64,000 nucleotides of DNA from Candidatus Kerfeldbacteria bacterium (GTDB lineage Bacteria; Patescibacteriota; Patescibacteriia; UBA9570; XYC2-FULL-38-9): NCBI GenBank assembly GCA_016182555.1, contig JACPGJ010000007.1, forward strand, positions 192,053-256,052, read 5' to 3'. Both the position numbers and the translations under genes were made by a program. How positions within the stretch are numbered: position 1 is the first letter of the stretch; every line of letters begins with the position of its first letter. A model generated the notes under the pieces. That model was not told the origin of the DNA and made no database searches. It saw only the letters and a program-made list of their open reading frames with translations. Positions 1-64,000 of the stretch are shown in pieces.

Positions 1-69
1 CAACCAGACACTCCAATAGCGCCACATTTATTAGAGATCGTCGCTATCATGCCGGATATAAATCGATTC

Positions 70-1248
70 TCATAACGTAATAATTTCTTGAAAAAAATCT
101 TGCCATGGAAGAATAGATATAGAATCAAGGACACGTTTATGCGGTACACGACTCACACAATATAACACTGCTTCAGGGTACTGTTTACCAAATGAGCGCA
201 AATGACGCAAATCTGTTCCATCAATATTGTCGCTTGATTTTATTTCTACAGCAATTGTTTTACCCCGAGGTGTTTCTATAATTAAATCAATCTCAACACC
301 TGTAGACGAACGATAATAGCTGAATAGATAATCTCGTTTATGATATCGGGCAAGGCGCATCGTTTCCAGAATAACAAAATGTTCAAAGGCTGAACCAAAC
401 TCTGCGGTTCCCGGCTGCAATGGAACTCGAAGTTTTTTTGTTAATGCACGAACCACTCCCGTATCAAAAAAATAAAACTTTGGATGTTTAGTTAGTCTTT
501 GTCGCTGCGATTTTAAATACGGAAACAGAAATTGACCAATCAATGTGTCTTCTAACACCTGAAAATACGATTTAATGGTTTGGTATGATATGCCCGCCTG
601 ACGAGCAATATTTGAATAATTTATTTGGTTGCCATTTTCCATTGCCGCCAATGTGAGAAAACGCATAAACGGAGCAATGCCACGAATTTGAGCTTCGCGT
701 TCTATTTCTTCTTTCAAATACGTATCTACATAGGCATGTAAACGATCAATCGCCACTTCATCATCGTTTTCTATATATATTGAAGGTATTGTTCCAAATT
801 GCAATGCACGCATAAGGGAGAATTGTGGACCAAGTTCTTCTGTGGTGAGCGGAAACAGTTGATAGGTCAGCGCTCGGCCAGCAAGCAGATTCGCCTCGGA
901 GCGTTTGAGTTTACGTGCACTGGAACCAGTTAAAATAAAAAATGGGGCGTTGGGCTGTTCAATCAACCAATGTACTTCGTTAAGCAACGCCGGAATTCTT
1001 TGCACTTCGTCGATAATAATATGAGTGACTGTCGGTTTGCGTGCTTGTACTTCCGCTCGTAGTAATTCTGGATGCTCAGAAAACCGAAGATATTCTTCTG
1101 ACTTGAGTAAATCATAAGTAATTGTGTGTGCTGGAGCAAAAAGAGAGCGTAATAATGTACTTTTCCCTGTTTGACGTGGTCCAAAGAGGAAAAAACTCTG
1201 ATTTTTTGGCAATTGTATCTTTCTAGAAATCATACTTCTATAATACAC
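70..1248 (-). CDS. AAA-family ATPase (DUF4143-type ATP-binding protein)
   Basis: Walker A motif GPRQTGKST near the N-terminus. Length of about 390 aa and layout are typical of the AAA plus DUF4143 family. A paralog lies at 20971-22134. Confidence 0.7.
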   Translation of the reverse strand: MYYRSMISRKIQLPKNQSFFLFGPRQTGKSTLLRSLFAPAHTITYDLLKSEEYLRFSEHPELLRAEVQARKPTVTHIIIDEVQRIPALLNEVHWLIEQPNAPFFILTGSSARKLKRSEANLLAGRALTYQLFPLTTEELGPQFSLMRALQFGTIPSIYIENDDEVAIDRLHAYVDTYLKEEIEREAQIRGIAPFMRFLTLAAMENGNQINYSNIARQAGISYQTIKSYFQVLEDTLIGQFLFPYLKSQRQRLTKHPKFYFFDTGVVRALTKKLRVPLQPGTAEFGSAFEHFVILETMRLARYHKRDYLFSYYRSSTGVEIDLIIETPRGKTIAVEIKSSDNIDGTDLRHLRSFGKQYPEAVLYCVSRVPHKRVLDSISILPWQDFFQEIITL

Positions 1249-1287
1249 TGTATTATAGAAGTTGTCAATCTATTCTGCAATTTTTGC

Positions 1288-4287
1288 TTATTTTAGCACA
1301 ATATTTAAAATTTTTCCGGGGATGTAGATAACTTTCACCACACTCTTCCCTTCAATATGTTTTTGTACTTTTTCGGATTGCATCGCGGCGTCGCGAGCTT
1401 GGTTTTCTGATGAATCAACAGCAAGCGTAATGGTGTCGCGCATTTTTCCGTTTATTTGTACGGCCATGTTCACGGTTGTTTCTTTCACCAATTCCTCATC
1501 GTATTCTGGCCATGGTTGCTGAGCGATTTCTCCTTCAAAGTTGCATTGCTCCCATAACTCCGCCGTGATATGTGGCGCGAATGGTGAAAGAATGGTGATA
1601 AACAACTCAAACACCGATTGCGAAATCACCGGTTGTTTTTCAAATAGATTCAACGCAATCATCATCTGCGAAATAGCCGTATTGAAATCAAAACGATCTA
1701 TATCTTCTGTGACTTTTTTGATGGTGCGATGCAGTTCTGAAACGGTCGCTTTTTCTTCCGTCACATCTTTTTGCACTTTCTCTTTCAAGCGCCAAACACG
1801 ATCCAGAAACCGGCGAATGCCTTTTATGCTTTCTGTACTCCATGGTTTCATCTCTTCGAACGGACCCATAAACATTTCATACATGCGTAGTGTGTCGGCG
1901 CCATATTCGTTCACCACATCATCTGGGTTAATCACATTTCCTCGCGACTTACTCATTTTCTGATGGTCTGGTCCCAAAATCATGCCCTGGTTGCGTAGTG
2001 CCCCGAACGGCTCACGGCCAACCTCGGCTGGAATCAAACCAAAATCTTGCAACGCTTTATGAAAAAATCGTGCATACAACAAGTGCAGTACCGCGTGTTC
2101 AGCTCCACCCACATACATATCAACTGGCATCCACTGCTTCAATTTTTCTGGTGCAGCAAACATCTCTGTGTTCTTTGGGTCGCAAAAGCGCAAAAAATAC
2201 CAAGACGAACACGCAAATCCATCCATCGTATCATTTTCAAACCTCCAACCGTTGCCATACAATTTTTCTGCTCGCTCTTTCCACTCTACTGAACGCGCAA
2301 TTGGTGAATCTCCGGTTGGCCGGAAATCCACATCATTTGGCAATAACAAAGGTAAATGTTCTTCGCGAACTGGATGTATATTCCCTTCTGGGTCATACAC
2401 CATCGGAATTGGCGCGCCCCAATAGCGCTGTCGCGAAATTAACCAATCACGCAAACGGTAGGTTATTTTCTTGCGGCCACCAACTTTTTCACAAATTTTC
2501 CATTTCGCTTCTTCAGAATCTTCCCCATCAAATTCACCAGAATTTATAAGGTTACCACCACCAGCATAAACACTCTTTCCTACTAAAATATCCTTTAGTA
2601 CTTTTTGTTCATCGACATCAAACTGTGCCGTGCCGGGTAAAGCAGTAGATTGTATAGTAAGTGTATCCGGCTCAATAACACACACAATCGGCAAATCAAA
2701 CTTCTTCGCAAATTCAAAATCCCGTTCGTCGTGCGCGGGAACAGCCATAATGGCACCGGTGCCGTAGGTACCCAATACATAATCAGCAATCCAAATAGGT
2801 ATGCGTCGTCCGCTGCTTGGGTTCACGGCGTGTGCTCCGGTAAATACTCCGCTTTTTTCTTTATTCAAATCCGTTCGCTGCAAATCGGTTTTCTTTTTAG
2901 TGGCAGCAATATACTCTTCAACTGCTAAACGCTGTTGCGCAGAAGTAATCTGCGAAACCAACGGATGTTCTGGCGCAAGCACCATATAGGTTGCGCCGTA
3001 AAGCGTATCTGGCCGCGTGGTAAACACCGTAATCATTGGCACAGCCGCTTGTAAAACACTTGGCTCTTGAACCCCAGAAAAATGAGGCGTTTGAGCTTGT
3101 ACGAGAGTATAGGGCGCTTGTAAACGATCTGCCCACAGTTGACCATCACTTTCTGGCACCACATAATCACCGCTATCAAACAATACATGCAGGCGGGATA
3201 CATTGTTTCGAATGTGTACGAAACTAAATGGATATTGTACGGCTTTCGCCACCGTCGGACGGGCTTTGCCATCCAAAAAATTTGCTGTCGCTGGAGTGCT
3301 TACCAGAATAACACTCGCTAATTTTTTTGTTTCGGCAATGCGCAAAGCGACCAACCCACCAAATGAATGCCCAACGAGTACCGTCTGCTCATCAAGAGTA
3401 CATTGTTGCAACACCGCTTGCACTTGTTCTTCTAAATCTGGTGCCTCTGTATTCGGCAACACTGGCACTTGTACTTCATAGCCACGCTTAGTCAGTTCAC
3501 TCTGCAACCACGGTAAAAAATTGCTCATCGGTGAACCACCCTTTCCATGAATCAGAATAAACCGTTTTACTGGTGGTTGTGCTAAGACAAAATCAATCTC
3601 TGCGCCCTCAGAGCGTCCAATCCAATTTCGCTGCATGGCTTTAATCGGTTCTGGCCAATCCACTGCGTCCAAATCCTCCAGCAACTGCTGCGCATAGTCC
3701 GTGATTTTGAAAAACCACTGCTCTAAATCGCGTTGCACTACCGGATTTTTGCACCGCTCGCATGCGCCGTTCACCACCTGTTCATTGGCAAGTACCGTTT
3801 GGTCATGTTCACACCAATTCACTTTTGCTTTTTTGCGATACGCCAACCCGTGTTCATAGAATTGTAAAAACAACCACTGCGTCCATTTGTAATATGCGGG
3901 CGTTGAGGTATCCACTTCACGTGACCAATCATAACTCAACCCTAAACTTTGAATTTGACGACGAAAATTCTCAATATTGTTATGCGTTGAGGTATTCGGA
4001 TCTACACCAGTTTTAATGGCAAAATTCTCCGCTGGCAACCCAAATGCATCCCAGCCCATAGGGTGTAACACCTCAAATCCACGCATCCGTTTGTAGCGAG
4101 AAATAATATCTGTGGCGGTATACCCTTCCGGGTGCCCCACATGCAATCCTGCCGCTGATGGGTACGGAAACATATCTAAACAATAGAATTTTTTCATTTT
4201 CGCATCATCTGCAGCCGCAAATTGATTACGCTTTCGCCACTGTTTTTGCCATTTTGGCTCAATTTCTTGGGGGTTGTATTCATTCAT
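1288..4287 (-). CDS. leuS: leucyl-tRNA synthetase (class I) with an inserted alpha/beta-hydrolase-fold domain
   Basis: HVGHPEGY (HIGH), [13 protein letters not shown] and TTRPDTLYG motifs are present, and the sequence is colinear with bacterial LeuS. The 999 aa length exceeds the usual ~800-860 aa because of the insertion listed below. Confidence 0.95.
3034..3588 (-). other. in-frame alpha/beta-hydrolase-like domain of about 185 aa inserted in LeuS between the RSEGAEIDF and TVFTTRPDT motifs
   Basis: Segment [12 protein letters not shown]...[13 protein letters not shown] (GHSFGG nucleophile elbow, encoded at about 3355-3372). E. coli LeuS has only about 12 residues at this position. Confidence 0.6.
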
Positions 4288-4462
4288 AGTGCATCCATTG
4301 TATCGGAGCCGGCAAAAAACCGCAAAAGTTAGCCCAGTAAAACCAATAATTTGTTTAATGTTAGCAAAATTTTTTTATATGATGCACACAAAAACGATTG
4401 ACCAAAATCACTAAAAATGGTATGCTGCTGCCTACTAACAATACACAACTATTCAACTTCAG

Positions 4463-5791
4463 TTGAAAAAATTCCTTCTTCGCCTCAGCCTGCATGCCAT
4501 TCATGGGCTGCGCAAGCTCCTCGCCCTCATCAAGCATCTGGGTATATTGTTATTGCGTCCAATTGCTTTTCTCTGGAGTGTTACCCTGCGCCCGATTGCC
4601 ATTGTGATCTATAAAATTTATATCTTACTGAATCAACGTTCCAAACTTTTTTTTCATGCACAACATAAACTGTTGGCGGTCATTACCAACCGGTATGCCA
4701 TTCATGCGTTTGTGCTCTTGCTCAGCATTGGAGTCATGTTTACCAATATTGCCCAGGCAGAATCTGTGCGTTCCGAAGAGTTTGCGCAGCATAGTTTGTT
4801 CAACACGCTTTTTGCAACGAACGATGAAACCATCGTGACCGCAGAAACCATTGCTTCATCAAATACCACCTATATCAATACCGACGCTGTTGTACGTATT
4901 ACCCCAGTCATTGAAAATGATGAAACCACAGATGATAGTATTATTGTGGCTGGCAATGGTTCGGCCTTGGTCCAATCCAGTGGATTTGATTCAACAGGAA
5001 ACAGCAGCAATAGTATTCAACAATATACCGTTGAACCTGGTGATACGGCCAGCAGCATTGCCGCAAAATTCGGTGTATCTACCAAAACCGTTCTATCAAC
5101 AAACGGCCTCAGCGATTCATCACTGATTAAACCGGGTCAAAAACTCTACATTTTACCCGTCACCGGCGTTGCGTATACCGTGCAATCAGGAGATACGGTG
5201 GATAAAATTGCAGAAAAATTTAAAGGAAAATCTGAAGAAATCATTGCCTACAACGATTTTGTATCAGCCAGCGATTTGAAAGCCGGTGAAGAAATTATTA
5301 TTCCTAATGGACAAGCACCTGCTCCTCCGCCACCGGCACCGACCACTCACCTCAGTTCCATTCGCGATGTGTTTCAAGGTGGTGGCAACGCAACCAGTGG
5401 AACACCCGGGCCCAGTGCACCTGTGGCTGGCTCTGGTATGCAGTGGCCAACCGTCACTCACCGGCTATCGCGCGGATATTTAGGTGCGTATCATAATGGT
5501 TTAGATATCGATGGTAACTTTGGTGATCCAATTTATGCCACAAATAGTGGCCGAGTCGTGCAAGCAGGTTGGGTAGGTGGATATGGATATATGATACTCA
5601 TTGACCATGGAAACGGTATACAAACACGCTATGGCCATTTACAAAAATTATTTGTCAGCAGTGGCCAAAATGTCGGCAAAGGGCAAAACATTGGGGAGAT
5701 GGGTTCTAGCGGTAACTCCACCGGCTCGCACCTCCACTTTGAAGTCATCGTAGGTGGCAGCACAACCAATCCATATAACTACGTGAGATAA
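4463..5791 (+). CDS. membrane-anchored LysM-domain M23 peptidase
   Basis: Two LysM motifs (YTVEPGDTASSIAAKFGV and YTVQSGDTVDKIAEKF). A Pro-rich linker precedes the M23 core (HNGLDIDG...GHLQ...GSHLHFEV). The N-terminal region is hydrophobic. Confidence 0.85.
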   Translation: MKKFLLRLSLHAIHGLRKLLALIKHLGILLLRPIAFLWSVTLRPIAIVIYKIYILLNQRSKLFFHAQHKLLAVITNRYAIHAFVLLLSIGVMFTNIAQAESVRSEEFAQHSLFNTLFATNDETIVTAETIASSNTTYINTDAVVRITPVIENDETTDDSIIVAGNGSALVQSSGFDSTGNSSNSIQQYTVEPGDTASSIAAKFGVSTKTVLSTNGLSDSSLIKPGQKLYILPVTGVAYTVQSGDTVDKIAEKFKGKSEEIIAYNDFVSASDLKAGEEIIIPNGQAPAPPPPAPTTHLSSIRDVFQGGGNATSGTPGPSAPVAGSGMQWPTVTHRLSRGYLGAYHNGLDIDGNFGDPIYATNSGRVVQAGWVGGYGYMILIDHGNGIQTRYGHLQKLFVSSGQNVGKGQNIGEMGSSGNSTGSHLHFEVIVGGSTTNPYNYVR

Positions 5792-5799
5792 AAAAAATA

Positions 5800-5847
5800 C
5801 CATCGCTGCAGATAAATACAAAGCGATGGTGTTTTTTAATAGGGAAT
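5800..5847. terminator. bidirectional intrinsic terminator between convergent genes
   Basis: Hairpin ACCATCGCT...AGCGATGGT (5809-5840) flanked by an A8 run upstream and GTTTTTT downstream. It sits between the stop codons of 4463-5791 (+) and 5847-6227 (-). Confidence 0.6.
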
Positions 5848-6227
5848 TAAGCGAGAGTTTTTTTGATTTTTTCGACAATTTCGGCAGTGGTGAAATTGGC
5901 TTTCACCAAGTAATCTTTTGCACCAAGGCTCAACCCCTGTTGTACCTTACTCTCTTGGCCAAAATTACTGAGAATGAGCACAGGAATATTAGCGACCGTT
6001 TGATCAGCCTGCTTCTTCAACGCTTCTAACACCTCAAAGCCACTCATGCCAGGCAGCATGATATCAAGCAAAATAATATTTGGTTTTTCGGCAATGGCTT
6101 TTTGTAAACCACTTTCTCCATCTGTTGCCAGCACAATGTTAAACCCTTCTTTGGTGAGTTTCGTTGAGATCAATTCTGATAAAAATTTGTCGTCTTCGAC
6201 AATCAATACTTTAATTGGATCGGCCAT
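5847..6227 (-). CDS. single-domain response regulator (CheY-like receiver)
   Basis: KVLIVEDD...ILLDIMLPGMSGFEVL receiver signature with no output domain. Confidence 0.8.
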   Translation of the reverse strand: MADPIKVLIVEDDKFLSELISTKLTKEGFNIVLATDGESGLQKAIAEKPNIILLDIMLPGMSGFEVLEALKKQADQTVANIPVLILSNFGQESKVQQGLSLGAKDYLVKANFTTAEIVEKIKKTLA

Positions 6228-6287
6228 AATTGAGATAATTAATTCTTAATAGTATTATACGCTATAATACGGTAAAATACAACTACT

Positions 6288-6980
6288 ATGTCTTCTGGAA
6301 TACTTTACACCGTTGCCACACCAATCGGCCACCTCGGCGATATGACTGTTCGGGCTGTGGAAACCCTGAAAAATGTTGACCTCATTGCTTGTGAAGATAC
6401 TCGGGAAACCAAGAAACTGCTTGACCACTATAGTATCTCCACACGTATGACAAGCTATCATGCACAGTCAACACAGACCAAAGAGGATGCTATTTTGGCT
6501 TTGCTGGCGGATGGTCAATCGGTCGCGTTAGTCAGTGACCGCGGAACGCCCGGTATTTCTGACCCCGGCGCTCGGCTGATTCAACGCGCTGTAGCCATGA
6601 GCATAACCGTTGTCCCCATTCCAGGGGCCACGGCGGTTATAGCGGCCTTGCAAGCCTCTGGTGCAGCCATGAGCGAATTTTGGTTTCGCGGTTTTGTCCC
6701 TCATAAAAAAGGACGGCAAACATTTTTTCAAGAAGCTATTGCTCATACCGGCACCGTGGTATTTTATGAATCGCCTCATCGCATTTTGAAATGTTTGGAA
6801 CAGCTGATTCAGCTTGGCGTTGGTGAGAGAACAATGATCGTGGCACGTGAACTCACCAAAAAACAAGAGGAGTTTTTGCGTGGACCGGCAGAACAAATAC
6901 TGAATACTATGCAAGAACGCAAAATTGATTACGGTGAATTTGTGGTAATTTTAAATGCCTATCACCATACCAAAATATGA
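6288..6980 (+). CDS. rsmI: 16S rRNA (cytidine1402-2'-O)-methyltransferase RsmI (tetrapyrrole-methylase fold)
   Basis: N-terminus LYTVATPIGHLGDMTVRAVETLKNVDLIACEDTRETKKLL matches the RsmI consensus. Confidence 0.85.
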   Translation: MSSGILYTVATPIGHLGDMTVRAVETLKNVDLIACEDTRETKKLLDHYSISTRMTSYHAQSTQTKEDAILALLADGQSVALVSDRGTPGISDPGARLIQRAVAMSITVVPIPGATAVIAALQASGAAMSEFWFRGFVPHKKGRQTFFQEAIAHTGTVVFYESPHRILKCLEQLIQLGVGERTMIVARELTKKQEEFLRGPAEQILNTMQERKIDYGEFVVILNAYHHTKI

Positions 6981-6996
6981 CGAAAAGAAAATCCGT

Positions 6997-8568
6997 TTAC
7001 CATTCAAAACCAGCAGTATAACGAATAGCTTCTGCCAAGTGCACTGACTGTAACGGCTGCCCAGCCAAATCCGCAATGGTCAACGCTACTTTCAATGTTT
7101 TATGGTACCCACGCATGGATAAACGGTATTTTTCAACCGCTTGTCGCATCAACTGTTGTGATGACTGGTCCAAACTCACCATATTCATCAACTGTTTGGA
7201 AGAAAGCGCGGCATTGGGCTGACCCTGCCGTTGATATTGCCGCGTGCGTGCCGCTTCTACTCGTTGGCGAATCGTGGAGGAACGTTCACGTTGAGCGTCT
7301 GTGGTAGATTGCTGCTGGTGGATATCTTCGGTATTGATATAGGACACGGTCATTTTTATATCCATGCGGTCAAGTAACGGGCCGGATATTTTTCGTTTAT
7401 ACATTTCTATACTATAGGGCAAGCATTCACATTCTTTGTGCTTGCTGCGCTGCCCTTGTGCACGATTTTCCAAACCATAAAACCCACACGGACACGGGTT
7501 CATTGCTGCCACCACCATGCAGCGTGCCGGATAAGTTGCTTTCCCATGAATACGATGAATGGTCACACTGCCGGTTTCCAACGGTTGGCGCAGTGCTTCC
7601 AATAAATCACGCCGAAATTCTGGTAGCTCATCTAAAAACAGTACGCCGTGATGGGCAAGCGAAATCTCTCCAGGGCGCAGATGCACACCACCGCCAATAA
7701 TGGCTGTTGGTGAAGTGGTATGATGTGGCGCACGAAAAGGACGCTGCCAAATAATCGTGTTCCCCTGGTGCTCCACCAATGAATGAATCGTGGTTGCTTC
7801 AATCATTTCTGTGCTGGTCATGCGTGGTAAAATACTCGCCAACGCTTGTGCCAGCATACTTTTTCCCACACCAGGCGCGCCAACCATTAACAAATTGTGG
7901 CCGCCCGCTGCCGCGACTTCCAGTGCCCGCTTTGCCATCGGCTGGCCAACAATATCTTGCATATCCACGGGGTAGTGCGATAGGTGTTCATGAGGCTGTT
8001 GTTGATCGATGGCAGCAGGAATCGGACGTAGTGGATCAAGTTGCGCTTCGCTACAAAACACATCCACCAATGCTTTCAAGGATGACACCGGAAAAATATG
8101 CTGGCGTTGTTCTGGTTGTACCGCTAACGATACTTCTGGCGTATTCGCCTGCGGAATATAGATAGAACAATGCAAACGATTCATCGCCGTATCCACTAAT
8201 GGTAAGGCGCCCCGCACCGGTCGCAACGTGCCGTTCAGAGCCAGCTCACCAACAAAAAATTCTTGCGGTATTTGCGGCAGCACTCCAGACGCAGCAAGGA
8301 TACCAAGCGCGATAGGCAAATCAAACAGCGAACCAATTTTGCGTGTATGCGCAGGGGCGAGGTTCACGGTGACACGCGTCCGCGGAAACGGAAAACCAGA
8401 ATTTTTAATCGCGGAACGCACACGATCGCGTGCTTCAGAAACAGCAGCGTCGGGCAAACCGACAATAATAAACTGAGGAAGGCCATTGGCGACATCAACC
8501 TCAATATCTACAGGTGTGCAATCTAGCCCTTGAATGTTTAACGAACGAATTGTTGCAGTCATAAACAA
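6997..8568 (-). CDS. YifB/ComM family Mg-chelatase-like AAA ATPase
   Basis: N-terminal Lon-like region, Walker A GAPGVGKSM and a conserved C-terminus, all colinear with E. coli YifB. Confidence 0.85.
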   Translation of the reverse strand: MFMTATIRSLNIQGLDCTPVDIEVDVANGLPQFIIVGLPDAAVSEARDRVRSAIKNSGFPFPRTRVTVNLAPAHTRKIGSLFDLPIALGILAASGVLPQIPQEFFVGELALNGTLRPVRGALPLVDTAMNRLHCSIYIPQANTPEVSLAVQPEQRQHIFPVSSLKALVDVFCSEAQLDPLRPIPAAIDQQQPHEHLSHYPVDMQDIVGQPMAKRALEVAAAGGHNLLMVGAPGVGKSMLAQALASILPRMTSTEMIEATTIHSLVEHQGNTIIWQRPFRAPHHTTSPTAIIGGGVHLRPGEISLAHHGVLFLDELPEFRRDLLEALRQPLETGSVTIHRIHGKATYPARCMVVAAMNPCPCGFYGLENRAQGQRSKHKECECLPYSIEMYKRKISGPLLDRMDIKMTVSYINTEDIHQQQSTTDAQRERSSTIRQRVEAARTRQYQRQGQPNAALSSKQLMNMVSLDQSSQQLMRQAVEKYRLSMRGYHKTLKVALTIADLAGQPLQSVHLAEAIRYTAGFEW

Positions 8569-8644
8569 AAAACTCCTGCCTGCTGATAGGGCTAAAGGAG
8601 TCCAACGCTGCTACTCTAACACGCTACTAAAAATTGAGCAACTA

Positions 8645-8965
8645 TTAACGAGATTGAATTTTTTTTATCGTGGCAATAAGCGTATCTTGCTGGTCATCTG
8701 AGTGCATTCTGTTTCTTTTTTGGTGGCCGCAGCGGCGACAGGCATGAACGAATATATATTCGCCATGTTCTAATTGAACATCGACTACATCCATGAGCCC
8801 TCCACAATCGGCTTGCCGGTCTCCAGGAAAAATATCCACGTGCTTGGACAATAAACAACGAGGGCAGTGATTACGGTATCCGTCCCCCTCTACTTGTTTG
8901 CCGCACGCTTCACAGACAAAATCCTCAACTCGTTTTTGAAATTGTTTTGTTGGCTTGTGGTGCAT
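8645..8965 (-). CDS. RNHCP domain protein (Cys-rich)
   Basis: GYRNHCPRCLLSKHVD motif plus further CxxC pairs. The start was chosen at the internal Met MHHKPTKQF, because the long ORF overlaps lspA. Confidence 0.6.
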   Translation of the reverse strand: MHHKPTKQFQKRVEDFVCEACGKQVEGDGYRNHCPRCLLSKHVDIFPGDRQADCGGLMDVVDVQLEHGEYIFVHACRRCGHQKRNRMHSDDQQDTLIATIKKIQSR

Positions 8966-9473
8966 GTTCCTCTTTCCATAATGATAACGCGAGCGCGAGT
9001 ACACCCAAAATAATATAGATATCCGCTAAGTTAAATACGGACCAAAACGGAATGCTGATAAAATCAACAACAAAACCATAACGTACACGATCGAGAATAT
9101 TTGAAAAAGCACCAATGAAAACGAAAATGAGAAAAGCGACATGATGATCGTTACCCTGACGATGTTCTTTGATCGCCATCCAAAGCAGCGATATACTCAC
9201 GAGCGCTGTAGTGAGAAACACAATACTCGTAGGCGCCTCCACATAAAAGAGAAAATTTTTGTTACCCACCACGTTCAACTGCAACAAATTTGGAATCAAC
9301 ACAATAGGCTTATGCAAATAGGACAGTGCGATATATTTACTCACCCGATCAATACCATACAAACAGATAGCAAGGAGGGTGATGCGCAGAAAAAAACGCT
9401 GGCGCTTGTTGAACTGGCCCAGTGTGGGGAAATATTTCACAAAGAAGAAAAATTTATCGGTGAGTTTTGGCAC
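8925..9473 (-). CDS. lspA: lipoprotein signal peptidase II
   Basis: Four hydrophobic segments and the FNLAD motif (FWSVFNLADIYIILG). Confidence 0.7.
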   Translation of the reverse strand: MPKLTDKFFFFVKYFPTLGQFNKRQRFFLRITLLAICLYGIDRVSKYIALSYLHKPIVLIPNLLQLNVVGNKNFLFYVEAPTSIVFLTTALVSISLLWMAIKEHRQGNDHHVAFLIFVFIGAFSNILDRVRYGFVVDFISIPFWSVFNLADIYIILGVLALALSLWKEEHAPQANKTISKTS

Positions 9474-9834
9474 AATTCATGCATTCAGTGGCTGCGGAGT
9501 TGGCGCGCAAACGATCTTCGTTCATTGGCTGACCACACTGTTCACAGACTCCGTAACTCCCCTGTTCAATTTTTTTTAATGCATGTTGTATCTGTTCGAC
9601 GCGTGTACTCAATACACCAGTTGCGTCCAAAGATTCTAAATAATCTTGTACTTCTACAGGCGATTCAGAATTACTATCTAAACGATCATCGCCATAATTC
9701 GGGAATGTGGCGACGCGCGCACCCGGTGTATGGTTATGAACATCTGGTGTAGAAACACTATTCAAATCTTCTGTTAACAATTGCTGTTCTTTTTCCAATG
9801 CTTGTTTCATTTCATTGATAAATGCTTGATCCAT
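9454..9834 (-). CDS. DksA/TraR-family C4-type zinc-finger protein
   Basis: C-terminal CEQCGQPM...CMNCAKTH four-Cys finger preceded by a coiled-coil region. Start set at MDQAFINEMKQ (9834) instead of the longer ORF. Confidence 0.7.
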   Translation of the reverse strand: MDQAFINEMKQALEKEQQLLTEDLNSVSTPDVHNHTPGARVATFPNYGDDRLDSNSESPVEVQDYLESLDATGVLSTRVEQIQHALKKIEQGSYGVCEQCGQPMNEDRLRANSAATECMNCAKTHR

Positions 9835-9917
9835 AAAAATAAATTTAATCGATTTTTCTAAAATGCGGTGTAAGTGTATCGTGGATTTTCGCTTCTGTAA
9901 ACGGCAAAATTTCCTCC

Positions 9918-9954
9918 ATAACGAAAAGAGGGCGCCCCGAAGGGCGCCACTCTC
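9918..9954 (-). terminator. intrinsic terminator on the minus strand
   Basis: Stem of 11-12 bp, AGAGGGCGCCC cgaa GGGCGCCACTCT. On the minus strand it is followed by CUUUUCGUU. It lies at the 3' end of the ORF-free segment 9960-10548. Confidence 0.5.
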
Positions 9955-9959
9955 AATAT

Positions 9960-10548
9960 ATAAAAAGAGAATATAATGCGCTCGGAACGCCCTGGGTAAC
10001 TGTGTGGACTCTATGCCCCGCCTTCTCAAAAGAGGGCAAGACGTAAAGAATTTCCTCGCAGTTACAATATTGGGCCGCGAAAGCCACTAGCCAGGGGCTT
10101 CAACGCGAAAGAACTTCCCACAAGATGGCTGTAAGCGTGCATAAATGGTGCCCAAAGGGCAAAAAACACGCAAACTAGCCGAGATTTTATTTTTGTTTTA
10201 CGCCTCAACTGCACCAAAAGCGCAGGAGGCGAGCTAGATAAAATGCAGGAAGTACATCCTATACAAAAATGCTGGTGTAGGGTCTACACGTCAATTCCTC
10301 GAGAGCTTCGTTTTGCTTCGCAAAGCCGTGCTCTCTTCGAAATTGCCGCTTCGACCATAATCCAATTTCTGTATACGGTTTACTCCCCGCAATGAAGAGT
10401 GAAAAGGAACAATTGATAAGAGAATCATATCACATTCTTGAAAGCAGGTCAACAATGTGGTGTAATTCTTTGCTGATTTCAGCAAAATTTACCCTGTTGA
10501 CGCTAGAGTTATCCACCGTAAAAGTTATCCACAGGCTCCAAAAAAACA
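9960..10548 (-). other. ORF-free, GC-enriched segment of about 590 bp; candidate structured ncRNA of unknown class
   Basis: No ORF of 60 aa or more has any recognizable protein signature. GC is clearly elevated against AT-rich neighbours. The segment lies between the gmk stop and a strong minus-strand terminator. I could not match tmRNA, RNase P or SRP motifs. Confidence 0.25.
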
Positions 10549-11106
10549 CTACGCAGGCTGAATAATATCAATCAATTCCTGGGCGGCGGCGTCTAGTTGG
10601 CCTTCATTGTTCGTAATACGATAATCCCAAAATTCTAAATGTTGCATTTCAGCTTTGGCAACTTCCAAACGATGTGCAATGACTTCTGGCGAATCTGAAG
10701 CGCGATTGACCAAGCGTTTCTCCAAAAATGCAAAGGATGGCGGTTGAATAAAGACGGTAATCACATCTGGAATCATCTCTTTGAACGTTCGCGCGCCTTG
10801 CGGATCAACACGAATAATAGTTACCGGATACTTTCTGCGCACCCGATCAACCTCGGTTTTGGTGCTGCCATACAAATTCCCATACACCTCGGCCCATTCC
10901 ACCATATCGCCCTGCTCCACCCGTTGTTCAAATTCTTCACGTGACACAAAATAATACGGTTGCCCCTCAGCTTCACCTGGGCGCATAGAACGGGTAGTGG
11001 TAGTGGTGATCATGCCAAAGTCCAGCCCCAATTCACGGGCTTTCCCAATGACTGAATCTTTTCCGGCACCAGAGGGGCCAGTAACCACCACCAACTTACC
11101 TTGCAT
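10549..11106 (-). CDS. gmk: guanylate kinase
   Basis: P-loop GPSGAGKDS and colinearity with Gmk (TTRSMRPGEAEGQPYYFVSREEF). Confidence 0.9.
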   Translation of the reverse strand: MQGKLVVVTGPSGAGKDSVIGKARELGLDFGMITTTTTRSMRPGEAEGQPYYFVSREEFEQRVEQGDMVEWAEVYGNLYGSTKTEVDRVRRKYPVTIIRVDPQGARTFKEMIPDVITVFIQPPSFAFLEKRLVNRASDSPEVIAHRLEVAKAEMQHLEFWDYRITNNEGQLDAAAQELIDIIQPA

Positions 11107-11118
11107 ATCTCAACGCCA

Positions 11119-13410
11119 TTAATCTTTTTGGAAAAAACGTGGTTTTCGGTTTCCGGAGCCACCTCGCCCAGCACCGCCGCCACCAAAATCACGACCGCCG
11201 CCATTTCCACCACGACCCGCGTGGCCACCAAAACCACCATTATCTTCTGGCGCTAAATCACAGGCTGCGTCTGGTGTACCGGGCGCCACCAACTCTTTGC
11301 GCGACAAACCAATGCGACCTTTTTCTTTATCGACTTCCATCACTTTCACTTTCAACATATCTCCTACTTTCAATACATCAGAAACAGCCTTAATACGCTT
11401 ATGGCAAACATTGGAAATATGGACCATACCATCTTTACCACCACCAAGGTCCACAATCGCCCCAATCTCTTTTCCACTATTACGGTCTTTCACAATGCTT
11501 GTCACTTCCCCTTCATACTCTTCTCCTACTTCAATTTCGCGCAGTAAATCTTGAATCATCTCTTTCGCTTTTTTCATTCCATCTTCATCGATAGCAGTAA
11601 TAAACACTGAACCGTCTTCTTCAATATCAATTTGCACGCCGGTTTCGTCAATAATGCCGTTAATGACTTTACCACCAGGACCGATCAACTCACCAATACG
11701 CGTTTCATCAATTTTGATTGTTTCAATACGCGGTGCATATTGGGACAACACAGGACGTGGTGCAGCAATCACCGCATTCATCTTCTCTAAAATACCGACA
11801 CGCGCTGTTTTTGCTTGTGCCAATGTATCGCGACAAATATCCAATGTAATTCCACCTAATTTAATATCCAGCTGAATGGCGGTAATACCATTGCGTGAAC
11901 CAGACACTTTAAAATCCATATCTCCAGAATGGTCTTCAATACCTTGAATATCGGTAATAATTTTATAACGTTTACGGTCTTGCGTGGTAATTAAGCCCAT
12001 CGCAATACCCGCAAGTGGTTGTTTCACCGGCACACCAGCAGCCATGAGCGCTAAACTCGATGCACAAATAGAAGCTTGTGAAGAAGAACCATTAGACATC
12101 AATACTTCAGAAACCACGCGAATGGTATAAGGAAAATCTTCTTTTTTTGGAATAATGGTTTCCAACGATTTTTCGGCAAGCATTCCGTGCCCAATATCTC
12201 GGCGAGATGGTCCACGCATTGGTTTTACTTCACCAACAGAAAAGGATGGAAAGTTATAATGATGCATGAATCGTTTTGTCCATTCCGGGTCAATACCATC
12301 AATAATTTGTGCGTCACCAGGAGCACCAAGGGTAATAGTGGAAAGCACTTGGGTTTCACCACGCTGGAAAATAGCGGAACCATGGGTACGAGGCAAAATA
12401 TCTACTTCTCCATATAATTCACGTACTTCATCTACAGCTCGGCCATCAACGCGCACGCCTTTTTCCAAAATAGCGGTTCGGAATTCTTGTTCATAATATT
12501 CTTCAAATACTTTTGAAGCTACTGCTTGTTCTTCCGACGTTGCAAATAACGCGAGTAACTGGCTTTTCACGGCTTCTTCTTTCTCTTTTCGCGCCTGTTT
12601 TTCACGAATACCAAACAAAGAAGCAATGTGTTCTTGCAAAAAGGACTCTGCTTTTGCCACCACTGCGTCATGCATTTGTTGTTCTTCTGCGGAGAGCACG
12701 GCTTTTGTTGGTTCAATTTTTGCGACACCAACCTCTTGTTGCACTTTGCGAATCAATTCAATCACTGGTTGTCCATTATTCAAACCAAATTCGAAACCGC
12801 CCATCGTTAATTCTTCACTTGCCTCTTGCCCTTTTGCTTCAATCATGACTATTTGGTCGTTTTTAACGGCCATGAGCAAATATAATTCGGCTTCAGCACG
12901 CTGTTCCGGGGTTGGATTAAGAATATATTCGCCTTTTACCGAGGCAACAGTAATACCAGCAATCGGTCCATCCCATGGAATATCAGAAATGCTGACTGCC
13001 GTAGAAGCAGCAATAAGCGCCACAAAAGCGGGATCAATCATTTGGTCGTAGGAAAGAACGTTCAAAACCACTTGAATATCGTTACGAATTCGATCATCAA
13101 ATAATGGACGCAGGGAACGATCGGTAATGCGGGCGTTCAAAACGGCTTCATCAGAAGGCCGGCCTTCACGTTTAATAAAGCGTGAACCTTTAATTTTGCC
13201 TGCCGCATACAAATTTTCTGCATATTCTACGCTTAATGGGAAATAATCTAACCCTTCCCGCAAGTGGCTGGACATGGTTGCGGTTGCAAGAACCACTGTG
13301 TCGCCGTAACGAACAAGCGCAGAACCATTGGCAAATGCTGCCAGTTTACCGGTTTCGATAGTGAGTGTTCTGCCTCCCCATTCAATAGAGAACTTTTTTG
13401 TATTGTGCAT
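11119..13410 (-). CDS. pnp: polynucleotide phosphorylase with C-terminal KH and S1 domains and a Gly/Arg-rich tail
   Basis: Two RNase PH domains, KH (IGELIGPGGKVI) and S1 domains. The C-terminus is an RGG-rich extension (GGFGGHAGRGGNGGGRDFGGGGAGRGGSGNRKPRFF). Start set at MHNTKKFSIEW. Confidence 0.95.
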   Translation of the reverse strand: MHNTKKFSIEWGGRTLTIETGKLAAFANGSALVRYGDTVVLATATMSSHLREGLDYFPLSVEYAENLYAAGKIKGSRFIKREGRPSDEAVLNARITDRSLRPLFDDRIRNDIQVVLNVLSYDQMIDPAFVALIAASTAVSISDIPWDGPIAGITVASVKGEYILNPTPEQRAEAELYLLMAVKNDQIVMIEAKGQEASEELTMGGFEFGLNNGQPVIELIRKVQQEVGVAKIEPTKAVLSAEEQQMHDAVVAKAESFLQEHIASLFGIREKQARKEKEEAVKSQLLALFATSEEQAVASKVFEEYYEQEFRTAILEKGVRVDGRAVDEVRELYGEVDILPRTHGSAIFQRGETQVLSTITLGAPGDAQIIDGIDPEWTKRFMHHYNFPSFSVGEVKPMRGPSRRDIGHGMLAEKSLETIIPKKEDFPYTIRVVSEVLMSNGSSSQASICASSLALMAAGVPVKQPLAGIAMGLITTQDRKRYKIITDIQGIEDHSGDMDFKVSGSRNGITAIQLDIKLGGITLDICRDTLAQAKTARVGILEKMNAVIAAPRPVLSQYAPRIETIKIDETRIGELIGPGGKVINGIIDETGVQIDIEEDGSVFITAIDEDGMKKAKEMIQDLLREIEVGEEYEGEVTSIVKDRNSGKEIGAIVDLGGGKDGMVHISNVCHKRIKAVSDVLKVGDMLKVKVMEVDKEKGRIGLSRKELVAPGTPDAACDLAPEDNGGFGGHAGRGGNGGGRDFGGGGAGRGGSGNRKPRFFQKD

Positions 13411-13488
13411 AGGTGTTGTATTCCCCCACACACCGCAGAGCGCTTAAATAGGCGTCTGAACGTGCGTGGGCGAATGATGAATAAATAA

Positions 13489-14034
13489 CTAATTAAATAT
13501 AATCTTTGTTTGGACCTCATCCAAAAATGCAGCATCTCCAAGAACAATATACAAATTGTTTGCAGTTTTCAATAATATATATTCCATTGATGAGCCATCT
13601 TTCGCTGACTTGCCTTGAATGCGTACACCTTCTCTACCATCCACAGTAAATGGCGTCTCTAATTCTGAACCATAACTTTCACGCATCATCTGTCCATACT
13701 CCAATGGAGCGATGATAACAGCATTTTCAGCAGCAAAATTGATATTTTTGAATGGTGCCACTTCTGTATATGATTGAATTCCGGGTGTTGAAGACATAGC
13801 CGGAATCCAAAAACCATACTGCTGAAGAAGGGTCCTTTTATCCGCATCTGAAAAACCATCTGGAGCGTTGGTATTTGCGTTATTTGTGGTATTATCTGAT
13901 GTTATTGGCTCTTCGTTAATCTCTTTTTTCGCTAAAAAAAGAACAATAATAATAATGACACCCACCAGACAGAACAACAGCAATCGGTGCTTGTGGTGCA
14001 TAGTCTGTGGCGCTTGCGAAGAAGGGGTAGGCAT
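13489..14034 (-). CDS. hypothetical membrane-anchored protein
   Basis: N-terminal TM helix (LLLFCLVGVIIIIVLFL) followed by a low-complexity N/T-rich linker. It sits between rpsO and pnp. Confidence 0.4.
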   Translation of the reverse strand: MPTPSSQAPQTMHHKHRLLLFCLVGVIIIIVLFLAKKEINEEPITSDNTTNNANTNAPDGFSDADKRTLLQQYGFWIPAMSSTPGIQSYTEVAPFKNINFAAENAVIIAPLEYGQMMRESYGSELETPFTVDGREGVRIQGKSAKDGSSMEYILLKTANNLYIVLGDAAFLDEVQTKIIFN

Positions 14035-14037
14035 GAA

Positions 14038-14310
14038 TTAAATATTGTCTTTGAGTTTGAGCGTCGTGATCAACTTTTCGTACAGTTTTGGGCTGTCTTT
14101 CTTTAAATAACGCATTAAGCGGCGACGTTGTCCCACTTTTTTCAGCAACCCCAGGCGAGAAGAAAAGTCTTTTTTGTGCATTTTCAGGTGACCCGTAAGA
14201 TCCGCAATTTCGGCGGTGAGAATAGCAATTTGGACTTGTGGCGACCCTGTATCGTTTTTATGAGTCGCAAATTTGCTAATAATAGCGTTTTTCTGTTTCT
14301 TGGAAAGCAT
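14038..14310 (-). CDS. rpsO: 30S ribosomal protein S15
   Basis: GSPQVQIAILTAEIADLTGHLKMHKKDFSSRLGLLKKVGQRRRLMRYL matches S15. Start set at the internal MLSKKQK. Classic rpsO-pnp linkage. Confidence 0.9.
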   Translation of the reverse strand: MLSKKQKNAIISKFATHKNDTGSPQVQIAILTAEIADLTGHLKMHKKDFSSRLGLLKKVGQRRRLMRYLKKDSPKLYEKLITTLKLKDNI

Positions 14311-14514
14311 AGGTTCATTTTTCACGATATCCGAGCACCTGTTCCTTAAGTCAACCCGGAGCCAAGATATCGTCATTATTAATTATAGAACGATTGTAAA
14401 ATATTTCACTCCCCTTGTCAATCTGAGCCAAAAAAACTACGTCTAAATCAAAAGAAGACGGTCCGTGAGGTACCCGCCTTCTTTTTTTTAGGTATTCCGT
14501 ATTTCAACGCTTAT

Positions 14515-17500
14515 TTATGATGCTGAAGTACGAAATGCACGCTTTTTCGATACATGAGAAGTATTATTTTTATTGAATCGCGCCTTCACAGTGAAATAAT
14601 ATGGGGTATTAGCATCTAACCCTTCTACGGTTAACTGATGCTTTTTAACAATATATTTCTGTACTAAGTCGCCATTCTTTGTATACACATTCACCACGTA
14701 TGAACTAATCACGCCAACCGGCTTACTCCAGCGCAATTTTGCTGTTTCCGCAGTGAGTTGACTTGCCTTCAGCCCAATGGGTGGAGTTGGCAGTGTACGC
14801 GTATTGAGCAGATCAGAGAATTCTGATTGAGAGCCGGTCGAACCAATCGAGCGAATTTTGAAACTATATTTCTTGTTCGCTTTCAATTTCTTAATCTTTT
14901 TGGTGAGCTTGTCGGTTGTCACCGTTTTCACCAACTTCCCGCTCTTACGGTTAATCACTTTAATCTGATATGAAGTCGCATCTCCTTCTTCATTCCATGA
15001 CAATGTGATTGCTTTTGCAAATTGAGTATCGACCGCGAAACCTGTGGGAGCTTCCAACACACCATCCGGTGTTGAGTTATCATCGTTATCTTGACCACCA
15101 TCGTTTGAATTATCATCTGCAGCAATAATGCTGCCTACAGAGGTAATAGAAAACGCAGAGAAATGATCCACACTGACAGTATAGGTATTATTCTCTGTAT
15201 CCACAACCGTACTGGGAACATCAACCCATGTGCCACCAGCTTCGTCATAATAACTCATATCCAATTCTTCTTCCGTCACGCCGGCCGCTTCCAAATTCGC
15301 TTCGTCATAAGGAAGAGTAAGTGTGGCCGTTCCGGCTAATTCGGTCACTGGAGCATTATTATCATCCGTCACACTCACCTCAATACCATAACTGAGCGTT
15401 TTATCCTCTGGTTCTTGAGCGAGTTCCAATGTTGGCTCAAGCACTACGGTCACTTGATCAATATTTTCCGATGTAATGGAATTTGCCGGCAAACTTAATT
15501 CTGTGCCATCCTCCAACGTCATCACCGCAGCATTTTGAGGATCAAATTGCGCTGTTTGCGCTTCTGGCAACTCCAAAAATTGCGTCAACAACACACTAAC
15601 GGTTTCTGTTGCAGAATCAACCACCACTTCAGACTGTTCGCTGTAATAGGAATTCTGACCAATTTGTTGCACCGCCGTGATATAGACCGTATCACCAATG
15701 ACTGCGGGAATTTCAAAATTACCATTCTCATCTGTTGTCGTTGTATAGGAATATCCATAGAGTGAATAGCTCGACACATACGCATTGGCTACACCATCGC
15801 CCTCTGCTAAGGTTCGACGATTGTTCACCGTAATGCCATACCCATCAACGATGGTACCGCTAATCGTTGCATCAGAATTTCCAAATTGGAGTGTGAGACC
15901 AGTTGCGCTCCCTGCGGTATCCGCGGTGACAGTAACCGTTTGCGGATCAATATAGTAGGTTGGTGAAGATGCGCTGACATAATACGTTCCACTTGGCACA
16001 TTCATACTGAAATTGCCATCAACATCGGAATATACATACAATTCAATATGGCCATACAGATCTTCGGTGTCACTGGTATTCTCTCCGTAACTCGTTGAGG
16101 CCTGTACATATCCTCCTTGAACGGCGTTTCCATCGGCATCAAGTAACGTACCAGAAATGGTCGCATCCGCATTTAATACATAGAGATTGAGAGATACTGT
16201 TTCATCTGCTGCTGGAGTGATTGTTTGTGAAGTATTGCCATAAGACATGTAATTATCATACGTCCAATAGCTCACATTCCACGTACCGGCAGAGAGTTTT
16301 AATGTATAATCAGATGTTCCAGCAACATACGCGTAGGTCCACCCACCATTTTCGCTACTGGCATAGACATACCCATACACATCCACCGGATTACTCTCTT
16401 GGTCAAGGAATTGACCAGTCACCGTGACATCATTTTCCAACATTTCAAGGGTCACATCTTTTGTTTCCGCTATTTCGGTAGTCACACTGGATGCGGCGAC
16501 ACCATCAATTTTCATACCGCTATAACTATACGTCGTTGTATCTGCAGTATAGTAGTATCCACTATACGAATAATACGACACGGCATAAGCTGTTTCAGAA
16601 GGAACATCCACGGTACAGGAACCAGAGTAGACATAGCAACCAAGCGACCACCACCCGCCTTCAGCATTTGGGTCATACACCGACACCCAACCATATTCGT
16701 TGGACAGTGCATTGCCGCTGTTATCTTTTGCAGTGAAACTGAGTGTTGAATCAGCGACTTGCAATAAGAAATTAATATCGCCAACGGTTTCACCATCGCC
16801 AACGGATACCACCTGACAACCGCCGGTGTACACTAAACTTCGGCCTAAATCATCAGTTAATCCCCAAGACGAAATACAAACTTGCCACTCACCATCAGTC
16901 ACTTGTAATTGATAAGAACCATCATTACTCGTGGTACCTGACGCCCATGCCCAGGTGCTATTTTCGTATGCATAGAGATAAATATTACCTACACCACCAG
17001 TGTTGGAAGTGGAAACAGTTCCTGTAATACGACTATTACGTGCTTTCAACGTAATGGTGCCCAAATCCACCGTTTCATTCTCTGCCACTTCTAACGGATC
17101 AATGGATGGGAAGGTATATCCGCTTCCCCAATCAGAGAAATAGCCATACACCGTAAATGTCCCTTCAGTGACCGGCATGGTGAATTGTCCATTGGCATCA
17201 GTATATCCATAGGTATACACGCTATTATTTTCCCCACCAGACGCATACAGATAAACCGCATACTCTCCAACCGGTAGACCGGTCTCTGGGTAGACAATCG
17301 TTCCCGTAATGTTAGATGTGTATCCCTCCACTTCAATGGCTAATGTTTCTGTTTCTACAGTACTGTCATTGGCAAATTCAACATACACGCTTCCGCCGGT
17401 GTAACTCCACGTGGAAGGGTAGGTGGTTGGATAAAGATACAAGCTCCATCCACCGCCAGTCACACTAAAAGAAAATGCACCCGTTGAATCTGTATTGGCA

Positions 17501-18927
17501 TACGCCCATGCCCAGTTGGAGGTATTATACGCATAAATATAAGCGTCCGTTACCGCCGTACCACCATTGCTGACCGTGCCTGAAATGGTTTTTGCTGCCG
17601 TAACTAATTCCAATGATAATGGAGTAATCGCCACACCCGCAGTAACAGAAATTTGTTGCGATTCTGGAGCAAAATATCCTTCTGGTAAACCATAATTACC
17701 TACATACAACGTGTAGGTATCTGTCACACCAAGCGCAAAGGAAAAATTACCCGAAGCATCGGTACAGGAATACCGATACACTGTCCAGTTCGTATTATAA
17801 ATCGACAAACAGACGTTACTGGCAACAACACCACCGGCCGTTACTGTTCCGGAAACTTCAGAAGGCGGAATGGAGATGGGATCAGCTAAACCCGATTCTA
17901 TTCCACTACTCACCGTAAAGGTATAAGAAAAATAATTATAATTGGTCGCAGATTGCGCAACATATAATGTATAGGTGCCGTCGGCAGCAAAACCACTAAT
18001 TTTTCCATCCGAATCTGTGGTACCTGATACCCAATTGGACCAATTTGCATCATACCAATACCAATATGAACCACTCACTGGATCTCCATTTTCATCTTCA
18101 AAATGTGTGACCACATTTGGTGCGGTGAACGAATATTCCACTGGCCCCATCGCCGTACCATCATACGTGAGCGTGGTTGCGCTTGGAACACTATTGGTGG
18201 TGGCTGCGCCATAATAGGAGAAGGAAACGCTATAGGTTCTATTCGTCGTTAAACCGGAAAAATAGGCCTGACCTTCGCTATCTGTTGTACCGGAAAAATA
18301 TTCGTACGTGCCGTCAGCGCCATAATAATTGACATACACATACACATCAGCAATAGGAGTCGTACCGTCAGCATCAGTGAGTAATGCAGTAAAATCAATT
18401 TGACCATAAGTCACCGTATCAGAAGCTGAAAAATAGATATAGGAATCTACACCGGACTCAGAACCATACAAACTAAAGGCTCCACTTGCTTCTACATTTG
18501 CTGGATTTTCTACACCCACAAGCGTAACAGAAACTGTTGCACCAGCAGCGAGATCGGCTGTGGGATAAAAACTCACCGATGTTTCTGATTGATATGACAC
18601 AGTTAATTCATTTGATGTAATCACCGCATTTGCCATATTCACCGATTCGGATGTATACACCGAATCAACGTAGCCATAGAGCAACGGCGAGGATAAAGAG
18701 ATATACCCTGCTGTGGTCATGGCCGTGGGCATGGTGAACGTGACGGTCAATGTGTCTGAAGCACCGGAACTCGTGTCAGTGGTAGCCACAGAGAAGTCAG
18801 TGACTTCATAGGAAAGATAATCGTAGGCATCGGCGCGTTGCGAAGGAATCAGCACGCCGAGCAGAAGAACAGCAGACATCAAAACCACTGTTTTGACGTG
18901 TGCAATGATACGTGAAGTAAAGTTCAT
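14515..18927 (-). CDS. giant secreted Ser/Thr/Tyr/Gly-rich surface protein with tandem Cna-B/prealbumin-like repeats and two C-terminal fibronectin-III domains
   Basis: Signal peptide after MNFTSRIIAHV...ADA. Repeated GTVS.GG.AV.DAYIYAY.-type beta-sandwich repeats. C-terminal FN3-like modules (APTGFAVD...YQIKV and PPIGLKASQL...YVVNV). Confidence 0.8.
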   Translation of the reverse strand: MNFTSRIIAHVKTVVLMSAVLLLGVLIPSQRADAYDYLSYEVTDFSVATTDTSSGASDTLTVTFTMPTAMTTAGYISLSSPLLYGYVDSVYTSESVNMANAVITSNELTVSYQSETSVSFYPTADLAAGATVSVTLVGVENPANVEASGAFSLYGSESGVDSYIYFSASDTVTYGQIDFTALLTDADGTTPIADVYVYVNYYGADGTYEYFSGTTDSEGQAYFSGLTTNRTYSVSFSYYGAATTNSVPSATTLTYDGTAMGPVEYSFTAPNVVTHFEDENGDPVSGSYWYWYDANWSNWVSGTTDSDGKISGFAADGTYTLYVAQSATNYNYFSYTFTVSSGIESGLADPISIPPSEVSGTVTAGGVVASNVCLSIYNTNWTVYRYSCTDASGNFSFALGVTDTYTLYVGNYGLPEGYFAPESQQISVTAGVAITPLSLELVTAAKTISGTVSNGGTAVTDAYIYAYNTSNWAWAYANTDSTGAFSFSVTGGGWSLYLYPTTYPSTWSYTGGSVYVEFANDSTVETETLAIEVEGYTSNITGTIVYPETGLPVGEYAVYLYASGGENNSVYTYGYTDANGQFTMPVTEGTFTVYGYFSDWGSGYTFPSIDPLEVAENETVDLGTITLKARNSRITGTVSTSNTGGVGNIYLYAYENSTWAWASGTTSNDGSYQLQVTDGEWQVCISSWGLTDDLGRSLVYTGGCQVVSVGDGETVGDINFLLQVADSTLSFTAKDNSGNALSNEYGWVSVYDPNAEGGWWSLGCYVYSGSCTVDVPSETAYAVSYYSYSGYYYTADTTTYSYSGMKIDGVAASSVTTEIAETKDVTLEMLENDVTVTGQFLDQESNPVDVYGYVYASSENGGWTYAYVAGTSDYTLKLSAGTWNVSYWTYDNYMSYGNTSQTITPAADETVSLNLYVLNADATISGTLLDADGNAVQGGYVQASTSYGENTSDTEDLYGHIELYVYSDVDGNFSMNVPSGTYYVSASSPTYYIDPQTVTVTADTAGSATGLTLQFGNSDATISGTIVDGYGITVNNRRTLAEGDGVANAYVSSYSLYGYSYTTTTDENGNFEIPAVIGDTVYITAVQQIGQNSYYSEQSEVVVDSATETVSVLLTQFLELPEAQTAQFDPQNAAVMTLEDGTELSLPANSITSENIDQVTVVLEPTLELAQEPEDKTLSYGIEVSVTDDNNAPVTELAGTATLTLPYDEANLEAAGVTEEELDMSYYDEAGGTWVDVPSTVVDTENNTYTVSVDHFSAFSITSVGSIIAADDNSNDGGQDNDDNSTPDGVLEAPTGFAVDTQFAKAITLSWNEEGDATSYQIKVINRKSGKLVKTVTTDKLTKKIKKLKANKKYSFKIRSIGSTGSQSEFSDLLNTRTLPTPPIGLKASQLTAETAKLRWSKPVGVISSYVVNVYTKNGDLVQKYIVKKHQLTVEGLDANTPYYFTVKARFNKNNTSHVSKKRAFRTSAS

Positions 18928-19163
18928 ACGTTGACTGCAGTTATGAATAAAATTGATTATAAAAAAACCGCTCTTATGTGCGGCGTAATACAAAAAAACG
19001 ATCGTGAATAATTCTTCTGGTTTTGTTTTGTGATCCTCCTCATCCTCCGCAATTTTTTTTAACGGCTGTACTTTTTATAGTATACCAAATTTTTTCGCAA
19101 ACGTACAGAGCTCAATAATACAGTTATTCACAGGTCTCTCTTGCGGTGTGCGACCACTGGTTA

Positions 19164-19757
19164 TTATTCCGCGGTTCGTTGAACGCGTGGTCTTGCATAA
19201 GATGATCGCGAAGAGGAACGTGATGCTGTGCGCGGAGCTAGAGGTGTGCGTGCATTGCGTTTTTTGGGAATAAGAAAACGGCTGGTATCTTGGGATAAAT
19301 CATATACCGCATCAGCTTCAGCGCGAAGTTGAGAAGAGGCCGAAGAACCGAAAGCCATCACCTCTGCACGGCACCCTTGAGCTTTCACATAACGGAGTAA
19401 TTCGGCAAAATCGCCATCACCAGAGACCAAAACAATACCATCTACTTTTTGCGCCATGCGAACCACGTCCATGGCGAGACCAACATCCCAATCACCCTTT
19501 TTTGCGCCACCATAAAAACTGAGGAGTTCTTTGCTGCGTAGCTCGTATCCACGTTCTTGTAATGCATCAAAAAAAGTATTTTCTTCTTCTTTATCGGCTT
19601 GAATGACATACGCAAAAGCGCGAATTAATTGGCGTACACCGACAGCTTCTTTAAGAATTTCTCCAAAATCGACACGCTGATCGTAGAGCGCGCGAGCTGA
19701 ATAATACATATTTTGAACGTCGACGAATACAGCAACGCGTTGAGCAGGATTTTGCAT
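19164..19757 (-). CDS. NYN-domain (LabA/DUF88-like) protein with an Arg/Ser-rich C-terminal tail
   Basis: VAVFVDVQNMYY...GIVLVSGDGDF is an NYN/PIN-like signature. The tail is RTPLAPRTASRSSSRSSYARPR. Confidence 0.7.
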   Translation of the reverse strand: MQNPAQRVAVFVDVQNMYYSARALYDQRVDFGEILKEAVGVRQLIRAFAYVIQADKEEENTFFDALQERGYELRSKELLSFYGGAKKGDWDVGLAMDVVRMAQKVDGIVLVSGDGDFAELLRYVKAQGCRAEVMAFGSSASSQLRAEADAVYDLSQDTSRFLIPKKRNARTPLAPRTASRSSSRSSYARPRVQRTAE

Positions 19758-19856
19758 AATTGTTTATTTTTGACTACTAAAAAACTGATAATTATATACA
19801 TAATACCAAAAAATATTGTGTTTGTCAATATATTAATTGTGTCGTAAAATAACAAT

Positions 19857-20828
19857 ATGAGTAATAAAAGCCAAATTCATCGATTAAAAATAGAATTTTT
19901 AGAATACCTAGAAGTAGAAAAAAACCGATCAAGCAAGACGGTACAAAATTATGATTTTTATTTAACGCGCTTTATTTCCGAAACTGGAGTACGAAGTGCG
20001 GCAGATATCACATTGCCGAAAGTGAAACGATTTCGTGTCTGGTTGAACCGTATGGCAAATGAGCGGAACCTCACCGGTACCCTGTCGAAGAGAACACAAA
20101 ATTACCATATAATCGCGCTGCGTAGTTTTTTGAAATATTTAGCGAAGATGGATGTATTGTCTTTAGCACCTGAAAAAATTGAACTCGCCAAAGAAGGTCA
20201 ACGGCAAGTAGAATTCTTGGAAGAAGATGAATTAGAGCGCATTGTGGCCGCACCGTTATTCGACAAACAGGGTGAAGCAGTAACAAAGCCAGGGCTGATT
20301 CAAATTCGCGACAAAGCACTAATGGAATTATTATTTTCTACAGGCTTGCGTGTATCTGAAGCCGCGGGTTTGCGCCGTGAACAAATACACGTAAAACGTG
20401 ATGAGTTTACCGTGCGCGGAAAAGGATCGAAATTGCGTGTCGTATTTTTGAATGATAGAGCGCGCAATTGGTTGAAGCGCTATTTGGATGCGCGTGGCGA
20501 TACATCAATGTATGTATTTGTCAGCCACGACCGCGCTAAAGCAAAAGGTCGCCGCAAAGAAGAAGATAAACCATTAAGTCCACGCTCTATTGAGCGACTC
20601 GTGGAAAAATATGCGCGACAAGCGGGCATTGTAAAAAAAGTGGGACCTCACACGATTCGCCACAGTTTTGCGACCGATTTATTACGCAATGGAGCTGATA
20701 TTCGTTCAGTGCAAGCCATGCTGGGGCATGCTTCTATTACTACCACGCAAGTATACACTCACGTGACCGATAAAGGCCTACGCGAGGCACACAAAAAATT
20801 TCACGGGAAAGGACGAAAAAATCAATAA
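19857..20828 (+). CDS. tyrosine site-specific recombinase (XerC/XerD family)
   Basis: N-terminal SAM-like core-binding domain. Catalytic region includes HTIRHSFATDLLRNGADIRSVQAMLGHASITTTQVYTHV (R, H-R, Y). Confidence 0.85.
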   Translation: MSNKSQIHRLKIEFLEYLEVEKNRSSKTVQNYDFYLTRFISETGVRSAADITLPKVKRFRVWLNRMANERNLTGTLSKRTQNYHIIALRSFLKYLAKMDVLSLAPEKIELAKEGQRQVEFLEEDELERIVAAPLFDKQGEAVTKPGLIQIRDKALMELLFSTGLRVSEAAGLRREQIHVKRDEFTVRGKGSKLRVVFLNDRARNWLKRYLDARGDTSMYVFVSHDRAKAKGRRKEEDKPLSPRSIERLVEKYARQAGIVKKVGPHTIRHSFATDLLRNGADIRSVQAMLGHASITTTQVYTHVTDKGLREAHKKFHGKGRKNQ

Positions 20829-20970
20829 ATTCAAAGTGTAAAAATGGCTAAATTTAGCCATAAAATACAATGAACTTGAATTTTAACGGTTTAACATAAA
20901 AATTAACGTGATTTTTTACTTTTTTATGTAAAAATTTGCGTTATTCAATGTAATCCTCTATAATACAGCT

Positions 20971-22134
20971 ATGATTATTCCTCGACATATTACAACTGAG
21001 CTGCTTGAAAAAATAACCAATTTCCATAAAGTGGTAGTGTTATATGGTCCCAGACAGGTCGGAAAAACCACGCTCTGTCATGAAATTATCGAAAAACTCC
21101 ACCTGCCCACACTGTCTATTTCTGCAGACGAATCACGATATATTCATGTACTTTCTAGTCGAAATAGCCAAAGAATGCGACAATTGATTGGTGAGAACAA
21201 ATTATTGTTTATTGATGAAGCGCAACGTATTCCAGATATTGGTATTAATTTAAAAATTTTGATTGATCAATTTGTCGATCTCAAAATTATTGCCACGGGC
21301 TCTTCTTCTTTTGAGTTAGCCAATTCCATATCTGAACCGCTGACTGGACGCAAATGGACATTTCATCTCTATCCAATCAGCCAACAAGAATTGCTACCGC
21401 TCATGACTCCGTTTGAAATAAAAGAACAATTAGAAGAGCGTTTAATTTGGGGATCCTACCCTGGTATTTTTGAATTCAGTAGTGCAGCTCTCAAAGAAAA
21501 ATATCTGTATGAATTAGAAGCAGACTATCTGTATAAAGATTTACTGAGTTTCCTTGATATACGAGGGGCGCAACGCATCAAAGATTTACTCAGCTTGTTA
21601 GCATTCCAAATCGGCAAAGAGGTGTCCATACATGAATTGGGAACACAACTTGGTATGCACAACGATATGGTACTGCGTTATCTTGATTTACTCGAAAAAA
21701 CATTTTTAATTTTTCATTTAGGTGGCTTCAGCCGTAATTTACGAAAAGAAATCAGCAAGAAAAAAAAATATTACTTTTATGACCTCGGCATTCGTAATCT
21801 CGTTATTGGCCGATTTGCTCCATTGTCACAACGTGAAGACCACGGTGATCTGTGGGAAAATTTTTGTATTGTCGAACGCATGAAATACCTTGCCTATAAC
21901 CAACAATATGCAACATCTTATTTTTGGCGTTTATATAGTGGTGCAGAAATTGATTACGTCGAAGAGCGAAACGGTGCACTGTATGGTTATGAATTCAAAT
22001 GGTCACAAAGAAAAAAACCAAAAACTCCGCGCACTTGGAAAGCAGAATATCCAACAGCCACTTATACTGTTGTGAATCCGGATAATTACTTATCTTTTGT
22101 CACTGATAGTGATGTAGATGCGGATATTTCTTGA
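20971..22134 (+). CDS. AAA-family ATPase (DUF4143-type), paralog of 70-1248
   Basis: Walker A GPRQVGKTT. Same architecture and length as the ORF at 70-1248. Confidence 0.7.
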   Translation: MIIPRHITTELLEKITNFHKVVVLYGPRQVGKTTLCHEIIEKLHLPTLSISADESRYIHVLSSRNSQRMRQLIGENKLLFIDEAQRIPDIGINLKILIDQFVDLKIIATGSSSFELANSISEPLTGRKWTFHLYPISQQELLPLMTPFEIKEQLEERLIWGSYPGIFEFSSAALKEKYLYELEADYLYKDLLSFLDIRGAQRIKDLLSLLAFQIGKEVSIHELGTQLGMHNDMVLRYLDLLEKTFLIFHLGGFSRNLRKEISKKKKYYFYDLGIRNLVIGRFAPLSQREDHGDLWENFCIVERMKYLAYNQQYATSYFWRLYSGAEIDYVEERNGALYGYEFKWSQRKKPKTPRTWKAEYPTATYTVVNPDNYLSFVTDSDVDADIS

Positions 22135-23456
22135 GCGCGTTTCGTCAAATATTCTTCCGTATTCAGTGATGGGTCTTCGAGAACGTCTTCGAGCAGCGCT
22201 TTCATTATTTCACCCACGCCGCGACCAGGGGTGAGACCCGTAATACGCATAATATCATTACCATCAATTTTGAGCATAGTGGTATCCATAGGGTCTTTTT
22301 CAACCATACGAATACGACGTTCCAATTCAATGAGTTTATAAGGTTTTTCTTTTTGTGTGCCAGAACCCATGCGGTCGCCGATGCGAATGGCCATGAGATC
22401 GTCGAGGTTTTCACGGCCGATGCGTTTAATAAGGCGACGTACTCCGGCATCGGTAATTTCACCAGTGTTATAGTAAAACATGTGCTGGCTCACCAAATGC
22501 GCAATGCGGTCACAGTCTTTGCGAGAAAATTTCAAGCGCTCCATCATTTTACGCACCATGCGACCACCAACATGTTCATGAGCGTGGAAACTGCTGTTTG
22601 GCCCATCGCCTTCTTTCACACGCGGCTTGCCAACATCGTGTAGCAGCGCAGCGAAAAGCACCAGTGGGTCATCAGACGGACAGAATTGCATAGAAAACAA
22701 ATTATGCGTGAGCACAGTATAGATATGGTGTTTATTTTGTCCGACACCAGAACCTTCTTCAAGCTCCGGAAGAATGTGTTGCAGCAAACCGCTGGTGTGC
22801 ATTAACCAAAAACCACGGTACGGGTCCTCTGCGTTGAGCGTCTTCAGTAATTCATCTCGAATACGTTCACCTGAAACACGCAAAATATTTTTACCAAGAT
22901 GTTGAATCGCGGTAAATGTTTCGTCTTCAATATGAAAATCGAGTTGTGCAGCAAAACGCGTGGCCCGCAACATACGCAGAGCATCTTCATTGAAGCGTTC
23001 TTCTGGTTTGCCAACCGTACGAATCAATTTACGCTGACAATCTTCTTGTCCACCGAACAAATCAACAATTTTGTTGCCATTGAATGCCATGGCGTTGATG
23101 GTGAAATCACGGCGCTTGAGGTCTTCTTCCAGCGACACACCAAATTTCACGCTGTCAGGGTGACGTTGATCGCTGTACTCCGCTTCCGCACGGTACGGGG
23201 TAATTTCTATTTCATGCCGCATGCCTTGCTCCCCTGGCATGCGCACAACCACTGTGCCGAAATTATTATTGTACAGTGTATCGGCAAATGTTTTTTGAAT
23301 CTGTTCAGGTGTCGCATTCGTGGTCATATCAAAATCGGTGGGCGTACGGCCAAGAACGAGGTCGCGCACCGAACCACCAACAACGTATGCGTCAAAACCA
23401 GCATCATGCAGTTGCGTGAGTGCCTGTTCAACATATTGGGGCAATAAAAATTTCAT
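22086..23456 (-). CDS. cca: CCA tRNA nucleotidyltransferase / poly(A) polymerase family enzyme with HD domain
   Basis: PolA head GGSVRDLVLGR...DFDMTT, followed by an HD domain (HDVGK) and a C-terminal extension. Confidence 0.85.
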   Translation of the reverse strand: MKFLLPQYVEQALTQLHDAGFDAYVVGGSVRDLVLGRTPTDFDMTTNATPEQIQKTFADTLYNNNFGTVVVRMPGEQGMRHEIEITPYRAEAEYSDQRHPDSVKFGVSLEEDLKRRDFTINAMAFNGNKIVDLFGGQEDCQRKLIRTVGKPEERFNEDALRMLRATRFAAQLDFHIEDETFTAIQHLGKNILRVSGERIRDELLKTLNAEDPYRGFWLMHTSGLLQHILPELEEGSGVGQNKHHIYTVLTHNLFSMQFCPSDDPLVLFAALLHDVGKPRVKEGDGPNSSFHAHEHVGGRMVRKMMERLKFSRKDCDRIAHLVSQHMFYYNTGEITDAGVRRLIKRIGRENLDDLMAIRIGDRMGSGTQKEKPYKLIELERRIRMVEKDPMDTTMLKIDGNDIMRITGLTPGRGVGEIMKALLEDVLEDPSLNTEEYLTKRAQEISASTSLSVTKDK

Positions 23457-23471
23457 AGCGTTGTGGTTATA

Positions 23472-23548
23472 TGGTGTCCTCGGCAGGAGTCGAACCTGCG
23501 GCCTTCGGTTCCGGAAACCGACGCTCTATCCAACTGAGCTACGGGGAC
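23472..23548 (-). tRNA. tRNA-Arg (anticodon CCG), CCA encoded
   Basis: Cloverleaf folded by hand: D arm GCTC/GAGC, anticodon stem TCGGT/ACCGA with loop TTCCGGA, T arm GCAGG-TTCGACT-CCTGC. One C-A mismatch in the acceptor stem. Confidence 0.85.
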
Positions 23549-23576
23549 AAATACAGTATGGTTAAGTGATGAACGG

Positions 23577-23648
23577 TGTCCCCGGCAGGAATCGAACCTA
23601 CATCTTCGGCTTAGAAGGCAGAAGCTCTATCCGTTGAGCTACGGGGAC
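23577..23648 (-). tRNA. tRNA-Arg (anticodon TCT), 3' A of CCA not encoded
   Basis: Perfect acceptor stem GTCCCCG/CGGGGAC. Anticodon loop CTTCTAA. T arm GTAGG-TTCGATT-CCTGC. One mismatch in the anticodon stem. Confidence 0.8.
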
Positions 23649-23765
23649 AAATGCATGAAGAAGAGTACCTTTTTTCCCTGCCTGCGTCAATGATCATAAC
23701 ACCGAATATTTGGCTCCTTGATTTTTCTTTTTCAATGTGATATACTCATTTTTGCAATTTATATG

Positions 23766-23810
23766 GTGGCTGTAGTTCAGTTGGTTAGAGCACTGGTTTG
23801 TGTAATTCAG
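23766..23810 (+). pseudogene. tRNA-like 5' fragment (acceptor 5' strand, D arm and His-like anticodon region) with no T arm
   Basis: GTGGCTG-TA-GTTC-AGTTGGTTA-GAGC-A-CTGGTTTGTGTAATTCAG resembles the 5' two-thirds of a tRNA with a GTG anticodon-like loop. No 3' half lies downstream. Confidence 0.45.
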
Positions 23811-23855
23811 ATACAGCACTTTGACAAATACTTCTGTGTAGAATAATCTACTGTA

Positions 23856-24332
23856 ATGCCGCAACGAAAATGTCGCGTATGTCATAAGGAGATTTATGTA
23901 AAACCAAGTCACCTCGAACGGGGATGGGGGAAATTCTGTTCAAAAAAATGTCAGGGTGAAAAACAACGCATCGGAAAAAACATTCGCTGTACTGTCTGTG
24001 GAAATCTTGCTTATCGCTCTCCAAAAGAACTAAGGAAATCGGCAAGCAAAAAATATTTTTGCAGTAAAAGCTGCCACTGTATCTGGGAAAACTCCCAAAA
24101 AAGGACTCGCGAGAATCACTATAATTGGCAAGGTGGTAAAGCATCCTATCGAAAATTTGCCTTACGCAGCACAGAACAACACTACTGCCGCCATTGTGGT
24201 ATAGAAGATTCTCGAGTACTGATTATTCATCACAAAGATAGAAACAGAAATAATAATGCATTCAGTAACCTGCTCATATTATGCATTAATTGCCATTATA
24301 TAGAACATCAGTATAATGGTAAAAGAAAATAA
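23856..24332 (+). CDS. HNH endonuclease with N-terminal CxxC zinc-finger repeats
   Basis: C-terminal HNH motif VLIIHHKDRNRNNNAFSNLLILCINCHYIEH. Several CxxC pairs upstream. Confidence 0.8.
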   Translation: MPQRKCRVCHKEIYVKPSHLERGWGKFCSKKCQGEKQRIGKNIRCTVCGNLAYRSPKELRKSASKKYFCSKSCHCIWENSQKRTRENHYNWQGGKASYRKFALRSTEQHYCRHCGIEDSRVLIIHHKDRNRNNNAFSNLLILCINCHYIEHQYNGKRK

Positions 24333-24336
24333 TTAT

Positions 24337-24412
24337 GGTGGCCATGGTGAAACGGTTATCACGACAGTTTGTGGTACTGTCATTACGGGTTCAATTCCCG
24401 TTGGCCACCCCA
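24337..24412 (+). tRNA. tRNA-His (anticodon GTG) with encoded G-1 and CCA
   Basis: G-1 is opposite discriminator C73. Perfect acceptor GTGGCCA/TGGCCAC, D arm GTGA/TCAC, anticodon stem ACAGT/ACTGT with loop TTGTGGT, T arm ACGGG-TTCAATT-CCCGT. Confidence 0.9.
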
Positions 24413-24684
24413 AGCGGAATGATTATGTGCGATGAAGATGGAATCGAAAGGTTTTTGCAAGGAATACTGCACCTTTTGACCATCAAATGACAAGTTCTGA
24501 AATACCAATTTGATAATTTCTCTTTTTTGGTCTAGTTCAGAACCGATAAACAATTCTTTACTACGGGAAGCGATGTTTAGTATTGCTATAGCGTCGATAT
24601 AGTAACTTTCATCGGCTTTTTGTAGTTGCTCTAGCTTACTACGGTATTCGGTCTGCTTGGCAGTATTCGGTCTGCTTGGCACGA
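24407..24684. repeat. direct repeat copy 1 (278 bp), starting in the last 6 nt of tRNA-His; has a 19-nt internal tandem duplication
   Basis: Aligns with 40779-41037. The right ~150 nt look identical by eye; the left ~110 nt are about 85% identical. It encodes a minus-strand ORF fragment (...ELFIGSELDQKREIIKLVFQNLSFDGQKVQYSLQKPFDSIF...) nearly identical to the fragment in copy 2. Confidence 0.85.
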
Positions 24685-25216
24685 AACTGACTGCTTAATT
24701 TGTCGTACTGCTCCTGAGTAATCCACATGGCTTATCAAAACTGATAAATCAGTGACGGGTGTTCGAGATGAACTACAATCAGTTGTCGACAAAAACGACG
24801 CATTATACGTAGTTGACGTCACAAGTGAACCTTCAGCGTGGGTTGGTCTCGATAGCAATGTGAGCGCTTGGATTAAAAACAATTCCTAAGTTCAAATCGG
24901 GGGAAGGTTTCAAACCTTCCCCCACTCCAAGCACAACAATCATAAATATATAGCAAAAAGCATTCATTCAACGCCTTATGACGGAAAGTGGGCCGTCAAG
25001 CAAGCAAATAAAGCAAAACCACTATCAACTCATCGTACACAAGCTGCTGCAATTGCAGCTGGACGTGCAGAAACGAAACGACAACACGCTGAACATGTTA
25101 TACATGGTCGAAATGGTCAAATACGTAAGAAAAATAGCTATGGAAATGATCCTAAAAGAATAAAAGGCTAGGTAGAAAATTCATGGTTTAGGTAGTCCGT
25201 CACAACACTGCCTTTT

Positions 25217-25957
25217 TTATTTTACTTCTATCGTTTGCGCTCCCAACCAAGAAAGATAATATGCCTGCCGCATAGCATCTGCAATTGCTTTACTTTCAAT
25301 AATAACTGACATATTTTCAGCATAGTTCATGAAGGCCACTTTATTGTTATAGATATTTACTTCAATCTCTGGCCAAAACACATTACGAGGAACAATGAGT
25401 GTTTCCGCCAATTCTGATTGATCATACTTCTTATGTTTTGTATGCCACACTGATCCACTCCCAGCAATGCGCTTAGCATGTATGTTTAACTTCATGCGTT
25501 CCGAAATATAAGCGTGGTCTTTTGGAAATTGGTCAAAATAGGCATTCGTATTCCATTCTAAGATTTCATCTGGCCGCTCCCGCAAGGTATCATCATACAC
25601 ATTCTGAATCGCATGTTTTCCTTCATAAAAAACTATTTTCGGTTTGGTTTCACTTTTGTTATAGATCGCTTCTAACTCAGGAAGTGCGTGAGCAATTTTT
25701 TTCTGTAGCTCTGTAGCGAAGGATAGAAGTTTACTTGGGGATTCAGCAATATAGCGATATTTACCACGTACTTTAGATTTACCAACGATACCTTTTTTCA
25801 CCAACATCTCTAATATCGAATATGTGGTTGTACGTTGTAAATTGGCCTTTTTTGCAATATCTTGAGCAGAAGATAAGCCCATTTCTAAACTGGCAATATA
25901 GACTTTGGCTTCATTCTGAGAGAAACCCAACTGTTTAAGTAATGGTTCAAATTTCAT
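25217..25957 (-). CDS. TrmB-like transcriptional regulator (winged HTH plus C-terminal TrmB-type domain), island paralog 1
   Basis: N-terminal LKQLGFSQNEAKVYIASLEMGLSSAQDIAKKANLQRTTTYSILEMLVKKGIV matches the TrmB HTH. C-terminal block KPKIVFYEG...NIYNNKVAFMNY...IIESKAIADAM is shared with all paralogs. Start set at MKFEPLL. Confidence 0.7.
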   Translation of the reverse strand: MKFEPLLKQLGFSQNEAKVYIASLEMGLSSAQDIAKKANLQRTTTYSILEMLVKKGIVGKSKVRGKYRYIAESPSKLLSFATELQKKIAHALPELEAIYNKSETKPKIVFYEGKHAIQNVYDDTLRERPDEILEWNTNAYFDQFPKDHAYISERMKLNIHAKRIAGSGSVWHTKHKKYDQSELAETLIVPRNVFWPEIEVNIYNNKVAFMNYAENMSVIIESKAIADAMRQAYYLSWLGAQTIEVK

Positions 25958-26147
25958 ATTGTAAATTGATAAAATGACGAAACACATTTAGTCATTTTAA
26001 TACTATATAATACTTAATTTATAGTCAAATTTAGATATTTATTTGTTATTTTCGTCATTTTTGACGAAAAATTTATACATTATTTTTTCTATTATATACT
26101 TGTACGTTCCTCGGAATGAATTTGAGGAACAAGGAGGTAAATCAAAA

Positions 26148-26402
26148 ATGAAAAAGCACCTTTTATTCCTTCTGTTGTTGGTGCTCACTGCCTGTCCTAC
26201 CAAAACTTCTGATTTCAATAGGAGCAAGGAGGTAAAACCACCCACAACAGCAGGAGAATCAAGTCAATGGGTGAGGGAGCTATCCTATTCGTCTGCTCCG
26301 CTCATTGGCGATGCCTCTCGTTTAAAAACAGATACCAATAAATGCTACCTCGTAGTGAGAGGTGGACATGGAATCGCACTTGTAGAGACGCCTTGTCCTT
26401 AA
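26148..26402 (+). CDS. small lipoprotein (cargo gene of module 1)
   Basis: GGAGG RBS 8 nt upstream. MKKHLLFLLLLVLTAC lipobox signal peptide. Confidence 0.55.
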   Translation: MKKHLLFLLLLVLTACPTKTSDFNRSKEVKPPTTAGESSQWVRELSYSSAPLIGDASRLKTDTNKCYLVVRGGHGIALVETPCP

Positions 26403-26411
26403 TTAAAGGAA

Positions 26412-26480
26412 AACGGTTCGGCAGTACCAGCTGCGTCGAGAGCTTGGAGGAGCTTTCCGCACAAAACTGCTATTTTTTAT
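26412..26480 (+). repeat. conserved ~70-nt palindromic terminator-like element, copy 1
   Basis: AACGGTTCGGCAGTACCAGCTGCGTCGAGAGCTTGGAGGAGCTTTCCGCACAAAACTGCTATTTTTTATTT. A long imperfect hairpin (GGCAGT...ACTGCY) followed by a T-run, directly 3' of the + gene. Confidence 0.8.
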
Positions 26481-27280
26481 TTCAAATCTTTTTGAGTAAT
26501 TTCTTCTGAAACACTATCCCACATCATTTCAAACCACGCAAGGAATGTTCTATAAATAGTTGGGTTGTCAATCACCACAGTATTCAGATGTTGCGTGTAA
26601 TCAATAATAGCTACATGCCCTTCCCAAATGAGGGTATCAGTGTCCAGCTTCATATTTTCTGGCAACCATTTCACATGATGATATTCATGCAAACCCGCAT
26701 TTCGAAGATACTGCTTCCCCGCAGCATTGGGAATCATCATTCCTTTACGTAATACTTTCTGTATTTTTAACTCAGCAAAATTATCTTCAACAGCGGCATG
26801 CGGAAATGTTTTCGTCACTACTGCTAAATCACCAATTAAGTAAAGTGTTTTTTGTGCGTTGATAATTTCCCGATGCACTGCCAGAATTCCTTTTTTGCCT
26901 TCGAAAAAACGCACACCTGCTTTGTAGGCTGTACCAAATTTCATTTGATTAAACACATCCGCAACAGAACGAAATGCATTTTGTTGTTCCGTGAGTGCTC
27001 GTTTCTCTTCTTCCAAAATATCAATGACATGTTCAATCTGCTCTACTTGAAAATAGAGTTTATCATTTTCTGTAATTGAACTCACAAATCCTCGATGTTG
27101 TAATGATTGCAACAAATCATAAATTGATGAACGTGGAATATCACTTGCCTGTTTTGTTATTTCAGATGCTGTAGCTTTATTGAGCTGAATCAATACAAAC
27201 AGCACGGCAATCTCCCGTTGATCAAGCCCATACGCTTCAAGAATACGTTGTATTTCTTTTTGTCGAATATCCGTCGACAT
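26477..27280 (-). CDS. TrmB-like transcriptional regulator, island paralog 2
   Basis: HTH LDQREIAVLFVLIQLNKATASEITKQASDIPRSSIYDLLQSLQHRGFV. C-terminal block conserved with the paralogs. Confidence 0.7.
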   Translation of the reverse strand: MSTDIRQKEIQRILEAYGLDQREIAVLFVLIQLNKATASEITKQASDIPRSSIYDLLQSLQHRGFVSSITENDKLYFQVEQIEHVIDILEEEKRALTEQQNAFRSVADVFNQMKFGTAYKAGVRFFEGKKGILAVHREIINAQKTLYLIGDLAVVTKTFPHAAVEDNFAELKIQKVLRKGMMIPNAAGKQYLRNAGLHEYHHVKWLPENMKLDTDTLIWEGHVAIIDYTQHLNTVVIDNPTIYRTFLAWFEMMWDSVSEEITQKDLK

Positions 27281-27377
27281 ATATATTGATTATTATTTAA
27301 ATTCATTTTATATTTATTTGTTCTTTTTGTCAAAATAGTGCGACAAAAAGAATAGACTTTAACTCATGAGGTTTGTT

Positions 27378-28001
27378 ATGCGGATTTTGGTAATCGACGA
27401 TAACCAACATCATCTCAACTCAGCTAAAGAATTGTTAAAAGAGCACAAAGTCACTCTCTGTTCTACTGCAGACGAAGCAATTGAACTGCTTGAACCGCAG
27501 TATGATGATGTCATCTTTCATCGGCTTTGGTCAGAGAAAGGATGGGAAGAAGCTTCACAAGTGGCTCGCCTTCCCTACTGGGATGTAGTGCTCAGTGATC
27601 TCCTCATGCCTGCCCCAAAACGAAACCTGAGTTACTTTGGTGAAAAATTCATTGGGCAGGAGATGCCAGTAGGTTGGGCATTCGTGTTACGAGCTACACT
27701 CGAGGGTGCAAAATTTGCAGCCGTTGTGACAGCAACAAACCATCACAACCATCCAGCCTCAGCACTGCTCGATCCTCTTGGATCGGCATATTGGGAAGAT
27801 AATAGGGAAAATGCACCGAAGTTTACAATTAACGGTGCCACAGTTGGTTTCTATCATGCACCAATGATAGGTGTAGACACCGTTCCCTGTTCACACTGTA
27901 ATGTAACAGGGCGCACAGATAAAATCTGTTCTTTTTGTGAGGGCACAAAAAAGGAACAAGGAAAAAATTGGGCTCTGGTGCTTAAGGCGCTAACCTCTTG
28001 A
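27378..28001 (+). CDS. receiver-like domain protein with C-terminal DnaJ-type CxxCxGxG zinc finger (cargo, family member 1)
   Basis: MRILVIDDN...DVVLSDLLMP receiver-like N-terminus. Conserved HHNHPAS motif. C-terminal CSHCNVTG...CSFCEGTK. GAGG RBS before the second ATG. Confidence 0.6.
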   Translation: MRILVIDDNQHHLNSAKELLKEHKVTLCSTADEAIELLEPQYDDVIFHRLWSEKGWEEASQVARLPYWDVVLSDLLMPAPKRNLSYFGEKFIGQEMPVGWAFVLRATLEGAKFAAVVTATNHHNHPASALLDPLGSAYWEDNRENAPKFTINGATVGFYHAPMIGVDTVPCSHCNVTGRTDKICSFCEGTKKEQGKNWALVLKALTS

Positions 28002-28011
28002 AAAATATACA

Positions 28012-28080
28012 AACGGTTTGGCAGTACCTGCTGCGTTGAGAGCTTGGGAGAAGCTTTCCGCACAAAACTGTCTTTTTTAT
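28012..28080 (+). repeat. conserved ~70-nt palindromic terminator-like element, copy 2
   Basis: AAACGGTTTGGCAGTACCTGCTGCGTTGAGAGCTTGGGAGAAGCTTTCCGCACAAAACTGTCTTTTTTATTT. Confidence 0.8.
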
Positions 28081-28835
28081 TTCTCCCACATGTTCTTGAA
28101 CAACTCCCGCAAATTTCGTGCAAGAACAGCATCATGAATTTCCACCATATAATGCGGACGATCACGTGTTTTTACCATAATAATATAATCACCAATTACC
28201 CACAGACTCGCATCAAATTCACCTTTTCGTGTTGGTTTAACTAAGCGTTGCACATACTTCTCTCGCATAGCTCGCTCAATGTTTTTGTCGTTCGTTAAAA
28301 AACGGACTTTCAAATCTTTTGGCCCTTGCTGCCAAGTCCAGTCTATCCATCGGCCATAGTGCTCGGTAAATGAACTATCATGAAACCCCCACCATGTATT
28401 ATCTATTGCTTCTCCGCTCTCTTTCCAATGTTCATATTGTTTATGCAAATAGGTCGTCAGATCAGATTCTTCAATAACCTTGATTTTTGGTACTGAATAT
28501 TCTACCGCAGACATGATTGTTGTAATATTGCGGGAGAGAATTTGAGCTGCCTCTTTTTTCTTTTTGATTTGCTGCTCTTCTTTTGTTACCAAATCCAGTA
28601 ATGCTTTTGGATTACCCGCTACCAGATAGCGCACTTTGTTCCCAATATCTTCAGTAATCAAACCAAGTTGAATAAGCTTTTTCCCAATACTATACACCGT
28701 TGTTCTATTGATTCCCGTGAGCTTGGCCACCCGTGCTGGCGATATTTTTCCTGTCTGTTGCACAGCCAAAAAAACAGCTTGTTCTTGCTCATTAAAACCT
28801 AATGTACTAAAGAGTTCTTTTTCCATATATGGCAT
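28077..28835 (-). CDS. TrmB-like transcriptional regulator, island paralog 3
   Basis: HTH LGFNEQEQAVFLAVQQTGKISPARVAKLTGINRTTVYSIGKKLIQLGLI. C-terminal block conserved. Confidence 0.7.
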   Translation of the reverse strand: MPYMEKELFSTLGFNEQEQAVFLAVQQTGKISPARVAKLTGINRTTVYSIGKKLIQLGLITEDIGNKVRYLVAGNPKALLDLVTKEEQQIKKKKEAAQILSRNITTIMSAVEYSVPKIKVIEESDLTTYLHKQYEHWKESGEAIDNTWWGFHDSSFTEHYGRWIDWTWQQGPKDLKVRFLTNDKNIERAMREKYVQRLVKPTRKGEFDASLWVIGDYIIMVKTRDRPHYMVEIHDAVLARNLRELFKNMWEK

Positions 28836-29002
28836 ATTGCTACAAAATTAACATGTTGTTGGTATATCGTCAACGAATTTTATATTATTAGCTAAAATTA
28901 GCATAGAATAATGATTTATTATCTTTGACACTATAGCTTCTTTATTTTACGCTGTATAGTTCTGTTCTGGATAGCAAGCTTGAAAACTGTATGGGAGGAG
29001 AT

Positions 29003-29392
29003 ATGAAAATTGGTATTCTGACGTGCAATCACAATTGGTGGAGCAGTGATACCGCTAGCCTATTAAGCGGAATGCTGCCCTATTTAGCACCTCGAGAATT
29101 AGGAGGAGTTGAGAGCTATATTGAACTTCCTTGGAATGAAGTAATTCCAAAAGACGTCGATCTTGTCTTTTGTACTCTGTGCGAAACCTGCACAGAAGAG
29201 CCAGAGAATCTCAAAGCTCTAAAGCAACGAGGAGGGTATATAGCTATTTTTCATGAGTACAACGATTTACGTGCTCAGGTGATAGTAGAGCTGCATGACT
29301 ATCACACCTTCCGCATGCTGAAAGAAAAGTATGGTGTTACTAATCTCGAATTCCTTTATAGCGAATGGAGATTTTTAACAGCCAGAAAATAA
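29003..29392 (+). CDS. hypothetical protein (cargo of module 3)
   Basis: GGGAGGAG RBS before MKIGILTCNHNWW. No recognizable domain. Confidence 0.4.
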   Translation: MKIGILTCNHNWWSSDTASLLSGMLPYLAPRELGGVESYIELPWNEVIPKDVDLVFCTLCETCTEEPENLKALKQRGGYIAIFHEYNDLRAQVIVELHDYHTFRMLKEKYGVTNLEFLYSEWRFLTARK

Positions 29393-29423
29393 GGAGGAAT
29401 AATGTTCTATATCCGAGCAGGAC

Positions 29424-29470
29424 CAACGGTTTGGCAGCACCGATCAAAAGCTGCCTTTTTGTTTATTTTT
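29424..29470 (+). repeat. short variant of the conserved element (same 5' box CAACGGTTTGGCAG, simple hairpin plus T-run)
   Basis: CAACGGTTTGGCAGCACCGATCAAAAGCTGCCTTTTTGTTTATTTTTT. Confidence 0.65.
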
Positions 29471-30224
29471 TAAGTGTTTTCCAAAGAAGCGTATATATCA
29501 ACTTCTGCAATTGGACAAACTCCCGTGATTCTATCAGGACAGCCATTTTTTCTTTCCATGAAGCAATGAGCACTTTATCATTATAGATATTCACTTCTGG
29601 CGAGAATGTATGCTCTGGATCATCTAAAATAACCGATTCACGAAGTTCTGATTTATCATGCTTTGCGCGTTCAACTGATTTTTTATTTTTTGGCATAATA
29701 GCCCGAATTGATACCTTTGCTGCTGTACGACGCTTGTAATAGTCTGGGAAAAAATGTGGTAGTCCCTCGTGCATAGTTTCCACATTGGCATAGGCTAAAA
29801 TCGTTTCTTTAGCAGTAAGTGTATCTTCATATGCTTCTCGCATTCCTTTTTCTCCTTCATAAAATGTTACTTTTGGTTTTGTACTTTGCGGATGAATCAA
29901 CGAGGAAAGTTCTGGCAGAATTTGTTTTACCAGCTCCTGTTGCGTATTGATTTGCTTATTCATTTCCTCCCTTTCTCGTTCCAGATACTGAACTAAACGT
30001 TTAGGATCACCCGCATGAAAATAGATTTTCCCTTTCTTTTTGAATTTACTAATGAGTCCTTTCTTCATCAGACCTTCTAACACATCATAACAACTCGTAC
30101 GGTTAATATTCGACTTTTTACTAATATCGGTAGGAGTCGCTGAATCCAGCTCTAATAACGCTAAATAGACTGCTGTTTCTTTATCAGAGAACCCTAATTG
30201 CTCAAAAATGGTTGTGGATATCAT
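29463..30224 (-). CDS. TrmB-like transcriptional regulator, island paralog 4
   Basis: HTH LGFSDKETAVYLALLELDSATPTDISKKSNINRTSCYDVLEGLMKKGLI. C-terminal KPKVTFYEG...NIYNDKVLIASW...LIESREFVQL. Confidence 0.7.
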   Translation of the reverse strand: MISTTIFEQLGFSDKETAVYLALLELDSATPTDISKKSNINRTSCYDVLEGLMKKGLISKFKKKGKIYFHAGDPKRLVQYLEREREEMNKQINTQQELVKQILPELSSLIHPQSTKPKVTFYEGEKGMREAYEDTLTAKETILAYANVETMHEGLPHFFPDYYKRRTAAKVSIRAIMPKNKKSVERAKHDKSELRESVILDDPEHTFSPEVNIYNDKVLIASWKEKMAVLIESREFVQLQKLIYTLLWKTLKK

Positions 30225-30360
30225 ATATTTTGTGGAAAATATTTCGACAATATTAGTATATCAAATAAAGGATAAAATAGCAATATTTTTATACTTTGTC
30301 GGTTATAGTGTGTAAGTATTTTTTATTCTATGAGATACTACTGTGTTCTCGAAAGAGAGC

Positions 30361-30906
30361 ATGCACATTGAAACCATATCCATTCAGTTAAGGCACGGCT
30401 TCGCGATGTTGCGGAGTGGTCGTGAGCTACACTGGCTGAATGGGTATTACAAAAAACGTTGGGGTAGTATGCGGCCAACAGTAGCGCTTGAGTTTAATGG
30501 TACCAACAAGTGGGTGGGGACATTTAGTTGGCATCATAGTTTAGATAAGGTTGAAGCGAGTTTTAAAGTGGTTGTGACAGACTGGGGCAGTGAGTCTACC
30601 TGTTATAGTTTTGAGATAGGGTCTCAAAAGTGGGACTTATCACCTAAAGAACTGTGGCAGTATGGCAATGTTGGTAAGGATGATTATCAACAAGCACAGC
30701 AGAGGATGCTATACTTGATGTATAGTCAAACCAGGACTGCACTTCAGGCAGCAACATCTATGCCTGATTTTGACCTACAAGACCAGATCAAAAGAGGAGA
30801 TGCTAACCTGGAGGTGTTTAACAACAAAGTTTCCCTGAGGATGTTTGATAACGTTTGGGAAAGTGCGGTGCATTATACTATTCGTAAGCTGTATATCCCC
30901 TCCTAG
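30361..30906 (+). CDS. hypothetical protein (cargo of module 4), possibly frameshifted into 30845-31120
   Basis: No domain recognized. A second overlapping ORF (30845-31120) ends exactly at the downstream terminator hairpin. Confidence 0.3.
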   Translation: MHIETISIQLRHGFAMLRSGRELHWLNGYYKKRWGSMRPTVALEFNGTNKWVGTFSWHHSLDKVEASFKVVVTDWGSESTCYSFEIGSQKWDLSPKELWQYGNVGKDDYQQAQQRMLYLMYSQTRTALQAATSMPDFDLQDQIKRGDANLEVFNNKVSLRMFDNVWESAVHYTIRKLYIPS

Positions 30907-31130
30907 AAATTCGTGCCGCCTGTCACGTTCCCTCCTACAGGCATATCCCAGTGCCTACCTTTTAAAAGATGGATACTGGAATATCTATAGTGCTAAAGCT
31001 GGTTCTACTATCAACTGCTTTATCAAATTCATATTCACCTTCCAGTCAGTTTGGAGGTTCCTGAATACGTCCACTAAGGGACCCATGATGGGAAGAAGCG
31101 AGGCGAAAGCCTCGTTTTGATTTGTATTTA

Positions 31131-31167
31131 GAGAAGCTTTGCAAACAAAACTGCTTTTTTGTTATTT
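31131..31167 (+). repeat. partial copy (3' half) of the conserved element, preceded by an independent hairpin at 31100-31119
   Basis: GAGAAGCTTTGCAAACAAAACTGCTTTTTTGTTATTT matches the 3' half AGCTTTCCGCACAAAACTGC-Tn. Confidence 0.55.
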
Positions 31168-31906
31168 ACACATTCCATGCTACATAAAACAAACTTTTTA
31201 ACATTTCATGTATTCCTTTGCTTTCAATAATCACTCCAAAAAAATCTTCTTGGTATGAGAGAAAAGCTACTTTATGTGCAAATATTTTCACATCTCCGCT
31301 ATATAATGCGTGTTGATTTTTGATAATTTTGATTTCTCTGAGTTCATTTTTTGCAGAACTTGCCCACTCACCTGCTGTCTGATCATCATGTGTAATAATT
31401 TTGTTGACCACTTTTTTCCGTATACGTTCTTTAACATATTTGTCGAGGATTTCTTTTGGAATGTATTCATAAAAATTTTGCACTCCGATATACGTCAGAA
31501 TAGTATCGCCTGGAGAAACGGATGCAATAATATCATGATAAAACTTTTTCATCCCTATTGCTCCTTCATATAACAGAATGTTTGGTTTTGAACGTAAAAA
31601 ATTTTGATATTTTGCTAACTCTGGAATCATCTGGCGTACCGCTTCTATTTTTTCTTCTATCGCTTGCTCAAGATTACGAACATCATCAACAAAGTAATAT
31701 TTTCTCCCCTTCTGCTTTGTCACCGAAATAAATCCATTTCGCTGCATCTCAGGCAGAATATTATATAACGTTGTTCTTTTCAGATTACAGCGCTTTGCTA
31801 AATCAGTTGCCGTTATTTCTCCTGCCTCTAACAACGTGAGGTAAATGAGCGCTTCTTTATCAGAGAAACCCATATTCTCTATTAAGTGTTGCTTCTGTAC
31901 TCGCAT
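31166..31906 (-). CDS. TrmB-like transcriptional regulator, island paralog 5
   Basis: HTH MGFSDKEALIYLTLLEAGEITATDLAKRCNLKRTTLYNILPEMQRNGFI. C-terminal KPNILLYEG...VKIFAHKVAFLSY...IIESKGIHEM. Confidence 0.7.
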   Translation of the reverse strand: MRVQKQHLIENMGFSDKEALIYLTLLEAGEITATDLAKRCNLKRTTLYNILPEMQRNGFISVTKQKGRKYYFVDDVRNLEQAIEEKIEAVRQMIPELAKYQNFLRSKPNILLYEGAIGMKKFYHDIIASVSPGDTILTYIGVQNFYEYIPKEILDKYVKERIRKKVVNKIITHDDQTAGEWASSAKNELREIKIIKNQHALYSGDVKIFAHKVAFLSYQEDFFGVIIESKGIHEMLKSLFYVAWNV

Positions 31907-32099
31907 ATATTTATACTGTGTCTACATTTTTAGACAATATTCTAGTTACTATTTTTTACAAAAAATGCCTTAATTTACAGCCATAATAGTTATTCTTTCC
32001 ACTAGCATAATATAGAATAACAAAAAAATCAAACGCTATTTTTATTTTCATATAACGTGTAAATCGGCAATCACGCCTAGCCCATATCTGGAGGACATC

Positions 32100-32324
32100 A
32101 TGGACGGTCTGCTTTGGCTTATTGCTAATTTATTCCAAGCTCATCAGAAGGTTTCGGAAAGAACCGCGCGCATTGCTTCACTAGAAACTGCTTTATTGAC
32201 TGCTTCATCTGACGAAGAGAAAGAAGCAATCACAAAGCGAATTAATGAAATTCGTGCCGAGACCATGCACCTGGATGCTGGTCGCAAAGCAGTGCTCAGA
32301 GCAAATGGAAACCCTGAGAAGTGA
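32100..32324 (+). CDS. small coiled-coil protein (cargo of module 5)
   Basis: 74-aa helical ORF correctly placed between the divergent promoter and a copy of the element. Confidence 0.35.
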   Translation: MDGLLWLIANLFQAHQKVSERTARIASLETALLTASSDEEKEAITKRINEIRAETMHLDAGRKAVLRANGNPEK

Positions 32325-32366
32325 TTACCTGCTGAGGTACTTGCGTTCAATGTACCTAGACAGTAT

Positions 32367-32438
32367 CAATGGTTTGGCAGTACCAGTTGCGTTGAGAGCT
32401 TGGAGGAGCTTTCCGCACAAAACTGCCTTTTTTTATTT
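32367..32438 (+). repeat. conserved ~70-nt palindromic terminator-like element, copy 5
   Basis: CAATGGTTTGGCAGTACCAGTTGCGTTGAGAGCTTGGAGGAGCTTTCCGCACAAAACTGCCTTTTTTTATTT. Confidence 0.8.
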
Positions 32439-33225
32439 ACTGCCACCCACCTTCAACAGGTTTGGCAAAATGATGAATAGACTCAAACAGCGCACGTAGA
32501 ATGCCAACAATACCCGCATGCTCCAACGTAAAAAGTAGTTTAACTTCTGGAATAAAAAACGCAGCTTTGTTTCCATATATCATCACAAGGTGCTCAAGTG
32601 GCAATGCGGCTTCTGGCAATGTGCGTAAATCCCACAAGCGTGCTCGCATCAAGCGTTTATTTTCTTCGGCAAGGCCTTTTCCTGGCAGAGCCATAGATTC
32701 TGTGGTGAACACTGCACGCGTTAAAATGCGCCTGTCCACCATGCGTCCGAAAAATACCGCCCACTCTTTACTGGAGAGCAATTTCAATTCTCCCTTCACA
32801 GCTGTTTTTCCTTCCAGCACAAGAAATTCAGACCCCCGTGGCATTGTACTCATTTCGTCGTAAATACGTTTCATGCCAGCCGCTGATTCAATAACCTCAA
32901 TAAGCGGCTTTTGTGTTTCAGCGCGTTGCAACGATTCCAATTCGGGCACAACGGATTTAAAATCAACCGTCCAGCGTTCAAACAAATCGGCTAAATCTTT
33001 TGGCGGTAGAGCAACATATTCCGTTCTGCGCCCAACTCGTGTTTCCTTCACCAGCCCGCGTTCAATCAAATGGGTGAGATGGAAAGAAACTGCGGCTCTA
33101 TTTTTCTTTTGTGCATACGCTAATTCTGTAATTTTGCTTGAACCCTGCTTTAACAACAGTACATACAACTCTGCCTGTTGTGGCGTAAGAGAGAAGTTTT
33201 CGAGCAGTTCGATGGGTTTTGCCAT
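32437..33225 (-). CDS. TrmB-like transcriptional regulator, island paralog 6
   Basis: HTH FSLTPQQAELYVLLLKQGSSKITELAYAQKKNRAAVSFHLTHLIERGLV. More divergent C-terminal domain. Confidence 0.6.
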   Translation of the reverse strand: MAKPIELLENFSLTPQQAELYVLLLKQGSSKITELAYAQKKNRAAVSFHLTHLIERGLVKETRVGRRTEYVALPPKDLADLFERWTVDFKSVVPELESLQRAETQKPLIEVIESAAGMKRIYDEMSTMPRGSEFLVLEGKTAVKGELKLLSSKEWAVFFGRMVDRRILTRAVFTTESMALPGKGLAEENKRLMRARLWDLRTLPEAALPLEHLVMIYGNKAAFFIPEVKLLFTLEHAGIVGILRALFESIHHFAKPVEGGWQ

Positions 33226-33413
33226 ATATTTTTCTATAAATGTCTACGATTATTTACATCCAATTATACGCTATTTTATTAGTATAGTCAAACATTTTGT
33301 ATGTTTAACGTCTATAACCGTTGACGTTGAGCGGTTTTTCAGGTATTCTGTTCTGTTGATTGAGAATAGTTCTCATGAAACACGCACCTTTACAACCGAT
33401 AAAGGAAAAGATC

Positions 33414-34031
33414 ATGAAAGTTTTAGTAATCGACGACAACGAAATCAACCGAAAATCTGCGCGGGATACTCTTGAGGGGCACGACCTCACGATCGCTGAT
33501 TCAATGAGTGCTGGTGGACTTGCAATGTTCCACGCGAAAAAAAATTTGCCATTCGAAGCGGTTCTGACGGATATGAATATGCCGAGGGAGGAGGAGGGAG
33601 AGCTTGCCGCGTATGGATTCATCATTGCTCTGATGGCAGTGCAATACGGGGCAAAGTACATTGCCATGGTTACAAGGAAAGGCGGCCACGATGATAAGAA
33701 AGATGCAATGGCGGAAGCTCTTTCCTCTCTTGGTCCGTGGCACTACACAAACAAACAGCGTTTAAATATTAACGGAGCAAGGGTTATGTTTGTGTACGCA
33801 CCTACAACCAGTGAAGCGACTGGAGAGGGGTCGTGTCCTTCCTGCAGTGGCTCTGGAACCTGCAAGTATTGCGATGGCACGGGAATTTTTGTGGATGAGG
33901 ACAGGAGGCAGGACAACTGCCATGTGTGTCACAATAGTCAAGGCGGTTGCCACCGTTGCAAAGGAGAAGGCAAGGTGAAAATATATGGGAAGGACTGGGG
34001 TAGGGTTCTGTCCGACCTTATTGCTCCATAA
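33414..34031 (+). CDS. receiver-like domain protein with a fourfold DnaJ-type CxxCxGxG zinc finger (cargo, family member 2)
   Basis: AAAGGAAAAG RBS. MKVLVIDDNEINR...AVLTDMNMP receiver-like region. C-terminal CPSCSGSGTCKYCDGTG...CHVCHNSQGGCHRCKGEG. Confidence 0.6.
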   Translation: MKVLVIDDNEINRKSARDTLEGHDLTIADSMSAGGLAMFHAKKNLPFEAVLTDMNMPREEEGELAAYGFIIALMAVQYGAKYIAMVTRKGGHDDKKDAMAEALSSLGPWHYTNKQRLNINGARVMFVYAPTTSEATGEGSCPSCSGSGTCKYCDGTGIFVDEDRRQDNCHVCHNSQGGCHRCKGEGKVKIYGKDWGRVLSDLIAP

Positions 34032-34045
34032 GTAAAAAGGAGAAC

Positions 34046-34120
34046 CAACGGTTTGGCAGTATCCGTGCGTCGAGAGTTGTAGCACACAACTTTCCGCATA
34101 AAAACTGCCTCTTTTATTTT
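34046..34120 (+). repeat. conserved palindromic element, copy 6 (divergent stem sequence, same boxes)
   Basis: CAACGGTTTGGCAGTATCCGTGCGTCGAGAGTTGTAGCACACAACTTTCCGCATAAAAACTGCCTCTTTTATTTT. Confidence 0.7.
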
Positions 34121-34878
34121 CTCGCACTATTCCAAGCTAATTTCCAAATCATTTTCATGGTATTAGCAATGAGTTGGCTTTCAATGGTGACTGCAAACAC
34201 TTCATGGGTGTGATATGAAATCATAGACACAACATTGTCATAGCACATAATTTCACATTCAAAATTGTAGGTTGATGCTGGGAGTAATCGCGATTCACGA
34301 AATTCTTGTTTATCTCTACTATGAAAATCTACTGCTAATTCATCATCAGGAATCACAAGCTTGGCTAGTTTATTATTTTTTTTACGAGCAGGAATATACT
34401 CTTTCTGCCAAAAATGAATCAATGCTTTATCACGTACTTGTAATGATTCTATTCCTACAAATGCTTTCAGTTCATTTTCTTTCGCATTCAGTGAAGCACG
34501 ATATACCTCTTTTACTCCTTCAATTCCTTCATAATATTTCAACACTGGTTTTATCGCATCATGATTCATTCGTGTGACTAACTCTGGGAGCAGTGTATCA
34601 AACTGCTTCAATTTTTCTTTGAAGAGCTGCTTGAGCGTTGAAGGATGTTCCGCAACATACACTGTCTGCTTTCCTTTTTTTGATTGCGTGACAAATCGTT
34701 TTTCAATGAGATTATCGATCGTGTGATAGAGAGTTGTACGATTGATTTTTGTTTTACTGGAAAGCTGTAAAATAGACGATGAGCCAAGTTCAAGCAAGGC
34801 AAGATACAGTGCCGCTTCTTTATCTGTTAATCCATATTGTTGCAATGCTTCTTGAATCATGTTGACTATTTTCGACAA
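34114..34878 (-). CDS. TrmB-like transcriptional regulator, island paralog 7
   Basis: HTH YGLTDKEAALYLALLELGSSSILQLSSKTKINRTTLYHTIDNLIEKRFV. C-terminal block conserved. Confidence 0.7.
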   Translation of the reverse strand: MSKIVNMIQEALQQYGLTDKEAALYLALLELGSSSILQLSSKTKINRTTLYHTIDNLIEKRFVTQSKKGKQTVYVAEHPSTLKQLFKEKLKQFDTLLPELVTRMNHDAIKPVLKYYEGIEGVKEVYRASLNAKENELKAFVGIESLQVRDKALIHFWQKEYIPARKKNNKLAKLVIPDDELAVDFHSRDKQEFRESRLLPASTYNFECEIMCYDNVVSMISYHTHEVFAVTIESQLIANTMKMIWKLAWNSARK

Positions 34879-35032
34879 ATATTAAAACTAAATTTAAGCT
34901 AATATAAATAACTTTATCCATAAATAAGAGTAAAATATATTATATCTTGTTTATAAAAATAGTCAAATATTTGTATGAATGGTAGTGTTGTTTGTTCCTC
35001 AATAACGAGGGGCACAACAGGAAGGATCTTTT

Positions 35033-35488
35033 ATGCTTAGGCTTGTCGAAATGTTCAAAATTGAAGTTGATTCCACTATCAATTTTGAACGGGCACATTT
35101 TTTTCACAATCAAAAAGCGTTTCTTCAGTGCCTACCAGACGTGGAGAAAAGATTTCCACTCAACGACGACCGGGGAAAGGTGGAAATATTCATCTATGAG
35201 GTAACGGCTGAAGAGATGACGAATGATCAACTCAACGAGGAATTGTTTCGAAACCACTGGCGGATGGCTGGAAGCAGAATCGGCCTTTCGCTTATGTCTG
35301 ATCAACAGATCAGATGGCGAATGCGAGAAAAATACCCCACGGTATTTTTTACTGAAACATGGCATGACGGAAATGTGCCAAGACGGCTCGCTTTTTGTGA
35401 AGGGATGCATAAGTTTGGCACCATGCTGGGAATAATCCCAATGGCGCCAATCAGCAAAGGAGACAAATTTCTTGTTGTAAAGGTGTAG
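35033..35488 (+). CDS. hypothetical protein (cargo of module 7)
   Basis: 151-aa ORF followed immediately by a copy of the element. No recognizable domain. Confidence 0.4.
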   Translation: MLRLVEMFKIEVDSTINFERAHFFHNQKAFLQCLPDVEKRFPLNDDRGKVEIFIYEVTAEEMTNDQLNEELFRNHWRMAGSRIGLSLMSDQQIRWRMREKYPTVFFTETWHDGNVPRRLAFCEGMHKFGTMLGIIPMAPISKGDKFLVVKV

Positions 35489-35494
35489 GATCAT

Positions 35495-35562
35495 CAATTT
35501 AGCAGTACCTGTTACGTTGAAAGCTTGGAGGAGCTTTCTGCAACGGTACTGCTTTTTTTATT
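35495..35562 (+). repeat. conserved palindromic element, copy 7 (compensatory changes keep the long stem)
   Basis: CAATTTAGCAGTACCTGTTACGTTGAAAGCTTGGAGGAGCTTTCTGCAACGGTACTGCTTTTTTTATTA. Confidence 0.75.
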
Positions 35563-35743
35563 ACTTAAAAAATAGTAATAGCTTATAATTGCTCCTAATT
35601 TAGGTTGAACTATACATTAAAAGTTTGGTTCATAAAACACATTCATCGATTCAACTCTTGATTTTCTCGCTTCAAAAAAAACAGGCTCGTCAGATATAAT
35701 ATCCTCGGAGCCTTTATTGGATCGGCTATTTGAGCATATCCGA

Positions 35744-36193
35744 TCATACGTATGCGCGTAACAGAATTCCAACTTCCTTCTCTATCTTTTCCTTGAAAGT
35801 AGTATCAAGGTGAAGGTACTGTTGCCGACAAGCTCGTATCGTACCCTTGATATCACCAAGTACGTACACTGTAATCGTTTCATCTGTGGGAGGAGCACAA
35901 CCAATAAGGGAAGATACTCTGCTCAGATTTTCGATACCAATTTCAATTTGGTTTTGAGCACAGATACCAAATATACTGATGATAAGCTCGATAGCCTTAC
36001 GAAATGACTTGGGCTTATGATGATGGTGAGCCAAAAAGGCTGCATCAACCAAGTTTTCCCACTGCACAATAGTAGGAGGATGTTTGTCATATTTCTTTGC
36101 ATGCTCATCAACCATGTGAATAAGCTCTCGCAAAGTGGTCTCTGGATCGATCCCTTTGAAACTCAGTAGCTCTTGGTCGATATTCAGGCTCAT
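35744..36193 (-). CDS. hypothetical protein (partner of the plus-strand TrmB paralog 8)
   Basis: 149-aa ORF divergent from 36369-37133. No domain recognized. Confidence 0.4.
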   Translation of the reverse strand: MSLNIDQELLSFKGIDPETTLRELIHMVDEHAKKYDKHPPTIVQWENLVDAAFLAHHHHKPKSFRKAIELIISIFGICAQNQIEIGIENLSRVSSLIGCAPPTDETITVYVLGDIKGTIRACRQQYLHLDTTFKEKIEKEVGILLRAYV

Positions 36194-36368
36194 CTTTCTC
36201 TCCTTCTAACTACGTTACACTGTTTGATTACTCAAGGCACATGCTTATCCTTCCATTTTTCTATATGTATTTAAATATACTAAAAATATATTTTGCCTAT
36301 ACTTAGTGTAAAAATTGACATAATTAAATTCTGTTGACAAAAATAATGACAGTAGATAGTGTAATAAT

Positions 36369-37133
36369 ATGTCTATAGAAAAAATGTTAGAACAATTGGG
36401 ATTAGAGCAAAAGCAAGCACTCGTCTACCTTACATGCCTCCAACTTGGTAAAGATAGTGCGTTTCATATTGCTGAAAAATGTGGCCTGAAACGTTCAACC
36501 GTATACATCAAACTAAATGAACTCAATATAAAAGGATTAGTACAGATTACAAAAACATCAAAGGCAAAATTGTATCAGGCTGTTTCTCCAAAACGATTAT
36601 TACAACAAATAGACTTTAGAAAAAAACAGATTGAAGAATCACTCCCCCTGTTGCTTTCTCTGTATAAAGATGAGAGTCAAAAACCGAATATTGAAATATT
36701 TGAAGGGAAAAATGCACTTGAGCAGATGAATAAAGAAATATTCCATTATATCCAGCAGAATCCCACCGAAGAAATCCTTTCGTTTGGAAGAATTGATTAT
36801 CTTGAACGTTATTATGAAAAAACATTTAGCAAATGGGTAAAGCAAGTACAATACAAACAATTTCGAACTCGCCAGATATTTAATAAAGGTGCTACTGAAA
36901 CAGCTCTTGTTAAAACATTACAAAAAAATGCTTCCGCTCAACACGATGTACGATTTGTTGATGAAGAATTATTTTCCAATGACAATGTTATTTGTGGAGA
37001 TACCATGTATATTTTCTCTATTGTAGAAAATAACCTATTTGTAATTGTGATCCATAATCAAGAAATTATACAGACCTATAAAGCTTTCTTTGATTTAGCG
37101 TGGAAAGGTATTAAAAAAACCCCACTCTCCTAA
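36369..37133 (+). CDS. TrmB-like transcriptional regulator, island paralog 8 (inverted orientation)
   Basis: HTH LGLEQKQALVYLTCLQLGKDSAFHIAEKCGLKRSTVYIKLNELNIKGLV. C-terminal KPNIEIFEG...FVIVIHNQEI. Confidence 0.65.
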   Translation: MSIEKMLEQLGLEQKQALVYLTCLQLGKDSAFHIAEKCGLKRSTVYIKLNELNIKGLVQITKTSKAKLYQAVSPKRLLQQIDFRKKQIEESLPLLLSLYKDESQKPNIEIFEGKNALEQMNKEIFHYIQQNPTEEILSFGRIDYLERYYEKTFSKWVKQVQYKQFRTRQIFNKGATETALVKTLQKNASAQHDVRFVDEELFSNDNVICGDTMYIFSIVENNLFVIVIHNQEIIQTYKAFFDLAWKGIKKTPLS

Positions 37134-37180
37134 AAGGAATAGCTATGTATATCGTCTTAACTTGGGTAAAACCAAAATTT

Positions 37181-37954
37181 TTACTTTACTTTATTCGGTA
37201 ATGCATTCCAGACAAGGTTAAATAACGACGTCATTGAATCTGCTAACGCACTATCTTGAATAATAATGCCTGTCGGATGTTGGGTATTCCAGCTAATCAA
37301 GGCAATTTTATTTTTATAGACGTCAATTTCAATTTTGAAGGGATACTTCTGCGCATTAAATAATTTCATCGTGCGATACTCTTCTTTCTTTTTTGCGTAC
37401 TGTTTAGAAATCGCATTATCTGGAGCAATCCAGCGAATAGGAATGTGCTCTTTCATGCGTTTTGCAATAAATTGCTTTTCATGATGAGGAAGAATAGCCA
37501 GCATATCTTCTCCTGAGGAGATAGTAAGAATTTCTTTATCTGGATTTTTATCGAGCTTCATCGTTAGTAAAATATCACGAAATATATTTTCTACTCCCTC
37601 TTTTCCCTCAAAGAATTGCATACGCGTTTGTTGATCACCTGTCATAGCCATATTGAGTAATGGCAGAATTTGACGAAGATCAGTGAGTAAATCTTCAAAT
37701 CGAAATACAATAGACTCTGGTGATTCGGCAGTATACACTTTTCGCTTGCCTTCCAGATGATGAGTAATGAATCCTTTTTTTTCTAACTGCTCTACCAAAA
37801 TATTGACCGTACTGCGCTTTATTTTCGTACTCTCAGTAATTTGAGAAATGAATAAACCGTACTTGCTTTGAAGCAATGCAAAATAGATGCTCACTTCAAC
37901 ATCTTTTAGGCCTAATTGTCGTAATAATGAAGCAACGTCAGGAATGAGTACCAT
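37181..37954 (-). CDS. TrmB-like transcriptional regulator, island paralog 9
   Basis: HTH LGLKDVEVSIYFALLQSKYGLFISQITESTKIKRSTVNILVEQLEKKGFI. C-terminal KIEIDVYKNKIALISW...IIQDSALADSM. Confidence 0.7.
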   Translation of the reverse strand: MVLIPDVASLLRQLGLKDVEVSIYFALLQSKYGLFISQITESTKIKRSTVNILVEQLEKKGFITHHLEGKRKVYTAESPESIVFRFEDLLTDLRQILPLLNMAMTGDQQTRMQFFEGKEGVENIFRDILLTMKLDKNPDKEILTISSGEDMLAILPHHEKQFIAKRMKEHIPIRWIAPDNAISKQYAKKKEEYRTMKLFNAQKYPFKIEIDVYKNKIALISWNTQHPTGIIIQDSALADSMTSLFNLVWNALPNKVK

Positions 37955-38058
37955 AGAAATTTAACAAAAAAATTAACATTTTGATACTATTTTAACAATA
38001 ATCTATTATTTTGTCTAGCACCTTGAAAACAATCTTAGCAAAAGAAAAGGAGGACACT

Positions 38059-38457
38059 ATGAATATCAAGCATGTTCTTGTTCTTGAGGATGATAAGGAC
38101 TTAATCGATCTCTACAAGAAATCTCTATGGGAAATGCTCCTTTCCGATAGTATTGTTCCTACTATGGCCTGTACCGTACATTCAGCCATATCTTGTGCCC
38201 AAGTGAGGGTCGATGTTGAACAACCATTTCATCTTGCCATTCTTGATTATTCCATTCGGAATGATCCGCAGAATGGAAACGATGCCGCCAGAATCATCAA
38301 GGAAATATCACCTACAACACGCATTGTTGGTAATACGGGTGGTAACCCACTGGTTTTCGATCGACGCTTCGTTGATAAGGTGATGCGAAAAAAAATCCGC
38401 AACTGGATGGAAATGATGCTTGCTATCGATGACCATAACCTTGGAGGAATACCATGA
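38059..38457 (+). CDS. receiver-like single-domain protein (cargo of module 9, first gene)
   Basis: GGAGG RBS. MNIKHVLVLEDDKDLIDLYKK...LAILDYSIR. Translationally coupled (ATGA overlap) to the next gene. Confidence 0.5.
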   Translation: MNIKHVLVLEDDKDLIDLYKKSLWEMLLSDSIVPTMACTVHSAISCAQVRVDVEQPFHLAILDYSIRNDPQNGNDAARIIKEISPTTRIVGNTGGNPLVFDRRFVDKVMRKKIRNWMEMMLAIDDHNLGGIP

Positions 38458-38999
38458 AGATTTTGATTATGGATGACAATCCACTTCACCGTGCTGCTGC
38501 ACAAGCTCAATTGAATGATCATGAGCTGACTGTAGTGAGTACATACGACGATGCTCAGGCATTGATTGGGAAAAAGCACGACTTCGATGTTGTGCTTGTC
38601 GACCTGCTCATGCCACCAAGCAAAAAAAATCTCAATTCCCAAGGAAAGAGGTTCACAAGAAAGGAGATGCCAGTTGGGATCTTTCTGGCATTGTTGGCCG
38701 CACGATTCGGTGCCAAGTATGTTGCCGTGGTGACAGATGCTGGACATCATGACCATCCAGCCTCAACCTGTTTCGATGCATTCAACCCTTTTGATCGGCA
38801 CAACGTGCATAATCCAAATGCACCACAACCGTTCAAGCTCAATGATGCAAAGGTCATTCTGTGCAACAACTGCATCGACTACTTCTACGGTGATGATCTC
38901 TCTCGGCAAATGGCATATGGCCAGTACAACACTGAAAAGGGAAAAGTTATTGCGGTAAAAAACTGGCGTTTGGTTCTGGAGGCACTTTTGCAAAGTTGA
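38454..38999 (+). CDS. receiver-like domain protein of the HHDHPAS family with a C-terminal CxxC (family member 3)
   Basis: MKILIMDDNPLHR...DVVLVDLLMPPSKKNL...GHHDHPAS...CNNC. Clear homology to 27378-28001 across the receiver-like region. Confidence 0.6.
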   Translation: MKILIMDDNPLHRAAAQAQLNDHELTVVSTYDDAQALIGKKHDFDVVLVDLLMPPSKKNLNSQGKRFTRKEMPVGIFLALLAARFGAKYVAVVTDAGHHDHPASTCFDAFNPFDRHNVHNPNAPQPFKLNDAKVILCNNCIDYFYGDDLSRQMAYGQYNTEKGKVIAVKNWRLVLEALLQS

Positions 39000-39011
39000 A
39001 TAAGCAGGATG

Positions 39012-39082
39012 CTTGGTTTGGCAGTACCAGTTGCGTTGAGAGCTAGAGGAAGCTTTCCGCACAAAACTGCTTTTTTTATTTT
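39012..39082 (+). repeat. conserved ~70-nt palindromic terminator-like element, copy 8
   Basis: CTTGGTTTGGCAGTACCAGTTGCGTTGAGAGCTAGAGGAAGCTTTCCGCACAAAACTGCTTTTTTTATTTT. Confidence 0.8.
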
Positions 39083-39195
39083 GTGTAAACCCTATCAATT
39101 ATCTTATAACAACTATTATCTAAATTAAGGGCTAAAATAAGCTAATATTAGTAACTTTTACTCCTTTCTTATAATTTCTTATAACTTTAATACTC

Positions 39196-40623
39196 CTAAA
39201 AATTTGCTTCGTATGAAGCACCTCGTGTTTCTCCTAGCTGATGAATTAAGCCCATCTTTTGCATCTTGGCTAAATCATAATTAATGGTTGGACGTGGAGT
39301 ATCGGTGAGAATCTGTTCACATTCCTTTGCAGTGATTCTTTTATTTTCAATCAAATAATTCCAAATAGCTACTTGTCGCTCATTTAAACTACTCAGTTTC
39401 TCACCCATCAATATCACCTTAAAACTATTTACGGTATTTTTAAATATTGGAGGGATAAGATTCCACTGTTTCATTGTATTAAACACAATATCAATTCCTC
39501 TACCATATTCTTCCAGATAATCCAATTCTTTCAGCCGTGCAGCAATCATCTCATTTCTACTTGCTTGGGCATCTTTGATATTCTCTACGGTCACTCCAGG
39601 TGGCAAAGAGCCTGGATTAAACACTTCGATACGATCTTCAAATATATTTACCTGGGTATAGGTTTCAGTAATTCTGTAATCACGATGAATAATAGCATTT
39701 GCAACGATTTCACGAATAGCTTTTTCAGGATATTCATATTTTTCTACTCTCTTTGTGCCAATAATTTCAGCACTCCGTTTAATATTCCGTAATACAAACT
39801 TCTGTATTGCATCAATTTGTGTATCAAGCGTGCCATCAATATCCATTTTATCAATGATATCTGTTGCTACATTCGATCCTTTGTAGCGAACACATCGCAC
39901 AATATACCGACTAAAGTTTTGTTTGTTTTGTGGACGGTCTTTAGCAAAAATAAGAAATCCTCCAACAGTAGGCAATTGCTCACCATCAAATGTATCTACA
40001 ATTCCCAAATTCTTCATGAGTTCAAAATTCACATCTTCAATAACAATGTCACGATGAGTACGTTCACTGCTGCGTTGCACTAATCCAAGTATTTTTTCTT
40101 TCGACAAACCATCTAGTGTTGTGTCTTCTGCTTTTGTAGTATCGAATTTTAATTTTTTTGAGTTATCGATCAAGTGTCGCATCTCCTCTTCTGTCATTGT
40201 TCGATCCGTATTTCCATCTCGAATACAGGCACCTGAAGGCAATCCTTTTGGCTTGTAATAGCATGGCTTAAATTGATCAGGGCATTCGGGAATATAGACT
40301 GCTAATAATGTTTTTCCATCTCGTTCAATAATGTGATATGCAGGGCGAATAGTAAAACTCATTTCATTATTCACAAGGTCACCAATCTTTTCTTGTAGCT
40401 GGGCAATATCTGTTATTCCAACAACTTCCATTATCTTATCCTCTTTATTATCAACCACACCAAAAACCATCAACCCACCACCTGGCTTATGCGAAAAAGA
40501 AGAAACAGTTCTCCACGTCGTTGATGGACGACCTCCTCGTGCATCTTTAAATTCAACACTGATCGTTTCTGAAGAACGATTGAACGCTTCATCTATTAAT
40601 TTTTCTATCTCTGATATAGTCAT
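39196..40623 (-). CDS. putative ATP-dependent DNA-binding regulator (AlbA_2/Schlafen-like N-terminal domain, HATPase_c_4-like domain, C-terminal wHTH; RecG-C-terminal-like family)
   Basis: The architecture matches this family. N-terminal part: SEIEKLIDEAFNRSSETISVEFKDARG. Middle: REIVANAIIHRDY. C-terminal HTH: ERQVAIWNYLIENKRITAKECEQIL. Start set at MTISEIEKL. Confidence 0.6.
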   Translation of the reverse strand: MTISEIEKLIDEAFNRSSETISVEFKDARGGRPSTTWRTVSSFSHKPGGGLMVFGVVDNKEDKIMEVVGITDIAQLQEKIGDLVNNEMSFTIRPAYHIIERDGKTLLAVYIPECPDQFKPCYYKPKGLPSGACIRDGNTDRTMTEEEMRHLIDNSKKLKFDTTKAEDTTLDGLSKEKILGLVQRSSERTHRDIVIEDVNFELMKNLGIVDTFDGEQLPTVGGFLIFAKDRPQNKQNFSRYIVRCVRYKGSNVATDIIDKMDIDGTLDTQIDAIQKFVLRNIKRSAEIIGTKRVEKYEYPEKAIREIVANAIIHRDYRITETYTQVNIFEDRIEVFNPGSLPPGVTVENIKDAQASRNEMIAARLKELDYLEEYGRGIDIVFNTMKQWNLIPPIFKNTVNSFKVILMGEKLSSLNERQVAIWNYLIENKRITAKECEQILTDTPRPTINYDLAKMQKMGLIHQLGETRGASYEANF

Positions 40624-40778
40624 AAAATCTTTTCTATTTGGCTGCAGTATACAAAAATAACCCCTTCTCCACAAGGGTAAGAAATAGTGAGCTGGAGGGT
40701 GGACTACTATATATCAAGTGATAGGCCGTATAAGTTATTCGCTTGCTGTAATCCAGTTCTAACTTCGTCTACTATGCG

Positions 40779-41037
40779 ACCCCAAGCGGAATGATTATGT
40801 GCTAAGAAGATGGAATCGAAAGGTTTTTGCAAAGAAAACTGCACCTTTTGACCATCGAAGGACAGGTTCTGAAGTACCAGTTGGATAATTTCCCTTTTTT
40901 GGTCTAGTTCAGAACCGATAAACAATTCTTTACTACGGGAAGCGATGTTTAGTATTGCTATAGCGTCGATATAGTAACTTTCATCGGCTTTTTGTAGTTG
41001 CTCTAGCTTACTACGGTATTCGGTCTGCTTGGCACGA
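40779..41037. repeat. direct repeat copy 2 (259 bp)
   Basis: Aligns with 24407-24684. Begins ACCCCAAGCGGAATGATTATGTGC, as copy 1 does at the tRNA-His 3' end. Contains a 72-aa ORF fragment (40707-40925, minus) that is paralogous to the fragment in copy 1. Confidence 0.85.
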
Positions 41038-42145
41038 CCATCTCTTCTACAGCAACTATTTGATACGGCCGTAATGTATACGTACTGGAAAATTCTACTG
41101 CATCACAACGATGTCGTTTATCTTCAATAACATACGAAATCAAATGTTCTTCACAAAATTGTTTCAGTGCTGATAAAAAACCACGTGGTATACGAACAAT
41201 TCCGTTTTCTTTTTCAATTAAATGAAAATATTTCTCTACCCCATATACACTTGCATGCATCTTTTTCTTTACCAAGTATTCTGCATTAATAAAATTCAAC
41301 TGTTCGGTTAAAAATTGTTTCAACGAAGCAGGAATTTGTACGGCAGAAATAGAAAGGTGAGTTCCAAGAGCAATATGAAGTTTTTTATCTTTGTGTTTTG
41401 GTTTCGACTCCTGTTTTACGGTCTCTATTCTTTCGAGTATTTGTTCAATCTGTTGCGGTTCAATGGTTTGAATAGTTTGCAAAAATTTCCACTGATCAGA
41501 ATATGCCTCAAAATTATTGTTTGGATCAACAAATACGGAGTTATTCTGTTGCCTGGCTTGCCACTGGAGCGGTAACGCAACCAAATTTCCAATGGCTTCT
41601 TTGCGTAAATAATCTTGATTGGGAATAAATCGATCAAAACTATCTAGCGGAACAAAATCTTCTGCGAGTCCTGCCAGCTGCAATAACTGAAACCCTAATT
41701 CGCGACTCAATGCTGCTGTACATGGTGTACTAAAAAACCACCAGACATGTGCTCCATTTCCAGACCTGGAACGTTCAACATACGCCGGAATATCATAGTG
41801 TACGCATTGCTCAAAAAATGCCACTGCGTCTTTTCGCCAAGTTGCTTCATCAAAATCTGCAACCAAAAAATACGACTTGTTATCTGGCAGCAACGGATAA
41901 ACACCCAACACCATTTTGCCTTCCAAATGTTTGCGAATATAGCCCTCGTTCAATTTCGGATACACACAATTGGTACATTTTTTCTTTTGTGTTTTTACAC
42001 AAACGCCCTCTTTCCATTCGTTTACACAAACTGGTGAATATCCTGAACGTGAACCATCTGCTTTTTCCCATCGTTTTGCAAATACATCATCACGCCCGTG
42101 AAACAGTGAAGAAAATAATTGAATTTTTTCTTCGGGAGTAAGCAT
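41003..42145 (-). pseudogene. truncated gene: AEP-type primase-polymerase domain plus the start of an SF2 helicase; reading frame ends inside repeat copy 2
   Basis: LVADFD (AEP motif I) and SRSGNGAHVWWFF (motif II, sGxGxH). The C-terminus is ...YTLRPYQIVAVEEM (helicase motif Q/I region) followed by VPSRPNTVVS-stop, which is encoded by the repeat. No Walker A or later helicase motifs follow. Confidence 0.5.
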
Positions 42146-42154
42146 ATATTCAAC

Positions 42155-42851
42155 TTAGTGTTTTACTATTTCTTCAAACTGTAATTGTTGAAGCTGCTCA
42201 GTAATCTCATCGTCCTCTAATGGCTCTGAATAATGAATAGCAAATATTTCGTTTTGCTTATCTTGGGTGGCAAGCTTCCAGTTACTCATGATGTTTTTGG
42301 GGCTGATTGGTTTGCGCACTTCTTTCTGTTTTACAAGTTCAATCACTTCATCAAAATCAATATTTAACTTCAAACAGATCATAGTGAAATCATAAAAATC
42401 ACGATAGCGTACTCGGTCATTCATTGCTCGAATTTTTTCTGCAGCAATCTCTCGCAGATCCATCACTCGCACCAGTGTATCTACTCCATACGCATTCTGG
42501 TATTTCATTTCTTGTGGTAAGAGTATCACATTCTGCAAAAATAGCTTTCACTTCCTCTACATCAAGCGGTGTACAATTTGTTGAAAAATCTAAATCTTCA
42601 GAAAAACGAAATTGTGGTAAATAGGTATGATGCAATGCCGTTCCACCTTTGAAAATGAGCTTATTGCGTAAAGGCGAATCATAAATAATTTTTGATACCA
42701 ACGTTAAAAAATAATCCTTTTCAGCAGCTGCCAAGGGATATTTTAATCCTTTACGGTTAATGATTTCTAATTCTTTTCTGGATAATAACGGTATTTTTCT
42801 CATATTGCTATTTTCTGAAATGTGAATGGTAATATAAACGCCATTTTGCAT
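42155..42851 (-). pseudogene. AbiEii/AbiGii-family nucleotidyltransferase toxin (type IV TA), split by a frameshift into ORFs 42417-42851 and 42155-42538
   Basis: The N-terminal ORF has KGGTALHHTYLPQFRFSEDLDF (NTase signature). The C-terminal ORF continues in another frame with a 120-nt overlap. Confidence 0.55.
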
Positions 42852-43587
42852 TAAATTCTGTGCTGTCTGTTGTCATTTTGCTGTACCCTTTTTTGTGTGA
42901 AACGAATGCATGAATCTCTTGGAAGTCTATCCCCTGCTGATCAAAGAGAAAACCCATCATGCGCTGCACCAGTGTCTGTTCCTTTTCTAAAAATACAATC
43001 AACTGCGAAATATTCAAATTATGATAATGTTCTTGTAATTTTTCCTTTACGATATCAACAGAGCGGAATGTTCGATCAAAATGCAATAAATCAAGCAATG
43101 CCTTTTCGGGTGTTGCAATATTCACATAATTATTTTCTACCACTTCTTGTGTAAAACCAAAATAGTATTTTGCCTGTGTACGGATAAATTGATAGTATAT
43201 TCCCTGAATTGTTCTAGATTGTTGTTTTTCAGTTGTCACAGATCGAACTGTCTGCAGTAATTGGTCAAACATGCCATGATATTGCAATGCCGCCTCACAG
43301 GAAACATATGATTGAGGTTCAAGGTTTTGAGCTATCACCATGGGCGACACAGTCACGCTGCCTAATGATTCCATACTCGTAATGAAATAGAGTTTCCGCT
43401 TAAGCCGAACAAGCCATCCTTTTTTGATGAGCGAATCAATCCATTTATGAATATACTGCTCACTTTGTGTAAATTTCTGAGCTTCTTTCTGCAGCTGTTC
43501 AAAGGTAACCACTACACCATACGAAATAATAGCATTTTCTAGTAATAGAAGGTCTTTCTTATTCAAGATTGTACTTTTTGAATCCAT
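42808..43587 (-). CDS. AbiEi-family antitoxin / transcriptional regulator (type IV TA)
   Basis: Length and position immediately upstream of the AbiEii toxin, overlapping it. N-terminal wHTH-like region. Confidence 0.5.
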   Translation of the reverse strand: MDSKSTILNKKDLLLLENAIISYGVVVTFEQLQKEAQKFTQSEQYIHKWIDSLIKKGWLVRLKRKLYFITSMESLGSVTVSPMVIAQNLEPQSYVSCEAALQYHGMFDQLLQTVRSVTTEKQQSRTIQGIYYQFIRTQAKYYFGFTQEVVENNYVNIATPEKALLDLLHFDRTFRSVDIVKEKLQEHYHNLNISQLIVFLEKEQTLVQRMMGFLFDQQGIDFQEIHAFVSHKKGYSKMTTDSTEFNAKWRLYYHSHFRK

Positions 43588-43718
43588 TTAATAACCAATT
43601 ATGGTATATATCTATGTTTAGTATATACTATTGTCTTATTTTATGCAATACCCACTCAACATTGAGCTAAAAAACAACAAACTGCTATAATCAGAATATA
43701 AACAAATTTTTACACAGT

Positions 43719-44300
43719 ATGAGCAAGCCATCAATGACTGCAGCCAAAAAAAAGTTGTCACCGGAACAACGTAAAAAACTCCTGGAAATCTTGAAAACCC
43801 GTTTTGAGAAAAACATGAACCGTCACAAAAGTATAAAGTGGGCCAGCGTACAAACCAAGCTTACAGCGAAACAGGCAAAACTGTGGTCACTCAACGAAAT
43901 GGAAAAAACCTCCGGTGAACCGGATGTTGTTGGGTTTGATAAAAAAACTGGCGAATACATTTTTGTTGATTGCTGCGCGGAAAGCCCCACAGGACGCAGA
44001 AGTTTGTGTTACGACCGTAAAGCCCTTGAATCGAGAAAAGAACACAAACCAAAAAATACTGCTGTTGAGATGGCAAACAGCATGGGCATTGAACTATTAA
44101 CAGAAGACCAATACCGGCAGTTGCAGCAACTGGGAGAATTCGATACGAAAACATCAAGTTGGGTAAAAACACCCGCCGGTATTAGAACACTCGGCGGCGC
44201 GCTGTTTTGTGACCGCCGCTACGACACAGTCTTTGTGTATCACAACGGTGCCGAATCGTACTATGCCGCCAGGGGGTTCCGTGGCGAGCTGCGGGTCTAA
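43719..44300 (+). CDS. DUF4256-like protein
   Basis: Size of about 190 aa and C-terminal FCDRRYDTVFVYHNGAESYYAARGFRG recalled as DUF4256-like. Family assignment from memory only. Confidence 0.4.
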   Translation: MSKPSMTAAKKKLSPEQRKKLLEILKTRFEKNMNRHKSIKWASVQTKLTAKQAKLWSLNEMEKTSGEPDVVGFDKKTGEYIFVDCCAESPTGRRSLCYDRKALESRKEHKPKNTAVEMANSMGIELLTEDQYRQLQQLGEFDTKTSSWVKTPAGIRTLGGALFCDRRYDTVFVYHNGAESYYAARGFRGELRV

Positions 44301-44352
44301 TGGTTTTTTAATGAAGTGTAGTATATACTAACACTAATCATTTATTAGCATT

Positions 44353-44907
44353 ATGAATACACATTCTAGCCAACACATCCCAAATGAATCTGATAACAAC
44401 CGAACGCACACCAGCCGCCATATTATTAAAAGTTTCAAAGCGAAAGCTGATGCGAAACGCACAACAACAGAAAAAGCAGCTGATTGGTTAACAGAAAAAT
44501 CTGGCACCGTAGCGTTTCTGATCATCAATATCTTATTTTTTCTTGGTTGGATCCTGTTAAATACAGGCGTCATTCCAGGAATCACTCCATTTGATCCATT
44601 TCCTTTTGGTTTCATGACCACAGCCGTATCGTTGGAAGCGATCATTTTAGCGGTTGTCGTACTGATTTCTCAAAACCGAGAAGCCACGATTGCGGATATT
44701 CGTGAAGAGATTGATTTACAAGTGAATGTGATTACCGAAAATGAAATCACCAAATTGCTGGAAATGGTCACACTCCTCTTACAAAAACAAGAGATCGATA
44801 TCACTCTCGACAAAGAACTCAAAGAGATGTTGAAACCGATTAACGTGGCAAAAATTGAGAAATCTCTTGAACGACAAATCAATACCCATCAACGGCTGAC
44901 CGAATAA
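44353..44907 (+). CDS. DUF1003-like membrane protein
   Basis: Two TM helices around DPFPFGF...LISQNREA. C-terminal coiled coil. Confidence 0.5.
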   Translation: MNTHSSQHIPNESDNNRTHTSRHIIKSFKAKADAKRTTTEKAADWLTEKSGTVAFLIINILFFLGWILLNTGVIPGITPFDPFPFGFMTTAVSLEAIILAVVVLISQNREATIADIREEIDLQVNVITENEITKLLEMVTLLLQKQEIDITLDKELKEMLKPINVAKIEKSLERQINTHQRLTE

Positions 44908-44911
44908 CGCT

Positions 44912-46165
44912 ATGAACATAGCGATTATTGGCGGCGGCGCAGCAGGCATGATGGCCGCAGCCACGATTCAAGAACAGTTTCCGGACATGCACGAAATTTT
45001 TTTAGTGGAAAAAAATCCGGGGCTTGGACGGAAAGTGATTATCTCCGGTGGTGGCAGATGCAATGTCACCACGGGTCTGCAACAGGTGCGCGAGTTGCTC
45101 ACCAAATACCCGCGTGGTTCAAAATTTTTGAATGCGGCGATGCACCAATTCCCACCAGCGCACGTATACGCCTGGTTTGAAGTTCATGGTGTGCCCCTCA
45201 AAATAGAAAAAGACTTGCGGGTGTTCCCCCGCTCCAATGACGGCAAAGATATTGTGGGTGTGTTTGAACGTTTGTTTCGAACAAGCAAAACGACATTACT
45301 GCTCCATCACCATGTTCAAGAAATAAAAAAAATCAATAACCAATTTGCACTGGTCTATAAAGATGGCAGCACGCTCACTGTTGATCGGCTTATTCTGACC
45401 ACCGGCGGGCAAGCGCGGCGCTACACAGGCTCCTCAGGCGATGGATACACCTTTGCCGAATCACTTGGGCATACCATCACCCCACTTGCGCCCAGTTTGA
45501 ATGCCTTTCTCATCAAAGAAGCATGGCCCAAGACTATTAGCGGTGTGTCATTTGAACGCGTGACGATCTCCGCGTACACCCCCAAAAAAATATATACATT
45601 CACCGGTCCATTGTTGTTCACGCATCGCGGTATCAGCGGCCCCGCGGTATTCGCGCTGTCTTCTTTGGTCGCCTTTGAACACTACGACCAGCACACACCG
45701 CTGCCTGTACAAATTGATTTTTTTCCTGGCGAATCATTTGCCGCACTGGAAAAACGTGTGTGCGCGGCAATGGCTACCTCGCAAAAAACATTTTTCAAAA
45801 ATACTCTACGCCTATTTTTACCAAAATCGGTTGCAGAAATTTGCTGCGATCAAATACACATTCCCCTAGAGCGAAAAAATATCGAAACGAGTAAAGCGCA
45901 CGTTCATGGCGCCGTCACGTGGATGAAAGGTGCGCGCCTTCATGCTATTGGCCGTGGCTCTGGAGATGAATTTGTGACTGCCGGTGGTGTGAATCTGCAG
46001 GAAGTGAACCCGAGCACCATGCAATCTCGCATCACTCCTGGGTTGTTCTTCGCTGGAGAACTGCTCGACATTGATGGATTCACCGGCGGCTTTAATTTAC
46101 AAGCATCGTGGGCTACTGGACGACTCGCCGGAATGCACGCCGGAAAACCAATAGCGCGAGTTTAA
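44912..46165 (+). CDS. NAD(P)/FAD-dependent oxidoreductase (HI0933/BaiN-like flavoprotein)
   Basis: N-terminal IAIIGGGAAGMMAA Rossmann motif...GGGRCNVT. C-terminal GELLDIDGFTGGFNLQ. Confidence 0.75.
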   Translation: MNIAIIGGGAAGMMAAATIQEQFPDMHEIFLVEKNPGLGRKVIISGGGRCNVTTGLQQVRELLTKYPRGSKFLNAAMHQFPPAHVYAWFEVHGVPLKIEKDLRVFPRSNDGKDIVGVFERLFRTSKTTLLLHHHVQEIKKINNQFALVYKDGSTLTVDRLILTTGGQARRYTGSSGDGYTFAESLGHTITPLAPSLNAFLIKEAWPKTISGVSFERVTISAYTPKKIYTFTGPLLFTHRGISGPAVFALSSLVAFEHYDQHTPLPVQIDFFPGESFAALEKRVCAAMATSQKTFFKNTLRLFLPKSVAEICCDQIHIPLERKNIETSKAHVHGAVTWMKGARLHAIGRGSGDEFVTAGGVNLQEVNPSTMQSRITPGLFFAGELLDIDGFTGGFNLQASWATGRLAGMHAGKPIARV

Positions 46166-47055
46166 GATTCAATCAACACCAACCCAACAATCACGAGTAT
46201 TGCCGCAAAAAATAATTGCCGCGGATCTTTCTCTGTTTTTTTGAATAACAATAACTCAAGCAGAATAATAAAAATAGATTGTGTTCCTTCAGCCGTTTTC
46301 ACCAATATCAATGGCCCAATGCTGATCGCGAAACTCCGTGAAACTTGGGCACCCACATCGAGGAGCTCATTCAACGTCATCAGTTTCCAGACAGATCCAC
46401 TCATGTGCGCCTGAAAGGCACGACGACCATGCGTAGAAAATACCACGAAACACAAAGCGGTGAGCAACAAGCCAAATGAGCAGATCGCCAAACCTGTTTG
46501 AAAACCGGTCCGTTCAAACACCATTTTTTGCAACAATATTTCTACGGCAGACATGGTTGCGGCAAGGACCATTAAATGCCACGCTTTACTCAGGCCACGG
46601 TGCGCTCCTTTCGTATAACCGGCAACAATGGAACTGATAATGAGCAACACCACAGCCATATACTGGCCAATACTCAATCGATCACCAAGAAAAATGAGCG
46701 CAAAAGCAGTCACCAATACCGGAGTCAAATTCCACATCAATACATCCGAAGCTGGACCAGAAAATTTTAATGCATAAAAATAAGGCAGATACACAAGAAG
46801 ACCGATAATCCCCGAAGCCAGCCCTAGCGCGAGCGTCAACCACCCAGGCCATTGCGCGTGACCAAATAACAAAATCGCCATACAGGGGATTCCGCCAAAC
46901 AAACCGGTAATAATCATCAGCGTCAGTGGAGTACTGTGCTGCTTGTTCACCAGCCGGTCATCGATAATATTCGTTACTGCCCATAATGCTGGAGCAAGTA
47001 ACGCAAAAAAAAGCCAAATCATTGCACAGCACAGTATAGCAGAATTATTGACCAC
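46162..47055 (-). CDS. EamA/DMT-superfamily transporter
   Basis: Ten predicted TM helices of about 297 aa. Two EamA-like halves. Confidence 0.7.
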   Translation of the reverse strand: MVNNSAILCCAMIWLFFALLAPALWAVTNIIDDRLVNKQHSTPLTLMIITGLFGGIPCMAILLFGHAQWPGWLTLALGLASGIIGLLVYLPYFYALKFSGPASDVLMWNLTPVLVTAFALIFLGDRLSIGQYMAVVLLIISSIVAGYTKGAHRGLSKAWHLMVLAATMSAVEILLQKMVFERTGFQTGLAICSFGLLLTALCFVVFSTHGRRAFQAHMSGSVWKLMTLNELLDVGAQVSRSFAISIGPLILVKTAEGTQSIFIILLELLLFKKTEKDPRQLFFAAILVIVGLVLIES

Positions 47056-47066
47056 CGTTCAACATT

Positions 47067-47936
47067 ATGATATTCTCGCGGCATATGAAAAATATGAGTA
47101 ACCGAGAACGAGAAGTACTCGAATGGTATCAAGAACAACCTCGCAAGTTGAACAAAGATTTTGTCAGCAATATTGAATGGAATGCAGTTCCAAAATATGA
47201 AATTGACCCAAAATTTTTGCCCGTCTTGCTCTATATGCGTGATGTCGAGGCCTTTACTGATGTGTATTACCGACAACTTCAACGCACGCCCACCGGAAAA
47301 GACCCTGTCATTCGCCAGTTCATGGACCAATGGCAACACGAAGAAGCGCAACATGCCTATTTGCTCGATCGATTTTTGAATGAAGCCGGTTTACCAACAG
47401 ACGCAAAGTGGTTTGAAAAAGCAAAAGCAAAAATTCCTCGCAGCTATAGCGTAAAGTCCTATATCAATACGTCTATTACGAACCTCTTTGGAAAAAAATT
47501 CAGCGCCGTGCACATGACCTGGGGCGCGATTAACGAACTCTCTACACTGCAGGGGTACAAACGGTTGTGGGAATTGGCGAAGCATCCGGTACTCGAACAT
47601 ATTTTGCGTGGCATTGCCTCTGAAGAATCGATTCATATTTTTTTCTACCGTAATGTGGCTCGCGTAAAACTAGAAGAATCAAAATTTTCCCGTAAATTAG
47701 CACGATTTGTGATTGAAAAATTCTGGACACCCGTTGGGCAAGGCACCAAACCAGAGCCAGAAACAAACTATGTGATTAAAACCTTGTTTAGCGGTACAGG
47801 TGGTTTAGAAACAGCAGATACGAATATCAATCGTTCCATTGCCTTACTCCCTGGCTTTGAAACAACAAAAAAAATTACCAATCGTATTGCGGAAGCAGTG
47901 CGTGCTGGTGAGCGCGCTGAATCTTCTGCCGCATAA
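47067..47936 (+). CDS. ferritin-like di-iron carboxylate protein (desaturase/oxidase-like)
   Basis: Two ExxH motifs (EEAQHAYL and EESIHIFFY) spaced as in ferritin-like di-iron enzymes. Confidence 0.4.
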   Translation: MIFSRHMKNMSNREREVLEWYQEQPRKLNKDFVSNIEWNAVPKYEIDPKFLPVLLYMRDVEAFTDVYYRQLQRTPTGKDPVIRQFMDQWQHEEAQHAYLLDRFLNEAGLPTDAKWFEKAKAKIPRSYSVKSYINTSITNLFGKKFSAVHMTWGAINELSTLQGYKRLWELAKHPVLEHILRGIASEESIHIFFYRNVARVKLEESKFSRKLARFVIEKFWTPVGQGTKPEPETNYVIKTLFSGTGGLETADTNINRSIALLPGFETTKKITNRIAEAVRAGERAESSAA

Positions 47937-47945
47937 TACTTCCGC

Positions 47946-49703
47946 TTATTGTGGCATAAGAAACGCCATTGTTTGATTTGCACGCAGAGTGAGAACACCA
48001 TTCTGCGTTGTTTTGTGTATACGTGATTGCCCAAAACGCGCAATGCTCCATTGTTGAACACCGGGAAAGGTTAACTCCTGTTTGATTGACGAATCAGAAC
48101 TCCAATAGGCGTAAAAAGATTTTTTTGAGCCGTGAAACTGATATAGATATTCATTGCTTGCCGTGCTGCTGAGCAGCTCATCGATGGTCACCTCTCCATT
48201 TGCATGGCTACCATCTTTGTCATCTATAATCAGCGAATCAAACCGTAATGGTTGGTCTGGTACGCCGTTGCCATTCCCTCCCCAGAACGCTTGCACGTTG
48301 TTCAGCTCAAGGGTATACCGCGCCATAGTATTTGGCATCGTTCCAAGCGTATATTGGAACGTTTCATTATTTGCATCGATAATGCGAAGACGCAATACGG
48401 TATCATCATTACTCCCACGCAGCTGCAATTGGAGCATCTGTGTATTCATTGGCAACTGGGTGGAATGAGAAACCACGGCATAACAATTCGTGTCTGCGGT
48501 AAACGCATACGCAATGGTGATGCGCCCAGCCGTGGGTTGTGTCGTATTTGTTTGTGTGCACACGGAATCTGCGGTACTCCACTGGTCACGAGTATCAAAT
48601 TGGTCAACGCTCTGCTCATTTGGTAGACGCTCACCAACAAGTCGTTTTCGATTCAAGTGCTTTTTTGCAAATTGATACGCGGCAACACTCAATTTTTCTG
48701 CATAGTGATGTTCTTGGTCTTGAAACAACCCAAAATGTCCATTCACATCTGTGGCGTTGGTATCACTATCCGTTAGCGTATACCAAAACACTTTTCGAAT
48801 GTGCGGCTCCGACAAGGCAATGGTATAGATACGCAGAAGATAGCATGCTTGCTGCTGCTGGTTCATACCTGGTTCGTTAGCATCTGGCCCATTCGCCGCA
48901 CCAATCTCCGTCAGCCATACCGGCATCTGAGATAACCCATGTTTGCGTAAAACAGCAGAAATCCCGTGCAGATCTGTTTCAAGCGTTGCTAATCCGTTAC
49001 GGGCATCTTCTGGCATATACATTGTCGTGCTGCCATCAAGAAAGCGATATGGGTGAATGGCAACGACATCAATGAGGTTCGTGTCCGCAAGCTGACTGAG
49101 CACGGCATCTAAAAACACGCTATCCGCTCCAGACAAACCACCCAATACCACTTTCGCATCCGGGTCTTGTGCATGAATCGCCTTTGCCGCAGTGGTCACT
49201 AATTGTACATAGTCATCCACCGTCCCCTTCCAAAAACCGGAGTGGTTGGGTTCATTCCAAATTTCCCAAGCCGGTACACGTCCAGCATAGTGCTCGGCCA
49301 CGCGGCCAACATACTCCTTCCACGCGTCGTTATCTGGTGGATAAAATTCCGCGTCACTGTTTCCCGGCTCGGTCGAAGCCCACGCCGCACTGTAGGTCAA
49401 CAATCCCAGCATCTGGATATCATTCTGCTCATACCGATTCACAATGTCATCGTAATCATCAAAAACATATACTCCGTCTACTGGTTCAATGTCATTCCAG
49501 CGAAATTCTTCTCGTCCCCATTGTACACCCGTTTTTTTCGCTTTTAATAACACCGCATCTTGGTCTTCTACCGGCACACGTTGGTGTAGGTGAATATTTA
49601 CTCCAAATGCGTGCTTGATCATGGGGGCAGCGGCCGTGACTTGAGGGATAAAAAAAACACCGAGCACCACCCCGAGAGTGAACACCCGGGCGAAAAATTT
49701 CAT
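47946..49703 (-). CDS. secreted glycoside hydrolase, clan GH-A (GH5/GH39-like) with a C-terminal beta-sandwich region
   Basis: Signal peptide. Catalytic WEIWNEPN (NEP acid/base). Downstream nucleophile region LTEIG. Confidence 0.6.
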   Translation of the reverse strand: MKFFARVFTLGVVLGVFFIPQVTAAAPMIKHAFGVNIHLHQRVPVEDQDAVLLKAKKTGVQWGREEFRWNDIEPVDGVYVFDDYDDIVNRYEQNDIQMLGLLTYSAAWASTEPGNSDAEFYPPDNDAWKEYVGRVAEHYAGRVPAWEIWNEPNHSGFWKGTVDDYVQLVTTAAKAIHAQDPDAKVVLGGLSGADSVFLDAVLSQLADTNLIDVVAIHPYRFLDGSTTMYMPEDARNGLATLETDLHGISAVLRKHGLSQMPVWLTEIGAANGPDANEPGMNQQQQACYLLRIYTIALSEPHIRKVFWYTLTDSDTNATDVNGHFGLFQDQEHHYAEKLSVAAYQFAKKHLNRKRLVGERLPNEQSVDQFDTRDQWSTADSVCTQTNTTQPTAGRITIAYAFTADTNCYAVVSHSTQLPMNTQMLQLQLRGSNDDTVLRLRIIDANNETFQYTLGTMPNTMARYTLELNNVQAFWGGNGNGVPDQPLRFDSLIIDDKDGSHANGEVTIDELLSSTASNEYLYQFHGSKKSFYAYWSSDSSIKQELTFPGVQQWSIARFGQSRIHKTTQNGVLTLRANQTMAFLMPQ

Positions 49704-51988
49704 ACCCGTACGCGAGATAAATAAGAATATTCAATCGGTATCGTAATCGTGACCGTGGTTCCTTGTTCTTCAATACTCGTAAATGCAATATGACCACGCA
49801 ACAATTCGGTATATTCTTTTGCTAAGTACAACCCCAACCCATTGCCATCCGGCACCACGCGTTGCGCATTTCGAAAACGAATAAAGCGTTGAAATAATTT
49901 TTCCTGGTCATCTTTGCGAATGCCAATGCCGGTATCCACAATACGAATAACAAAATGTTGTTCATGTATATTTACAGAAAAAGTCACCTCTCCAGTGAGT
50001 GTATACAAAATCGCATTTGATAATAAATTATCTAACACCATGCTCATTTTTTTCTCATCGCTCACAAAATGCGCCGGCAAATTGGGCTGCAGTTCCACGT
50101 GGAACCCAACAGTGTCATCTGGTTTTGCTTTGAATAGCCGACGGGCACGACGAACACGCGTATCAAAAAAATCTTTTGTGTCAATTTGGGTAATATTCAC
50201 ACTGGGGTTTGACCCAATCATTTCAGAAACAGCCAAAATATTGTCCGCGGTACTGCGTAAATTTTCACTAGCCAGGAAAGCGTTATTAAGCAAATGTATG
50301 ACATGCTCCAATTGGTCTGTGGTGAGCATGGCGTTTGTTTCTTCTATTGCTCGCTTCCCTGGTTCGGTTTGTGGAAGATAATCTTCCAAAATGAGCAGCA
50401 GACTATTGCGAATGACGCTAATCGGCGTGCGTAATTGGTGAGAGGTCACATCAATAAATTGAGAACGTACACGTGATAGTTCTTCATTTTCTTGAGATTT
50501 TTGCTTCCACGCCGTTACCGCTTTATCTACTTCTGTTTGCAACAATTTTGTCATGTTCACCTTATCCTGGTGCATTTTAGAATTGATAAGCGCAATCGCT
50601 AATTCTTTGGAAATATCTTCCAGCAAATCAATATCTTCCGTCGTATACGGTTTTCCCTTTGGTTTTTCTCCAAGAATAATAAATCCCATAATCGATTGAC
50701 GTGAACGCAAAGCAATAATGAGGTTTGCTTTCGCCTGTTGTAATACTCGTTGTACTTCAAGGAGTTGCTGCCGTTCTTTGAGAGTAATATCGCCATGCAG
50801 CGTGTATTCAATTTCATCACACACATACGAAATGTGCCCATCACTGAATGCGTCAATGAGGAGCGTTGATGGTTGCAAAAACGCATGGAGTTGTTCGGCG
50901 GTATAATTGGATGATTGCAACAGTTCAAATGTGTGGTTTTTCGGTGCAATGTTCATGAGAATCGCCACATTATCTATTCGCATTTCATCCACTAATGACG
51001 CCAGAATTCTTTTGGTCAGTGTGTCGAGGTCGAGGATCGATGGCGCATCTTGTGCCAATTGTTTAAGTGACTTTTGATATTTATGTGTCCGTTGAAACAA
51101 CACGTAGCTGAAACGCGTCTCTGATACTCTGGCACGAAAAAATTCGTATAAGAAAATATTGCCTACAAGAGCAAAAATCCCAATGATAATCGGATTGATG
51201 TTTGTATTGTGCAATACAATAATGGTGAGTAATGCAAAAATGATTGTCGACGTTATCAATGGGAAAAAAATATTGACGAAACGTTGAATTTGAATATTGA
51301 TATCAAACAAACGATGTTTCAAGATGGCATAGGCGGTGGAGGTAATCATGATCAGTGTAAAATCTGGACCTAACCATACATAAGAATAATTTCCGATCAA
51401 CGGTAATATTAAATTAAAAAATACACCGAAAATCATTGTCGCTGTAAATCCTAAAATAATAAAACCCAATTGTTTTTTTTGTACGCTGCGTGAGCTACGA
51501 TAACGTTGAATAAAATTGTAATAGAGTAAAATAAGAGAAATAAGAATATATAACGCATAAAAAGATAATAATGGCGTGGTTATCAATTTCCGGGGTGTTT
51601 CTGTAATATCCACACTTTTTAAAACTGATCCGGGGATGCTCACCAAAATGATAAGGATTATCGCCGGAAGAAAAATATATTTTTTATAATACCGTAAAAG
51701 TACACTCTTAGTTTCTTGATAGGGGAAAACAAAAGAAAAATAACACATGCTACTGACCAAAATAATGCCCGAGATATAACTCAAAATAGCTAACCAATAG
51801 GCCCAATCGACTGAAGTTGTTATTTGAAAATGCGCATTAGTATAAGCCCATAACGCAACGGCTAATGCCCACACAGCATAAGAAATGTGTATTTCATTTC
51901 TATTTTTTTGAAATAAAACAATTATCGCAAGAAACGTGTTCACAAAAATAACAACGATAAGCAATATAATAATCCAAAGAAAAGACAT
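49700..51988 (-). CDS. sensor histidine kinase with multi-TM N-terminal sensor, GAF-like linker, HisKA and HATPase_c domains
   Basis: About 8 TM helices. H-box SHQLRTPISVIRNS. N/G boxes NLLSNAILYT...DTGIGI...GNGLGLYLAKE. Confidence 0.8.
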   Translation of the reverse strand: MSFLWIIILLIVVIFVNTFLAIIVLFQKNRNEIHISYAVWALAVALWAYTNAHFQITTSVDWAYWLAILSYISGIILVSSMCYFSFVFPYQETKSVLLRYYKKYIFLPAIILIILVSIPGSVLKSVDITETPRKLITTPLLSFYALYILISLILLYYNFIQRYRSSRSVQKKQLGFIILGFTATMIFGVFFNLILPLIGNYSYVWLGPDFTLIMITSTAYAILKHRLFDINIQIQRFVNIFFPLITSTIIFALLTIIVLHNTNINPIIIGIFALVGNIFLYEFFRARVSETRFSYVLFQRTHKYQKSLKQLAQDAPSILDLDTLTKRILASLVDEMRIDNVAILMNIAPKNHTFELLQSSNYTAEQLHAFLQPSTLLIDAFSDGHISYVCDEIEYTLHGDITLKERQQLLEVQRVLQQAKANLIIALRSRQSIMGFIILGEKPKGKPYTTEDIDLLEDISKELAIALINSKMHQDKVNMTKLLQTEVDKAVTAWKQKSQENEELSRVRSQFIDVTSHQLRTPISVIRNSLLLILEDYLPQTEPGKRAIEETNAMLTTDQLEHVIHLLNNAFLASENLRSTADNILAVSEMIGSNPSVNITQIDTKDFFDTRVRRARRLFKAKPDDTVGFHVELQPNLPAHFVSDEKKMSMVLDNLLSNAILYTLTGEVTFSVNIHEQHFVIRIVDTGIGIRKDDQEKLFQRFIRFRNAQRVVPDGNGLGLYLAKEYTELLRGHIAFTSIEEQGTTVTITIPIEYSYLSRVRV

Positions 51989-52072
51989 ATTTTAATTATA
52001 CACTATAAGTAAAAAAAGTGTTGATGGGAGGACGCTTGTTGCCAAACGCCCTCCCATCGATCCTTGCTTCAT

Positions 52073-52702
52073 CTATGGATGCAGCTTGGGGATTGTTACC
52101 CTAAGGTCAAGGATAGCAAACCACCCCTGATCCCCATACTGCACCTTAACAATGAAACAGGAGTCGTCCACTCCCCGCTTTGCTAGAGCAGAGAGAAGAT
52201 CTGCTGTCACAATCATCATCAGCCATCGTTTTCGGTGGCTGACGCACCACTCTGCGATTTCGAATACAAGCCGGTTCGCAACCTCCGGCTTAGCCCGAAA
52301 ACCAGCCCGTATCGCAAATCGCGACACCTCAACGCAGGCGTAGTGATTCTGCGCGAGGATTTCGAGAACCACACCGCGCTGGTCGCGGAGAAATCGTTGG
52401 AAAAATGAGTCACCGAACATGAAATCGCCAATTTCTCGACCCTCCACGATTCGGCTATAACCCACCACCCTGCCACCCTCGTGGATGACCAGGTGATTGG
52501 TCGTTTTTTTATTGTCCCAACGATCAGTTTCCCGACCATTGAGACCACTGGCGACCCAGTGTAGTTCGGTATCGAAAACCGAGCTCCTGAATCGCCAGGC
52601 CTTGTCGAGCAAAATAAACGAGGTTAGGCGCGGGCCCAATCTCATATTGTGATGCGCCTGGCACCACACAGCATGTAAGCTCATACTATCCCCTCCATTC
52701 AT
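52073..52702 (-). CDS. GNAT-fold N-acyltransferase resembling LuxI-type autoinducer synthases / N-acyl amino-acid synthases
   Basis: EVSRFAI and the preceding ...HEGGRVVGYSRI... align with the LuxI-family core ELSRFAV. GC content about 50-55% against ~35% in flanking genes. Confidence 0.4.
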   Translation of the reverse strand: MNGGDSMSLHAVWCQAHHNMRLGPRLTSFILLDKAWRFRSSVFDTELHWVASGLNGRETDRWDNKKTTNHLVIHEGGRVVGYSRIVEGREIGDFMFGDSFFQRFLRDQRGVVLEILAQNHYACVEVSRFAIRAGFRAKPEVANRLVFEIAEWCVSHRKRWLMMIVTADLLSALAKRGVDDSCFIVKVQYGDQGWFAILDLRVTIPKLHP

Positions 52703-52811
52703 GAGCTGATTGCTGCTAGCACCACAACGGCACCATAAACTAGCCTATAGCAAAAAAAATATAATGCAAACTTATAATATACACATTCATGGTAAATACT
52801 TTATAACTAAC

Positions 52812-54299
52812 TCAAATATTACTATATGCATCTTCCTTTAACTTCAACTTCATCCCTTCCAATGTCTCTTGCCAATGAATGCAGTTGGATAATTGAAAAC
52901 CAGCTATTTTGCTCAATTTTTCTATCGCTTCAATTTCTTCTTCTGTATACGTTTCACCAGTCTTTTTTGCAGAAAGCATGCCAATTCCGACCACTTTTTC
53001 TGTATTTCTCAATATCACTAGCACTGCTGCATTTTGTTTTTCCATAAAACGACAAATCTGTTTTGTTCCAGTTTGATCAGATAATGCTTCCCACAATATT
53101 ACTTGCGTAGATTTCGCATAACCGTTGAGTAATGGCAGAACGGGATCATCAAATGAAATGCTCTCCTTGTTGCGCAAAGGAAAATAGGAAACGAATCGAT
53201 GATGCCGGCGCTCTTCAATAAACAAATTTATGACGTCTATTTTCGCAATCCGTTGTATGCCCGCAACATATTCCAATATAGCTGTTTCTAATTCATGCGT
53301 CGATTGCAATTTTTCGATATCTTCAGCAACATTTTTCGATAAATCTAACTCATCGAGAAAAAAAATTTTATTGAAAAATAGACGTATTTTCCGCTGGTAA
53401 GTAGATGCGCACAGTGCCAAAAGAATCAATGCAATAATCCAAACAAAAATTGAATGTAGGTTATCGTACACCAGTGTGGTGATAAAAATGAATACAATAA
53501 GGCTCATGAGCAATGATGCACCATAGACAATTGATTTTTTTAATAACACCTGAATGCTCATCAAGCGATAGCGAGTAATAGTATAAACCGTAGATAGGGT
53601 AAATATACTAGCAGCAATACCTGCCACTACTTGTAATAATACTGCAAATGTCGTACCCCATTCTTCTCTACCGTTCATGACACTCAACACTGTCGGCATC
53701 AAACAAGCAACCAATAAACAAATACACATTGCAATGAGTAAACTAAATCCCACATAGGCAATCCGAATTCTTTGAATACCCTGCGAACGCCGATATCCTT
53801 GTATAACAAGGAAAAAAAGAACAAAAAATACTGGTATAAACGATGCATAATACCAAAAAAATAATGGGCCTTGTGTCAGATAATAATTGTAGGTTGTATT
53901 ATCAATATAAACACGCGAACCAATGACCACCCCCGGAATGCTGACCGCAATAATAAAAAAAATAGCAATTGCAGCGAGACCAATAATCATAAAACGCTGA
54001 AGAACAGACCGATTGAGTAAACGCCAAATAAAATATGTGACGAGAAAAACAAGTAATACAGAAGAAGCGAGAGCAATTTGATCGATCAATAAGGAAAGTC
54101 GTGCAGGAGTTTTAATAAAAAAACTTATCCACGCACTGCTTTCCCAAAGCAACAGAACCACAAATACTCCATAAAAAATTTTGACGATTGGATCTTTTTT
54201 CTTATTGAATATTAAAACCCACAAAAATACTCCTGCATCAAAAACAATAGTTGAAGCAAAAAGTACTTCTAAAAATTTAATTGTGCCAACTTGTTCCAT
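52812..54299 (-). CDS. polytopic membrane protein (7TM-receptor-like sensor plus GAF-like domain, no kinase), paralog of the HK N-terminus
   Basis: About 10 TM helices, then FFLDELDLSKNV...THELETAILE...VGIGML...EEIEAIEKL. This region is homologous to 54312-56096 and to the HK sensor part. Confidence 0.55.
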   Translation of the reverse strand: MEQVGTIKFLEVLFASTIVFDAGVFLWVLIFNKKKDPIVKIFYGVFVVLLLWESSAWISFFIKTPARLSLLIDQIALASSVLLVFLVTYFIWRLLNRSVLQRFMIIGLAAIAIFFIIAVSIPGVVIGSRVYIDNTTYNYYLTQGPLFFWYYASFIPVFFVLFFLVIQGYRRSQGIQRIRIAYVGFSLLIAMCICLLVACLMPTVLSVMNGREEWGTTFAVLLQVVAGIAASIFTLSTVYTITRYRLMSIQVLLKKSIVYGASLLMSLIVFIFITTLVYDNLHSIFVWIIALILLALCASTYQRKIRLFFNKIFFLDELDLSKNVAEDIEKLQSTHELETAILEYVAGIQRIAKIDVINLFIEERRHHRFVSYFPLRNKESISFDDPVLPLLNGYAKSTQVILWEALSDQTGTKQICRFMEKQNAAVLVILRNTEKVVGIGMLSAKKTGETYTEEEIEAIEKLSKIAGFQLSNCIHWQETLEGMKLKLKEDAYSNI

Positions 54300-54311
54300 A
54301 AATCAACATTT

Positions 54312-56096
54312 TTAAAATGTTTGTTCATACTCTTGCTCCTTCAGGCGTATTTTTACACCTTCAATCGTTTCATGCCAATAAATGATACTACCCAGACTAT
54401 ACTGTGATAGATGGATCAATTTTTTTATTGCTTCAATCTCTTCTACCAAATACGGTTCTTTTGTCTTCTTATAACCCAACGTAACAATACCGATAATTTT
54501 TGATTCAGCATTTTTCAATATCATCAACCCAGCAGCTTTGTGTTTTTGTAAAAAACCAAAAATCTCTTGTACATATTTCTTTTTGCTTTTCGCTAATTCA
54601 TCAAAAAATATAACCCCGTCAATATTTTTTCTATCCATAATAAGCCCACTAAATGAATCATCAAATGCAAGAGCTATTTTACTGCGTTTGGAATAATAAG
54701 AAGCAAAACGATGATGTTGGCGCTGCGAAATCCACACATCCAATACATCAGCTTTCACAATTTCTTGAATACTGGCAACCAATTGAAATACAAAAGTTTC
54801 TAATTCGTGAGTAGAATTCAATTTTTGCGCGTTGAGAGATAAATTTTTTGATAAATCTAATTGATCCAAGAAAAAAATATGATCAAGAAAACATCGCATT
54901 TTACGTTTGAGCACTCTGAGTACAATCAATATTACACCCATGATTGCAACCGCAATAAGAAAAGATTCAGTACGAATATATACAAATGAACCGATAGCAA
55001 TAATAAATGCTATACAACTAACTATCGTACCACCATAGACCACAGATTTTCGCAACACAACATGAATATTCATAAATCTATACCTAGTAATGGCATAGCT
55101 TGTTGCAACAACGAAAAAAATAGTAGATGCAGAACCAAGCATCATATATCGGCCATCAAAAAATAATGGCAAAATACCATTTAACGCAACACCAATAATA
55201 CCGCTGATAATAACACTGGGTAAAATATATGTTAGCTGATAGCGTTTGATGCGATCTTCTGTTGTTTTATAGAAATGAAATAGGTAAAACTTGGCAAGAC
55301 CCATAAATATAAAAAAATAGATCGTGTAAATAATATAGAGCGGCCCAGGAATAAAATAAGCCGCATTAACGACACCATGATAACCGCGAATATTCCATGA
55401 CGTAAATATGGCTGGCAACATCAATAAAGGAATAGTAAATATGAGTATACCTCTGAATAAAGAAACGTGCTGACCAATAAATACTTTACTAAATAGTAAA
55501 TAGGTACTGGGGATGGCAGATACACTCAGAAATGCAAGAGATAGAAAAAAATGTATCTCTTCTGGCTTGTGCATAGCAAAAGCAAGAAAAATAGAAGCAT
55601 TCCACGATGCGGCTTGTAAACAAACCAATCCAAAAATGTAACTCAGCGTATTACGGTTTTTATGAACAAGCAAATAGATGCCATTGGTAATATTACCCAC
55701 CAGTGCAACGAGCAAAATAATGAACTGTGCGGTAGCAAACATAACGATCATGAAAAATAAACTTTTACTTCTAATGTTATACTCCTCTCTGAAAAATGGG
55801 TCAACCGTAGAAAAACCGAAAAAATAGCTGGGAATATAGCCGTCTAATTTACGCCAACTATTTTTATGCGAATGATAGCCAAAAAAAGTTTTCCACAGAC
55901 GGCTCTCCGCTAAACGGAATATATAATCCAGTAAATAAAACCCGGTTTGAGCGATACCTGTTTCGCTATGGATGTCGAAAACAGGGTAAATCAAACCGGG
56001 GATGGCTGATGACGCCCAAAAGCCATCATTTGTTGTGGTTGCATTGAGGGGTGGTAGTGAAAGGCTTCTACTGAGCCAGGTGAACCCAGAGTTCAT
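54312..56096 (-). CDS. polytopic membrane protein (7TM-receptor-like sensor plus GAF-like domain, no kinase), tandem paralog
   Basis: C-terminal FFLDQLDLSKNL...THELETFVFQ...IGIVTLG...EEIEAIKKL is clearly homologous to 52812-54299. Confidence 0.55.
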   Translation of the reverse strand: MNSGFTWLSRSLSLPPLNATTTNDGFWASSAIPGLIYPVFDIHSETGIAQTGFYLLDYIFRLAESRLWKTFFGYHSHKNSWRKLDGYIPSYFFGFSTVDPFFREEYNIRSKSLFFMIVMFATAQFIILLVALVGNITNGIYLLVHKNRNTLSYIFGLVCLQAASWNASIFLAFAMHKPEEIHFFLSLAFLSVSAIPSTYLLFSKVFIGQHVSLFRGILIFTIPLLMLPAIFTSWNIRGYHGVVNAAYFIPGPLYIIYTIYFFIFMGLAKFYLFHFYKTTEDRIKRYQLTYILPSVIISGIIGVALNGILPLFFDGRYMMLGSASTIFFVVATSYAITRYRFMNIHVVLRKSVVYGGTIVSCIAFIIAIGSFVYIRTESFLIAVAIMGVILIVLRVLKRKMRCFLDHIFFLDQLDLSKNLSLNAQKLNSTHELETFVFQLVASIQEIVKADVLDVWISQRQHHRFASYYSKRSKIALAFDDSFSGLIMDRKNIDGVIFFDELAKSKKKYVQEIFGFLQKHKAAGLMILKNAESKIIGIVTLGYKKTKEPYLVEEIEAIKKLIHLSQYSLGSIIYWHETIEGVKIRLKEQEYEQTF

Positions 56097-56108
56097 CTAC
56101 CATAGAGG

Positions 56109-57794
56109 TTACTGGCAGACAGTGTTCTCTTCTTCGCCGACCTTCAAATAGATGTCGCCGAACTTGCCGAAGAGAAAATCTCCGCTTGTTTCCCTGTCGT
56201 AGCCGCTGAGAATCGTATACGTAGAACCAAACGAGGTACCTGATGAGTTCGCTGCGGAAATCACGTCACTACTGTCGTCTTTGTACGCCAGCACGTCGTA
56301 TTTCCCGTCCGAATTCACGTCGTAGGTGTAGTAACTGTGGCTGGAAGAACCAAAACCGCTCTTCCACTGGCTTTGGGAAGTGGATGTGGTTCCACTCGAC
56401 TTCGCCACATAAATCTTCGTGCCAGAAGAATCAAACCGAACCTGCACCAAATCGAACTTCTTGTCGCCCGTGGCGTCCCCTGCCAAGTAACGGCTAGATT
56501 TGCATCCCCAGTTGCTGAGCCAAGCATATTCACTGGTGGAACCACCTTTCAGAAGCCGCCACTTCAGCTTGTATCCCCCCGTTTCACAAGCTTGAGTCGT
56601 ATCGCTGGTGTTGTAACCACGAAGCACGTCCACAGCTGAATCGCCCGTGAAGTCGCCAACAACGAAAATGTCGGTGGAAAGATCAGAACCAAAATCACTC
56701 GCCCACACAGCACACGAACCAAAACCACCCGAGCCATTGGAATCGCAATGCTGCCACTCAATGACACCATTGCCGCGATCAAACACACGGATGAGGTCAA
56801 GCTTGGAATCCACAATCCCATCGCTTGACTTCCAACGCCCCAAGTAATATTTCTTGGCCTTTTCCGTGGTTTCCATCCAAATTGTCTGGTCTTCCCACGT
56901 GCCATTACCTCCTGCTACCCACACCTTGGCGCGCATGGTGCCGTCATCTTGATGGGTGATCAGCACGATATCCATGAAACCGTCGCCAGTGACATCACCA
57001 CTCAGCCACTGGTAATAATACTGTGTGCTGCCCTGATTGTTGATAACCGGATCGGTATAATCCTCACCCATATCCGACCGATTCAAGAGCTTGAGTGCAC
57101 TGCTTTCGTAATAGTACGCGTGGAAATCAAACGCATCTCCATCCGGATCCGTGAGCATCATCATCTCTTTCACCGGAGTGGTTGAATAGATTGGCGTAAC
57201 GGTCGTCGTGCATTCGTCATGCGCCTGAATGAACGCCACCGGGTCGGTGTAGTTGCCGGTCGAACTGGCGTAGCCAGCCGTGTAGCAGTACCCTGGACCA
57301 TCGCAGTAGATTTCTGAAAATGGCCCGTCGTAGATGCCGAAGTGGATATGATCCGGTGAGCAAGAGGAATCGAGATCGGCAATATCACCGATATACTGCC
57401 CCTTGGCAACGCTCATCCCTTCGTAAATACCTGCTGCCGGTGCGACGTGGCCGTAAATGGAACAGACTTTGCTGCCATCGGACATGGTGTGCTCGATGAC
57501 GATCAGATACTCCCAATCTGGACACGGCGTGTAGGCGCCAGCGTACATGACGACACCATCGGCAACCGCGTAGTTGTCGGTACCGGCCGAAACACAGGCA
57601 TCGTCACCCAGGTGATATTCGTAATCACCATCGCCATCACGATCCACGTAGACGGCCCAACCGTAGCACCCATCATTGATAGGGTAGTTGGCGAACGGCA
57701 GTTGAAACGACTCAGCCACGTCCTGCGCATTGGCGGTGAAACACGCACCCAGACAGAACAACAGCCACCACAGAACGAACTTGCTGGTACTCAT
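56109..57794 (-). CDS. secreted M23 peptidase fused to FG-GAP/VCBS repeats
   Basis: Signal peptide. M23 core HLGDD...GHV...DHIHFGIY. Repeated D.TGDG..D motifs (DVTGDGFMDIVL, GDFTGDSAVDVL, GDATGDKKFDLV). Confidence 0.7.
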   Translation of the reverse strand: MSTSKFVLWWLLFCLGACFTANAQDVAESFQLPFANYPINDGCYGWAVYVDRDGDGDYEYHLGDDACVSAGTDNYAVADGVVMYAGAYTPCPDWEYLIVIEHTMSDGSKVCSIYGHVAPAAGIYEGMSVAKGQYIGDIADLDSSCSPDHIHFGIYDGPFSEIYCDGPGYCYTAGYASSTGNYTDPVAFIQAHDECTTTVTPIYSTTPVKEMMMLTDPDGDAFDFHAYYYESSALKLLNRSDMGEDYTDPVINNQGSTQYYYQWLSGDVTGDGFMDIVLITHQDDGTMRAKVWVAGGNGTWEDQTIWMETTEKAKKYYLGRWKSSDGIVDSKLDLIRVFDRGNGVIEWQHCDSNGSGGFGSCAVWASDFGSDLSTDIFVVGDFTGDSAVDVLRGYNTSDTTQACETGGYKLKWRLLKGGSTSEYAWLSNWGCKSSRYLAGDATGDKKFDLVQVRFDSSGTKIYVAKSSGTTSTSQSQWKSGFGSSSHSYYTYDVNSDGKYDVLAYKDDSSDVISAANSSGTSFGSTYTILSGYDRETSGDFLFGKFGDIYLKVGEEENTVCQ

Positions 57795-57906
57795 GACACA
57801 TCCTCCTGCAAAAGAATACTCAGCCTAGGCCAGAATACATTCCTGGTCTAGCGCGACCCATCATCAAATAATGAATCAGCGTTACACCATGAATGGCAAA
57901 AAATGA

Positions 57907-59871
57907 TTATTCTAGCTCTCCATGTGAGGAAACCATATATTCTTCAAATGTTGCTCCATTGAATTGTAGTTTGATTTGAGCATTTTCTATTTCGATGGAA
58001 AATGTATCCGAAATATCATATACCTGTTGAATACGCTTACGACTTTGCAAGTGTAATTTGTGATAACCATCAATCGTATACAAACGTGTCATAAAATGTT
58101 GCTCTGGTTGTGGACTGAATGTCGACACAACGACCGCTGTAGTGGAAGTTCCGGGGATCATAAATGACTTCATGACAATATCATTCCCAAATTCTGTATA
58201 ATTTTTTTTAAACTCTTTTGCATCTAATCGTTTACCAGAATAACCGTCAAGCAAACGAAGGTGTCTACCAGAAGAATCGACCACCAAAATGTGTGTGCGG
58301 TCAGGTGTGATAATCGTAGAGGCTAAAGTTCCTGTCCCTTTTTGGAATGGATCAAGTGACTGCACACTACCATCTTCGTACCAAACCTTCATTCTTGATC
58401 CCCATTTCGTTTTCTGTATTTTTTGAATCAATCCATCCTGCTCAATTGAAAAATCATAATCTTCATCAAGAAGACCATTACAATCATTATCAATGCCATT
58501 ATTTTCTGTTTCTTTTGCGCCAGGATGAATTCCTGATTTTGCATCGTTGCAATCCCCCTGTATCGCAGAATATCCATCTTGATCACCATCACCGGAAGTG
58601 AATAAATAATGATCAAAGAGAATATCATCTTTGCCATCACCATTCATATCACCAGCATTTACAGCGCCGGGTGACCTCATCCAATCATTGGCGTTATTTG
58701 CCGCATAACCATTGAATGTGATATCGACAGCATCAACAAAATCTGGTGAATACTCAAGATCTTCTCCATAAATCACATACATAGCTCCGGATTCAGGAAT
58801 ACGATTTGGGCTGGCTATTTGATCAAATAGAATGATATCATCATACGCATCGCCATTAATATTTGCCGAGGTAGTCATTGCATCAACAATATATCCGTTC
58901 ATCTCAAGAACTGCTCCATCAGTTACAGTCAATGTTGTTGGCCAGGTCAACTGACCATACAGAATATATTGATTATTCTTTGTACTAATCAGTAAATCAG
59001 AAATTGTGTCACCATTTATATCTACACTACGCACCGTACTGCTATTATTCGTAATCGATTCAATATTTTGTCCACTAATTTCAACGTCAACTAATTCATC
59101 TTCACTCATAGGCTCTTTCCATTGGTCTGTTGGGCGTCCAAAGGCAATCTTAGCCACACCTTCGTAATTAAAAGAAAAAAAGAGATCGTCATATCCATCT
59201 GCGTTCACGTCACCAATATGTACGTCACGTCCATCAAAAAGAGAAGAAAGGGTGGCATCAGGCGAGTCAATCGACTTAATTCCTGTAGGCGAGCCAAAAA
59301 ATAGCTTATACGATTGACTATCATTTTCTTTCACCAAAACATCATCGTAGACATCTCCATTCACGTCCCCCGCGGGATAGAGGTCACCTTCAATAATGGT
59401 GATACGACTATCTGAAAGATCATCAATATCAATTACATCTGGCGCGAGATAGATTAAATAATTACGTTCATCTTGAACTTGATCATGTAAAAGAATATCC
59501 TGTAATCCATCACCATTGAGGTCACCAAGCACCGTCATAGACTGTTTATAATCACTTCCCAAGGGGCGAAGAAACTCTACAAGTGTTGTTGTGGCTAAAT
59601 CTGCTGCTGTATGCAAAGATGATCCACCTTCCTTCATTCGAACAGCAATACGACAATTTTCTTCTATTTTACAATTGCCACTATAAATTAAATCATCGTA
59701 ACCATCACTATTAAAATCACCAACCGTTACTGGGGAATCCTGCATGGTAAAATGAATGGAAGACAAATCTTGATTCTTCACCAATGTCCGCTCAGTTGCT
59801 GCGTATGTGGATCCCGGAATCGTGATAATGATTATTGTCAGTAATAAAGAAGAAACAATGGGGAATCGCAT
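57907..59871 (-). CDS. secreted FG-GAP repeat protein with a Cys-rich putative metal-binding motif
   Basis: Signal peptide. Seven or more repeats (GDFNSDGYDDLI, GDLNGDGLQDIL, GDVNADGYDDLF...). CNDAKSG...DNDCNGLLDED motif. Confidence 0.7.
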   Translation of the reverse strand: MRFPIVSSLLLTIIIITIPGSTYAATERTLVKNQDLSSIHFTMQDSPVTVGDFNSDGYDDLIYSGNCKIEENCRIAVRMKEGGSSLHTAADLATTTLVEFLRPLGSDYKQSMTVLGDLNGDGLQDILLHDQVQDERNYLIYLAPDVIDIDDLSDSRITIIEGDLYPAGDVNGDVYDDVLVKENDSQSYKLFFGSPTGIKSIDSPDATLSSLFDGRDVHIGDVNADGYDDLFFSFNYEGVAKIAFGRPTDQWKEPMSEDELVDVEISGQNIESITNNSSTVRSVDINGDTISDLLISTKNNQYILYGQLTWPTTLTVTDGAVLEMNGYIVDAMTTSANINGDAYDDIILFDQIASPNRIPESGAMYVIYGEDLEYSPDFVDAVDITFNGYAANNANDWMRSPGAVNAGDMNGDGKDDILFDHYLFTSGDGDQDGYSAIQGDCNDAKSGIHPGAKETENNGIDNDCNGLLDEDYDFSIEQDGLIQKIQKTKWGSRMKVWYEDGSVQSLDPFQKGTGTLASTIITPDRTHILVVDSSGRHLRLLDGYSGKRLDAKEFKKNYTEFGNDIVMKSFMIPGTSTTAVVVSTFSPQPEQHFMTRLYTIDGYHKLHLQSRKRIQQVYDISDTFSIEIENAQIKLQFNGATFEEYMVSSHGELE

Positions 59872-60130
59872 AATGAAAATGTAAAAATAAACGTAACTTC
59901 TACATGCAGTATAAATCGAACGTAAAAAAACGCAATGGTGATTTTTATCCGTTTTTCATACGAGACGGCTATGCTTTTTCTAACTTCGCTATCTTTGGCG
60001 TTAAAAATGTTGGCGGAAATAGAGCCGTCTGTGGATAACTCATTTTTCGAACAGATCTATAAACAAAAAACCAGCGCGCGGCCGATTTTCTGTTTTCATA
60101 TACTATTTCTCACAACACTATATCCCTCGT

Positions 60131-60204
60131 GTGACAGGAGAGAGATTCGAACTCTCGACCCCGGGCTTATGAGTCCCGTGCTCTAACCAACTGAGCTACC
60201 CTGT
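60131..60204 (-). tRNA. tRNA with CAT anticodon (Met elongator, or Ile2 if lysidinylated)
   Basis: Acceptor GACAGGG/TCCTGTC (one G-U pair). D arm GCTC-AGTTGGTTA-GAGC. Anticodon loop CTCATAA. T arm GGGTC/GAGAG-TTCGAAT-CTCTC. Confidence 0.8.
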
Positions 60205-60280
60205 CATAAATTTTTTCGCACTGTCTAGTATTCCGGGTACACCCCCGCCCCGTAAACGCCTCACACACCAACCACCACGG

Positions 60281-61219
60281 CTACAGCACTGGCGGCAACG
60301 CCGTCACTCGGGTACTGTTTTTAAATACCGGAATGGTCTTGCGCTGCGTATTCCCCACCTTGTCTGTGGCAATAATGCGAATATACCAGCGTCCGTTCTT
60401 TTTTTCAAGCATATCATAGGAAATTGGAATATCTGGTGTTTCTACAGGGTTTATGGCTTGAATCACTTGTGAGTGGTGTTTGTGTTTATTCAGTAACTTC
60501 ACCACAACACTCGCCACACCACTTGTTTTGTCCTTCACCCGAACATCCATATTCATAACATCATGCACCACCATACTGCGGCGCAAATGTTTCAACCGAA
60601 TTTTGGGGCCACGATCATCCACCACTGCATGCTCGGGAATAAACACCGCTGGATCATACCAGTCATCAATCAGCGCCAGATCAGACACATGGCCATAATA
60701 GACCCACACCCCAGTATACGCCGATTTATGAATACCAAAGTGAATATGTGGCCGCGCACTACCCGCTTCTGTGGTATTCCCCAGCACACCAATCTGCTGT
60801 CCAACGCTCACCTCTTGGCCTGGTGAAACCATATTGTTGCCCACACTCAAATGCCCATACACCGACACAATAGTATTTCCGCCTGCGGACTCCGGAAGGG
60901 TGTGCTCAATAAGCACCACCAAACCAAACCCAGAACGCTCCTGAGATTCTTTCACCACGCCATTGGCCACCGCATACACCGGTGTACCCTCTGGCTGGCC
61001 AAAACCAGCATCTGTGCCCACATGGTACAAACCCGCGGAAAATTCTTCACCATGCTGAATAGTATTTCCAACCCACGGATTCAGGGGAAAAACAAAATGG
61101 TCGGCAATACCTGCCGCAAAGGCGAATTTTGGCAGCAATGCACCAATGAATACAGCGAATGCCAGAAAAACACCGGAAAACAATGCTTTATTGATACGCA
61201 CAAGCAATAGATGACCCAT
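60281..61219 (-). CDS. membrane-anchored M23 family peptidase
   Basis: N-terminal TM helix. M23 core HVGTDAG...GHLS...HIHFGIH. Confidence 0.75.
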   Translation of the reverse strand: MGHLLLVRINKALFSGVFLAFAVFIGALLPKFAFAAGIADHFVFPLNPWVGNTIQHGEEFSAGLYHVGTDAGFGQPEGTPVYAVANGVVKESQERSGFGLVVLIEHTLPESAGGNTIVSVYGHLSVGNNMVSPGQEVSVGQQIGVLGNTTEAGSARPHIHFGIHKSAYTGVWVYYGHVSDLALIDDWYDPAVFIPEHAVVDDRGPKIRLKHLRRSMVVHDVMNMDVRVKDKTSGVASVVVKLLNKHKHHSQVIQAINPVETPDIPISYDMLEKKNGRWYIRIIATDKVGNTQRKTIPVFKNSTRVTALPPVL

Positions 61220-61243
61220 AGAGCGGTCATCGTATTCTAGCGC

Positions 61244-61798
61244 TTATTGAGGAATATGTCCAATGCTACCTAATAATGCATCGACAATGACAATCCCTTT
61301 TGTGGAAAGCGACGCCATCAATTCATGATGAATTTTTTGTTCAATTTCGGCACGGCGGCTGGAGAAAAAATCGTTAGCCGTATATTGTGCGGCAATAGTT
61401 CGCACACGTGAACGTACGGTTGGGCGAATAATTTTTTCAATATAATTATCGCCAATGTGTTGCCAGAGTTGCGTGGCATTTTCTGAATCGATATGAAACA
61501 AAATCGTCATTTCGATAATCACATTTTGCAAATCGGTGGTGGCAGCAATAATTTCCGCATCGCCTAATTCGCTGGTGGCAATATCAAAACCATTACGAAT
61601 TTGGTATTCCTGTACTTGGGTATTAAACAACTTCGCTTTGTGCCAAAACGGCAGTTTCAAATGCAGACCCGGGCGCAATACTTTCAGCAATACACCTTTG
61701 CTATGACTATAAATGCAGCCTACATACCCTGGCGGCACGGAAACGAACATGCCGAACATAACATCTTCAATCGCAATCGAAATGATTAACTTGTCCAT
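61244..61798 (-). CDS. SPFH/band-7 (prohibitin-like) domain protein
   Basis: N-terminal hydrophobic segment. Overall resemblance to the SPFH fold. Weak, by recall. Confidence 0.5.
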   Translation of the reverse strand: MDKLIISIAIEDVMFGMFVSVPPGYVGCIYSHSKGVLLKVLRPGLHLKLPFWHKAKLFNTQVQEYQIRNGFDIATSELGDAEIIAATTDLQNVIIEMTILFHIDSENATQLWQHIGDNYIEKIIRPTVRSRVRTIAAQYTANDFFSSRRAEIEQKIHHELMASLSTKGIVIVDALLGSIGHIPQ

Positions 61799-62541
61799 AA
61801 ATCTTTAATATTTTCTTTTAACTTCTCATCTTTCACAACATACTTCAGCACAATACCGCGAATCAGCCGCATCCACAAGGAGAATATCACGGAAGTGGTA
61901 ATAAACAAGGCTTTAGATGCCGGCAACACAATCGTTGCAAAATAGATTCCCAGCGGAAGACCGAATAACAACACCTTATCAATCACGCTCGCTTCCGAAA
62001 TATGCTTCACACGGCGAATAGCCTGCTGGAAGAATATCACGAAAGCGGCAACGAGAGAAGCTGCTTGGCTTGGAACAATTAAATTCAACTTACCCAAGAA
62101 ATACGGATCAATAATTTTTGGCCGTGGGGTGATTGGGTAGAATGTATTATGCCCACCAGGTTGCAAACCGGATGAGAAAATTTTATACAGCACGACGAAA
62201 AATAAAATTTGAAACAACAGTGAAAAAAGGTTTGAAAAAATACCAATGTTATTTTGGCGCAATAATTGACGCGTTGCGATGCGTTGGCGTTCCAAGTTAT
62301 AGCGGTACTTTGATTTAATTTCATCAAACACCGGCTGAAGCCGCTCTAAGCGATGTTCACTGCGAGCCGAACGAATAGAAAATGGCAATAACACAATACG
62401 AATGAGAATAGTGAGAAAAATGACCGCTAAACCCATATCTCCTCCGCCAATTTCTTTGTATGGCGGTGAGATGACATACATCGTAATCAGTAAATTGTAG
62501 AGCGGTTTATAGAGAATTTCGTACCAGATGAAATTAAACAT
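61786..62541 (-). CDS. yidC: YidC/Oxa1 family membrane protein insertase (short form)
   Basis: LAVIFLTILIRIVLLPFSIRS TM1 signature. Amphipathic RLQPVFDEIKSKYR helix. Five TM segments. Confidence 0.7.
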   Translation of the reverse strand: MFNFIWYEILYKPLYNLLITMYVISPPYKEIGGGDMGLAVIFLTILIRIVLLPFSIRSARSEHRLERLQPVFDEIKSKYRYNLERQRIATRQLLRQNNIGIFSNLFSLLFQILFFVVLYKIFSSGLQPGGHNTFYPITPRPKIIDPYFLGKLNLIVPSQAASLVAAFVIFFQQAIRRVKHISEASVIDKVLLFGLPLGIYFATIVLPASKALFITTSVIFSLWMRLIRGIVLKYVVKDEKLKENIKDLWTS

Positions 62542-62737
62542 ACTTAATATATAGTATACTTAAAATTCAAAAAAATGTCAAACTTCAATATTTGACATAC
62601 AACCGGAAAATAACCCTATTTTACTTATCTTGACAACCCGTTGTTGCTTCGATATGATAGTTTGTCAACCTGTCTACGCGCTTGTTTGGCACCCTAATAA
62701 ACAGTATACGTTTTCAGAGATACCGTAGAAATGATGT

Positions 62738-63892
62738 ATGATAGAAAAAAAGAGTAAAGAAGAACAAATTTTTAACCTTCTACAACACAGCACCTCTGTG
62801 TTGATTTGCCTTCCGCAGCAACCATCGACAGATGCGATTGCTTCAGGCTTGGCTATGCTTTCGATTGTTGAAAAACTGCAAAAACGCGGGCGTGTGGTCA
62901 GCTCGGGCTTTCAACTTCCCTCAAACCACAGTTTCCTTCCAAAAAGTGAAGAAATTGTTGCTGATGTGACTGCGCTCAAAAAATTCATTATCAACCTAGA
63001 TATTTCGCGAACGAGCGTGGAAGAAGTGGCCTATACCATAGAAGGCAAACGCCTACGACTGTACGTTACCCCAAAAGGCGATGGATTTAGCGCAGCTGAT
63101 GTCACTGCGGAAGAAGACAACTATGCCTATGACTTGATTATTGCCATCGATGCCCATGATTTTGAATCACTCGGGCGCATATACGAAATGAATACCGAAT
63201 TTTTTTACCGCACACCCGTGATTACCATTGACCACAGCCCGGAAAACCGACACTTTGGCCAAGTTAACTTAGTACAAATTACGGCGACCTCTGTATCTGA
63301 AGTCATTTTTGAGCTACTCCAAAGCTGGCAATCTACACCACATGCCTTGCTCGATGAATATATCGCGACCAACCTGCTCACAGGCATGATTTCTAAAACA
63401 AAAAGTTTTCAAGCGGGTTCTGTGACCCCACGGTCGCTGGCCATTGCATCTCATCTCATTTCCCAAGGGGCACGCCGGGAAGATATTGTGAAAAATTTAT
63501 ACCAATCGAAACAGTTGTCTACTCTGAAACTGTGGGGGCGGGCGCTATCGAAACTGGAATCTGATCAAGCATATAAAATTGTGTGGTCAAAACTCGTGCC
63601 AGAAGATTTCCTGCAAACAGGTGCACCAGAAAGCGAACTCCCAGATGTAATTGATGAGCTCATTATCAACACTCCAGAAGCCCGCAACGTTTTTATTTTG
63701 TATCAAAAAGCAAATGGCGAAATTGATGGAGTAGTGAGTACGGCGCCATATATCAATGCGCTGGAATTGTTTGCCTCATTACAACCACACGGCAGTGAGC
63801 ACTTTATCTTTTTTAATGTAGCGCGCCAACCGATGGCTGAATTAGAGCAAACTATTCTTGAACGACTCCGCTCTGCATCCCCGACTGTTTAG
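62738..63892 (+). CDS. DHH-family phosphoesterase (NrnA-like nanoRNase/pAp phosphatase) with DHHA1 domain
   Basis: VLICLPQQPSTDAIASGLAM...DLIIAIDAH...VITIDHSPEN motifs in DHH order. C-terminal DHHA1-like region with GG.....A. Confidence 0.65.
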   Translation: MIEKKSKEEQIFNLLQHSTSVLICLPQQPSTDAIASGLAMLSIVEKLQKRGRVVSSGFQLPSNHSFLPKSEEIVADVTALKKFIINLDISRTSVEEVAYTIEGKRLRLYVTPKGDGFSAADVTAEEDNYAYDLIIAIDAHDFESLGRIYEMNTEFFYRTPVITIDHSPENRHFGQVNLVQITATSVSEVIFELLQSWQSTPHALLDEYIATNLLTGMISKTKSFQAGSVTPRSLAIASHLISQGARREDIVKNLYQSKQLSTLKLWGRALSKLESDQAYKIVWSKLVPEDFLQTGAPESELPDVIDELIINTPEARNVFILYQKANGEIDGVVSTAPYINALELFASLQPHGSEHFIFFNVARQPMAELEQTILERLRSASPTV

Positions 63893-63907
63893 CGCGGGGT
63901 TTTTTTG
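63879..63907 (+). terminator. intrinsic terminator after the DHH gene
   Basis: CCCCG...CGGGG stem overlapping the stop codon, followed by T8. Confidence 0.55.
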
Positions 63908-64000
63908 ATATACTACCCAAGGTATGAATAATTTTGGATATGGATCGATTGACGATCTGCTAAAAAAACGACCAGCGCGTCTGTCTACCAACTCGACAAC

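Follow-up and report, generated by a model that had tools for sequence, protein, structure and literature searches.

A conserved hairpin with a T-run, a probable terminator, follows the cargo genes of a hypervariable array of TrmB-like regulator units in Candidatus Kerfeldbacteria

The stretch of DNA analysed here (64 kb, hereafter the window) carries an array of units that share one layout: a TrmB/TrmBL2-like regulator gene with its own putative operator and promoter, a + strand cargo gene, and an element of about 72 bases consisting of a hairpin and then a T-run. Regulator and cargo are divergently transcribed, the regulators on the - strand and the cargo on the + strand, and every - strand regulator is accompanied by a palindromic operator-like site of its own in the intergenic region shared with the cargo. 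The regulator paralogs are 17-33% identical to each other at the amino-acid level, and most of the cargo genes are mutually unrelated. A ninth unit is inverted, with its TrmB gene at 36369-37133 (+) and its cargo at 35744-36193 (-), and lacks the element. Two 259-nt direct repeats, 95% identical, bracket the entire array; the left one starts in the final 9 nt of tRNA-His (24338-24412) and the right one overlaps the 3' end of an AEP-TOTE primase-like gene (41003-42145, -). In the list below, bit scores are those of R1, a covariance model built from six long copies of the element and scanned over the 64 kb on both strands with filters off.

24404-24662, left copy of the 259-nt direct repeat (repeat family D2)
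25181-25224, + strand, c0, short variant (23.1 bits, E 7e-4; fold)
25217-37954, - strand, eight TrmB/TrmBL2-like regulators (HMM, PF01978; full-length match to TrmBL2 structures) at 25217-25987, 26477-27280, 28077-28835, 29463-30224, 31166-31906, 32437-33225, 34114-34878 and 37181-37954
26410-26483, + strand, c1, full copy of the main type (92.1 bits; MFE -21.5 kcal/mol)
28010-28084, + strand, c2, full copy of the main type (93.5 bits; fold)
29423-29467, + strand, c3, short variant (34.5 bits, E 3e-7; fold)
31129-31166, + strand, c4, 3'-half remnant (nhmmer E 0.006, model positions 41-74; weak in R1, 9.5 bits)
32366-32439, + strand, c5, full copy nearest to the consensus (97.9 bits)
34045-34121, + strand, c6, full copy of the c6 type (77.8 bits)
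35491-35565, + strand, c7, full copy of the ACGGTA type (79.3 bits; MFE -27.1 kcal/mol, z -4.9)
39010-39083, + strand, c8, full copy (90.6 bits)
40776-41034, right copy of the 259-nt direct repeat (repeat family D2)

The model recovered six full copies, all on the + strand at 78-98 bits and E 1e-20 to 1e-26, at the six positions where an earlier note on this DNA had placed long copies, together with the short variant that it had reported near 29424. The 3' half reported near 31131 does lie at that position and aligns to the 3' arm of the element, but its match is weak. The eight copies counted in the earlier note were all located, but the short variant c0 had been overlooked. The repeat is real, and the observation is confirmed in part. 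In total the window has six full copies, two short variants and one 3' half. They occupy the + strand from 25181 to 39083, and the scan found no further copy in the 64 kb on either strand.

The surroundings of the copies follow a common pattern. The short variant c0, laid out as GGTTTAGGTAGT, a 10-nt loop, ACTGCC and the T-run, begins about 9-10 nt past the stop of a DUF2188 gene (DUF2188 E 4e-20), and its tail shares the stop codon of the TrmB gene at 25217-25987. Copy c1 lies 7 nt past the stop of a lipoprotein-like cargo gene (26148-26402) and its tail contains the TAA stop of TrmB 26477-27280, while c2 lies 8 nt past the stop of a receiver-like cargo gene (27366-28001), with a tail that runs into the stop of TrmB 28077-28835. 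The tails of c5 and c6 likewise overlap the stops of TrmB 32437-33225 and TrmB 34114-34878, and the two copies are found 41 nt past cargo 32100-32324 and 13 nt past a receiver-like cargo gene (33435-34031), respectively. The short variant c3 begins 30 nt past cargo 28991-29392; its inner hairpin is deleted, and it keeps the 5' box, the outer stem GGCAGC/GCTGCC with a compensated pair, and the T-run. The remnant c4, which was also found as repeat family D3, reads AGAGAAGCTTTGCAAACAAAACTGC and then a T-run; an unrelated terminator hairpin (31095-31118) replaces its 5' arm, and it abuts the stop of TrmB 31166-31906, about 222-224 nt past its cargo stop. A nearly perfect hairpin, c7, lies 2 nt past cargo 35033-35488 with no TrmB gene downstream, and c8, the final copy of the array, lies 10 nt past a two-gene cargo (38059-38457 and 38454-38999), with a Schlafen/AlbA_2 gene (Pfam) next.

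The eight hairpin-bearing copies therefore begin 2-41 nt past a cargo stop codon, as expected from the claim that the element is always directly 3' of cargo, which fails for the 3' half (222 nt). In seven units the regulator gene of the next unit also has its stop codon within the T-run. The element nevertheless goes with the cargo and not with the downstream regulator, because c7, c8 and all four copies found in relatives have no TrmB gene downstream; at the sole convergent TrmB-TrmB junction the element is absent. Other genes of the window end in ordinary, unrelated terminators (for example 5797-5831 and 35682-35713).

Folding showed that all full copies adopt one hairpin, at -19 to -30 kcal/mol, in agreement with the long imperfect hairpin and T-run described earlier. 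On the + strand the RNA forms an 18-bp interrupted hairpin that spans 52 nt and is followed by at least six U. From the base upwards, an outer stem of 6 bp (GGCAGU/ACUGCC) is separated by an asymmetric internal loop from a GCG/CGC stem, above which a 2-nt bulge leads to the apical stem of 7-8 bp and its loop of 3-7 nt. Over 10 full copies, 97.8% of the paired cells are complementary, compared with 39-56% when the partners are slid by 1-3 columns; 3-4 pairs are altered on both sides, and the observed score was reached in 0-1 of 500 shuffles. Covariation is real but sparse, and it bears out the selection on structure that had been proposed. The compensatory substitutions claimed for copies 6 and 7 are present: in c6 the apical stem (GAGAGTTGT/ACAACTTTC) has U-A in place of C-G and G-C in place of U.G, and c7 has A-U in place of G-C plus an extended stem. 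A further one, U-A to C-G, is found in the short copy c3. The two strands are not equivalent. The 10 full copies contain 18 G.U cells, one apical pair being G.U in 8 of 10. On the opposite strand these cells would be A.C mismatches, which makes the + strand the better folder; in 8 of the 10 copies the - strand is less stable by 2-6 kcal/mol. The T-run of at least six follows each stem on the + strand only, while the - strand has no U-tract after the stem and reads AAACCGUU there. Both points speak against the bidirectional terminator that had been suggested.

Conservation is concentrated in the stems. Among eight full copies the mean pairwise identity was 0.88-0.91 in the stems but fell to 0.58 for the 5' box and 0.53 for the apical loop (loops overall 0.52-0.58), so that the box and loop once described as invariant are in fact the least conserved parts. 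With up to 2 mismatches, the 13-mer 5' box alone gave 6 matches against 2.0 expected, barely above chance, since 4 of 100 shuffles reached 6. The unpaired 5' internal loop ACC(A/U)G(U/C)U has an identity of 0.77, and 10 of the 18 pairs are invariant. A GGA motif (as GGAGG or GAGGA) occurs in the apical loop of 8 of 10 full copies.

A scan of related genomes with the element model, which the earlier note had proposed, gave four further full copies in two related species (G2 and G3), always in units of the same regulator-cargo type, whereas the backbone DNA of three genomes, about 68 kb, had none. The element is 83-93% identical between species at sites where the flanking genes are not orthologous, and c6 is 93% identical to a copy at a non-orthologous unit of another species. 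In the backbone of the three species, four-fold sites are 17-39% identical, that is saturated, and coding DNA is 65-74% identical. The element is thus under purifying selection, and the claim that it is conserved beyond the needs of a plain terminator stands. The array itself looks hypervariable and fast-changing, with the element confined to it in the DNA compared: three of the nine regulators have orthologues in G2 and one of the nine in G3, and orthologous regulators carry differing cargo. The units common to species have a four-fold identity of 0.38-0.68, against 0.17-0.39 in the backbone. One cargo gene of the window that is absent from a relative ends exactly at the 5' box, and in at least five places homology between genomes breaks inside the element and leaves 3'-half remnants.

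Based on the + strand hairpin, the run of at least six U and the strand bias driven by G.U pairs, we consider it fairly probable that the element is the common factor-independent terminator, or 3'-end hairpin, of the cargo genes in these hypervariable, self-contained units. Its anatomy, position, strand asymmetry and array specificity and the purifying selection on it are observed, and from these we infer termination and insulation. RNA polymerase would start cargo transcription from the divergent intergenic region and transcribe the element 2-41 nt past the cargo stop codon, the + strand RNA would fold into the hairpin, and the U run would release the transcript. Termination at this point would block antisense transcription from the cargo into the next unit's regulator gene, which converges on the element and has its stop in the U-tract; with cargo transcription halted there, each cargo would respond to its own regulator only. 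The hairpin should also shield the 3' end of the cargo mRNA. The - strand has no U-tract, and therefore the element does not explain how the regulator genes themselves are terminated. A simple terminator scan did not call the element, but a looser one did, and, against this reading, the length and the interruptions of the hairpin are atypical of a terminator. A stable stem would suffice, and the 10 invariant pairs, the conserved internal loop and the 93% cross-species identity exceed that; two units manage with a 6-7-bp stem, and most of the element is therefore dispensable for simple termination. Since conservation exceeds the needs of termination, the element probably has an added sequence-specific use, and what the sequence comparison implies is either specific recognition or recombination, both as candidates: a factor may bind the basal helix and internal loop, or the element may serve as a homology or recombination tract bordering the cargo slot. 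The earlier interpretation is thus upheld in part.

Recombination could also be the element's main role, which we regard as possible but unlikely. The element would then be a site or portable homology tract for the insertion, excision and shuffling of cargo or whole units by the neighbouring Xer-type recombinase, another enzyme or RecA acting on the ~70-nt direct repeats, with termination as a second role, and it might be likened to the homogeneous attC repeats (VCRs) of chromosomal integrons or to the pdif sites of Acinetobacter plasmids. One copy per unit in a single orientation in three genomes, sharp edges of homology such as that at the 5' box, the rapid turnover of units and their cargo, the c6 subtype at non-orthologous units of different species and the 3'-half remnants are all consistent with such a role, as is the lower divergence of shared units, which suggests that units were exchanged after the species had split. 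As in attC, conservation is high at the base and low at the apex, and incompatibility in 73 of 136 pairs of informative sites points to mosaicism or homoplasy. An Xer-type recombinase gene lies 0.5-7 kb from the array in four related genomes, but this proximity may be plain synteny. The enzyme is XerA/XerD-like and lacks the integron-integrase insertion (137 bits against TIGR02249, cutoff 265; the IntI4 structure matches the C-terminus only), and the element lacks the attC core sites (RYYYAAC/GTTRRRY); on these two grounds we rejected an attC identity. Moreover, remnant breakpoints are spread across ~20 nt with no single position, an apical loop of variable length is hard to reconcile with a double-stranded core site of fixed spacer, rearrangements also break at both ends of regulator ORFs, outside the element, and no conversion tracts reach into the flanks. 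Neither excised circles nor alternative junctions were seen, and the only other assembly of the organism, whose contigs break at repeats, has the same gene order.

The selection on primary sequence beyond pairing, the identity between species above that of protein-coding DNA and the strand asymmetry, which suggests RNA, would also suit a regulatory motif, and the same sequence ending many unrelated mRNAs suits a common reader. The 3'-UTR hairpin would then yield, by processing of the 3' end, a multi-copy small RNA, or be the binding site of a lineage-specific RNA-binding protein or RNase, such as a CsrA-like protein on the apical-loop GGA or a protein on the conserved internal loop, and would join all cargo mRNAs of the array in one post-transcriptional circuit. 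We consider this improbable, as the c6 subtype, conserved in three species, has a loop without GGA, conservation is lowest in the loop and 5' box, the entire inner hairpin is missing from the short variants, and no candidate binding protein was found. The window contains no complementary target for the 5' box or loop, and the element matches no Rfam family. Least probable in our view is a selfish repeat that spread by transposition into gene 3' ends and was then tolerated or co-opted as a terminator, even though the copies are far more similar than the surrounding genes, have sharp edges and palindromic arms, and fall into subtypes common to species at non-orthologous sites. Other genomes of this radiation have their own repeated palindromes, and in a 63%-related lineage sites of this kind are occupied by another repeated hairpin, also with a T-run. 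However, the 10 full copies and all remnants have one orientation with no inverted pairs, the backbone has no copies, no target-site duplication is visible, and no Y1 (RAYT) or other transposase was found among the window ORFs scanned. A position 2-41 nt past a stop with a tail that gives the next gene its stop is too regular for random insertion, and the cross-species conservation implies selection on the host side. The REP/MITE-like element proposed earlier is accordingly disfavoured, and we rejected a REP or MITE identity on the uniform orientation, the restriction to the array and the lack of target duplications.

Among known systems, the REP/BIME repeats of enterobacteria and pseudomonads, which are associated with RAYTs, are also extragenic repeats in the form of imperfect palindromes. 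They too lie at gene 3' ends, where they can stop transcription or stabilise the mRNA, and have a family-specific sequence conserved among related species. REPs, however, are 20-40 nt long, number hundreds genome-wide, often form inverted pairs and have a cognate Y1 transposase, whereas the element is longer, has a single orientation, is seen in one array only and has no such transposase among the window ORFs scanned. The pdif modules of Acinetobacter plasmids are similarly small and self-contained. A short conserved repeat bounds them, they often carry regulators or toxin-antitoxin pairs of their own, and a Xer recombinase is the presumed agent. The pdif sites, however, measure 28 bp, have the layout XerC-spacer-XerD and alternate in inverted orientation, while the element has no dif-like arms, a variable loop length and uniform orientation. 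Multi-copy 3'-UTR hairpin or small-RNA families share a conserved terminator-containing hairpin at several mRNA 3' ends, and most copies of the element have a purine-rich GGA loop motif, although that motif is absent from one conserved subtype. The homogeneous attC repeats of sedentary chromosomal integrons, such as the Vibrio cholerae repeats (VCRs), are likewise imperfect palindromes that directly follow every variable gene; they too have a conserved base, a variable apex, a single orientation and a lineage-specific, highly similar sequence. In both cases close relatives differ sharply in array content, and a gene for a tyrosine recombinase is nearby. Unlike these, the array studied here has no core sites, no IntI-type integrase and no attI, and each of its units brings a regulator and promoter of its own. 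Here it is the mRNA strand, ending in a U-tract, that folds better, and recombination is a candidate role. As with the shared terminators of convergent genes, the element lies between convergent genes in a compact genome, but it is unidirectional, without a U-tract on the other strand. It differs from ordinary intrinsic (Rho-independent) terminators in being one homologous family reused by at least nine units, conserved between species with saturated neutral sites, and in a hairpin much longer than needed with a conserved internal loop, but it shares with them a stable hairpin and U-tract on the coding strand a few nt past the stop.

Nine paralogous regulator genes of ~250 aa were located by HMM hits between 25.2 and 38.0 kb of the window, with PF01978 found in those scanned as representatives and a full-length match of the array regulators to the TrmBL2 structure. 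Eight of the nine lie on the minus strand, each divergent from a cargo gene on the plus strand. The cargo of this array comprises a DUF2188 protein, a lipoprotein-like peptide, three paralogous receiver-like proteins with Cys-rich tails and several orphans, and searches of Pfam, NCBIfam, PADLOC and PHROGs for cargo function returned only weak receiver-domain similarity. Because the window regulators share only 17-33% amino-acid identity with one another, and each divergent intergenic region carries its own palindromic operator-like site, the sole DNA common to the units is a ~72-nt hairpin element with a T-run, located just 3' of the plus-strand cargo genes. A role for the element as a regulator binding site was rejected, since the unit promoter palindromes are all different and none resembles it.

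The earlier note had reported this element as a repeat family. It was recovered by searching for direct repeats and with a covariance model trained on the six long copies, with the earlier copy coordinates correct to within 1-2 nt and one further short variant added. Every copy in the 64-kb window is on the plus strand, and no further copies scored elsewhere in it.

Copies of the element in the window, with covariance-model scores (78-98 bits, E 1e-20 to 1e-26, for the full copies)
26410-26483, plus strand, full copy
28010-28084, plus strand, full copy
32366-32439, plus strand, full copy
34045-34121, plus strand, full copy
35491-35565, plus strand, full copy
39010-39083, plus strand, full copy
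29423-29467, plus strand, short variant, 34.5 bits
25181-25224, plus strand, second short variant, absent from the earlier list, 23 bits
~31129-31166, plus strand, weak 3' half, found by the covariance model and nhmmer

In the window the element begins 2-41 nt beyond the cargo stop codon on the plus strand, and in seven units the stop codon of the next unit's convergent regulator, usually together with its last lysine codon, falls inside the element tail (T6-7 ATTT). The one inverted unit (36369-37133 on the plus strand, 35744-36193 on the minus strand) has no element and carries an unrelated terminator at 35682-35713 instead; the convergent regulator-regulator junction at 37133/37181 likewise has none. 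The cargo preceding the short copy at 25181 is a DUF2188 reading frame (24953-25171, E 4e-20) that lacks an ATG start, has no TrmB partner and differs in frame from the listed ORF at 24978-25163.

Across the ten full copies from three genomes (the six in the window and two in each of two related species, described below), a common fold was found, consisting of an outer stem GGCAGU/ACUGCC, an asymmetric internal loop, GCG/CGC, a 2-nt bulge, an apical stem of 7-8 bp, a loop of 3-7 nt and a U-run. The stem has 18 bp, the folding energy of the full copies ranges from -19 to -30 kcal/mol, and all ten have at least six T within the 9 nt past the stem. Paired cells amounted to 97.8%, as against 39-56% when the partners were slid, changes on both sides were seen at three pairs, and none of 500 shuffles matched the observed score or percentage paired. 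The covariation is thus genuine but stems from few events, and 10 of the 18 pairs are invariant across the full copies. The earlier note had described the 5' box and the loop as invariant; with mean pairwise identities of 0.58 for the box and 0.53 for the apical loop they are in fact the least conserved parts, compared with 0.88-0.91 for the stems, and the count of a 13-mer 5' box alone barely exceeds chance.

The fold is also strand-specific. Frequent G.U pairs in the plus-strand fold become A.C mismatches on the minus strand, the plus-strand fold is better by 2-6 kcal/mol in eight of the ten copies, and a U-tract follows the stem on the plus strand only, the minus-strand stem being followed by AAACCGUU. 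With these asymmetries the element is not the bidirectional terminator that had been put forward as one possibility, and they point to a function at the RNA level, as the 3' terminus of the cargo message. Two sequence features that mark an intrinsic terminator were present: a stable, G+C-containing hairpin that runs directly into a U-rich tract on the transcribed strand, and a location past the stop codon of a gene on that strand. Based on position, the hairpin with its U-tract, the strand asymmetry and the greater conservation of stems than of loops, intrinsic termination of the cargo genes is the best-supported candidate mechanism, and it also fits the short variants and remnants, which retain the part nearest the U-tract. 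Transcription of the cargo would end at the hairpin and U-tract, and the element would also cap the cargo message at its 3' end and act as an insulator for the next, convergent regulator gene.

Homologues of two of the regulators were followed to contigs of two related species, here G2 (Ga0208373_1001288) and G3 (Ga0208977_1000335), and of two more distant ones; the 90% protein cluster of the G3 regulator includes a member named Candidatus Kerfeldbacteria by NCBI. All relatives' contigs share a syntenic backbone (ComM, PNPase, NYN, the CCA-adding enzyme and a recombinase of the Xer type), and each has a regulator-cargo array at a distance of 0.5-7 kb from its Xer gene, a proximity that may reflect plain synteny or a functional link.

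Xer-type tyrosine recombinase genes near the array in four related genomes, each with NYN and CCA-adding-enzyme genes
window, 19857-20828
relative's locus L092, 12509-13468
relative's locus L089, 17016-17975
relative's locus L099, 7957-8889

The covariance model found two full copies of the element in G2 and two in G3, each just 3' of the cargo in a TrmB-divergent unit and, as in the window, downstream of the cargo stop codon; all point the same way with respect to the backbone. It found no copy in ~68 kb of backbone DNA of the three genomes. Across 1.2 Mb of Patescibacteria and DPANN sequence, comprising 80 loci that encode more distant relatives of TrmB, there was no copy, so the element belongs to a narrow lineage and not to the TrmB family at large; the genomes of these relatives usually have one to three such regulators per 20 kb, compared with nine in the array. 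A degenerate 27-nt pattern of the element was absent from viral contigs and from 185,579 representative genomes, and occurred twice on one metagenome contig. An 18-mer from the 3' arm matched one viral contig inside a coding region, which we dismissed as chance. In Rfam 15 only four tRNAs passed the gathering thresholds, with no credible match over 24900-39300 when E values up to 5 were allowed. A cargo-3' repeat of this kind was also missing from the further multi-TrmB loci that were inspected. One lineage (L096, regulator 63% identical) has an unrelated repeated hairpin and T-run of its own at cargo 3' ends (1392-1435, 2848-2891, 3680-3723). Its inner stem is TCAAGTT/AACTTGG, its outer stem varies with compensation and T6-7 follows; as it has no sequence similarity to the window element, we treated it as an analogue and not a homologue. 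Such arrays may in general carry terminator families that their units share.

The units themselves turn over rapidly. In the backbone, identity among the three species is 70-81% for proteins, 65-74% for coding DNA and 17-39% for four-fold sites, the last being at saturation. Of the nine window regulators, only three have orthologues in G2 and one in G3, and even behind orthologous regulators the cargo and promoter DNA differ, so that homology ends at the ORF ends. The shared unit genes have a four-fold identity of 0.38-0.68, compared with lower values in the backbone, and being less diverged than the backbone they suggest that array units were exchanged between related lineages after speciation. 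For the regulator common to all three species (34114-34878; L092 10001-10744; L089 8140-8880), the G2-G3 four-fold identity is 0.68 versus 0.17-0.39 for the backbone, and for units shared by the window species and G2 (37181 with its cargo; 26477) it is 0.46-0.66 versus 0.29-0.35.

The element, at 83-93% identity across species, changes several-fold more slowly than the neutral sites of its own units and is hence under purifying selection. Copies do not group by genome, with 73 of 136 informative-site pairs incompatible, and three types are each found in more than one species, at non-orthologous units: a main type (32366-32439 and one G3 copy, 90%), an ACGGTA type (35491-35565 and one G2 copy, 83%) and the type of the copy at 34045-34121 (93% identical to the other G3 copy, with a remnant also in G2). 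Relative to the surrounding regulator paralogs, the element is either far younger or far better maintained. Lone 3' halves with a changed upstream partner were found in at least five places (the window copy at ~31129; L086 995-1016 and 7424-7472; L092 6978-7015 and 8485-8517), with left edges scattered over ~20 nt, and several of them (the window copy and two remnants at locus L003) form a new small hairpin with the upstream DNA.

Plain termination does not explain such precise retention of sequence. Invariant pairs, a conserved 5' internal loop that is unpaired, and 93% identity between species require either a factor that reads the sequence or repeated recombination. Three further readings were weighed. 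Ranked foremost was a cassette-boundary recombination or homology site, either in addition to the terminator or in its place, as there is one copy per unit in uniform orientation, the edges are sharp, including an indel of the cargo gene at 38454-38999 that ends exactly at the 5' box, breaks occur within the element, units turn over rapidly and a Xer gene lies next door in four genomes. Against this, the element has no attC or dif features, the enzyme is Xer-like and not IntI-like, the breakpoints are scattered and fall at ORF ends as well, and no alternative junctions were observed; the only other assembly of the organism (Logan SRR12113422) keeps the gene order, and its contigs end at the repeats. 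In its strongest form, this reading would have Kerfeldbacteria-like Patescibacteria possess an integron-like, IntI-independent gene-capture system in which a hot spot by a Xer-type recombinase collects self-regulated TrmB-plus-cargo cassettes, the element at the distal edge of the cargo slot having two roles, to terminate the cassette and to provide the crossover site at which cargo or whole units are swapped, be it inside one species or between related ones, a proposal that we consider improbable.

Next in rank was a 3'-UTR motif that is bound by a protein or forms a small RNA, consistent with a GGA in the apical loop of eight of the ten copies and with the conserved internal loop; the subtype of the copy at 34045-34121 lacks the GGA, no partner was found in the window, and neither sequences complementary to the 5' box nor a role for the anti-Shine-Dalgarno-like loop of the minus strand could be found there. 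A selfish REP- or MITE-like repeat was disfavoured and placed last, since the element has a single orientation, is absent from backbone DNA and shows no target duplications, with no transposase among the window ORFs scanned.

Several features of the surroundings deserve mention. A 259-nt direct repeat with 95% identical copies (24404-24662 and 40776-41034) flanks the whole 16.4-kb array, the left copy starting in the final 9 nt of tRNA-His and the right copy overlapping the 3' end of an AEP-TOTE primase-like gene; no integrase was found inside the bracketed region, which resembles an inserted island or a segmentally duplicated stretch. The left copy contains a 19-nt tandem duplication (GTATTCGGTCTGCTTGGCA twice, ~24645-24682). 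At 23765-23805, between a tRNA-Arg pair and an HNH/zinc-finger ORF, GGTGGCTGTAGTTCAGTTGGTTAGAGCACTGGTTTGTG resembles a tRNA 5' half without an ARAGORN or Rfam call and may be a tRNA remnant of an integration event. The AEP-TOTE conflict-system primase-like gene (41003-43587 region; PF22548, E 9e-86) adjoins an AbiEi/AbiEii pair. The AbiEii toxin of this pair is divided between ORFs 42155-42538 and 42417-42851, which overlap, and has probably become a pseudogene through a frameshift. In relatives (L086, L092, L089), AbiE pairs and Fic, SNF2 and AAA_14/DUF4143 genes are interspersed among the regulator-cargo units, and together with the AEP-TOTE/AbiE genes near the array these place it in a defence-island-like hot spot. 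Literature searches on the TOTE system and on arrays of TrmB genes in the Candidate Phyla Radiation yielded no usable information. Further along (52073-52702), an autoinducer-synthase-like GNAT gene (PF00765, E 5e-12) adjoins histidine kinases with a 7TM N-terminal region (49700-56096), an unexpected combination for a small Patescibacteria-type genome.

Among the cargo, members of the receiver-like family (27366-28001, 33435-34031 and 38454-38999 in the window; L011 19049-19351; L096 2911-3615) begin with a receiver-like but degenerate domain, end in a tail rich in CxxC and share the conserved motif GAK(Y/F)xAxVT...HHxHPAS; they are paired with TrmB-like regulators in all three places. Some cargo genes encode very small hydrophobic peptides, such as the 42-aa MCKMMQLVFGKHAGKPWVPAVAGGTGTVVCWMVLMGIRCLLF in G3 (L089 5578-5706, minus strand), which is reminiscent of small membrane toxins.

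To our knowledge, structured non-coding elements and mechanisms of gene flux in the Candidate Phyla Radiation are poorly characterised. Here, an element of ~72 nt is better conserved than the adjacent housekeeping genes, yet it is confined to the most changeable part of the locus, an array with a private TrmB-like regulator for each orphan cargo gene and with cargo that differs even behind orthologous regulators. If it is a terminator only, it offers a clean case of insulation between tightly packed convergent genes, and its covariance model is useful for annotating genomes of this clade. If it were also a recombination or protein-binding site, it would define a new route for the assembly and exchange of regulated accessory genes in bacteria with small genomes.

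Compared with known systems, the array resembles an integron in its single orientation, in the one site ending each cassette and in content that varies between relatives, but the units carry their own regulator and promoter, as most integron cassettes do not. An attC site has a RYYYAAC/GTTRRRY core at the stem base, whereas the base of the element is GGCAGT/ACTGCC with no GTT at the 3' end; integrons also have an adjacent IntI with an additional domain and an attI, whereas the nearest tyrosine recombinase (19857-20828) has its best scores to XerD, XerC or XerA, reaching 137 bits to TIGR02249 (cutoff 265) and matching the IntI4 structure over residues 244-308 only. With the core sites absent and the recombinase Xer-like, a canonical integron was rejected. 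Xer/dif sites (pdif modules, IMEX) have inverted arms of ~11 bp around a fixed centre of 6-8 bp, whereas the element has an apical loop of 3-7 nt and no dif-like ATAA/TTAT inner ends; this variable spacer led us to reject a dif-like reading of the apical inverted arms. REP/BIME sequences are dispersed extragenic copies, commonly in inverted pairs, unlike an element with one orientation and no copies in the ~68 kb of backbone, and no Y1 (IS200/IS605-like) transposase was found among ~50 window ORFs scanned with Pfam. MITEs have terminal inverted repeats and a target-site duplication and occur in either orientation, whereas the element has no flanking duplication, a single orientation and a fixed distance to stop codons. 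The element is thus of a known kind, a repeated palindromic terminator-like element, in a family that is itself undescribed and unusual in being confined to one hypervariable array, in marking the distal end of the slot that holds variable cargo under a private regulator, and in outconserving the neighbouring housekeeping genes.

Follow-up and report, generated by a model that had tools for sequence, protein, structure and literature searches.

A large Patescibacteria family of stand-alone CheY-like receivers with a His-His pair and an optional, putatively zinc-binding DnaJ-like arm

Stand-alone receivers such as CheY, Spo0F and DivK (PF00072) consist of a (beta-alpha)5 fold with no output domain, and carry an acidic pair, an acceptor Asp in the context hhhhDxxMP and a Thr/Ser on beta4. 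Both this acceptor context and the Thr on beta4 are typical of receivers, and the acceptor residues (acidic pair, Asp and Thr/Ser) are usually lost in pseudo-receivers. FixT of Caulobacter is a genus-restricted, Fe-S-binding single-domain receiver, which is encoded with FixLJ, is not phosphorylated, and has in the middle of its sequence four closely spaced cysteines, C53, C56, C59 and C64, whose metal site is important for its function (PMC7078487). The DnaJ Cys-rich domain (PF00684), Anti-TRAP (PF15777) and BSD2_CRD (PF25436) contain CxxCxGxG motifs in twos or fours, and the DnaJ zinc finger sits at the end of a beta-hairpin that interrupts another domain. The CxxCxGxG spacing, as in DnaJ, is typical of structural zinc sites and not of Fe-S centres. 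TrmBL2 of the Thermococcales (PDB 5bpd/5box) is an abundant, chromatin-like global repressor of archaea; its roughly 260 aa make up a winged helix, a coiled coil and a shortened C-terminal domain, and it has no sensor subdomain (PMC4158304, PMC3419521).

The window analysed here is a stretch of 64,000 nucleotides from Candidatus Kerfeldbacteria bacterium. The original prediction had named four genes, and for each of them an ORF was found on the plus strand at the coordinates given:

27378-28001, + strand: FAM-A, 207 aa, 100% identical to NCBI protein P0001; acidic pair at residues 7-8, acceptor Asp74, Thr118, K196-N-W198
27738-27761: NHHNHPAS of FAM-A, residues 121-128
27888-27938: one putative zinc site of FAM-A, CSHC (171-174) plus CSFC (184-187)
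33414-34031, + strand: FAM-B, 205 aa, a divergent member; acidic pair DD, Asp53, Thr87, a single His (GGHDD), K193-D-W195
33834-33959: four CxxC motifs of FAM-B, residues 141-182, making two putative zinc sites
38059-38457, + strand: D, 132 aa, a small alpha/beta protein
38454-38999, + strand: FAM-C, 181 aa, a zinc-free member; acidic pair DD, Asp50, Thr94, K169-N-W171
38733-38765: stretch of FAM-C that contains GHHDHPAS

FAM-B and FAM-C share 33% and 42% identity with FAM-A, respectively, and the three proteins are paralogs. As predicted, all three contain the DDN motif, in the form [LI][VI][IM]DDN, and an acceptor-type Asp within (V/A)VLxD(L/M)xMP; in addition they share a C-terminal GK[DN]WxxVLxxL helix. 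A family HMM scored them at 159-252 bits and ordinary hybrid-kinase receivers at only 24-39 bits. Since the E-values within the family reach down to 1e-60 to 1e-87, a chance origin of this likeness is excluded. At E <= 1e-10 the family comprises 1,009 clusters (50% identity), nearly all from Patescibacteria/CPR, and the best 150 matches are all proteins of 158-332 aa with no recognisable output domain. The proposal that the family is new stood in so far as Pfam, NCBIfam and PADLOC hold no curated model specific to it, but the sequences themselves are not new to the databases, some members being already labelled 'response regulator' or 'CheY-like'. Its architecture may be undescribed, as a search of one literature library gave no paper on a receiver with a DnaJ-type Cys module. 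The family is large, uncurated and made up of stand-alone CheY-like receivers with a His-His pair and an optional DnaJ-like arm.

Structural analysis agreed with the suggestion of an N-terminal CheY-like region. AF2 models of FAM-A (pLDDT 92.3) and FAM-B (85.7), assigned by DSSP, both showed the flavodoxin-like order beta1-alpha1-beta2-alpha2-beta3-alpha3-beta4-alpha4-beta5-(arm)-alpha5. Nearly all of their best Foldseek matches in the PDB were response-regulator receivers, and those of high probability were so without exception (probability 1.0, with E = 1e-3 to 1e-4 and target-normalised TM 0.45-0.63), including the top matches of the divergent FAM-B (best E = 1.5e-4), and the best BFVD structure matches were receivers too. 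Alignment with E. coli CheY using hhalign (E = 4.7e-6) placed the acidic pair on D12/D13 and LSDLLMP on ISDWNMP, with D74 falling on D57. By these predicted structures and alignments, the fold is that of a receiver. The receiver consensus had been thought to be abandoned after the His motif; this was not borne out, as both models go on to form beta5 and alpha5. The profile evidence was more divided: the Response_reg cut-off (30.2 bits) was passed by FAM-C (30.8 bits) and missed by FAM-B (27.3) and FAM-A (18.3). Matches to this model in the three proteins cover only its positions 1 to about 55 of 111, and 20 of 43 family members match it at E <= 0.01.

The active-site residues are conserved almost without exception. 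Among 188 members the [DE]D pair is found in 186 and the acceptor Asp in 187, and every member has the Thr/Ser as the final residue of the predicted beta4 strand. At the end of the hydrophobic beta5 strand the canonical Lys has been replaced, by Asn in 85 members, by His in 71 and otherwise by another residue such as Tyr, Lys itself occurring once. Another Lys, K196 in FAM-A numbering, is conserved in 185 of the 188, together with W198 in 187. This Lys closes the return strand of the arm described below, and because that strand pairs with the strand leaving beta5, the Lys may reach into the active-site pocket and might there stand in for the canonical one.

In the models, no element of the (beta-alpha)5 core is missing, and four additions, which set the family apart from CheY, Spo0F and DivK, decorate its active-site side and its alpha4-beta5-alpha5 output face. 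The first is a hairpin 'lid' of about 20 residues following the acceptor Asp, which is absent from FAM-B. The second, in the loop between beta4 and alpha4, is a near-invariant His-His that follows the beta4 Thr by 4-5 residues. The third is a two-stranded beta-arm between beta5 and alpha5, whose tip would hold one or two putative DnaJ-like CxxCxGxG zinc knuckles in about half of the members. The fourth, found where alpha5 begins at the foot of the arm, is an invariant Lys-x-Trp. The family further differs from these receivers in its very short alpha4, in the replaced beta5 Lys, in being recognised by the Pfam model over the first half only, and in having no kinase gene found nearby.

The reading we prefer, to which we give a probability of roughly 0.45, is that these proteins are paralogous single-domain response regulators of a large Patescibacteria-specific family, which signal through the decorated alpha4-beta5-alpha5 face. 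Since they have no output domain, signalling presumably occurs by protein-protein contact. The Asp would be phosphorylated by a distant kinase or by a small phosphodonor such as acetyl phosphate, and the His pair might tune metal or phosphoryl chemistry. Phosphorylation would then shift the beta4-alpha4 loop and reposition the arm, which would bind a partner protein.

Each of the three genes or operons lies next to a divergently transcribed regulator gene, in a region that contains further candidate control elements:

26477-27280, - strand: TrmBL2-like regulator divergent from FAM-A, PF01978 53 bits (cut-off 25.6 bits)
27321-27352: candidate operator within the promoter region shared by the divergent TrmB and FAM-A genes, a perfect palindrome TTCTTTTTGTC-N10-GACAAAAAGAA
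28018-28084, + strand: structured terminator-like repeat directly after the FAM-A stop, CM score 87.7 bits
32437-33225, - strand: TrmBL2-like regulator divergent from FAM-B, PF01978 35 bits
33307-33328: candidate operator between the TrmB and FAM-B genes, a palindrome AACGTC-N10-GACGTT
34053-34121, + strand: the same terminator-like repeat after the FAM-B stop, CM score 72.1 bits, with compensatory changes in its inner stem
37181-37954, - strand: TrmBL2-like regulator divergent from the D/FAM-C operon
39018-39083, + strand: the same terminator-like repeat after the FAM-C stop, CM score 89.6 bits

These regulators combine a winged-helix TrmB domain with a C-terminal domain of TrmBL2 length. A profile of the nine TrmB paralogs in the window aligned with the TrmBL2 structures over the full length (4-247 against 6-263, E = 1.8e-9); like TrmBL2, they have about 260 aa and a coiled coil, and their C-terminal domain is likewise shortened, the sugar-sensor subdomain being absent. 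TrmBL2 is a global repressor of archaea, whereas here nine bacterial paralogs, with only 14-23% identity to the first of them, are each divergent from a small cargo gene of their own. In two sets of 27 independent loci, a divergent TrmB gene lay upstream of the family gene at 11 genome loci (odds ratio 9.2, p = 7.6e-6) and 9 metagenome loci (p = 1.8e-4). The original prediction had asked whether a TrmB-like gene is always the neighbour; the pairing is enriched, but neither universal nor exclusive. Since this is a large receiver family of CPR bacteria that often adjoins a TrmBL2-like regulator, it looks like a lineage-specific signalling module, in a bacterial group whose regulation is almost unknown.

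The two genes of a pair might also be seen as a split response regulator, in which the receiver is the receiving half and the sensor-less TrmBL2-like protein the DNA-binding half, so that the phosphorylated or metal-bound receiver would bind the regulator through its zinc-knuckle arm and change operator occupancy. Besides the enrichment in both locus sets and the full-length match to sensor-less TrmBL2, two pairs of the window have orthologous pairs elsewhere. The best relative of the TrmB next to FAM-A is the L008 TrmB (46% identity), and that of the TrmB next to FAM-B is the L007 TrmB (43%); both are likewise paired with a family gene, both matches stand far above the next-best, and the best relative of FAM-B is the partner of the same L007 TrmB. 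Against this, four further orthologs of the FAM-A regulator (43-54% identity) are divergent from unrelated cargo and none from a family gene, six other TrmB paralogs of the island are paired with unrelated small genes, about 60% of family genes have no adjacent TrmB, and no TrmB-receiver fusion was seen among the matches of the family and TrmB searches. A split regulator is in our view unlikely. Because orthologs of the regulator also pair with unrelated cargo, transcriptional control by TrmB is likelier than a partnership in which the two proteins depend on each other. Under single-domain signalling, the divergent TrmBL2-like regulator would bind the palindrome overlapping the shared promoter region and set expression of the receiver locally, possibly by repression. 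Perfect palindromes overlap the promoters of the TrmB genes. In the case of FAM-A the left arm covers part of the best -35 hexamer of the TrmB gene (TTGACA-17-TAAAAT), and the orthologous intergenic region of L008 again contains the half-sites TGTCAA...CGACA.

The His motif proved less uniform than proposed. Strict conservation of HHxHPAS had been claimed, but only FAM-A (NHHNHPAS) and FAM-C (GHHDHPAS) have it, and FAM-B reads GGHDDKKD and keeps the second His of the pair only. Across the family the defining motif is T-x-x-[NDS]-H-H, near-invariance being limited to the His-His itself (H122 in 184 of the 188 members, H123 in all).

A metalloenzyme on a receiver fold could account for these residues: the acidic pocket and the His pair would hold one or two transition-metal ions, with a phosphoester or nucleotide as the substrate to be hydrolysed. 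Parallel strands would carry DD ... D ... [DN]HH at their ends, an arrangement converging on the motif set which we take to be that of DHH phosphoesterases. The conservation of both His residues is consistent with this, as are the further conserved H12, H23, N121, S128 and D132 (FAM-A numbering), which give more conserved polar residues than is usual in receivers, and the reading DHH at this position in 27 of 188 members. No kinase was found nearby, a crude regular expression having detected no histidine kinase H-box across the 64 kb of the window and all the CPR loci; moreover, predicted enzymatic receiver-fold domains exist, and a 'Cyclic-phosphate processing Receiver domain' protein is among the BFVD matches. 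However, the significant fold and profile matches are all to signalling receivers, the hhhhDxxMP context and beta4 Thr are those of receivers, the His-motif segment matched nothing in a PDB search, and FAM-B is without two of the three His residues. We consider an enzyme of this kind improbable. Equally doubtful is the reading as a kinase-independent receiver-fold module whose Asp/His-His pocket would bind a transition metal and either catalyse a phosphoester or nucleotide reaction or directly sense a metabolite such as acetyl phosphate, the zinc-knuckle arm feeding its state to the sensor-less TrmBL2-type regulators that would dominate these reduced genomes; if true, this would be a new, CPR-specific signalling logic.

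Some properties of the family do sit uneasily with the reading we prefer. A receiver that does nothing but signal would not usually have the extra invariant His residues or so many conserved polar positions, which an enzyme or a metal sensor could equally well have. The confinement of the Response_reg match to the first ~55 residues, the replaced beta5 Lys and the lack of an H-box in the crude search also count against that reading, and FAM-B has been retained despite losing the lid and most of the His motif.

The cysteines had been described as a zinc finger fused to the C-terminus. The models and the alignment show them instead as an optional insertion within the receiver itself, following beta5 and preceding the conserved K-[DN]-W helix alpha5: 81 of 188 members (43%) have no CxxC at the arm position, and in zinc-free members beta5 runs straight into the K-x-W helix. 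Two of the proteins had been said to carry two to four CxxCxGxG repeats. This is correct for FAM-B, which has four CxxC motifs, three of them strict, but not for FAM-A, whose two (CSHCNVTG and CSFCEGTK) are both non-strict; FAM-C, with one CNNC only, lacks a zinc site. Family-wide, 121 of 260 CxxC motifs (47%) are strict CxxCxGxG.

The DnaJ-type character proposed for this module held in part. The best Pfam matches of the motifs are DnaJ-type zinc-finger families (PF00684, Anti-TRAP and BSD2_CRD), but the isolated Cys region of FAM-B reached 18.3 bits (E = 0.0029) against a PF00684 gathering cut-off of 32.7 bits, and that of FAM-A gave no match. Only 4 of 43 members match PF00684 at E < 0.01, and the DnaJA3 zinc finger in the PDB matches at E = 0.19. 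The resemblance is one of motifs, under the Pfam threshold. As in DnaJ, the module sits at the tip of a beta-hairpin within another domain; unlike DnaJ, the family lacks both the J-domain and the DnaJ C-terminal domain, only some members carry the module, and the repeats are back to back with 1-residue spacers in FAM-B and reduced to two loose motifs in FAM-A.

FixT resembles the family as a stand-alone receiver with a four-Cys metal site (putative here). As a candidate class it was rejected, the Cys of the family lying after beta5 and before alpha5 with DnaJ-type spacing. Direct sensing of metal or redox state through the Cys knuckles and/or the His pair, by a receiver that is not phosphorylated, has FixT as a precedent (PMC7078487) and would suit the His and Cys ligands near the output face, but it is hardly probable, given that the Cys motifs cannot be the core sensor of the family because 43% of members have none, that the spacing fits structural zinc and not Fe-S, and that the phospho-acceptor residues, all kept here, are preserved far better than expected of a pseudo-receiver.

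The fourth gene, D, had been described as receiver-like and translationally coupled to FAM-C. The coupling is supported by the overlap of its stop with the FAM-C start (ATGA), with GGAGG 7 nt upstream, but its likeness to receivers is only at the level of patterns (VLVLEDD, AILDYS and IVGNTGG), with E = 0.045 against Pfam Response_reg and E = 0.15 against CheY in hhalign. Against the family, hhalign gave E = 0.008 at 5% probability and the family HMM -0.3 bits, so that membership was not detectable in these comparisons. One homologue of D, P0188 (64% identity), supports the long ORF, the NCBI call being of 97 aa only.

ORF calling recovered all four of the originally named genes, each on the + strand of the window. 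Three are paralogues of one receiver family (FAM) and the fourth is an upstream ORF.

27378-28001, + strand: FAM-A, whose residue numbering is used here
33414-34031, + strand: FAM-B
38059-38457, + strand: D, a 132-aa ORF upstream of FAM-C and overlapping it
38454-38999, + strand: FAM-C

FAM-B and FAM-C are 33% and 42% identical to FAM-A, respectively. The N-terminal motifs of the original prediction, an hhhDDN strand and the Asp in (V/A)VLxD(L/M)xMP, were indeed common to all three proteins, which also share a C-terminal GK[DN]WxxVLxxL helix. The proposed translational coupling holds as well, the TGA of D overlapping the ATG of FAM-C with a GGAGG 7 nt upstream. HHxHPAS had been called strictly conserved; FAM-A (NHHNHPAS) and FAM-C (GHHDHPAS) carry it, but FAM-B reads GGHDDKKD. 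Nor does HH(N/D)HPAS define the family, whose signature over 188 members is T-x-x-[NDS]-H-H, NHHxGAMSA being the His motif of one subfamily. The original observation is partly confirmed. Chance or spurious ORFs were ruled out, with family E-values down to 1e-87.

A word-indexed search found 41 relatives, and a profile search of 1.84 billion cluster representatives returned 1,297 matches at E <= 1e-3, 1,009 at E <= 1e-10 and 341 at E <= 1e-30; the best 150 were all 158-332 aa long. Against the family HMM, ordinary hybrid-kinase receivers reach no more than 24-39 bits, and the matches at E <= 1e-10 are thus likely to be genuine members. The named sources comprise Moran-, Kerfeld-, Wolfe-, Uhr-, Falkow-, Berkel- and Buchananbacteria, Saccharibacteria and Paceibacterota, together with a few MAGs labelled otherwise. 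Response_reg was the sole Pfam match, scoring at or below threshold and confined to the first ~55 residues, and neither NCBIfam nor PADLOC holds a model specific to the family; an NCBI protein 100% identical to FAM-A, from a Candidatus Kerfeldbacteria MAG, is labelled 'response regulator transcription factor' and places the window in a CPR/Patescibacteria genome. A known defence or phage protein was rejected as an identity, the PADLOC matches being marginal (15-20 bits), and no relative was found by tblastn of 50,697 phage records or in IMG/VR. Literature searches combining receiver and DnaJ zinc finger returned no relevant paper and no description of the family, and those combining TrmB with Patescibacteria, CPR (candidate phyla radiation) or Saccharibacteria likewise returned no relevant paper. 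The longest members have no extra Pfam domain and so gave no functional clue from fusions. Two metagenome ORFs (L080 2191-3516, 441 aa; L088 1424-2317, 297 aa) carry an N-terminal alpha/beta extension before the FAM domain; these extensions have no Pfam match and may be fusions with upstream partner-like domains.

The receiver fold suggested for the N-terminal region was borne out by AF2 models built on the family alignment (FAM-A, pLDDT 92.3 and pTM 0.88; FAM-B, 85.7 and 0.82). High-probability Foldseek matches in the PDB were response-regulator receivers, as were the best BFVD matches. Alignment to CheY with hhalign placed DD on D12/D13 and LSDLLMP on ISDWNMP around D57. Conservation of the key positions was as follows.

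Conserved positions among 188 family members
[DE]D after beta1: 186/188
Acceptor Asp (D74): 187/188
Thr/Ser at the end of beta4: 188/188
H122: 184/188
H123: 188/188
H125: 154/188
K196: 185/188
W198: 187/188

On these models the family is structurally a receiver, and would work like one. The original prediction held that the receiver consensus is not followed after the His motif, which is correct for the sequence; the fold, however, continues. A very short alpha4 and a variable loop are followed there by a hydrophobic strand, A[KR]VxFxx, taken to be beta5. Measured against canonical receivers, FAM falls short or gives an ambiguous result on two counts, the Pfam threshold and the beta5 Lys, the canonical position at the end of beta5 being Asn, His or Tyr. 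In the models, two antiparallel strands leave the end of beta5 and return (FAM-A residues 163-170 and 192-196; FAM-B residues 131-140 and 187-193), and this arm ends in an invariant Lys-x-Trp at the start of alpha5. Because the return strand of the arm pairs with the strand leaving beta5, the Lys is predicted to adjoin the place of the canonical one, for which the invariant K196 may substitute.

The DnaJ-type repeats had been described as a fusion. In zinc-free members only a short loop links beta5 to GKDW, which makes the Cys module an insertion into the arm tip rather than a C-terminal fusion. Over the 188 members, 81 have no CxxC in the arm region, 12 have one, 56 two, 20 three and 19 four, and 121 of the 260 CxxC motifs are strict CxxCxGxG. 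The repeats claimed for two of the window proteins are clear in FAM-B (four CxxC, three of them strict), whereas FAM-A has two loose CxxC and FAM-C lacks a zinc site. When isolated, the Cys region of FAM-B matched PF00684 at E = 0.0029 and 18.3 bits, below the cut-off of 32.7, and that of FAM-A gave no match. Pfam matches among 43 members were to DnaJ_CXXCXGXG (4), Anti-TRAP (3) and BSD2_CRD (1), and a PDB search with the family profile reached the zinc finger of DnaJA3 (E = 0.19). The likeness to DnaJ is thus real at the motif level and indicates the right class of zinc knuckle; by profile, FAM falls outside the DnaJ Cys-rich family.

The best-supported reading, to which we give a probability of roughly 0.45, is that FAM is a single-domain response regulator with an elaborated output face. 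In receivers, the beta4-alpha4 loop borders the active site and shifts upon phosphorylation; the His-His pair of FAM would sit in this loop. The arm and its zinc knuckles are predicted to emerge from the alpha4-beta5-alpha5 face, the output surface of receivers; in DnaJ, Anti-TRAP and BSD2 such knuckles serve protein contacts. That the acceptor chemistry is kept almost completely speaks against a pseudo-receiver. A non-phosphorylated metal or redox sensor by analogy with FixT (PMC7078487) is a proposal that we consider improbable; the Cys site of FAM differs from that of FixT in position and type. A REC-fold metalloenzyme, for which the near-invariant His pair might be cited, seems similarly doubtful, and a PDB search with the His-motif segment gave nothing meaningful.

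Nine TrmB-family genes lie between 25217 and 37954 in the window. Their identity to the first is just 14-23%, and they align from end to end with structures of the sensor-less TrmBL2. The divergent partner of each is a small gene. Three of these partners are FAM-A, FAM-B and the D/FAM-C operon; the other six are unrelated cargo genes, encoding a putative lipoprotein of 119 aa and ORFs without a Pfam family (133, 187, 74, 151 and 149 aa). Of 27 independent loci in other genomes, 11 have a divergent TrmB upstream of FAM (odds ratio 9.2, p = 7.6e-6) and 19 have a TrmB within 6 kb. Metagenome loci, a set partly overlapping the genome set, gave a divergent upstream TrmB in 9/27 (p = 1.8e-4), and the pair is also present in Pfam-annotated Moranbacteria loci. 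The closest relatives of the TrmBs of FAM-A and FAM-B (46% and 43% identity, far above the next match) are likewise paired with FAM, but four further orthologues of the FAM-A regulator (43-54% identity; L044-L047) have unrelated, non-FAM proteins as their divergent neighbours. The expectation that a TrmB-like gene is always the neighbour is therefore not upheld: the link is enriched, and exclusive in neither direction. For this reason a local regulator with an exchangeable cargo slot fits better than an obligate protein pair. A split regulator formed by FAM together with TrmB could draw on the enriched pairing, and we regard it as unlikely. Most plausibly, TrmB would control transcription of the TrmB-FAM pair.

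Several of the TrmB/cargo divergent promoter regions contain perfect palindromes of the type (T)GTC/CGTC-N4-10-GAC(A)/GACG, which are candidate paralogue-specific operators.

27321-27352: 11-nt arms, TrmB/FAM-A region
33307-33328: TrmB/FAM-B region
26049-26070 and 31919-31936: other TrmB/cargo regions

The one at 27321-27352 overlaps the best -35 hexamer of the TrmB gene, and the orthologous region of L008, a locus outside the window, again contains its half-sites.

CPR bacteria make up a large share of bacterial diversity with tiny genomes, and their gene regulation is almost wholly obscure. FAM comprises about a thousand sequence clusters, with several copies within 12 kb here, and is without a curated model. 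Because it is repeatedly placed beside TrmBL2-like regulators, it offers a concrete, testable entry into CPR signalling, and this handle, together with an unusual receiver design, is its main value. The two-component field would gain a subclass of receivers in which a His-His pair lies next to the site of phosphorylation, the catalytic Lys has apparently moved, and a DnaJ-type zinc-knuckle arm extends from the alpha4-beta5-alpha5 output face. A Pfam or NCBIfam model from the family alignment would supersede many 'hypothetical' and 'response regulator transcription factor' labels.

TrmB aside, all-against-all BLAST of the three genes on either side of FAM found no neighbour conserved across lineages, and a crude regular expression for H-box ORFs found none in the window or any CPR locus. 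Some loci encode a small alpha/beta protein upstream of FAM and translationally coupled to it: D in the window, two proteins of 120 and 126 aa at L004, and an 'MKIAIK' family in about 8 loci. Members of this last family ('MKIAIKI...'; ~100-120 aa) lie directly upstream of FAM, often with a 1-4 nt overlap (L041 5642-6001, L021 5678-6004, L010 5477-5980 and L070 4379-4711; also L091, L066, L082 and L014), and have no Pfam match. D shows no detectable membership of it, and the reading of D as a degenerate FAM paralogue was not supported (family HMM score, -0.3 bits). The single homologue of D, P0188 (131 aa, 64% identity), is by itself the divergent cargo of a TrmB in its own genome, with AbiEi/AbiEii following. 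The NCBI annotation of 38059-38457 begins at Met36 and gives a protein of 97 aa; since P0188 conserves the VLVLEDD segment upstream of Met36, the longer ORF is more probably the correct one.

In the island, the region holding the TrmB/cargo array, nearly all + strand cargo genes have a structured repeat of 66-78 nt directly 3' of their stop codon. It consists of a three-part hairpin followed by a T-run, with an outer stem GGCAGT...ACTGCC and inner stems GCG/CGC and AGAGCTT/AGCTTT; three of its 18 predicted pairs have compensatory changes. A covariance model detected six full and two to three partial copies in the window, and none in the window outside the island.

Full copies: 26418-26483, 28018-28084, 32374-32439, 34053-34121, 35499-35565, 39018-39083
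Partial copies: 29431-29467, 25189-25224, 31128-31166

One further copy (L036 3732-3799) directly follows the D homologue on a related metagenome contig. Rfam matched only tRNA-His in the island, and not the repeat. Copies are 68-86% identical, whereas the flanking regulators are only ~20% identical, and the repeat would therefore be either under selection or spread by recombination, the island being cassette-like in look. It may serve as a conserved terminator, as a site of RNA processing, or as a cassette boundary or recombination site.

Mobile or defence-type genes flank the array. Upstream (19164-24412) are an NYN domain, a tyrosine recombinase (19857-20828), an AAA_14/DUF4143 ATPase, two tRNA-Arg and a tRNA-His (24338-24412); downstream (39196-43587) are an SLFN/AlbA_2 and HATPase_c_4 protein (39196-40674), an AEP-TOTE primase (41003-42145) and an AbiEi-like antitoxin (42808-43587). 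Most of 24-44 kb has a GC content of 34-39%, compared with 42-47% for the greater part of the upstream flank and of 44-50 kb; an exception is the FAM-B cassette at 32-34 kb, with 44.7%. In Moranbacteria/Parcubacteria (L001-L003, L011 and L039-L040), the TrmB-FAM pair lies in a conserved block adjoining a tyrosine recombinase and a LysM-CHAP hydrolase, and type IV secretion-like genes (TrbL, PrgI, TraC-like, TraG-like and T4SS pilin) were called nearby in L001-L003.
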